Assembly: GCA_045863235.1 (NCBI GenBank)
Contig: BTUM01000096.1
Location: 1-28,287, forward strand
Length of the DNA: 28,287 nucleotides
Direction of reading: 5' to 3'
Source of the DNA: Candidatus Xenobia bacterium
Lineage (GTDB): Bacteria > Vulcanimicrobiota > Xenobia > Xenobiales > QWHO01
In this document: one piece after another, positions 1 to 28,287 of the stretch
Layout of the letters: each line of letters opens with the position of its first letter
How positions within the stretch are numbered: position 1 is the first letter of the stretch
Program-made: the position numbers and the translations under genes
The notes under the pieces: generated by a model
Told to the model about the DNA's origin: nothing
The model's input: the letters and a program-made list of their open reading frames with translations, nothing else
Database searches by the model: none

Positions 1-144
1 CTCCTCGAGCACCTCCTCGCCGCTCTCGAGCCCCTCGACGACCTCGACCTCCTCGAGCACCTCCTCGCCGCTCTCGAGCCCCTCGACGACCTCGATCTCC
101 TCGAGCAACTCCTCGCCGCTCTCGAGCCCCTCGACAACCTCGAC
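1..144 (-). repeat. 48-bp coding tandem repeat, 3 full copies, encoding (V/I)EVVEGLESGEE(V/L)LEE
   Basis: Units at 1-48, 49-96 and 97-144 (ctcctcgagcacctcctcgccgctctcgagcccctcgacgacctcgac) differ by 1-2 nt from the first unit and are in frame with the TPR ORF. Confidence 0.95.
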
Positions 145-1917
145 CTCGCTCTCGAGGCCCTCACTCAGCTCGGCGGCAAGCTGCGCGGCCAGGGCAAAGT
201 GCGGGTAGCTCTGACAGAAAGGCTCCAGCGGCTCCGGACTGGCCAGGGCTCGGGCCCAGCCCTCCAGCACAGGCCAGAGGCGCTGCGGGTCCGCACCCAC
301 CGACAGCAGGCGGGCCACCAGAGCCTTCACCCCGGCCACCTGGCCCTGGGCGGCCGCCTGGTGGGCCATCTCCTCGAGCAGCGAGGGGGCAGTGGGCTGG
401 AGCTCCGCTGCCTGCTCCACGAAGTCCTGGGCCAGATCGAACTGGCTTCGTAGCCGGCACACCTGGGCCAGGCCGAGCAAGGTGCCCAGGTGGCGCGGAT
501 CGAGCTTCAGGGCTGCTCGGAAGCAAGCAAACGCCTCATCCAGCTTCTGCTGGCGCAAAAAGACCTGACCCAGCGCCGACTGGGCCAGGGCCTGGTCTGG
601 TCGCAGGCGGACGGCCGCGGACAGGGCCCGCCAGGCGGGCTCGAACTGCCCCATTTCCATAAATTGCAGACCGGCTTGCATCTGCAGGTCGAAGCTGGTC
701 GGGTGCAAGGCAGCCGCCCGGAACAGGTGCACACGGGCTTGATCGCGCTGACCGCTGCGCAACAACAGATCGATGCTGGCCATGGGGTAGGCCACCTCGC
801 CCGGCTCGAGCATGGCCGCCCTGGTCAGGCTGTGGAGCGCATCTTCGATTTGTTGACCCCGCGCCTGCACCTGAGCCAGGCGGGCCCAGGCGGCGTGGTT
901 CGACTCATCCAGGCTCAAGGCGCGCTGGTAAGCATCCACGGCCCGCGACAGGTTCTCGCTCTCCTCGGCCGCTCGGGCCACTGCCAGCCAGCCCTCCGCA
1001 TTGTCGGGCTCGGCTTCGGCCACCCGCGTCAGGCTGGAGAGGGCTGTTTGGGGCTGGCCCACCTGCAGCTGTACCTCGGCCAGCTCGCGCTCGGCCTCGG
1101 GCTCGCCCGGCATGGCCTGGAGGGCCTGCTGGTAGCGTTCAATGGCCTGATCGAACTGATACTGGGCTCGATGACAGCGGGCCAGACCGAGCAGAGCCAG
1201 GGGGTGCCCCTCCTGCAACTTGAGCACGGATTCGAAGCCTTGCACCGCGTTGGGCAGGCGTCCCTGGCGCAAGGCCAGGTCGGCCAGGGCCAGGCGGTAC
1301 TGAGGAACGGTCGGGTCCAGGGCGCAGGCCTTCTCTAAGTGGCGCTGGGCGGGCCCCCCCGAGCCCATTTTGTCGTAGGCCAGCCCCAGCTCGTACTGCA
1401 GGCCCGGCTCGTTGGAGCGTCCTCGCACCAGCTGTTGCAGGTCTTTGACGGCAGCCTCGTAGCGCCCCTGAATCATGGCCAGCCGGGCTGACAGGTAGGA
1501 AGCCTCCCAGTTGTCGGGGTGGAGCTGCAGCACCATCTCTACCGAAAGCTTGGCTCGATCCAACCGACCGAAGGCCTTCAGGGCGCGGGCCAGCATCAGA
1601 TGGACCTGGGCCGAGTTGGGGTCGACCTCGGTCTCCCACTCGAAGACCTTGAGAGCCCAGTCGATGCGCTTGCCCAGGTCGGAGTCGCTCTCACACTGGC
1701 AGGCCGTGGCATCCAGCTCGCAGGCCCGCTCGAAGTCGGCCAGGGCCTGCTCGTAGTCCTCTGTGTCGCGCAGCAGAGCCAGTCCTCGCAAGAGCAGGGC
1801 CCGGGCGTTGTCGGGCTCCAGGGCCAGCACCTGCCGGTAGGCCTCCATCGCTTCCGCGACGCGACCCTCGTTCTCGTGCTGCAGGCCCTCTTCCAGAAGG
1901 GCGGCGGACTCGCTCAT
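1..1917 (-). CDS. Tetratricopeptide-repeat protein, C-terminus truncated by the window edge
   Basis: Translated by hand from the ATG at 1917: MSESAALLEEGLQHENEGRVAEAMEAYRQVLALEPDNARALLLRGLAL..., with no stop seen down to position 1. Many TPR-type units (e.g. AVDAYQRALSLDESNHAAWARLAQV; EAFACFRAALKLDPRHLGTLLGLAQV). It has no stop in the window, so it is absent from the ORF track. Confidence 0.88.
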   Translation of the reverse strand, partial: MSESAALLEEGLQHENEGRVAEAMEAYRQVLALEPDNARALLLRGLALLRDTEDYEQALADFERACELDATACQCESDSDLGKRIDWALKVFEWETEVDPNSAQVHLMLARALKAFGRLDRAKLSVEMVLQLHPDNWEASYLSARLAMIQGRYEAAVKDLQQLVRGRSNEPGLQYELGLAYDKMGSGGPAQRHLEKACALDPTVPQYRLALADLALRQGRLPNAVQGFESVLKLQEGHPLALLGLARCHRAQYQFDQAIERYQQALQAMPGEPEAERELAEVQLQVGQPQTALSSLTRVAEAEPDNAEGWLAVARAAEESENLSRAVDAYQRALSLDESNHAAWARLAQVQARGQQIEDALHSLTRAAMLEPGEVAYPMASIDLLLRSGQRDQARVHLFRAAALHPTSFDLQMQAGLQFMEMGQFEPAWRALSAAVRLRPDQALAQSALGQVFLRQQKLDEAFACFRAALKLDPRHLGTLLGLAQVCRLRSQFDLAQDFVEQAAELQPTAPSLLEEMAHQAAAQGQVAGVKALVARLLSVGADPQRLWPVLEGWARALASPEPLEPFCQSYPHFALAAQLAAELSEGLESEVEVVEGLESGEELLEEIEVVEGLESGEEVLEEVEVVEGLESGEEVLEE

Positions 1918-2008
1918 CGTTCAGAGATTCCTTCAAGCCGAGGGGGCTTTCCTCCCCCGGTTCAGCCTCTCGGTCCGGACCTGCTCTTGTGGAGCCACGT
2001 CCTCCATC

Positions 2009-2071
2009 GGACCCTCTCAAATCTTGTAGTGCAAAAATAGGAAGTTTGCACTACAAGAGTTGAGAGGGTCC
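2009..2071. repeat. Long inverted repeat: 27-bp arms, 1 mismatch, 9-nt loop; REP-like palindrome copy 1
   Basis: GGACCCTCTCAAATCTTGTAGTGCAAA-aataggaag-TTTGCACTACAAGAGTTGAGAGGGTCC, in the divergent intergenic region. Confidence 0.9.
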
Positions 2072-2076
2072 TTCGA

Positions 2077-2264
2077 CAGGGATAGGGGTTGCTCTGCAAA
2101 GCGAAGGTTGGCCGACTCTCGTCAGTTGAGCTGTTTGGCGCTCGAGCTCCGCGCGTCAAGAGTCTTGCATCCATCTGTGGGCGCTCGGCGGGAGAGCCCG
2201 TGCGAATCCGTGATCAGGCCGGACCAGGGGAGGGGTTGCCCAGCAAAGCGAAGGTCGGCCGGCT
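2077..2264 (+). repeat. Imperfect ~40-bp direct repeat pair (about 2077-2117 and 2225-2264) upstream of the carbamoyltransferase
   Basis: CAGGGATAGGGGTTGCTCTGCAAAGCGAAGGTTGGCCGACT versus CAGGG-GAGGGGTTGCCCAGCAAAGCGAAGGTCGGCCGGCT; the second copy abuts the GTG start at 2265. Confidence 0.8.
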
Positions 2265-3893
2265 GTGAAGATTCTCGGTCTCAATTCGGCCTACCACGAG
2301 TCCAGCGCCGCGCTGGTGGTGGATGGCCAGGTGGTGATGGCCATCGAGGAGGAGCGTCTCAGCCGGCGCAAGCACGGCAAGGAGGCTCGGGTGGATAACC
2401 CCGACGAGCTGCCTCTGAAGGCCATCGCCGCCTGTCTGGAGGCGGCCGGGGGCGAGGTGGACCGGGTGGCTTACGCCCTGGAGCCGGGCCGGCGTCGGGT
2501 GGGTGGGGATCCTTACCCGCTCGAGCCGGGCAACTGGGGCACCGAGGCCGGGGAAGCTTTGTTCGAGGCCGCCCTGCATCGGATCCCCGAGCACCTGGGC
2601 CGTCCGGTCGAGTTTCTCTCCCACCATCTGGGCCACGCCGCCAGTGCCTTCTACCCCTCGCCCTTCGAGGAGGCGGCCGTGCTGGTGGTGGATGGTATCG
2701 GGGAGGAGGCCACCACCTGGCTGGGGCGGGGAAACGGGGCCGAGCTGGAGCTGCTGGAGGAGATCCCCTATCCTCACTCGCTGGGCTTCGTGTGGGAGCG
2801 GGTGGCCGTCTACCTGGGCTTCTCGGTCTACGACGCCCCCAAGGTGATGGGCCTGGCGGCTTACGGGCAGGCCGACCGGGCCATGCCGGCGCTGGACAGG
2901 CTGCTCCGGGCCACCGACACCGGCTTTTCCGTCGACGCAAGGCTGGCGAGATTTCGCAGCGGCGACGTGCAGGGGCTGGAGGAGCTGTTCGGGCCCCGTT
3001 ACCAGGCTGGCCAGTCCCACCTCGAGCCGCGTTTTGCCGATCTGGCGGCCGCCTTGCAGAGGCGCACCGAGGAGATCGTGCTGGTCCTGGCCCGTCGCCT
3101 GCACCGCCTGACCGGGTCGCCCAACCTGGCCTACGCCGGCGGGGTAGCCCTGAACTGCGTGGCCAACGCTCGCCTCGAGCGCGAGGGGCCCTTCGAGGCG
3201 CTCTACATCCCGGGAGCGGCCCACGACGCGGGTACCGCGGTGGGGGTGGCCCTGGAGCTTGCCCACCGGCTCGGAGCCGCCCGCCGGATGGGCCCTCTCA
3301 CGCCCTTTCTGGGGCCGGCCTACGAGTGCGAGCAGGGCACGCTCACCTCGGACCCGGCCGGGGAGGCGGCCCGGTGCCTGGCCGAGAGTCAGCTGGTAGG
3401 CTGGTTCCAGGGCCGTCTCGAGCTGGGCCCCCGGGCGCTGGGACATCGCTCGCTGTTGGCTGACCCACGTCAGAAGGACCTGCGAGCGGTGCTCAACGAC
3501 CGCATCAAGCACCGCGAACCCTTTCGCCCTTTCGCAGCGGCCGTGCTGGAAGAGCACGCGAGCGACTGGTTCGACTTGCCCGTGGGGCGCAAGGGGGCGG
3601 TGGCCGCGCGGGATCTGATGCTGCTGGCCTATTCGGTCAGGGATGAGCGCCGTTCCAGCATTCCCGCCGTGGTCCACCACGACGGCAGCTGCCGCATCCA
3701 GACGGTGAGCGCGGGCACCGATCCGCTCTTTCATCGTCTGATCAGCGAGTTCTATCGCCTCACCGGGGTCCCGCTGGTGCTGAACACCTCCTTCAACGAC
3801 TCCGAGCCCATCGTGTGCACCGTGGAGGACGCAGTGCGCACCTACCGCCGCTCGGGCCTGGATGCCCTGTTCGTGGGGGATCGCCGGCTGTGA
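2265..3893 (+). CDS. Carbamoyltransferase, NodU/CmcH/TobZ family
   Basis: Family motifs MKILGLNSAYHESSAAL..EEERLSRRKH, HHLGHAASAFYPSPF, VVDGIGE, KVMGLAAYG, AGGVALNCVAN, ELGPRALGHRSLLADP, IKHREPFRPFA, VHHDGSCRIQTV, LNTSFN. Confidence 0.95.
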   Translation: MKILGLNSAYHESSAALVVDGQVVMAIEEERLSRRKHGKEARVDNPDELPLKAIAACLEAAGGEVDRVAYALEPGRRRVGGDPYPLEPGNWGTEAGEALFEAALHRIPEHLGRPVEFLSHHLGHAASAFYPSPFEEAAVLVVDGIGEEATTWLGRGNGAELELLEEIPYPHSLGFVWERVAVYLGFSVYDAPKVMGLAAYGQADRAMPALDRLLRATDTGFSVDARLARFRSGDVQGLEELFGPRYQAGQSHLEPRFADLAAALQRRTEEIVLVLARRLHRLTGSPNLAYAGGVALNCVANARLEREGPFEALYIPGAAHDAGTAVGVALELAHRLGAARRMGPLTPFLGPAYECEQGTLTSDPAGEAARCLAESQLVGWFQGRLELGPRALGHRSLLADPRQKDLRAVLNDRIKHREPFRPFAAAVLEEHASDWFDLPVGRKGAVAARDLMLLAYSVRDERRSSIPAVVHHDGSCRIQTVSAGTDPLFHRLISEFYRLTGVPLVLNTSFNDSEPIVCTVEDAVRTYRRSGLDALFVGDRRL

Positions 3894-4834
3894 CGGTGGC
3901 GCCCCCCGAAGCGGCCCGCTTTTTGCCCGTGCACGATGCCTACGGCCTGCGCCTGGCCCTGGTATTCGGCAACCACGCTCCCGGCGGTCAATGCCCCTAC
4001 TACAGTGCCGGGCGTTGCCATCACTGCGACATCGGCGCTGGCGAGGGACGCGAGTTCACTCTGAAGGACAACCGGGACCGGCTGGCCTGGTTTCGGCAGC
4101 ACTACGCCGAGGCGCTGCCCCGGGTGGCCCACCTGGTGCTCTACAACTCGGGCTCGACGCTGAATCCCCGTGAGCTGCCGCCGCAGATGCTCGACGAGAT
4201 CCTGGAGTGGGCGGCCAGCCTGCCTTCCCTGAAGGTGGTGTCGCTGGACTCGCGCGAGGCCTTCCTGAGTCAGAAACGGCTGATCGAGTGCGCCCGGCGC
4301 CTGGGACGCACCCTGCGCCCGATCCTGGGCCTGGAAAGCGCCCGTGAGTCGGTGCGCAACCTGGCTCTGGACAAACACATGTCCGACTCGGGCATCCGCC
4401 GCGCCTTCCGGGCCGTGGCCCTGGCCCGGGCCGAAGGGGCCGACTGCCAGCTCGACTGCAACCTGGTGGTGGCCGGTCCCGGCACCACCGGCGACGGGGT
4501 GGCCGACGCCCTGGCCACGGCCGAGTTCGCCTTCGACCTGGCCACCGAGGTGGGGTTGACGGTGGATCTGAACCTGCACCCTTATTACCCCAGCGCCCGT
4601 GGCCGGCTGCGCTTTCCTCAGCACGGGCGCTGCTCGCTGCCGGTGGCCATCCGGGCTGTGGAAGGGATCGCCAACCTGGCCCGGGCCCGCTCGCCCGGCT
4701 CGCACCTGTTCATCGGCTGGCAGGACGAGGGGCACGACCAGGACCAGGGGGTGCGGGCGGTGGAGCTTCAGATCATCCAGGAGCGCTTCGACCGCTTCAA
4801 CCGCACGCAGGATGCGGCGGTTCTGCGGGGATGA
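3890..4834 (+). CDS. Radical SAM protein with atypical CX7CX2C motif, resembling the RaSEA (archaeosine radical SAM) family
   Basis: GTG at 3890 overlaps the upstream stop (GTGA) and is in frame with track ORF 3815..4834. Motifs GQCPYYSAGRCHHC, LYNSGSTLNPRELP, SLDSREAFL and ILGLESA resemble RaSEA-type motifs as I recall them. The subfamily call is less certain than the radical SAM call. Confidence 0.7.
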   Translation: MTVAPPEAARFLPVHDAYGLRLALVFGNHAPGGQCPYYSAGRCHHCDIGAGEGREFTLKDNRDRLAWFRQHYAEALPRVAHLVLYNSGSTLNPRELPPQMLDEILEWAASLPSLKVVSLDSREAFLSQKRLIECARRLGRTLRPILGLESARESVRNLALDKHMSDSGIRRAFRAVALARAEGADCQLDCNLVVAGPGTTGDGVADALATAEFAFDLATEVGLTVDLNLHPYYPSARGRLRFPQHGRCSLPVAIRAVEGIANLARARSPGSHLFIGWQDEGHDQDQGVRAVELQIIQERFDRFNRTQDAAVLRG

Positions 4835-4868
4835 GGCGAGGAGGGCGAGCGAGGTGTTGCCCGGGGTC

Positions 4869-5777
4869 TCAGACGTCTTCCGCTGACTTCTTCTTGGGAA
4901 TGATGGGCGGCGCATAGCCCGCTGGCTGGGGCGGCAGGGGCTTGTGCACGTGCGGCTCGTCCGAAGTGAGGGCGGGAGGTGCCCAGGGGGCGGCCTCGGC
5001 CTCCTCGGGGCCCCGCGTGTGCTTGACGACTGGCTCCTCCTCGAGCGTCTGCCTGACGGCCCTCTCTGGCGAGGCTGGCTCCTTCTCAGGCGTCTGCTTG
5101 ACGGCCCGCTCCATCTCTGAAGCGGCCGACTCAGGCGCAACGATCTTGCGCCCCGTCGAGAACCGGGGGGCCTCCTTGTTGATCAGCGGAGCCACCAGTC
5201 CGGCCAGGCGCTCGAGCTCGTCCTCGGTCTGGTGCTTTTTCTCGCGCCAGGCCTCCAGCCGGGCCTTCACGGACGCCTGCTCGTCTCGGATGCGCGCGGC
5301 CCGGGAGGCGATCTCGCGAGCCTCCGCCTCGAGCAGGGCGGCTTTCTGAGAGGCCGCCTCCAGGTAGGCCTGCACGCCGGAGTCCAGGCTCTCTTCGAAG
5401 AGGTCCAGCGCCCGATCGCGGTTGAATCCGTCCTCCAGCAGCGCTTCCGGGGCCACCTTGTGCTCGGCCAGCACCAGCTCGAGCTTGTCCCCCTCCTTCA
5501 GCTCCCGGCCCAGGCGCGGCAGAGTCCAGCCTTCGGCGGGGAGGCCGGCCAGCTCGTAGATTTCCTCCGGAGTGGTCTCCAGAGCCAGCGTGGCGGCGGC
5601 CGCGCCCGACTCCACGTCGCGGTGGGCTACTTCGCGGGCCTTCTTGAGCGTCTGCAGGGACACCACTCGGGTCTCGTACTTGGGAGCCTCGGGTGGGGGC
5701 GCGCCCGGCTTCTCCGGCGGGTCATCCTTGCCGTCCGACCAGAGTCCCAGTTTCTCCAGCAGATTTCCAAGCTTCAC
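4869..5777 (-). CDS. Hypothetical coiled-coil protein with Pro/Glu-rich tail; last gene of the PspA operon
   Basis: GTG at 5777 overlaps the AAA stop (GTGA), giving MKLGNLLEKLGLWSD.... Long heptad-like helix (AALLEAEAREIASRAARIRDEQASVKARLEAWREKKHQTEDELERL). The track start at 5876 lies inside the AAA gene. Confidence 0.8.
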   Translation of the reverse strand: MKLGNLLEKLGLWSDGKDDPPEKPGAPPPEAPKYETRVVSLQTLKKAREVAHRDVESGAAAATLALETTPEEIYELAGLPAEGWTLPRLGRELKEGDKLELVLAEHKVAPEALLEDGFNRDRALDLFEESLDSGVQAYLEAASQKAALLEAEAREIASRAARIRDEQASVKARLEAWREKKHQTEDELERLAGLVAPLINKEAPRFSTGRKIVAPESAASEMERAVKQTPEKEPASPERAVRQTLEEEPVVKHTRGPEEAEAAPWAPPALTSDEPHVHKPLPPQPAGYAPPIIPKKKSAEDV

Positions 5778-7528
5778 TGGATGTTCAGCTCCAACTTGAG
5801 TTGAGTCAGCCGCCGATCGAGCTCCTCGGGCTGGATGGCCCGGTAGCGCTCGGGCAGGAAGACCGCGTCGGTGCACTCCTTGACGGCGATGAGGTCCATG
5901 TACTCCAGGTTCTTGACGTGGGGCAAAGGCCGGTACTCGGCCACCACCTGGGCCAGCACCTCCTTGAGCGGCTTCTTCTCCGCCCCCTGCAACTCGTGGA
6001 CGCGCATGGCCCGCACGATCACCGTCTCCATCTCGTTTCCTCCCAGGTCCACTCCGGGGGGCAGGGTGGGCAGGTCTTCGCGCGAGAGAGGCAGCTTGAT
6101 CTTGCGGGCCATTGCCTCGAACAGGAGGTTGCGCTCTTCGTCGGTCTGAGGGGGGAAGAGCGGGATGTGCACGTCCAGTCGTCCTGGACGCTTCAAGTCG
6201 ACCTCCAGCAGATCGGGCCGCGAGGTGGCGAAGACCCAGACGATGCGGCCCCGGTTGGCTGTATTGCTCATCTCCTGGGCGAACATGCCGTAGATGCGGC
6301 CGGACAGGCCGTTGTCGGAGTCGCCCGAGGAGCGCTTGCCGGCCATCTGGTCAGCCTCGTCCACGAATACCACCACCTGGCCCAGCGCCTTGAGGACGGT
6401 GAAGATCTTCTCCAGGTTGGCCTCGGTGTTGCCCATCCACTTGTCGCGGAAGTTCTTGAAGACCACGAAGGGCACGCCCACCTCGCCGGCCCAGCAGTGG
6501 GTGAGCCAGGTCTTGCCGGTGCCGATGCGCCCGGTCATCAAGTAGCCCATGGGCACGGCCGTGAACTTGCCCTCGCGCAGCAGCCGCGCATCCTCGCGCA
6601 GCCAGGTCTTGGCACCGTCGCAGCCGGCCACGTGGTCGAGGGTCTGCTTGCTCTCCACGAACTCGAGCAGGCCGGCGCACTCCTTTTCGATCAGCTCCTT
6701 CTTGATGCGCGAGAGGTAGTCGGAGGTGAGCTTCTTATCGTTTTTGACGGCCAGGGCCACCATGTGCTGCAGGCTCACCCGGGTCAGCCCCACGACCTTC
6801 TTGGCCATGGCTTCCAGGGTCACGTCCAGACTGGGCTTGAGCTCGGGATACTGGACCGAAAGGTAATCCAGGAACTCGAGGCAATCCTCTTCTCCCGGCA
6901 AGGGGATCTTGACCTTGTGGTTGTAGGGATTCTCCACCAGCGTGCGGGCCAGCCCGGCCAGGCTCTCGGTGATCAGCACGGTGGCTACCTGGGCCCCCAG
7001 CAGGTTGGGGTCGGCCGCCCAGTCGAGCAGGCGGATCAGCGTCTCGGTGCTGCGGTCGTTGAGCTGACCCCCGGTCTCGGGAGCCATGAACTGCACGTAG
7101 TCCATCACCACCGCGGCCCGCAATGGGTCGCGTTTGGCCTGGCCATCCTCGATGACGGTGCGCTGCAGGCTGTAGCGGAGGAACGTGTCCAGCAGCTCCA
7201 TGGCCTGGCCCTGGTCGCGGGGCAGGCGGCTGGAAGCGTGGCTGGTCTGGTTCCAGTCGTCCATCATCTTGAGGAACTTGAAGAAGGTCTCCTGGCCCTT
7301 CAGGGCTTTCAGACCGGCGCCGCGACTGTAGTAGAGCACGCAGTCGAACTTGCCGAACAGGACCTGAGCCAGGTAGTCCTTGAGGGCGTAGAACTTCAAG
7401 CCGTCGTCGCCCCGGTGGGGCACGAGATCGAAGACGTTGCCGTAGATCAGGAACTGGCTGAGGGTCCCGGCGCGAAAGACCTCGCGCATGCCCTGCACCC
7501 AGGCGGGGTAGGTTTCCGTTTTCAGCAA
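5774..7528 (-). CDS. AAA+ ATPase, classical clade; one intact C-terminal AAA module after a large N-terminal domain
   Basis: Walker A GRIGTGKT, pore loop RDKWMGNTE, Walker B VVFVDEAD, sensor-1 ATSRP, Arg finger LKRPGRLD. TTG start with GAGG just upstream. Confidence 0.93.
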   Translation of the reverse strand: MLKTETYPAWVQGMREVFRAGTLSQFLIYGNVFDLVPHRGDDGLKFYALKDYLAQVLFGKFDCVLYYSRGAGLKALKGQETFFKFLKMMDDWNQTSHASSRLPRDQGQAMELLDTFLRYSLQRTVIEDGQAKRDPLRAAVVMDYVQFMAPETGGQLNDRSTETLIRLLDWAADPNLLGAQVATVLITESLAGLARTLVENPYNHKVKIPLPGEEDCLEFLDYLSVQYPELKPSLDVTLEAMAKKVVGLTRVSLQHMVALAVKNDKKLTSDYLSRIKKELIEKECAGLLEFVESKQTLDHVAGCDGAKTWLREDARLLREGKFTAVPMGYLMTGRIGTGKTWLTHCWAGEVGVPFVVFKNFRDKWMGNTEANLEKIFTVLKALGQVVVFVDEADQMAGKRSSGDSDNGLSGRIYGMFAQEMSNTANRGRIVWVFATSRPDLLEVDLKRPGRLDVHIPLFPPQTDEERNLLFEAMARKIKLPLSREDLPTLPPGVDLGGNEMETVIVRAMRVHELQGAEKKPLKEVLAQVVAEYRPLPHVKNLEYMDLIAVKECTDAVFLPERYRAIQPEELDRRLTQLKLELNIQ

Positions 7529-7535
7529 TTGAGCC

Positions 7536-8390
7536 TCACGAATTGACCTGGAAGGTCGGGGGAGCGGTCTCCAGGTCGTCTTGAATGGGTCCCAGGATCT
7601 CGGCGTTCTGCTTCATCCAGTCGTGGGTCTGGGCAAACGAGCCCATCACGTCGTCCACCCGCTCCACCAGGGCGCCGGCGTCCTTGTTCAAGATGGCCTC
7701 CTGAACCATCAGGGCTACCTGTTGCTCGATGCGCAGCAGCTCGGCCTGGATGAACTGGGCCTGGTTGCCAGCCTGATCGTAGTTCTCCAGGCGCTTGCGC
7801 GCGATCTCCAGGGTGGACTCGAGCGACTTGGCCAGGCGCTCCTTGTTGGGGTCGGCCGCGGCTGCGTCGTACTCGCGCTGGTAGCTTTCGATCTGCTGCT
7901 CGAGCTCGCGCCGGGGGGCGGTCTTCATATGCATCTCGAGCATCTGCGAGGAAACCAGCAGCTTGAGGAAGACCCACAGCAGGCGGTTGACCCCTTCGGC
8001 CACCGAGGCGGCGGTGGGACCCATCCCCTGTCCCATGCGAAAAAGCTGCGAGCAGCTCTTCTCCAGGGCCAGGTAGCGCTGCTGGCGCTCGTGCGTGAGG
8101 CCGCTCAGCATGGCCCGTTTCTTGGCCAGGTGGTCGCCCGACTCCTCAGCCGCGGCGATGGCCTCCATCCACTTACGAAAGCGCGGGTCGTGGCTGACCA
8201 TGAACAGGTAGGCCAGCTCCAGCCCGGCCCCGATGAAGAGAAAGCCTGGATTGACCAGCCCGGCCACCCCCACGCCCAGCACGTACAGCCAGTTGACCGG
8301 GACGTTGCCCAGGCCCTTGATGTTGGGCTTGGCGTTGAAGGCGCCCTTGACATAGTCCCAGAAGGTCAGCGGTTTCTTGCCTTGTGCCAT
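7536..8390 (-). CDS. Hypothetical membrane protein: N-terminal hydrophobic hairpin plus helical/coiled-coil domain
   Basis: Hydrophobic stretch WLYVLGVGVAGLVNPGFLFIGAGLELAYLFMV followed by charged helices. ATG overlaps the ABC ATPase stop (TGATG). Confidence 0.85.
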   Translation of the reverse strand: MAQGKKPLTFWDYVKGAFNAKPNIKGLGNVPVNWLYVLGVGVAGLVNPGFLFIGAGLELAYLFMVSHDPRFRKWMEAIAAAEESGDHLAKKRAMLSGLTHERQQRYLALEKSCSQLFRMGQGMGPTAASVAEGVNRLLWVFLKLLVSSQMLEMHMKTAPRRELEQQIESYQREYDAAAADPNKERLAKSLESTLEIARKRLENYDQAGNQAQFIQAELLRIEQQVALMVQEAILNKDAGALVERVDDVMGSFAQTHDWMKQNAEILGPIQDDLETAPPTFQVNS

Positions 8391-9199
8391 CAGGGATTCA
8401 CTCGTTGAAACTCATGTGTCACCAGCTGCACCGCCTCTTTGAATTCCGAGCGCTCCTGGGCGCTGAGCGGATCGTCCCCACGGCTCGGAGGCAGCGCGTC
8501 GGTGATCTCGACCGCCAGCCGGCCCGGCTGGGTGGCGAAGATCCACACCCGGTCGGCCAGATAGACGGCCTCGGCAATCGAGTGGGTGACCAGGAACACG
8601 GTCGCCTCCACATCGTGCCAGAGCTCTACCAGAAGACGCTGCATCTCGATACGGGTCGGCTCGTCCAGGGCCGAGAACGGCTCGTCCATCAAGATGATTC
8701 GGGGGCGCAGCACCATGCTTCGAGCCAGGGCTACCCGCTGTTGCTGACCGCCGGAAAGCTGGCGCGGATATTTATTCTCATGCCCGCCGAGCCCCACCTT
8801 TTTTATCCAGGCCATCGCCATGTCGGTGCGTTCCTCGGGCTTGCCGCGGTTGCAGGCGTTGAGCCCGAACTTGACGTTGTCGAGCACGGTGAGGTGGGGA
8901 AAGGAGCTGTACTTCTGGAACACCATGCCCCGGTCGGGCCCGGGCCCGGTGACGGGCTTGCCGAACACCAGCACCTGGCCCTCGGTGGGCGGCACGTAGC
9001 CGCGATAGCCGGCGATCAGGTTCAGGATGGTGGATTTGCCGCAGCCCGAGGGACCGAGCATGGAGATGAGCTCGCCCTTGCCTTCCAGGTCGGCCACCTG
9101 GAAGTTGAGGTCGGTGACCGCCAGATACTCGCGGGGCGTGCCGATGTTGAAGATTTGTCGGACGTTCTTGAACTCGACGACGTGGGGGCGCTCGCTCAT
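8390..9199 (-). CDS. ABC transporter ATP-binding protein, NitT/TauT-type
   Basis: Walker A GPSGCGKST, Q-loop VFQ, signature LSGGQQQR, Walker B ILMDEPFSALD, H-loop VTH. Confidence 0.96.
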   Translation of the reverse strand: MSERPHVVEFKNVRQIFNIGTPREYLAVTDLNFQVADLEGKGELISMLGPSGCGKSTILNLIAGYRGYVPPTEGQVLVFGKPVTGPGPDRGMVFQKYSSFPHLTVLDNVKFGLNACNRGKPEERTDMAMAWIKKVGLGGHENKYPRQLSGGQQQRVALARSMVLRPRIILMDEPFSALDEPTRIEMQRLLVELWHDVEATVFLVTHSIAEAVYLADRVWIFATQPGRLAVEITDALPPSRGDDPLSAQERSEFKEAVQLVTHEFQRVNP

Positions 9200-10041
9200 A
9201 GGTAACGATAGGGGAAGAGGAGCTTCCCTACCTGGGCCAGGATGCGGTCGGCCAGGAAGCCCACCACCAGGATGATGAAGGCCGGGATGTACATCAGCAC
9301 CTTGTCGTTTCGGTAAGCGGCGTTGAAGACGTAGCCCAGGCCGCCGGTCTCGGGATCGGCGGCCAGTCCCTCGCCCACCAGAATCCAGGTCCAGGCCACC
9401 CCGAAGCTGAGTCGGATGGCGGTGTAGATGTCCGGCAGGGCGATGGGGAAGAGCACCTTCAAGAGCAGGTTCGGCCCACGCGCTCCCAGCGTCATGGCCG
9501 TGTTGAGGAACATCTCATCCACCTCGTCCACGGCCTTGACGATCAACGGCAGCATGTACACGAAGCAGGCGATGGCCAGGAACAGGACTTTCTGCCAGTC
9601 CCCGCCGAGGGGGGCGAACCAGACGAAGCTCAGGGGCACGATGATGATGAGCGGAAGATAGCCGGCGATGATGTTGAGTGGCTCGAAGAAGGCCCGGATG
9701 GGCCCGTAGGCTCCCATTACCAGCCCCAGAGGCACCACGATGATGGTGGCGATGATGCAGGACTTGATCACCCGCACCAGCGAGATGCCCAGATGCCGCT
9801 GGATGCCGCCCGGAAAGCGAGGGGTGTCCTTGACCAGCATCGGGATGCTCTGTAACACCTCGCCCGGAGAAGGCAGGATGACCGGCGAGACAATGCGCTC
9901 TTCGGCCGCCCCCCGGGTGACGAACCACCAGGCGAACAGCACCAGCAGCACATAGGCCGCCCCCAGGCCCCATGCCAGGAGCCTGGGGGTGGGCCTCCGG
10001 ATCTCAAACAACGTGCTGAGTCCTTCGGCCCGGTTGGCCAT
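9196..10041 (-). CDS. ABC transporter permease, NitT/TauT (SsuC/TauC-like)
   Basis: About 6 hydrophobic segments, ILPSPGEV motif, EAA-loop equivalent NTAMTLGAR...KVLFPIALPDI. Overlaps both neighbours. Confidence 0.93.
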   Translation of the reverse strand: MANRAEGLSTLFEIRRPTPRLLAWGLGAAYVLLVLFAWWFVTRGAAEERIVSPVILPSPGEVLQSIPMLVKDTPRFPGGIQRHLGISLVRVIKSCIIATIIVVPLGLVMGAYGPIRAFFEPLNIIAGYLPLIIIVPLSFVWFAPLGGDWQKVLFLAIACFVYMLPLIVKAVDEVDEMFLNTAMTLGARGPNLLLKVLFPIALPDIYTAIRLSFGVAWTWILVGEGLAADPETGGLGYVFNAAYRNDKVLMYIPAFIILVVGFLADRILAQVGKLLFPYRYL

Positions 10042-11810
10042 CAGGGAGCGGCCTCGATCTGGTAGACCGAGATCTCCACCCGGCGGTTCTTGAAGTGGTT
10101 GTTGGGATCGGCCGGATCAGCCGGGGCGTCCCAGCCCTTGCCCTCGACCACGAACTTGTTGGGGTCGAACTTGTGCTTCTTGACCAGCTCCTCCTTGACC
10201 GCGTTGGCGCGCTCGAGGGAGAGCTGCTTGACCTGGGCCGGATCGACCTGGCCTTTGCGAGAAGCGTCGGTGTGGCCCACGATGGCCACCCGGGCGTTGG
10301 AGAACTGGCCGGCCAGCTTGGCCGCCCGTTCGATGACGGCGTCCACATTGGGGTCGTAGAGCGATCCCTTGATGGCCATGCCGTTTTCGTCGCGGGCCGG
10401 CTCGTGCAGGTTGGCCGAGTTCGGGTAGAACTGGATCTGGATGACGGTCGTGACGATGGGCGACTCGGCCGCGATCTTGCCGTAGGTCGTGGGCACGAAA
10501 GTGGCCACGTTCTCGTTCTTCTGATTCTTGAACTTGCCCTCGGACTGCAGCTTCTTGACGATGCTGAAGTCCATGACCTCGTCGAACTGCACCGTGCCAC
10601 GGATCAGGCCCAGCTCCTTGTAGACGTAGGAGATCGATTTCCAGGTGCGCTCAAAGTTGGTGGGGCTGTTGGCGTTGGTCAGGAAGTCGACGTTCTCGGC
10701 GAAGTTGGTGGTGTGGGCGTCGGCCGACATGCCCATGATGTCCTCGGGCTTCATCGAGTAGCCCTCGGCCATCCAGGTGGCGGCCTGCGAGTAGGTGGCC
10801 GACTTGGGGTCCTTGACCAGCTCCATCCCCTCGAAGATGCCGGCCACCAGGCCGTAGACGATGTCGGGGTGGTCCTTGGCGAAGTCGGCGCGCACGGCGT
10901 AGACGTCGGCGATCAGCTTGTTGGCGTCGGCGGTGGTGGAGAGCAGGCGGTTGCCTTTGCGCTTCTCCACCAGGTTGTAGATGTCGGGAGCCCACGAGAC
11001 GCAGGCGTCGATGCTTTTGTCCGAGTCATAGGCGGCCGAGGCCTCGAAGGCGGTCTGGGTGTAGCGCACCTTGACGTCGCTGGGGCTCAGCCCGGCCGAC
11101 AGCAGCAGGCTGTTGAAGTAGTACTGCGAGGGGCTGTTCTGGGCGTAGACCACGGTCTTGCCCTTCAGGTCCTTCACGCTCTTGATGCTCTCGCGCACCA
11201 CGATGCCGTCGCCACCGCTCGACCAGTCGATCTGCTGGAAGACGCGCGGGGCGGTGCGAGAATCTTTCATCAGCTCGTCGGCGAAGAGCACGATCATGTC
11301 CAGGGTGCCCCACAGCACGTGGAACTTGCCCGAGGCGTAGCCGTCGCGGGCCTGCACCGGGTCGTCCACCAGGGTCAGCTTGACCTTGAAGCCGTACTTC
11401 TTGTAGAAGATGCTCTCTTCGTTGGCTTTGAAGCCGTGGTTGGCGGCCACGATGGGGAGCCAGCCGATCCAGACGTTGATGGGGAACTGGACGACCTTGT
11501 CTTTAGGGTCCCACTGGTAACCGCTGACGCCTTTGACGGCCGGCAGCTTCTCAGCCGCAACGTATTTGTATTCCGACTGGACGGTGACCTGGCCGGGCTG
11601 GCCGGAAGGGTCCTCGCTGCCCGTGCCGCCGCTGCCGCCTCCGGTGGTGTCGCCTCCTCCGGTGGTGCTGGCTGCGGTGGTGCCCCCGCCGGTCGTACCC
11701 GGCTTCGGCTTGCCCATGAACGTGTAGCCCGCGTAAAGGAGCCCGACCACCACCAGCAACACCACGAACTTGCCGGCGCCGGTCAGCCCCGCTGATTGCT
11801 GTCCTGCCAT
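10041..11810 (-). CDS. Membrane-anchored ABC solute-binding protein (NMT1/THI5/SsuA-like) fused to a C-terminal OmpA-like peptidoglycan-binding domain
   Basis: N-terminal TM helix (FVVLLVVVGLLYAGYTFM), Gly/Thr linker, binding-protein motifs (WIGWLP, IDWSSGGDGIVV, IKSVKDLKGKTV, IADVYAVR) and OmpA_C motifs (IVGHTD, LSLERANAVK, NRRVEI). Confidence 0.9.
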   Translation of the reverse strand: MAGQQSAGLTGAGKFVVLLVVVGLLYAGYTFMGKPKPGTTGGGTTAASTTGGGDTTGGGSGGTGSEDPSGQPGQVTVQSEYKYVAAEKLPAVKGVSGYQWDPKDKVVQFPINVWIGWLPIVAANHGFKANEESIFYKKYGFKVKLTLVDDPVQARDGYASGKFHVLWGTLDMIVLFADELMKDSRTAPRVFQQIDWSSGGDGIVVRESIKSVKDLKGKTVVYAQNSPSQYYFNSLLLSAGLSPSDVKVRYTQTAFEASAAYDSDKSIDACVSWAPDIYNLVEKRKGNRLLSTTADANKLIADVYAVRADFAKDHPDIVYGLVAGIFEGMELVKDPKSATYSQAATWMAEGYSMKPEDIMGMSADAHTTNFAENVDFLTNANSPTNFERTWKSISYVYKELGLIRGTVQFDEVMDFSIVKKLQSEGKFKNQKNENVATFVPTTYGKIAAESPIVTTVIQIQFYPNSANLHEPARDENGMAIKGSLYDPNVDAVIERAAKLAGQFSNARVAIVGHTDASRKGQVDPAQVKQLSLERANAVKEELVKKHKFDPNKFVVEGKGWDAPADPADPNNHFKNRRVEISVYQIEAAP

Positions 11811-11875
11811 GACAACCCTCCCTTGATTGGTTGACCCCTCTCGGAGCCGGGTTCTTGAATTGGTATCAAGTCAAG

Positions 11876-11904
11876 GGGCGCTCTCGCTTGAAGCGAGGGC
11901 GCCC
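11876..11904. terminator. GC-rich 13-bp intercistronic hairpin just downstream of pspA; possible partial terminator or mRNA stabiliser
   Basis: GGGCGCTCTCGCT-tga-AGCGAGGGCGCCC (one non-Watson-Crick position), 10 nt past the pspA stop. No strong U-tract on the minus strand. Confidence 0.5.
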
Positions 11905-11914
11905 ATTTCACAGA

Positions 11915-12682
11915 TTATGCCGACTGGGCCGGACCCAGATCGCGCTGGGTCTCTTCGGGTCCCAGCTCGCGCGCCGCCGGCTCGGAGACTGTGGGCAGCG
12001 GGGGAGCTGCCAGGCCCATGCTGGTGGCGAACTCGGCCAGCGCCTGGGCTTCCATGGCCTTCTCTTCCTCGGCCTTCATCACCCAGTCGCCCGACTGCAC
12101 CGAGTCGGCCGCCACGCGAGCCTTGCCAGCCGCGTTGGCGACGCGCTCGTCGAGCTTCTCCTCCAGGCGCTGCAGGGTGGCTCCGCTGCCGGCCATGTCG
12201 AAGGCGGTAGCGCTGGCGATCTCGGCCAGCTTGGCCTGCGACTCGGCGATCTCGGCCTGGGACATCTTGCGCTTGATGTTCTCGATGCGGTTCTGCGCCT
12301 CGCGCACGTAGACGTCGCGCTGCTTGGAGAGGTTCTTGTAGAGGTCGTCAGCCTGCTTGAGCTGGGTCTCATTGTCGGCGATCGACTGCTTGTGCTGCTT
12401 GACCTGCAGGGCCAGCCGTCCGGCCTCTTCCATCTGCTTGGCGTTGAAAAGAGCGGTGGCTTTGGCGGTGGCCCGATCGAGCTCGCGTTTCTCTTTCTCG
12501 ACCGCTGCGCGCAGACGCTCGACCAGAGCCGCCTGCTTGGCCAGATTCTTGTTGTAGGTGGCCACCGCTTCTTGCAGCGAGACCACTTCCGCCTCCAAGA
12601 GAGCTTTCGGGTTGGCCGTCTCGAGCCCGGAGATGAACAGGCTGAGGAATCCCTTGATGAGCTTACCCAAACGTGCGAACAC
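11915..12682 (-). CDS. pspA: PspA/IM30 family protein (bacterial ESCRT-III superfamily)
   Basis: Amphipathic N-terminal helix MFARLGKLIKGFLSLFISGLETANP, long coiled coil, family-like LQRLEEKLDERVANAAGKARVA. AGGAGG RBS 7 nt before the GTG. Confidence 0.88.
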   Translation of the reverse strand: MFARLGKLIKGFLSLFISGLETANPKALLEAEVVSLQEAVATYNKNLAKQAALVERLRAAVEKEKRELDRATAKATALFNAKQMEEAGRLALQVKQHKQSIADNETQLKQADDLYKNLSKQRDVYVREAQNRIENIKRKMSQAEIAESQAKLAEIASATAFDMAGSGATLQRLEEKLDERVANAAGKARVAADSVQSGDWVMKAEEEKAMEAQALAEFATSMGLAAPPLPTVSEPAARELGPEETQRDLGPAQSA

Positions 12683-12950
12683 GACGAAACCTCCTGGAAT
12701 ACGGGACTACGCTTTTTGGCGCGGCCACAAGTTCCCCATTGGGGGGCGATCTCCTTTGCCCCGAGCGGCTGGCAATTGCGGCTCGTGTTTGCACGCATCT
12801 GCAAGGCCCTTGTTTCGACCACGACGGGCCTCGATCGGTCGAGAACGTTATCGCTCCTAGAACCTCTCTGCGCTCGCCGGACCTGGCCGACTGAGCGTCA
12901 TTTCACCTGCCGGCAACACAATCGGGACGGGGCCAGGCTAGGCTGGAGGG

Positions 12951-14210
12951 GTGAAGATCGGAGCCCTCCTGTCCCTGCCCCCGGCTTTCCTGCCTGCGAG
13001 CCCGGCCTGCGACCCGGCCGGACCGGTGGATTCTTGCCAGCTGTCCCGGCCGGTCGGAGCAGATCCCCAGATTCCCGACGCCCGGGCCATCCTGGCCGAC
13101 CCCTCTTTGCGTTACGTGGACCTCAATCGCAGCATCAACCGAAGCTATGCCCAGTTCGGCAGGCTCATGCAAGAGGTGGTGGACCCGCTCTTCGATGGCG
13201 GCAGCTCCCAGGCCAGTCCCAGCTGGTACGGCATGGCGGTCTACGCCTCGCGCATGGCAGGCCGCTCGATGCAGGCGGCCGATCAGGCCCTGAGCGTGGT
13301 CAAGCAGATGGAGGCGGGCAAGAGCTTCGCCTGCGCCGTCGGCTCCCGAGCCGAAGGGGTGGACCTGGAGGGCCTGGGGTTGTGGGGCACGGTCAAGCTG
13401 TGCGCCGCCTTCCTGACGGCGCTCTTCCTGGGGCAGCAGGAGCCGGGCACGCGCGCTTCGGCCTGGTTTGACCCGCGCACCATCACGGTGGCGGCTCACC
13501 GGCTGGCCGGCGTCATCCGAGAGGACTCGGGGCCGGTGGTGGACCGGCTGGCCCGGGTGGCTCAGACCCTCCAGAACGCGCTCGAAGACGGCAACCGCCG
13601 CATTTTCGCCGACATCGGCGTGGCCGGACAGCAGTTCATGGAGGCTCGCCGGGCCAAGGGGGCGGCCCTGACCGAGGGCGAGGTGCTGGCCATGGCGCCC
13701 GAGCCCGAGCAGGCCCGGGCGGTGCTCGAGCAGAGCCGACAGGTGATCGAGCAGGGTGGACCGCTGCCCACCTCGACCAACACCGCCAACATGCTGTGGG
13801 CCGCCTTCGCGCTCTACGAGGAGGCCGGGAAGAGTCCGCCGGGACGACGCGATCCGGCCATCCAGCTGGCCAACGAGTTGATGGCCTATCACGAGCAGTT
13901 TACCGTGGCCGTGCCCGCCTTCGAGCCGCCAGCCCCGATTCCGGGCGAGTTGGACCGCCCGGCCCTGTTCTCGGTGGTGACGCCCTCGGTGTGCGTGCCC
14001 ACCCGCGAGGGGACGTGGCGTTACAGCCGATTTGCCTCCCGCGAGCTGCCGCCGCGCGACTCCAACCCCATGACGCCCCGGGTCACCGAGTACAACTGGG
14101 CTCGCTTCGAAGACCGCTGGCCGGGAATTTTGGACTTCTTCGGCGAGCGCTACCACCGGCCGGAACAGAGCTGGCCCATGCCCCCGGCCGAGCCTTCGGC
14201 GCCTCTTTGA
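12951..14210 (+). CDS. Hypothetical protein, DUF2515-like
   Basis: GGAGG precedes the GTG. Motifs NRSINRSYA, SWYGMAVYASRMAG, LEDGNRRIFADI and AYHEQ resemble DUF2515 blocks as I recall them. The ORF is well supported; the family call is tentative. Confidence 0.65.
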   Translation: MKIGALLSLPPAFLPASPACDPAGPVDSCQLSRPVGADPQIPDARAILADPSLRYVDLNRSINRSYAQFGRLMQEVVDPLFDGGSSQASPSWYGMAVYASRMAGRSMQAADQALSVVKQMEAGKSFACAVGSRAEGVDLEGLGLWGTVKLCAAFLTALFLGQQEPGTRASAWFDPRTITVAAHRLAGVIREDSGPVVDRLARVAQTLQNALEDGNRRIFADIGVAGQQFMEARRAKGAALTEGEVLAMAPEPEQARAVLEQSRQVIEQGGPLPTSTNTANMLWAAFALYEEAGKSPPGRRDPAIQLANELMAYHEQFTVAVPAFEPPAPIPGELDRPALFSVVTPSVCVPTREGTWRYSRFASRELPPRDSNPMTPRVTEYNWARFEDRWPGILDFFGERYHRPEQSWPMPPAEPSAPL

Positions 14211-14215
14211 GCCCT

Positions 14216-15013
14216 GTGAGAGTCTTGCTGCTCTGTCTGCTGTTGGCCAGCGTGGCCCGGGCCCAGGCCACGCTGTTGGAGGCCTCTCAGAGCATCGACG
14301 CGGCTGTGATGCCTATCTTGCTGCGCTACGGGGCCGAGAAGGAGTTGACCTGGGGCCAGAAGACCGCCCTGGACGATCTGGACCGGCTGAACAGGGCGGC
14401 CTCGGGGCTGGTTGGAGCGCTGGAGGGCCAATCCACTCCCGACGGGCTGCGTCCGCTCATCACCGATCTGGACGTGGCCCGCTCCAGGGTTAAGGCCAGC
14501 CTGCAGCTGCTGCCCCTGACCGAGTCCGAGCAAGAGGGCGTCCAGAGCGCTCTGGTGGCCGCCGAGCGCCTGAGCGGGGCGGTGCGCCATCTGGCCGACC
14601 GCTTCGCCGGCCGCGATCAGCCCGCGGGGGTGGCCCTGGCGGATTCTCCCCTGAACCCGACCGATCGCCCCTACTACGAGAACCCCCGCGAGCTGTTAGG
14701 CGAGGCTCAGAACATCCGTTTCTCGGCCGAGCGACTGCTGGGGGCCTGCTACGCCCCGGGCGGCTGGCGGGCGGGCCTGGGCTCGCCCTTCACCATCTCC
14801 GACCTGGTCGAGCTGTCACGGGCCGCGCGCGACTACGAGTGGGCCTGTCAGTCGCGCTACCGGGACGTAAGCGAGACGCTACCTGCCTTCGAGCGGCTGG
14901 TCAGAGCCTATGACCGGGTCAGCTACGTGCCCTACGGGCCCTTTGCCGGCTTCGAGGCTCATAACATCGAGCGAGCGCTGGAGCGGCTTTCCCAGTTCTA
15001 TGGCGCGCGTTGA
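14216..15013 (+). CDS. Hypothetical secreted helical protein
   Basis: GTG at 14216 (or TTG at 14207) gives a Sec-type signal MRVLLLCLLLASVARA-QA. The upstream part of track ORF 13796..15013 overlaps the previous gene and is not credible. Confidence 0.8.
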   Translation: MRVLLLCLLLASVARAQATLLEASQSIDAAVMPILLRYGAEKELTWGQKTALDDLDRLNRAASGLVGALEGQSTPDGLRPLITDLDVARSRVKASLQLLPLTESEQEGVQSALVAAERLSGAVRHLADRFAGRDQPAGVALADSPLNPTDRPYYENPRELLGEAQNIRFSAERLLGACYAPGGWRAGLGSPFTISDLVELSRAARDYEWACQSRYRDVSETLPAFERLVRAYDRVSYVPYGPFAGFEAHNIERALERLSQFYGAR

Positions 15014-15030
15014 TCTGTTCAGAATGATCT

Positions 15031-15054
15031 GTTGAACGGCGCGAAGCGTTCAAC
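15031..15054. terminator. 8-bp hairpin between convergent genes
   Basis: GTTGAACG-gcgcgaag-CGTTCAAC lies between the stops at 15013 (+) and 15089 (-). No U-tract. Confidence 0.3.
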
Positions 15055-15088
15055 GCGCGGCGCCTCCGATCTGCCTTTGCGGGCCCCG

Positions 15089-15520
15089 CTAAGCGTAGCG
15101 CCGCACCCAGTCGTCGAAGCCGTGGGGGGTCAGCTTCTCGCGCACCTGCTCGCTCTCCGGGGCCGGCTGCGCCTGTCCCAGGTCGGCCAGCACCGCGGCC
15201 ACTTCCTTGCCGGCCGGACCGGCCACCGTGCGGGCCACCGTGTCGGCCGGCACGCGGCTGGCCAGAAAGGTGATCAAAGCCTGGTAATCGGTCTCGCTCA
15301 CCCCTTCAGGGTAGGCCCGCGCCAGGATGTCCTTCAGGCGGCTGTCGCCCGAGGCGGTCTCGCCAGAGATTCGGAGCCGGTTGCCCCGGCGCAGGGTGAG
15401 AAAGGCCACGATGGCCCAGTACAAGAGCACGAAGATCGTGCCCAGCGAGAGCAACAAGACCAGCCGCAGCAGCCGGGCCATGCGACGGGAACGGGCGTCA
15501 TAGGGGGTTACGAGAATCAC
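15089..15520 (-). CDS. Hypothetical membrane protein, single N-terminal TM
   Basis: Fills the gap between flanking genes; hydrophobic LLRLVLLLSLGTIFVLLYWAIVAFLTL. Start uncertain (GTG 15520 or the internal ATG). Confidence 0.75.
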   Translation of the reverse strand: MILVTPYDARSRRMARLLRLVLLLSLGTIFVLLYWAIVAFLTLRRGNRLRISGETASGDSRLKDILARAYPEGVSETDYQALITFLASRVPADTVARTVAGPAGKEVAAVLADLGQAQPAPESEQVREKLTPHGFDDWVRRYA

Positions 15521-15578
15521 GCCGGCCTATTCCGCACCCCCGCCAGGAGCCCCTGCGAGGGTCCAGAACGAAATCCCG

Positions 15579-16763
15579 ATGCGCCGCTTCCTGGCTCTGG
15601 CATTGCTCTTCACTCTGGCCGTGGCGGTGGCCGCCCAGGCTCCCACGGCCCTGGTCCTGCTCACCTTGCGGCAGGTGCACCAGGTTATCCTGAGCGATGC
15701 CCTGGAGCCGGTCCAGTCGCCGCAGTTGACCCGGGCCGCCTGGCGGGCGGCTCGCCGTGTCGTGCCCGAGCTGCCTTCCGAGCAGGGCGAGTGGACGGCC
15801 TTCGAGGGAGCCTTCAGCCTGGTTCCCCAGGCCCAGGCGCCGGCCGCGGGCGAAGCGGCCCTGCGGGCCATGGTGGATTCGCTGAAGGATCCCTACTCCA
15901 CCGTGATCACTCCGGCTGAGCGCCAGTTGGAGGAAACCACTCGGCGCGGTGGCAGCTTCTCGGGAGTGGGCGTGGAGTTGGCCTGGCGGGGCGGTCTGGT
16001 GGTGGTGGCCTGCCTGGACGGCTCGCCCGCCCTGGAGGCGGGGGTTCGACCGGGGGATCGCATTCTGGCCGTGGACGGCCAGAAGGTGGACGGGCGCACC
16101 TTCTACACGGCCGGAAACCTGCTGCTGGGAGCTCCTGGCAGCAGGGCTCGCCTTCAACTCGAGCGCCAGGGCCGTCCTCTGGCGATCGAGATCACCCGGC
16201 GCAGCCTGCGGCTGCCTCCCGTGGTGTCACGCAAGCTCTCGGTCGATACCGGCTATGTGCGGGTGGGTTTCTTTGGTCCGGAGACGGTGCGCCAGGTGGG
16301 CCACGAACTGGGCCAGCTGGGCCCCCTGAAGCGCCTGGTGCTGGATCTACGCGGCAATCCGGGGGGCGACTACGATCAGGGGATCAAGCTGGCGGGACTG
16401 TTCGCTCTCGGCCCTCTGCTGCTGGAGGAAGGGCATGGGGGAACCCGCAAGCAGCTCTCTTCGCGCGGCCCGCTGGCCTTCAAGGGCAAGCTGGTGCTGC
16501 TGGTGGACGCCGGCACCGCCAGCGCCGGCGAGCTGGTGGCCCAGAGCCTGCAGGGCCGCACCAACGTGACGGTGGTGGGCACGCGCACCTTCGGCAAGGC
16601 GCGCGTGCAGTCGTTCTACGAGCTGCCCGGCGGAGGCGGCCTGCACCTCACCACTGGACGCTACCTGGGCCTCAATGGTGCCGATCTGCACGGCAAGGGC
16701 CTCCAGCCCGACGTGGCGGTGGGGGCGGGTGAGGACGCGTTGGCACGGGCTCTAAAGATCTAG
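15579..16763 (+). CDS. S41 family carboxy-terminal processing protease (CtpA-like) with PDZ domain
   Basis: Signal peptide, LKDPYS, PDZ FSGVGVEL...GSPALEAGVRPGDRIL, LDLRGNPGG, catalytic Ser in TASAGE and Lys in TFGKARVQ, HGKGLQPDV. Confidence 0.94.
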   Translation: MRRFLALALLFTLAVAVAAQAPTALVLLTLRQVHQVILSDALEPVQSPQLTRAAWRAARRVVPELPSEQGEWTAFEGAFSLVPQAQAPAAGEAALRAMVDSLKDPYSTVITPAERQLEETTRRGGSFSGVGVELAWRGGLVVVACLDGSPALEAGVRPGDRILAVDGQKVDGRTFYTAGNLLLGAPGSRARLQLERQGRPLAIEITRRSLRLPPVVSRKLSVDTGYVRVGFFGPETVRQVGHELGQLGPLKRLVLDLRGNPGGDYDQGIKLAGLFALGPLLLEEGHGGTRKQLSSRGPLAFKGKLVLLVDAGTASAGELVAQSLQGRTNVTVVGTRTFGKARVQSFYELPGGGGLHLTTGRYLGLNGADLHGKGLQPDVAVGAGEDALARALKI

Positions 16764-17042
16764 GAACAAGTTGAGCCTGGATCCCGGCCTGCGCGAGGCC
16801 GGCCCTGGTTGGCGGCCACCAGGCCGGAGGCCCCTGGCTGGTCGACCGATCGCATCTCTGCTTGCCTGCACTCCATGACACCGATGGTCGTGGGGGCGTG
16901 ATGGTCGAAGTCGCATTGCGTCGCCGACCCGAACACAGCGGACGACCAACCCCGGTCCCAGAGAGCATCTGCCGCCCGCAGCGGCCGGCTCGGAGAGCAG
17001 GCCCCCGACTCTCAGTTGAGGCCGGCACTGACCCGGTTCTGT

Positions 17043-17096
17043 CCATGAATGTGTCGTGTAATCTTATCGGTTTACACTACAAACTGTCGATGGTCT
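17043..17096. repeat. REP-like palindrome copy 2 (degenerate)
   Basis: TGTCGTGTAAT(17052-17062)-cttatcgg-TTTACACTACA(17071-17081), followed by ...GATGGTCTCGGGG as in copy 3. Confidence 0.75.
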
Positions 17097-17136
17097 CGGG
17101 GGGTCTCGCATCAATCCGTTCGAGCGCCTGTGCCGT

Positions 17137-17235
17137 CTCCATCCGACGCCCTGGACACACGCCTGCTGGGCTCCATCCGACGCCTGGAAACACGCCTGCT
17201 GGGCTCGATCCGATGCCCTGCACACACGCCTGCTG
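17137..17235. repeat. Non-coding tandem repeat, 3 copies of a 33-34 bp unit
   Basis: ctccatccgacgccctggacacacgcctgctggg / ctccatccgacgcctggaaacacgcctgctggg / ctcgatccgatgccctgcacacacgcctgctg. No spacers, and the 34-bp unit breaks frame. Confidence 0.9.
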
Positions 17236-17437
17236 CATTACGGATACCAGGGCCCGCTCGGACCTTTCTTCGCCTTGCTGCCGAAGGGTTGCAAGATGAG
17301 CCTTTTTCGCCCGGAACCGGGCCTCGTGGCCGGTCCTGCCAGGGTGCAGCTCCACTTCAATTCATCCGAGCTCCGTCGTTACGTGCGCGGTGGCCGTCAT
17401 GATCACCAGGGCGCCACGGTGGGGTGTCCGCCCGCAC

Positions 17438-17497
17438 GGCTATCAAACAATGTGTAGTGTAAATTGAGTCATTTACACTACAAGAATTTGGATGGCC
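17438..17497. repeat. REP-like palindrome copy 3
   Basis: TGTAGTGTAAA(17453-17463)-ttgagtca-TTTACACTACA(17472-17482). The right arm matches the copy 1 right arm at 20/27 positions by manual alignment. Confidence 0.85.
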
Positions 17498-17718
17498 TCG
17501 GGGGAGTGTCGGCCCCGCCCTCCCCACTGAGCCGTGGTTGTGTTTACCCGGGCCGGTGTGGCTCCGTTTGCTGGTCGGGCCCGATGCTTGTCTGCGAGCC
17601 GCCAATGACTCCCGAGGGCGCCTGGCATTTTTCGAATCGATCATACAGACCCTCGGCTGACTCTCTACGTCCAAGCGGCGGTAGGTAAACAGCTCCCTGG
17701 CGGGGAACGGATTGTGCG

Positions 17719-18426
17719 ATGCTGCCCCGGGTAGATGAAGCCAAACTCTCCCGCCAGCTCGAGAAGGTGCCGCTGCTCTCGGTGCTGAGCCCTGAGCAGC
17801 GAGCCCAACTGGCCAGGCGCATGCGCCCCCGTCGACTCAAGCCCGAGCAAGCTATTTTCCTGCAGGGCGACCCGGGCGATTGCATGTATCTGCTGCTCGA
17901 AGGCACCATTCGGGTTGTCAGCGAGACCCCCAGCGGGCGCGAGGTGACTCTGACCTTGCTGGGCGCGGGCTCGTTCTTCGGCGACATGGCCCTGCTCGAC
18001 GGCGAGCCGCGCTCGGCCAGCACCTACGCCATCGAGCCCTGCGAGCTCATGGTCTTGTACAGAGCTGATTTTTTCGATTTTCTGCAGAGTTACCCGCCTG
18101 CCGCGCTCAACCTGCTGGGCTTTCTGAGCCAGCGACTGCGACAGGCCAATGCCCGTATCCAGGACCTGGCCCTGCTCAGTGCCCGGCAGCGCCTGGCAGC
18201 GGTGCTGTGCGACCTTGCTCGGCGCCAGGGAACCGACGTGGGCGACGGCGTGCTGTTGCCCCGGGGCGTTTCCCACCGGGTGTTGGCCGGATTGCTGGGC
18301 ACCACTCGCGAGACCATCAGCCGTATGGCCTCCGAGTTCCGAGCCGAGGGCATGCTCGAGCAGAACGGACGTCAAATCAAGGTGACCAGCCTGGACCGCC
18401 TGCAGCAGGTGGTGGAGGAGTCCTAG
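17719..18426 (+). CDS. Crp/Fnr family transcriptional regulator
   Basis: cNMP-binding barrel (IFLQGDPGDCMYLLLEGTIRV; FFGDMALLDGEPRSAS) and C-terminal HTH (SHRVLAGLLGTTRETISRM). Confidence 0.95.
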   Translation: MLPRVDEAKLSRQLEKVPLLSVLSPEQRAQLARRMRPRRLKPEQAIFLQGDPGDCMYLLLEGTIRVVSETPSGREVTLTLLGAGSFFGDMALLDGEPRSASTYAIEPCELMVLYRADFFDFLQSYPPAALNLLGFLSQRLRQANARIQDLALLSARQRLAAVLCDLARRQGTDVGDGVLLPRGVSHRVLAGLLGTTRETISRMASEFRAEGMLEQNGRQIKVTSLDRLQQVVEES

Positions 18427-18794
18427 TGGACGAGCGCCCGCTCGACTCGCTCGACCTCCTGGCCCAACTGGTGCGCGACCCTGGTGGAGAAGCCGTGCGG
18501 ACTCTTGCCGAGGCCGGCACGGATACCGCCTGGTTGCTCGAGCAACTGGACGGCCGCCTGCTGGGCGAGCGTCCCCGGGGCGTTTCGGACGAGTTGCGCA
18601 GCGTGATCGAGAAGGCCCTGATCGTCTCCAAGGACTTCCACCACACCAGCGTGGACTGGATGCACGTCCTGATGAGCATGCTGCTGCTGGGCAGCGCTTC
18701 GGTGGCTTACCTGACCGAGGCTGGCGCCGACCGGGGGCACCTGGAAGCCATCCTGCGCCAGCGGCTTCAGACCCGCCGCAAGGAAGTCAACTAG
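18426..18794 (+). CDS. Stand-alone Clp protease N-terminal (Clp_N repeat) domain-like protein, 122 aa
   Basis: GTG overlaps the Crp stop (TAGTG). Clp_N-like pattern SDELRSVIEKALIVSKDFHHTSVDWMHVLMSML..SASVAYLTEAGAD, preceded by a partial first repeat (DSLDLLAQLVRDPGGEAVRTLAEAGTD). Confidence 0.75.
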   Translation: MDERPLDSLDLLAQLVRDPGGEAVRTLAEAGTDTAWLLEQLDGRLLGERPRGVSDELRSVIEKALIVSKDFHHTSVDWMHVLMSMLLLGSASVAYLTEAGADRGHLEAILRQRLQTRRKEVN

Positions 18795-18795
18795 A

Positions 18796-20157
18796 GTGCT
18801 GCTGGCCCTTACCTTGAGCCGCCCCCCGGCCACCGACCTGGGCTACCTGCTCTCCAAGCACCCCGCCCGCCTGCAGTCCTTCGAGCTGAGCTTCGGGCAG
18901 GCCCACGTCTTCTATCCCGAGGCCACCCCCGAGCGCTGCACGGCCGCGCTGCTGGTCGACATCGAGCCCACTTCTCTGGTGCGCACCAAGCCGGGGGGAT
19001 TTCCCCTGGAGCACTACGTGAACGACCGTCCCTACGTGGCCTCGAGCTTTCTCTCGGTGGCCATGGGGAGCGTCTTCTCCAGCGCCTTCGCGGGTCGCTG
19101 TGGCGGCCATCCGGAGCTGGTCGACCAGACCCTGCCATTCCAGGCCGAGCTGACCTCGGTGCCGGCCCGGGGGGGTGAGAGCCTGCTGCGGCGTCTGTTC
19201 GACCCACTGGGCTACGAGCTCGAGCTGACCCGCCTGCCCCTGGACGAGAGCTTTCCCGAGTGGGGCGACAGCCCGTACTGGCACCTCCGAATCAAAGCTG
19301 AGACCAGGCTGCGCGACCTCCTGGCCCATCTTTACGTTTTGCTACCTGTGCTCGATGATGACAAGCACTACTACGTGGGCTCTGACGAGGTCGAGAAGCT
19401 GCTGCGCCGGGGAGCGGGCTGGCTCAAGGACCATCCCGAGCGCGAGCTGATCGCCTCGCGCTACCTCAAGCACCAGGGGAGCTTGCGGCGAGAGGCGCTG
19501 GCTCGACTGCGCGAGGACCTGGCCGACGAGCAGCCCCCCGCCGAGAAGGTGGAGCGATTGCACGATCTGCGCCTGCAGGAGGTCCTGGCCGTGCTCAAGG
19601 AGAGCGGCGCCAGCTCGGTGCTCGATCTCGGCTGCGGCGAGGGTCGCCTGCTGCAGCTCTTGCTCAAGGAAAAGTCTTTTCAGCGCATCGTGGGGGTCGA
19701 CGTGTCCAGCCTGCTGCTCGAGCGGGCCGCCGAGCGGCTGCGCCTGGAGCGCATGTCCGAGCGCCAGCGCCAGCGGCTGACCCTGCGATTGGGGTCGCTG
19801 GTCTACCGCGACCGCGCCCTGGAGGGTTTCGACGCGGCCGCCGTGGTCGAGGTGGTGGAGCACCTCGAGCCCCACCGCCTGAGCGCTTTCGAACGCTGCG
19901 TATTCGAGTTCGCGCGTCCCGGAACGGTGGTGCTGACCACTCCCAACCGCGACTACAATGTGCTCTGGCCCGCTCTGCCGGCGGGCAAGGTGCGCCACGG
20001 CGACCATCGTTTCGAGTGGAGCCGCTCCGAGTTCTCCGCCTGGGCCAGGGGCGTCGCAGAGCGCCACGGCTACCAGCTGGAGCTGCGGCCGGTGGGAGCC
20101 GAGGATCCGGTGCACGGTGCAGCCACCCAGATGGGGGTGTTTCGGCGTGACCATTAA
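18796..20157 (+). CDS. hen1: 3'-terminal RNA ribose 2'-O-methyltransferase Hen1
   Basis: Bacterial Hen1 N-terminus (PATDLGYLLSKHP, YVNDRPYVASSFLSVA, HLYVLLPVLDDDKHY), SAM motif VLDLGCGEG, EVVEHL, TTPNRDYN, RHGDHRFEW. Confidence 0.96.
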   Translation: MLLALTLSRPPATDLGYLLSKHPARLQSFELSFGQAHVFYPEATPERCTAALLVDIEPTSLVRTKPGGFPLEHYVNDRPYVASSFLSVAMGSVFSSAFAGRCGGHPELVDQTLPFQAELTSVPARGGESLLRRLFDPLGYELELTRLPLDESFPEWGDSPYWHLRIKAETRLRDLLAHLYVLLPVLDDDKHYYVGSDEVEKLLRRGAGWLKDHPERELIASRYLKHQGSLRREALARLREDLADEQPPAEKVERLHDLRLQEVLAVLKESGASSVLDLGCGEGRLLQLLLKEKSFQRIVGVDVSSLLLERAAERLRLERMSERQRQRLTLRLGSLVYRDRALEGFDAAAVVEVVEHLEPHRLSAFERCVFEFARPGTVVLTTPNRDYNVLWPALPAGKVRHGDHRFEWSRSEFSAWARGVAERHGYQLELRPVGAEDPVHGAATQMGVFRRDH

Positions 20158-22606
20158 GCTGCCCGACTTCACCCTGGTCTTGCTGGTGGGGGCTTCCGGC
20201 AGCGGTAAGTCCACCTTCGCCCGGCGCCACTTTCGGCCCACCGAGATCCTGAGCTCGGACTTCTTCCGCGGCCTGGTCTCAGACGACGAGAACGACCAGG
20301 CGGTCAGCGTGGCCGCCTTTGATGCGCTGCACTACGTGCTGGCCCGGCGGCTCGAGCTGCGCAAGCTGAGCGTGGTGGACGCCACCAACGTCCAGTCCGA
20401 AGGCCGCAAGCCGCTTCTGGCCCTGGCCAAGAAGTATCACGTGCGCCCGGTAGCCTTCGTGCTGGACATGCCCGAAGAGGTCTGCCTGGAGCGCAACAAC
20501 GGTCGACCCGACCGCCAGTTCGGCCGCCACGTGGTGGCCCACCATCGTTCCCAGCTGCGCCGCAGCCTCAAGGAGTTGGCTCGGGAGGGCGTGCGCGAGA
20601 TCCACCGCTTCTCCGGCCCCGACGAAGTGGACGCCGTCAGCATCCAGCGCGTGCCCCTGTGGACCGACCGGCGTGGCGACACGGGCCCCTTTGACCTGAT
20701 CGGGGACGTGCACGGCTGCTACGACGAGCTGATCGCGCTGCTGGAGAAACTGGGCTATCGCAAGGGGCGACATCCTGAGGGTCGCCGGGCCGTCTTCCTG
20801 GGCGATCTGGTCGACCGCGGGCCCAAAATCCCCCAGGTTTTGAAGCTGGTCATGGACATGGTGGCGCAGGGCCAGGCTCTCTGTTTGCCGGGCAACCACG
20901 ACGTCAAACTGGTGCAGGCCCTGAGGGGCAAGAACGTGCAGGTCAAGCACGGCCTGGCCTGCTCGCTGGAGCAGCTGGAGAGCGAAGGCGACGCCTTCAA
21001 GCGCCAGGTGCTCGAGTTCCTGGACGGTCTGGTCAGCCACTACGAGCTGGACGGCGGTCGGCTGGTGGTCGCCCACGCCGGGATGAAGCAAGAGATGGCT
21101 GGCCGGGCCTCGGGGGCGGTGCGCAGCTTCGCCCTCTATGGCGAGACCACCGGCGAGACCGACGAGTTCGGCCTGCCGGTGCGCCACAACTGGGCCGCCG
21201 AGTACCGCGGACGGGCCATGGTGGTCTACGGGCACACCCCGGTTCCCCAGCCGGAGTGGCTCAACCGCACGATCTGCATCGACACGGGCTGCGTCTTCGG
21301 AGGGGCGTTGACAGCCCTGCGTTACCCTGAGAGAGAGCTGGTCAGCGTCCCGGCCCGCGAGATGTACTCCGAGCCCATTCGCCCGCTGGGGGTCAGCTCG
21401 GAGCGCAGCCTGCAGCAGCAGCACGACGACGTGCTCGAGCTGTCGCAGGTGCTGGGCAAGCATTATGTGCGCACCCGGCTCAGGGGGTTGGTCAGCATCC
21501 GCGAGGAGAACGCCAACGCGGCTCTGGAGGTGATGAGCCGCTTTGCCGTCAACCCGCGCTGGCTGGTCTACCTGCCTCCCACCATGTCCCCAGCCCAGAC
21601 CAGCGCCCGGCCCGAGCTGCTCGAGCATCCCGACGAGGCCTTCGACGACTATGCACGCCAGGGGGTGGAGCGGGTCATCTGTCAGGAGAAGCACATGGGC
21701 TCGCGGGCGGTGGCCGTGGTATGCCGCGACGCGGGCACGGCTCGCAGCCGTTTCGGGGTGGAGGGCGGCATCGGCTGCCTCTACACCCGCACGGGGCGGC
21801 CCTTCTTCGAGGACCAGTTGCTGGAGCTCGCCGTGCTGGCGCGCCTGCAGAATCGCCTTTCCCCCCTCTTCGAGGAGCTGAATTCGGGCTGGGTGGTGCT
21901 CGACTGCGAGCTCATGCCCTGGTCGGCCAAAGCCCAGAGCCTGCTCCGGGGACAGTACGCGGCGGTGGGGGCCGCCGGCCGCGCGGCCCTGTCGCGGGCC
22001 TGTGAGCTCTTGCACGGCCGGGGTGAGCTGGAGCAGCGTTTTACGCGTCGCCGGGAGGGTCTGGACAGCTTCACCCGGGCCTATCGGCGCTATTGCTGGC
22101 GGGTGGACAGCCCCGACGACCTGAAGCTGGCGCCCTTTCACCTGCTGGCTTCGGAGGGGGCGGTGCACGCCGACAAAGACCACCTCTGGCACATGGAAAA
22201 GCTGGCCCTGACCGGGCTGCATCCCACTTCTTATCGAGTGGTGGACCTGATGGACCGCCAGGGGGCGGTCGAGTGGTGGGAGGAGCTGACCGCGGCCGGG
22301 GGCGAGGGGATGGTGGTCAAGCCGCTCGACTTCGTGGCCCGCGGGCCCAGGGGTCTGGTGCAGCCAGCCCTCAAGTGCCGCGGGCGCGAGTACCTGCGCC
22401 TGATTTACGGCCCCGAGTACACCGCTCGCCTGGGGCTCTTGCGCAAGCGAGGCCTGGCTTCCAAGCGCTCGCTGGCTTTGCGTGAGTTCGCCCTGGGAGT
22501 GGAGGCGCTGGAACGCTTCGTAGCCCGCGAGCCGCTGGGCCAGGTGCACCAGTGCGTGTTCGGGGTCCTGGCCCTGGAGTCCGAGCCGGTCGACCCACGC
22601 CTTTAA
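20147..22606 (+). CDS. pnkp: Polynucleotide kinase-phosphatase (kinase + metallophosphatase + adenylyltransferase/ligase)
   Basis: GTG at 20147 overlaps the Hen1 end. P-loop GASGSGKST; phosphatase GDVHG / GDLVDRG / GNHD / GHTP / IDTG; ligase motif EKHMGSR and EGMVVKP; C-terminal ESEPVDPRL. Confidence 0.96.
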   Translation: MTIKLPDFTLVLLVGASGSGKSTFARRHFRPTEILSSDFFRGLVSDDENDQAVSVAAFDALHYVLARRLELRKLSVVDATNVQSEGRKPLLALAKKYHVRPVAFVLDMPEEVCLERNNGRPDRQFGRHVVAHHRSQLRRSLKELAREGVREIHRFSGPDEVDAVSIQRVPLWTDRRGDTGPFDLIGDVHGCYDELIALLEKLGYRKGRHPEGRRAVFLGDLVDRGPKIPQVLKLVMDMVAQGQALCLPGNHDVKLVQALRGKNVQVKHGLACSLEQLESEGDAFKRQVLEFLDGLVSHYELDGGRLVVAHAGMKQEMAGRASGAVRSFALYGETTGETDEFGLPVRHNWAAEYRGRAMVVYGHTPVPQPEWLNRTICIDTGCVFGGALTALRYPERELVSVPAREMYSEPIRPLGVSSERSLQQQHDDVLELSQVLGKHYVRTRLRGLVSIREENANAALEVMSRFAVNPRWLVYLPPTMSPAQTSARPELLEHPDEAFDDYARQGVERVICQEKHMGSRAVAVVCRDAGTARSRFGVEGGIGCLYTRTGRPFFEDQLLELAVLARLQNRLSPLFEELNSGWVVLDCELMPWSAKAQSLLRGQYAAVGAAGRAALSRACELLHGRGELEQRFTRRREGLDSFTRAYRRYCWRVDSPDDLKLAPFHLLASEGAVHADKDHLWHMEKLALTGLHPTSYRVVDLMDRQGAVEWWEELTAAGGEGMVVKPLDFVARGPRGLVQPALKCRGREYLRLIYGPEYTARLGLLRKRGLASKRSLALREFALGVEALERFVAREPLGQVHQCVFGVLALESEPVDPRL

Positions 22607-22615
22607 AGCGATAGC

Positions 22616-23083
22616 TTAGCTCGACTTCAGATCGAACAACTGCCCCGAGGCGTCTTCCTTCTGCAAGCTCTCCAACTCGTAAGACAGCTCGGCTCCGCCC
22701 TGGCAGGCCAGGCGGAAGAAGTCCATGATCAGCACCTTGCCGTTCTCGATGTCGCCGCGCTCGAGCATGCCCACGCCCTCGGACAGAAGGTCGCAGGCTC
22801 GCTCGATCAGCACCAGCGCGCTGGTAAATCTGCCCTGCAGCGGCCCGGGCAGGCGCGAGGTGAGCGAGCCCGGACCCTGGATGGCCCAGGTGGCCTGGAA
22901 TTGATCCAGGATGTCCAGGAAGCGCCCCACCTCGGCCTCCCCATCGGGGCGGTCGAGGGCTTCGAGCAACTGGCTCACGTGGTTGGCGTGCATGAAGGGC
23001 GGAAAGGCCTCCAGGGGCCGTCCGCAAGCAGCGCAGCGCGTGCTGCGATAAGGGCCATCGGTGCCGCAGGCCAGGCAGATCAA
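22616..23083 (-). CDS. Hypothetical protein with N-terminal Zn ribbon
   Basis: CLAC...CAAC (two CXXC) followed by a helical domain. TTG start overlaps the upstream stop (TTGA). Confidence 0.75.
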   Translation of the reverse strand: MICLACGTDGPYRSTRCAACGRPLEAFPPFMHANHVSQLLEALDRPDGEAEVGRFLDILDQFQATWAIQGPGSLTSRLPGPLQGRFTSALVLIERACDLLSEGVGMLERGDIENGKVLIMDFFRLACQGGAELSYELESLQKEDASGQLFDLKSS

Positions 23084-23268
23084 AGCTCGACCTCCAGCCC
23101 GATCAGCCGGTGCAGCACTCCCTTGAGCAAGAGTCCCAATTGCTCGGTATCCAGCTCACTCGGGCCGACGGTCGCGGCCAGAGCCCGCGAGAGCTCTCCG
23201 GGCTCGAGGCCGAGGGTGAACGCAAGGTCGAGATGCAGTTGCTCCAGTTCGGAAAGTTCCAAGCTCAC
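23080..23268 (-). CDS. Small Leu/Glu-rich hypothetical protein, 62 aa
   Basis: GTG at 23268 overlaps the LysM-gene stop (GTGA) and its stop overlaps the next start, so it is coupled on both sides. Confidence 0.6.
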   Translation of the reverse strand: MSLELSELEQLHLDLAFTLGLEPGELSRALAATVGPSELDTEQLGLLLKGVLHRLIGLEVEL

Positions 23269-24404
23269 GAACCGAAGAGCCGGTTCCACTGCCGTCCCAC
23301 CCAGGTGGTGGCATCGTCGATGCCCTCGCCGGCCCGCTCGACCCAGGAGTCGTCGGTATCACCGGCCGTGGTGCGGGTGGTCTTCTTGCCGTCAGCCCCG
23401 GTGGTGGTCACGGTGGCCTGACCCTCGCCGTTCTTGGTAACCTGCACCTGACGGGCATTGGCCACCTCGGTGGCGGGCTTCTCTTCCGGCTTGCTGCCTC
23501 CGAAGAACTCGTAGATGCTGCGGCCGGCGTTCTCGAAGAAGCCGTCACTGGACTTCTCGCTGATGTCCACCGTGGTGCCCACGCCGTCCCCCTTCTTGGT
23601 GCCGGGGTTGTTGACCTTGACCTGGTCATCGGTCACGGTCACACCCAGGTTGGCCTTGCGGTCGATGTCGGTGACGGTGACCTCGGAATTGTCCGGTTTG
23701 GCGGTGACGTCCGTGCGGGTCATGGCCGAGCCGTCCGAGTTCTTGGCCACCACCTGAGCTTTGGAGGTATCGCCCTCGGAGCTGGCCACGGCATCGATGC
23801 GGCCCTTGTCGCCCACCGTGCTCTCGGTGCTGACGCCGGCGTCACGGTTGTCGTTGCGGGTCTCGGCGTTGACGGTCTGGGTGCCGTTCTCGGCCTTCTT
23901 GGCGGTCAGGTCGATGCCCGCTTTGTCGTCGCCCACCGAGGCGGTGGCCGTTTCGCCCGCCTTGAGATCCTTGGTGGAGACGGCCTCGGCGTTGCCACCG
24001 TTCTCCTTGAGCTTGGAGGGCACGGTCAGTTTCTGACCCGTGCGCACCATGTTGGGGTCTTTCATGTCGTTCTGGGCGGCCACCCGGTCGAGCAGGGTCT
24101 TGCCCTCGGAGTCTTTCTTGTAGATCTCCTCCAGGGAGTAGCCCTGATTGGTCAAAATGTGCTCCAGGCAATCGTTCTTGCCCTGCTTCCAACCATCCAC
24201 CTTGACCTCTGCAGAGCCGGGAGCGCCGATGCTGGCGTAAGGATTCTGGGGAGCAGCAGGGGAGCTGATCGTGGCCTTGTCAGCGGTGGTACCGGTCGTC
24301 GGCGCGCCGGCGGCTGGCGCCGGGCTGGGGGCTGCCGTTGGCGTGGGGCGCGGGGCCGGGGTGGGGGCGACGCTCTGACCGACGGTTGCTGAGCCTGAAG
24401 CCAT
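23265..24404 (-). CDS. LysM-like domain protein with Pro/Ala/Thr-rich N-terminus and Thr/Asp/Lys-rich beta-type C-terminus
   Basis: AAGGAG RBS. NDCLEHIL...LLDRVAAQNDMKDPNMVRTGQKLTVP matches the LysM pattern with an insertion. No Sec signal is visible. Confidence 0.8.
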   Translation of the reverse strand: MASGSATVGQSVAPTPAPRPTPTAAPSPAPAAGAPTTGTTADKATISSPAAPQNPYASIGAPGSAEVKVDGWKQGKNDCLEHILTNQGYSLEEIYKKDSEGKTLLDRVAAQNDMKDPNMVRTGQKLTVPSKLKENGGNAEAVSTKDLKAGETATASVGDDKAGIDLTAKKAENGTQTVNAETRNDNRDAGVSTESTVGDKGRIDAVASSEGDTSKAQVVAKNSDGSAMTRTDVTAKPDNSEVTVTDIDRKANLGVTVTDDQVKVNNPGTKKGDGVGTTVDISEKSSDGFFENAGRSIYEFFGGSKPEEKPATEVANARQVQVTKNGEGQATVTTTGADGKKTTRTTAGDTDDSWVERAGEGIDDATTWVGRQWNRLFGS

Positions 24405-24494
24405 GGGTGGGTGCTCCTTCCAGGTGGTCTTGCCAGTCTACCTCATGTCCAGTGGCAGATTGTTGAGGAAGAGGTAACCTTTGTAAACGAGAGG

Positions 24495-24523
24495 TTGCCA
24501 TTTGGGCTCAGGTTTGTTAACTT
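24495..24523 (+). promoter_or_regulatory. Putative sigma70-type promoter for the FmdB-Tex operon
   Basis: TTGCCA (24495-24500), 17-nt spacer, TAACTT (24518-24523) with an extended -10 TG, in an AT-rich intergenic stretch. Confidence 0.5.
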
Positions 24524-24554
24524 TGCCCCAAGCTCTGCCGAAAGGACGACTCCC

Positions 24555-24773
24555 ATGCCTGTCTACGAATACACCTGCCAGGACTGCCAGCGCGACTTCG
24601 AGCTGCTGGTGAAGGGGCCGAGCACCGAGATCGCCTGCCCCCAGTGCCACTCGCACGAACTGAAGAAGCGCATCTCTAGCTTCAACAGCAACACCACCTC
24701 CAGCCAGCCCGAGATGGCTCCCGGCGGCTGCGGCCGCTGCGGCTCGAGCACTCCGGGAATGTGCAACCTCTGA
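24555..24773 (+). CDS. FmdB-family zinc-ribbon protein, 72 aa
   Basis: MPVYEYTCQDCQRDFELLV...CPQCHS..LKKRISSF with a Cys/Gly tail GGCGRCG..C; AAGGA RBS upstream. Confidence 0.9.
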   Translation: MPVYEYTCQDCQRDFELLVKGPSTEIACPQCHSHELKKRISSFNSNTTSSQPEMAPGGCGRCGSSTPGMCNL

Positions 24774-26812
24774 TCCAGACCCTGGCCCAGAAGCTGGCGC
24801 TGAAACCGGCTCAGGTGCAGGCCACGGTGGAGCTGGTGGACGCGGGCAACACGCTGCCCTTCATCGCCCGCTACCGCAAGGAGGCCACCGGAGGGCTGGA
24901 TGAGGAGCAGCTGCGCACCCTGATCGAGGAGCTGAAGTCGTATCGAGCCCTGCAAGAGCGGCGTGAAGCCATTTTGAAGTCGCTGCGCGAGCAGGACAAG
25001 CTGAATGCGGAGCTCGAGCGCGCCGTGGCGGCGGCCGAGAGCCTGACCCGGCTGGAAGACCTCTATCTGCCTCATCGTCCCAAGCGCAAGACTCGGGCCA
25101 GCATCGCCCGCGAGAGGGGGCTGGGGCCCCTGGCCGAGCGCATCCTGGCTCAGGCACCAGCTCCCCTTCAGGGTACGCCGGAAGAGCTGGCCGGAGCCCG
25201 CGACATCGTGGCCGAGACCGTGGCCGAGCATCCGGATGTGCGCCGGCTGGTGCGCGAGAAAGCGCTGCGCTTTGCCACCCTGATCGCCCGCAAGATCGAG
25301 AAGGCCGAGGACCCGCGCGGGGTCTTTGCCACCTACTATGAGTTCACATGTCCGGTGGGACGCCTGCGCCCGCACCAGACCCTGGCCCTGGATCGCGGCG
25401 AGCACGAGAAGATCCTGCGCTTGAGCCTGGAGATCCCCGAGCGCGACTGGCGCGAGGCCGTCAGCCTGGTGTTCCGGGCCAACCCGCGCTCGCCCTGGAG
25501 CGCTCAGCTGACCGAAGCCATCGAGGATGCCGCCGCGCGCCTGCTCTTGCCTGCCGTAGAGCGCGAGACCCGCCGGCACCTGACCCAGGCCGCCCACCAG
25601 CATGCCATCTCCAGCTTTGCCACCAACCTGCGCGGTCTGCTCTCCACTCCGCCGCTGGCAGGCCACACCGTGCTGGGTATCGACCCCGGCTTTCGCACCG
25701 GCTGCAAGGTGGCCGTGGTCGATCCCACCGGCAAGGTTCTCACCACCGGCACCATCTATCCCCACGAGCCTCAGCGCGACCGTTCCGGCGCCCTGCGCAC
25801 CCTGCAGGACCTGATCGCCCGCCTGAAGGTGACCCTGGTGGCCATCGGCAACGGCACCGCCTCGCGCGAGACCGAGCAGCTGGCGGCCGAGCTCAAGGTG
25901 AGCTACCTGATGGTGAGCGAGGCAGGGGCCAGCGTCTACTCGGCCAGCCCGCTGGCTCGGGCCGAGTTGCCCGAACTGGACGTCAGTCTGCGCGGGGCCG
26001 TCTCCATCGCTCGCCGGGCTCAGGACCCGCTGGCCGAGCTGGTCAAGATCGAGCCGCGCTCGATCGGGGTGGGCATGTACCAGCACGACGTCGACCAGGC
26101 TGGTCTTGAGGATGCGCTGGGAGCGGTGGTGGAGAGCGTCGTCAACCAGGTTGGGGTGGATCTCAATACCGCCTCGCCGGCCCTGTTGACCCATGTAGCC
26201 GGCATCGGCCCCAAGCTGGCCGAGAAGATCGTGGCCCACCGCGACGCCAGGGGCCCCTTCGGCGAGCGACGCGGGCTGCTCAAGGTGGCCGGCCTGGGGC
26301 CGAAGGCCTTCGAGCAGGCGGCCGGATTTCTGCGCATCCGAGGGGGTAAGAATCCGCTCGACGCCAGCGCCATCCATCCCGAGAGCTACCCCCTGGCGGA
26401 GGCCATCTTGAAGGCGGCCGGCCTGAGCCTGGCCACGCCGCCCGCTGAGAGGGCCGCCCACCTGAAGATCCCGGCCGCCGAGCTGGCCCGTCAACTCTCA
26501 GCCGGCGAGCCGACCGTGCAGGACATCCTCGAGCAGCTGGTCCGGCCCGGTCGCGATCCCCGCGAAGATCTGCCTCCTCCGCTGTTGCGCCAGGACGTGC
26601 TCAGCCTGGAAGACCTCCGGCCGGGCATGCGTCTTTCGGGCACCGTGCGCAACGTGGTTGACTTCGGGGCTTTCATCGACATCGGAGTCAAGCAGGATGG
26701 CTTGCTGCACGTAAGCCAGTTGCGCGGCCAGCGACTGGCGGTGGGCCAGGTTCTCGAGGTCGAGGTACGCCAGATCGAGCACCAGCGTGGTCGGATCTCC
26801 CTGGGCCTGTAG
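24761..26812 (+). CDS. tex: Tex (YhgF) family RNA-binding transcriptional accessory protein
   Basis: GNTLPFIARYRKEATGGLDE, LEDLYLP, GIDPGFRTGCK, IGNGTASRETE, VSEAGASVYSAS, QDPLAELVKI, IGVGMYQHDV, HhH and S1 domains. Confidence 0.97.
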   Translation: MQPLIQTLAQKLALKPAQVQATVELVDAGNTLPFIARYRKEATGGLDEEQLRTLIEELKSYRALQERREAILKSLREQDKLNAELERAVAAAESLTRLEDLYLPHRPKRKTRASIARERGLGPLAERILAQAPAPLQGTPEELAGARDIVAETVAEHPDVRRLVREKALRFATLIARKIEKAEDPRGVFATYYEFTCPVGRLRPHQTLALDRGEHEKILRLSLEIPERDWREAVSLVFRANPRSPWSAQLTEAIEDAAARLLLPAVERETRRHLTQAAHQHAISSFATNLRGLLSTPPLAGHTVLGIDPGFRTGCKVAVVDPTGKVLTTGTIYPHEPQRDRSGALRTLQDLIARLKVTLVAIGNGTASRETEQLAAELKVSYLMVSEAGASVYSASPLARAELPELDVSLRGAVSIARRAQDPLAELVKIEPRSIGVGMYQHDVDQAGLEDALGAVVESVVNQVGVDLNTASPALLTHVAGIGPKLAEKIVAHRDARGPFGERRGLLKVAGLGPKAFEQAAGFLRIRGGKNPLDASAIHPESYPLAEAILKAAGLSLATPPAERAAHLKIPAAELARQLSAGEPTVQDILEQLVRPGRDPREDLPPPLLRQDVLSLEDLRPGMRLSGTVRNVVDFGAFIDIGVKQDGLLHVSQLRGQRLAVGQVLEVEVRQIEHQRGRISLGL

Positions 26813-26882
26813 GCAGAGTGGGTCTGCGGCGGTCCGGCTCAGAATTCCCATGGGCTTGAAACCGGTCAGTCGGAAAACTTTG

Positions 26883-26891
26883 TGCTATTCT
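26883..26891 (+). promoter_or_regulatory. Putative extended -10 element
   Basis: TGcTATTCT ends 6 nt before the ATG at 26898. Confidence 0.4.
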
Positions 26892-26897
26892 TGAGGT

Positions 26898-28287
26898 ATG
26901 CGGCGCAGACATCGACGGGGAGTGGGTCTGGGCACGGTGCTGGTGGTGGTGGCCCTGGTTGGTACGCTGGGGATGGCTCTGGCCGGGGTTTCGGTGCAGC
27001 ACTTGAGCCTGATGGCCCGAAGTCTCAATCGCTCACAGGCGCTCGATCTGGCCCGTTCGGCCATGGCCATGGGGCTGGAGCGCGTGCTCACCGACAACGC
27101 CTACGGCACCCGCCCGGGCGAGGACACCACCCTGACCTTCACCGACTCTCTGGGGCAGAAAGGTCAGCTGACGTTCGACCAGAGCAAAGCCAGCCAGCTG
27201 AAAATCCCGTACAGCATCAACAACCTGAACGGCACCGGACCGGTGTCGGCCTACGACGGGGATGTCATTCCCCACAAGTCGGTGCACCTGGTGGCGGTCG
27301 GCAAAACGCGCTCGGGAGTGACCAGGAGCGTCGAGGTGATGCTGCGCCTGCCTCCCTATCCCTATGCCGCGGCCTCCGACTTCAACATCGACGCCAGCGG
27401 CATTATCGTGGGCGGACTCGATCCGGGTGCTCCTCTGGGAATGCCGCGCGGGCGCTTGCGTCCGGCCAGCATCTTCTCCAATGCCAAGGGCCGCAACGCG
27501 GTGAGACTGGGAGATCGCAGCACCGTGGCCGGTGACCTGCTGGCCCAGGGCGAGATCGAAGTGGACCGGGGCGCCAGCGTGGCCGGTCAGGTGCGCGAGC
27601 AACAGGAGCCGCGCGACCTGCCCAAGATCAAGATCGAGGACTATGACCCGATCGTCAAAGGACGCCCCTACTTCCCGATGGACGGAGTCTATCCGAGCGG
27701 CCTGACGTTTACGGGCGAGCTGCGCCGGCAGGGCGATCTGACCATCGAAGGGTCGATGGGCTTGCAGGGCGCGGTCATGTTTGTGGATGGGGCCGTCAAC
27801 ATCGCCGGAGCTCTCACGGGTAAAGGCGTTCTGGTGGCCACCGGGGACATCACCGTCAATGACCACGCCGAGCTCTCGGCTCAGGATCGCGTGGCCATCA
27901 TCAGTAAGAAGAAGCTATCCCTGAAAGGCGGTGGCTACCGCAGCTCACTGATTCAGGGAATGCTCTACAGCGAAGGAGGCTTCGAGGCCGACCAGTTGAC
28001 CCTGCGGGGGGTGCTGATCGCCCGCGACGGTGGCAACACGAGCGGAAGGCCCGAAGTGAAGCTGACCAACTCTCGGGTGATCAAGGATAACGGCATCGTG
28101 TCGGTGACCGTTTCCTCGACCTCCTTCATCCTCGAGTTTGGCGAGGACAACTGGCCCATGAAGAAGGGTGGAGGGACGACCACCGGCGGGTCGACCGGAG
28201 TGGAAGTCGTCGATACCACGACCGGTGGGACGACGACCGGTGGGACGACGACCGGTGGGACGACGACCGGTGGGACGACGACCGGTG
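26898..28287 (+). CDS. PilX/GspK-like minor pilin or pilus-associated protein, truncated at the window end
   Basis: Translated by hand: MRRRHRRG|VGLGTVLVVVALVGTLGMALAGVSVQHL...SQALDLARSAMAMGLERV (class III signal-like, no Glu+5; QA...A.S PilX-like helix), then beta-rich repeats. The terminal TTGGT repeats are in the same frame. Absent from the ORF track. Confidence 0.8.
   Translation, partial: MRRRHRRGVGLGTVLVVVALVGTLGMALAGVSVQHLSLMARSLNRSQALDLARSAMAMGLERVLTDNAYGTRPGEDTTLTFTDSLGQKGQLTFDQSKASQLKIPYSINNLNGTGPVSAYDGDVIPHKSVHLVAVGKTRSGVTRSVEVMLRLPPYPYAAASDFNIDASGIIVGGLDPGAPLGMPRGRLRPASIFSNAKGRNAVRLGDRSTVAGDLLAQGEIEVDRGASVAGQVREQQEPRDLPKIKIEDYDPIVKGRPYFPMDGVYPSGLTFTGELRRQGDLTIEGSMGLQGAVMFVDGAVNIAGALTGKGVLVATGDITVNDHAELSAQDRVAIISKKKLSLKGGGYRSSLIQGMLYSEGGFEADQLTLRGVLIARDGGNTSGRPEVKLTNSRVIKDNGIVSVTVSSTSFILEFGEDNWPMKKGGGTTTGGSTGVEVVDTTTGGTTTGGTTTGGTTTGGTTTG
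28218..28287 (+). repeat. 15-bp perfect coding tandem repeat (ACGACCGGTGGGACG), at least 4.7 copies, encoding TTGGT
   Basis: Read directly; runs off the window end. Confidence 0.95.

Follow-up and report, generated by a model that had tools for sequence, protein, structure and literature searches.

The PspA-family protein and the tandem AAA+ ATPase encoded by a seven-gene operon of Candidatus Xenobia bacterium (GCA_045863235.1, contig BTUM01000096.1) are the stable core of an operon type from which the other genes can be missing. The operon was analysed in a window of 28,287 nucleotides (positions 1-28,287), the term window standing for this whole stretch of DNA. By gene order and domain make-up, it is assigned to an operon type already known from genomes, with OGG56892.1 as an example and OGG56892.1 and AEY64320.1 as example proteins (Ravi et al., 2024, mSystems, PMC11237479), so that the finding is no discovery. 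The first six genes are alike in order and domain make-up to those in the corresponding row of Table S3 of that paper, and the Xenobia copy has, in seventh place behind the ATPase gene, a further conserved gene for a helical protein. The available parts of the paper mention a PspA-ATPase dyad with additional coiled-coil genes, propose that membranes are remodelled at the expense of ATP much as by Snf7/Vps4, and report no experiment on the operon; neither the motif in the PspA tail nor the pattern of gene loss described below was found in its accessible text and supplement, and both are additions made here. The original prediction had held the arrangement to be without known experimental characterization, though perhaps surveyed: a literature search reaching few subscription journals indeed gave no experimental paper on the operon or its ATPase, but the arrangement had already been described by Ravi et al. 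(2024).

A 2025 review still describes a Vps4-like ATPase that would serve ESCRT-III dynamics as one that "appears absent in bacteria" (PMC7619361). If the ATPase recycles PspA polymers, this gap would be filled by a convergent, Cdc48-derived motor. New here are the phyletic pairing of the ATPase with a PspA clade, the tail motif, and a PspM-like lead for the 284-aa membrane protein.

Gene order and conservation of the operon

As originally noted, seven co-oriented genes, all minus-strand ORFs, can be found at positions 4869-12682 (Table 1), and the six genes 3' of pspA are tightly joined, the intergenic distances from pspA to the 302-aa gene being +104, -1, -4, -1, +7, and -4 nt. Shine-Dalgarno-like purine-rich stretches precede pspA and the binding-protein gene, and GC3 of the seven genes is 0.85-0.92. 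The Pfam matches over cut-off are PspA_IM30, NMT1 and OmpA, BPD_transp_1, ABC_tran, and AAA; the 284-aa and 302-aa proteins have no such match. Neither a sigma-70 promoter-like site nor a minus-strand terminator-like site was detected between positions 3500 and 13200. The flanks are housekeeping-like, with carbamoyltransferase, S41 peptidase, RNA-repair, and Tex-like genes; a radical-SAM-like neighbour gene was weighed as an eighth member and not included. Regarding expression, contigs from 4 RNA runs, out of 24 runs, were considered: near-identical contigs span parts of the operon genes, with DNA possibly present in the libraries, and one spans the 104-nt gap after pspA, again as a contig only and from a library that may contain DNA. 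Two of these four runs cover all flanking bins too.

Table 1. Features of the operon, with positions in the window
Feature	Position	Strand	Remarks
pspA	11915..12682	-	255 aa; PspA/IM30 family; PF04012 47.9 bits, gathering cut-off 33.9
Tail motif [RK]-x-[LIM]-G-P, two copies	11930..11971	-	PspA residues 238-242, 247-251
Binding protein	10041..11810	-	589 aa; PF09084 residues 135-336, PF00691 residues 489-574
ABC importer permease, TauC/SsuC/NtrB-like	9196..10041	-	281 aa; PF00528
ABC ATPase, TauB/NtrCD-like	8390..9199	-	269 aa; PF00005
284-aa membrane protein	7536..8390	-	hydrophobic helical hairpin + helical bundle
Tandem AAA+ ATPase	5774..7528	-	584 aa; degenerate + active AAA modules
302-aa helical/coiled-coil protein	4869..5777	-	accessory module member

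The seven genes can be found in identical order in the relatives L012, L014, L016, L017, and L018, and PspA adjoins the ATPase in 17/17 long-context metagenome loci, for which reasons the linkage is considered to be beyond chance. The original prediction of a self-contained module is borne out for a conserved PspA-centred module with a dedicated protein-translocating AAA+ ATPase but not for an obligate seven-gene unit: the ABC permease and ABC ATPase occur in only 8/17 long-context loci and the seventh gene in 7/17. The permease and ABC ATPase are absent from the other nine, six of which keep the binding protein, and three of the 17 loci have PspA and ATPase alone. Downstream, 302-aa homologs stand immediately 3' of the ATPase in these 7/17 loci and in 17/49 loci with at least 1.5 kb of downstream sequence.

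The ATPase is present in 25/151 genomes of the phylum and this PspA clade in 23, all among the 25, the remaining two having a divergent pspA beside the ATPase and the other 126 neither gene, a co-occurrence that could also stem from joint operon transfer and in which kin are not independent counts. Where an ATPase locus shows no pspA, one can be found elsewhere in the genome (5/5). In family f2, pspA and ATPase are both present in 9/16 genomes, adjacent in three and unlinked in six, and both are missing from 7/16; the binding protein was found in 0/16 genomes, the whole transporter was not found, and the 284-aa protein amounts to one weak partial match among 13 genomes. With Acidobacteriota (the phylum of G162; 121 genomes) as control, a Pfam PspA occurs in 24/27 ATPase genomes vs 14/94 others, and two further ATPase genomes have a pspA or PspA-like gene in the ATPase cluster. 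PspA can do without the ATPase, which is absent from 13/38 PspA genomes of this control phylum. A distant ATPase in G172 has no pspA within 18 kb, its neighbours being beta-propeller and TPR genes.

The tandem ATPase and the PspA tail

The ATPase consists of a degenerate N-terminal AAA module, an active classical module, and C-terminal helices, which matches the description of an inactive N-terminal and an active C-terminal classical AAA in Ravi et al. (2024). The active module has Walker A at residues 333-340, Walker B at D390/E391, the pore-loop residue W364, and R447/R450. Across 95 ATPase homologs, the catalytic residues (Walker A/B, arginine fingers) and the aromatic pore loop are invariant; a Walker A occurs somewhere in the sequence in 95/95 and within the first 280 residues in 0/95. 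In the predicted structure (pLDDT 91), the N-terminal part takes the shape of an AAA-type module, and fold comparison has the AAA fold begin at about residue 7. The best full-length fold match is Rix7 (7swl, Z 22.4, rmsd 5.8, 459 residues), others being NVL, VAT, and p97, and the best sequence matches are Cdc48/VAT. The active module alone aligns with Vps4 (6ap1, Z 20.9, rmsd 3.1, 263 residues), and FtsH, Msp1, and spastin score equally. Among NCBIfam models, CDC48 (TIGR01243) reaches 82 bits against a cut-off of 803 and CdvC 44 bits, also far below cut-off.

Two AAA modules in tandem are shared with Cdc48/p97, VAT, Rix7/NVL, and Pex1/Pex6, to which the ATPase is just 15-20% identical. Cdc48/p97 differs in having an N-terminal substrate/cofactor domain, of which there is none here, and two nucleotide-binding modules, whereas the first module here is without Walker A. 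With Vps4/CdvC, the ATPase has in common the intact Walker A/B, the arginine fingers, and the aromatic pore loop; these proteins, however, combine an MIT domain with a single AAA module, whereas the present enzyme has two modules and no MIT domain. The MIT family PF04212 has no match in the genome, while a positive control in Sulfolobus matched. The ATPase is therefore Cdc48-like, with one inactive and one active module, and is an analogue of Vps4/CdvC, not an orthologue. Of the Vps4 role originally assigned to a classical AAA+ ATPase, the classical active module stands, but the two modules and the missing MIT domain do not fit. At the level of the whole system, ESCRT-III with Vps4 (CdvB/CdvC) remains alike in that an ESCRT-III-superfamily protein goes together with a protein translocase of the classical AAA+ type and the polymer protein bears a conserved C-terminal tail motif; Vps4 and cpHsc70 are described as working via C-terminal tails (PMC7619361; PMC12798727).

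The operon pspA encodes the sole PspA above the Pfam cut-off in the genome. PspAs of this type end in a flexible, Pro/Ala-rich C-terminal tail, in the last 35 residues of which the strict motif [RK]-x-[LIM]-G-P can be found in 75/100 aligned homologs, as against a mean of 0.31 and a maximum of 2 in shuffles. It occurs in 44/46 complete PspAs of ATPase-linked loci or genomes and in 0/13 PspAs of genomes without the ATPase. In the control phylum, just 5/16 complete PspAs of ATPase-positive genomes have it, the remainder being near variants or other PspA types. A relaxed pattern without the final Pro was dropped as a discriminator, since ordinary PspAs match it at the end of the last helix. From these sequence comparisons, the motif is a candidate ATPase-recruiting element, confounded by kinship, and it may be merely a clade marker. 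A search of solved structures with the profile of this PspA clade gave no hit at E<=0.001, so that its polymerisation is extrapolated from other family members. A cyanobacterial PspA has weak ATPase activity of its own (PMC11746142).

The other members of the operon

The 284-aa protein, which stands between the ABC ATPase and the AAA ATPase as in the operon of Ravi et al. (2024), has a hydrophobic helical hairpin (residues 32-66) followed by a helical bundle with a long hairpin, the latter also seen in its predicted structure (pLDDT 92). Its homologs fall into 895 clusters at 50% identity (E<=0.001). In that paper, the protein at this position is labelled SIG+TM+Snf7 (PMC11237479), a label that the present sequence and model comparisons did not confirm: there is no Snf7 Pfam match in 142 members of the family, no ESCRT-III chain among the matches listed in two fold searches, which are generic helical (Z<=9), a probability of 3% between the family profile and the PspA alignment, and no solved sequence relative, the best hit (E 0.002) being to pneumococcal surface protein A, an unrelated protein, within a coiled coil. 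The nearest named family in the Atlas is Rv2743c (0.87, bar 0.9; 186/256 features), whose label sits on 40% of that Atlas cluster. The PF25587/Rv2743c HMM does not match the 284-aa gene in 5 genomes, all 14 controls including Corynebacterium also falling below cut-off. The similarity to the PspM anchor by language-model features is therefore a lead only; PspM keeps a PspA species at the membrane (10.64898/2026.09.09.750162). Four genomes carry pspA and the 284-aa gene without the ATPase, which indicates that both partners track PspA independently.

The binding protein combines an N-terminal hydrophobic helix (residues 6-34), a Gly/Thr linker, an NMT1/SsuA-type solute-binding domain, and an OmpA-like peptidoglycan-binding domain, its nearest solved proteins being SsuA (3uif), TauA (6ssy), and Omp38 (3td3). 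The OmpA-like domain (PF00691) agrees with the wall anchoring that had been predicted for the protein. The binding protein is the most conserved operon member, or among the most conserved. For the permease, with five hydrophobic segments, the best NCBIfam models are SaoP and TauC, and for the ABC ATPase they are taurine and nitrate ABC models, all below cut-off. The 302-aa protein has, in a 24-sequence alignment, a conserved core of ~200 aa and a genus-specific Pro-rich tail; it and its homologs share no Pfam family, and no informative match came from PHROGs or the Atlas.

With regard to known Psp systems, mycobacterial ClgR-PspA-PspM (Rv2743c) likewise joins PspA to a membrane protein of comparable size, but the present operon has no regulator and has ATPase and ABC genes in addition. 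Enterobacterial PspFABC is alike in its PspA effector and an AAA+ partner, but PspF is an NtrC-type transcription activator, whereas the operon ATPase is a classical-clade translocase. PspB and PspC, found in that system, have no match anywhere in the 97.6%-complete genome, and no PspF- or LiaRS-type Pfam match was obtained for the 28 window ORFs, in line with the reported lack of pspB/C/F and liaRS from the window.

Proposed mechanism and alternatives

The operon is read, with somewhat better than even confidence, as a PspA-type inner-membrane maintenance machine with a dedicated recycling motor. As is known for ESCRT-III-family proteins, PspA would polymerise on the stressed inner membrane, where the 284-aa membrane-hairpin protein may anchor or nucleate it, as mycobacterial PspM does. 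The ATPase, judging by its anatomy, would assemble a Cdc48-like double ring, the dead first module of which could act as a scaffold or receptor in place of the MIT domain of Vps4 and grip the flexible PspA tail by the [RK]-x-[LIM]-G-P motif, while the second module would thread PspA via the aromatic pore loop, so that the polymer is remodelled or recycled. Less firmly, two further parts might be accessory inputs: the binding protein, which its N-terminal membrane helix and its OmpA domain, a peptidoglycan binder, would hold in place, and the TauABC-like transporter. They would couple the machine to the wall and to a small solute, probably an anion or a pyrimidine-like compound. As for the 302-aa protein, it would be an optional adaptor, PspA and ATPase forming the functional core. 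Signal sensing by the transporter, PspA recruitment by the 284-aa protein, and PspA remodelling by the ATPase, as originally predicted, are likewise proposals. A more specific version is advanced tentatively, at a confidence well short of even: PspA and ATPase might be a minimal bacterial ESCRT-III/Vps4 counterpart of two proteins, independently arisen from a Cdc48-like motor, in which the dead module takes the place of the MIT domain and recognises a dedicated motif in the PspA tail. In this version, the 284-aa protein would be either of PspM type or a second ESCRT-III subunit, and the binding protein, reaching from the inner membrane to the cell wall, would report on the state of the envelope and not supply the transporter.

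The full TauABC/SsuABC-like set in the operon also allows it to be seen as chiefly serving solute uptake, by a wall-tethered binding protein and ABC import at a membrane site built or maintained by PspA, the 284-aa protein, and the ATPase. The strong conservation of the binding protein, whose identity over ~560 residues in distant loci is 59-64%, as against 34-49% for PspA in these loci, and the tie to solute transport suggested by Ravi et al. (2024; PMC11237479) point the same way, but the loci that lack permease and ABC ATPase, most of them still with the binding protein, and family f2, which keeps PspA and ATPase with no transporter found, make this improbable. Anti-phage or contact defence, with PspA sealing or breaking the membrane and the ATPase sensing infection, is considered very improbable. 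It would accord with the patchy spread in the phylum, a weak PADLOC match of the ATPase to IetA (E 2e-11, AAA core only), and a PHROG family without known function that matches ATPase residues 108-478 (E 5e-31), but the housekeeping-like flanks and a GC like that of the remaining window speak against it, as does the lack of matches in 72,556 plasmids and 50,697 phages at the thresholds used, viral contigs giving only 25-33% identity matches restricted to the AAA core.

The maintenance machine with a recycling motor has its most serious competitor, itself rather unlikely, in an ATPase that is a partner of PspA and not its disassemblase, PspA regulating or adapting an enzyme that would in fact act on damaged membrane proteins or on the 284-aa protein. 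Enterobacterial PspA acts on PspF, an AAA+ protein, as a binding partner and inhibitor (PMC7619361), the ATPase resembles Cdc48/p97, VAT, Rix7, and Pex1/6, extractors of diverse clients, and the co-occurrence data are equally compatible with such a partnership. Against it, in genomes having only the pspA and ATPase pair the motor is intact and the PspA tail motif persists, neither the 284-aa protein nor a transporter having been found there, so that an alternative ATPase substrate would have to be unlinked. These natural two-gene versions (G015, G027, and G033) define the minimal pair, and the tail motif provides a five-residue target.

Gene content and published counterpart

The seven genes, all on the minus strand, have junctions of +104, -1, -4, -1, +7, and -4 nt between the window ORFs, a layout that re-measurement returned just as originally predicted. 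Five of the seven have Pfam matches over cut-off, namely PspA_IM30, an NMT1-type binding domain fused to OmpA, a permease, an ABC ATPase, and an AAA ATPase; the 284-aa and 302-aa proteins matched no Pfam family. Across the whole genome (97.6% complete), no PspA over cut-off was found besides the operon copy, and PspB, PspC, and MIT gave zero matches, in line with the original observation that the window has no pspB or pspC.

As judged by gene order and domains, this locus is a new member of an already published operon class. In the available text of Ravi et al. 2024 (PMC11237479), an operon corresponding to genes 1-6 in identical order is listed, and ATP-dependent membrane remodelling comparable to Snf7/Vps4, tied to solute transport, is proposed for it. 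The original prediction had supposed that surveys might have noted the arrangement, as this one does, and knew of no experimental characterization; no experimental study was found in the literature searched. The operon is unmentioned in the available portions of Popp et al. (PMC9239133), Makarova et al. (PMC11188069), and a 2026 review (PMC13051332). The existence of a bacterial ATPase for ESCRT-III turnover is treated as open in the available part of a 2025 review (PMC7619361), and the present locus is of value because just two proteins and a single motif would suffice to put this question to the test.

Association of the genes across genomes

Among 151 genomes of the window's phylum, the tandem ATPase is found in 25 and the window's PspA clade in 23, every one among these 25; the remaining two have a divergent pspA adjoining the ATPase gene, and neither component was detected in the other 126 with the queries used here. 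The 284-aa protein is present in 16 of the 151, once as a weak partial match. Within 41 closer genomes, ATPase, PspA, and binding protein occur in 19, 18, and 9, respectively, the sole ATPase genome without PspA being 65% complete. One family (f2) is a natural dissection of the operon: PspA and ATPase are both present in nine of its 16 genomes (adjacent in three, unlinked in six) and both absent from seven, and the binding protein is found in none. Among 547 metagenome loci, the 80 best were taken, and 17 of these have at least 5 kb upstream and at least 3 kb downstream. The 17 contain PspA (17), the 284-aa protein (14), the binding protein (14), permease (8), ABC ATPase (8), and the 302-aa protein (7); in six the binding protein is retained while permease and ABC ATPase are missing, and four have all seven genes. 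Gene order is often permuted, and some of the loci are close kin.

In a second phylum (121 genomes), Pfam PspA occurs in 24 of 27 ATPase genomes versus 14 of 94 others. Three ATPase genomes have no such match: in one, pspA sits in the ATPase cluster, and in another a PspA-like gene does; the third, with a distant ATPase, has no pspA within 18 kb of the ATPase gene (G172). This distant family member is flanked by a PQQ-type beta-propeller gene on one side and a TPR gene on the other. Thirteen PspA genomes of this phylum have no ATPase, and four of them (loci L172-L175 in G235, G271, G223, and G195) carry a pspA/284-aa gene pair, with only FtsH-sized core matches genome-wide (E about 1e-18); these are good natural controls. 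Since the ATPase almost never occurs without PspA and the 284-aa protein tracks PspA independently, PspA is the hub of the module, with the transporter as its most dispensable part. A conserved module centred on PspA is supported; a self-contained unit of seven genes is not.

The ATPase, the PspA tail, and the accessory proteins

Across 95 ATPase homologs, Walker A, Walker B (D390, E391), pore-loop Trp364, and Arg447/Arg450 of the C-terminal module do not vary, and none of the 95 has a Walker A within the first 280 residues. Because, in addition, both modules of the predicted structure (pLDDT 91) align with Rix7, NVL, VAT, Pex1/6, and p97, and the closest sequence matches are Cdc48 and VAT, the protein is read as a motor of two rings that threads proteins, in which the first ring is dead and an MIT domain is absent. 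Identity as Vps4 is ruled out: Vps4, of which MIT is a feature, aligns to just the second of the two modules, and other classical AAA proteins do so equally well. By analogy, a Vps4-like mode of working may still apply.

Past its last helix, PspA has a variable Pro/Ala-rich linker followed by [RK]-x-[LIM]-G-P, of which the window's PspA has two copies. The strict motif is found in 75 of 100 homologs (0.31 on average in shuffles) and likewise in 44 of the 46 complete PspAs whose loci or genomes are linked to the ATPase. It is retained in genomes having just pspA and the ATPase gene side by side, which argues that its partner is neither the transporter nor the 284-aa protein. Based on 30 of 41 PspA matches, one incomplete, the strict motif in the second phylum occurs in none of 13 PspAs from ATPase-lacking genomes; among the 16 complete PspAs of ATPase-positive genomes, 5 have it and several others show near variants. 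A tie between motif and ATPase is thus suggestive, although confounded by kinship. Tail-mediated recruitment has precedents, as far as the available texts go, in Vps4 (PMC7619361) and in cpHsc70 acting on VIPP1 (PMC12798727). In genus g4 the operon is lost and the ATPase kept alone; four of six genomes have two pspA copies, the second in G007 having an altered tail with the G-P motif missing.

The 284-aa protein, a member of a large family (895 clusters), is modeled (pLDDT 92) as a hydrophobic hairpin (32-66) plus a bundle of helices that includes a long hairpin. The Snf7 label given to it in print found no confirmation in the searches made here, which do not exclude such a fold. By language-model features its nearest named family is Rv2743c/PspM (0.87), a lead only; the Pfam Rv2743c/PspM model did not match it. 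Mycobacterial PspM keeps a PspA species at the membrane, according to the accessible part of 10.64898/2026.09.09.750162. The 302-aa protein has a genus-specific Pro-rich tail and a helical core of ~200 residues which, being conserved downstream of the ATPase in distant loci as well, makes it a genuine accessory member.

Possible functions and neighboring genes

On balance we lean toward PspA polymers that would sit on the inner membrane, be anchored there by the 284-aa protein, and be recycled by the tandem ATPase through a predicted interaction with the PspA tail, the wall-tethered binding protein and the ABC transporter being optional inputs. Against a need for the ATPase, many PspAs have no such partner, and cyanobacterial PspA itself hydrolyses ATP, weakly (PMC11746142, in the part available). 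It is less probable, yet a serious alternative, that the ATPase is a PspA-regulated extractor of other clients. Solute uptake as the function of the module appears unlikely, and a role in defence is very improbable.

Among solved proteins, SsuA and TauA come closest to the binding domain and Omp38 to the OmpA domain; every NCBIfam match of the transporter genes is under cut-off. In distant loci the binding protein keeps 59-64% identity versus 34-49% for PspA, a difference implying, from these alignments, a fixed ligand or partner. At the N-terminus of the binding protein lies a hydrophobic helix, and a lipoprotein cysteine is absent; if the helix is uncleaved, the protein would bridge inner membrane and wall.

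Locations of the operon, flanking genes, and distant versions
Feature	Location	Strand	Remarks
Seven-gene operon	window 12682-4869	-	
Carbamoyltransferase gene	window 2265-3893		ahead of radical-SAM-like gene
Radical-SAM-like gene	window 3815-4834	+	TIGR01210 RaSEA-like, E 7e-11, far under cut-off; C-x7-C-x2-C
PDZ + S41 peptidase	window 15579-16763	+	Pfam
Crp/Fnr-like regulator, presumably	window 17719-18426	+	from translation
RNA-repair-like gene pair	window 18796-22606	+	first gene presumably Hen1 methyltransferase-like, from translation; second with PHROG matches (Pnkp kinase/phosphatase/ligase-like)
Tex-like protein, presumably	window 24761-26812	+	from translation
Genus g4 (operon lost, ATPase kept)	G007:C3:77678-78400 (L041)		matches in G023, G031, G035
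Distant ATPase region (G172)	L182:6669-11748		
Distant nine-gene version (G224)	L183:46-10371		

The radical-SAM-like gene converges on the operon's end and, since it follows the carbamoyltransferase gene, is probably part of that unit. It adjoins the operon in five of the six genomes with a match, and distant relatives (25-28%) lie immediately upstream of pspA in three loci (L042, L044, L104); the adjacency may be coincidence. The distant nine-gene version encodes two OmpA-fused proteins, a vWA protein, a membrane helical protein, a PspA-like protein, another binding protein, a permease, an ABC ATPase, and an AAA ATPase. In Abditibacterium loci L028, L030, and L035 the order is ABC genes, 284-aa homolog, pspA, and ATPase; three other genomes of this group retain pspA at a site separate from the ATPase.
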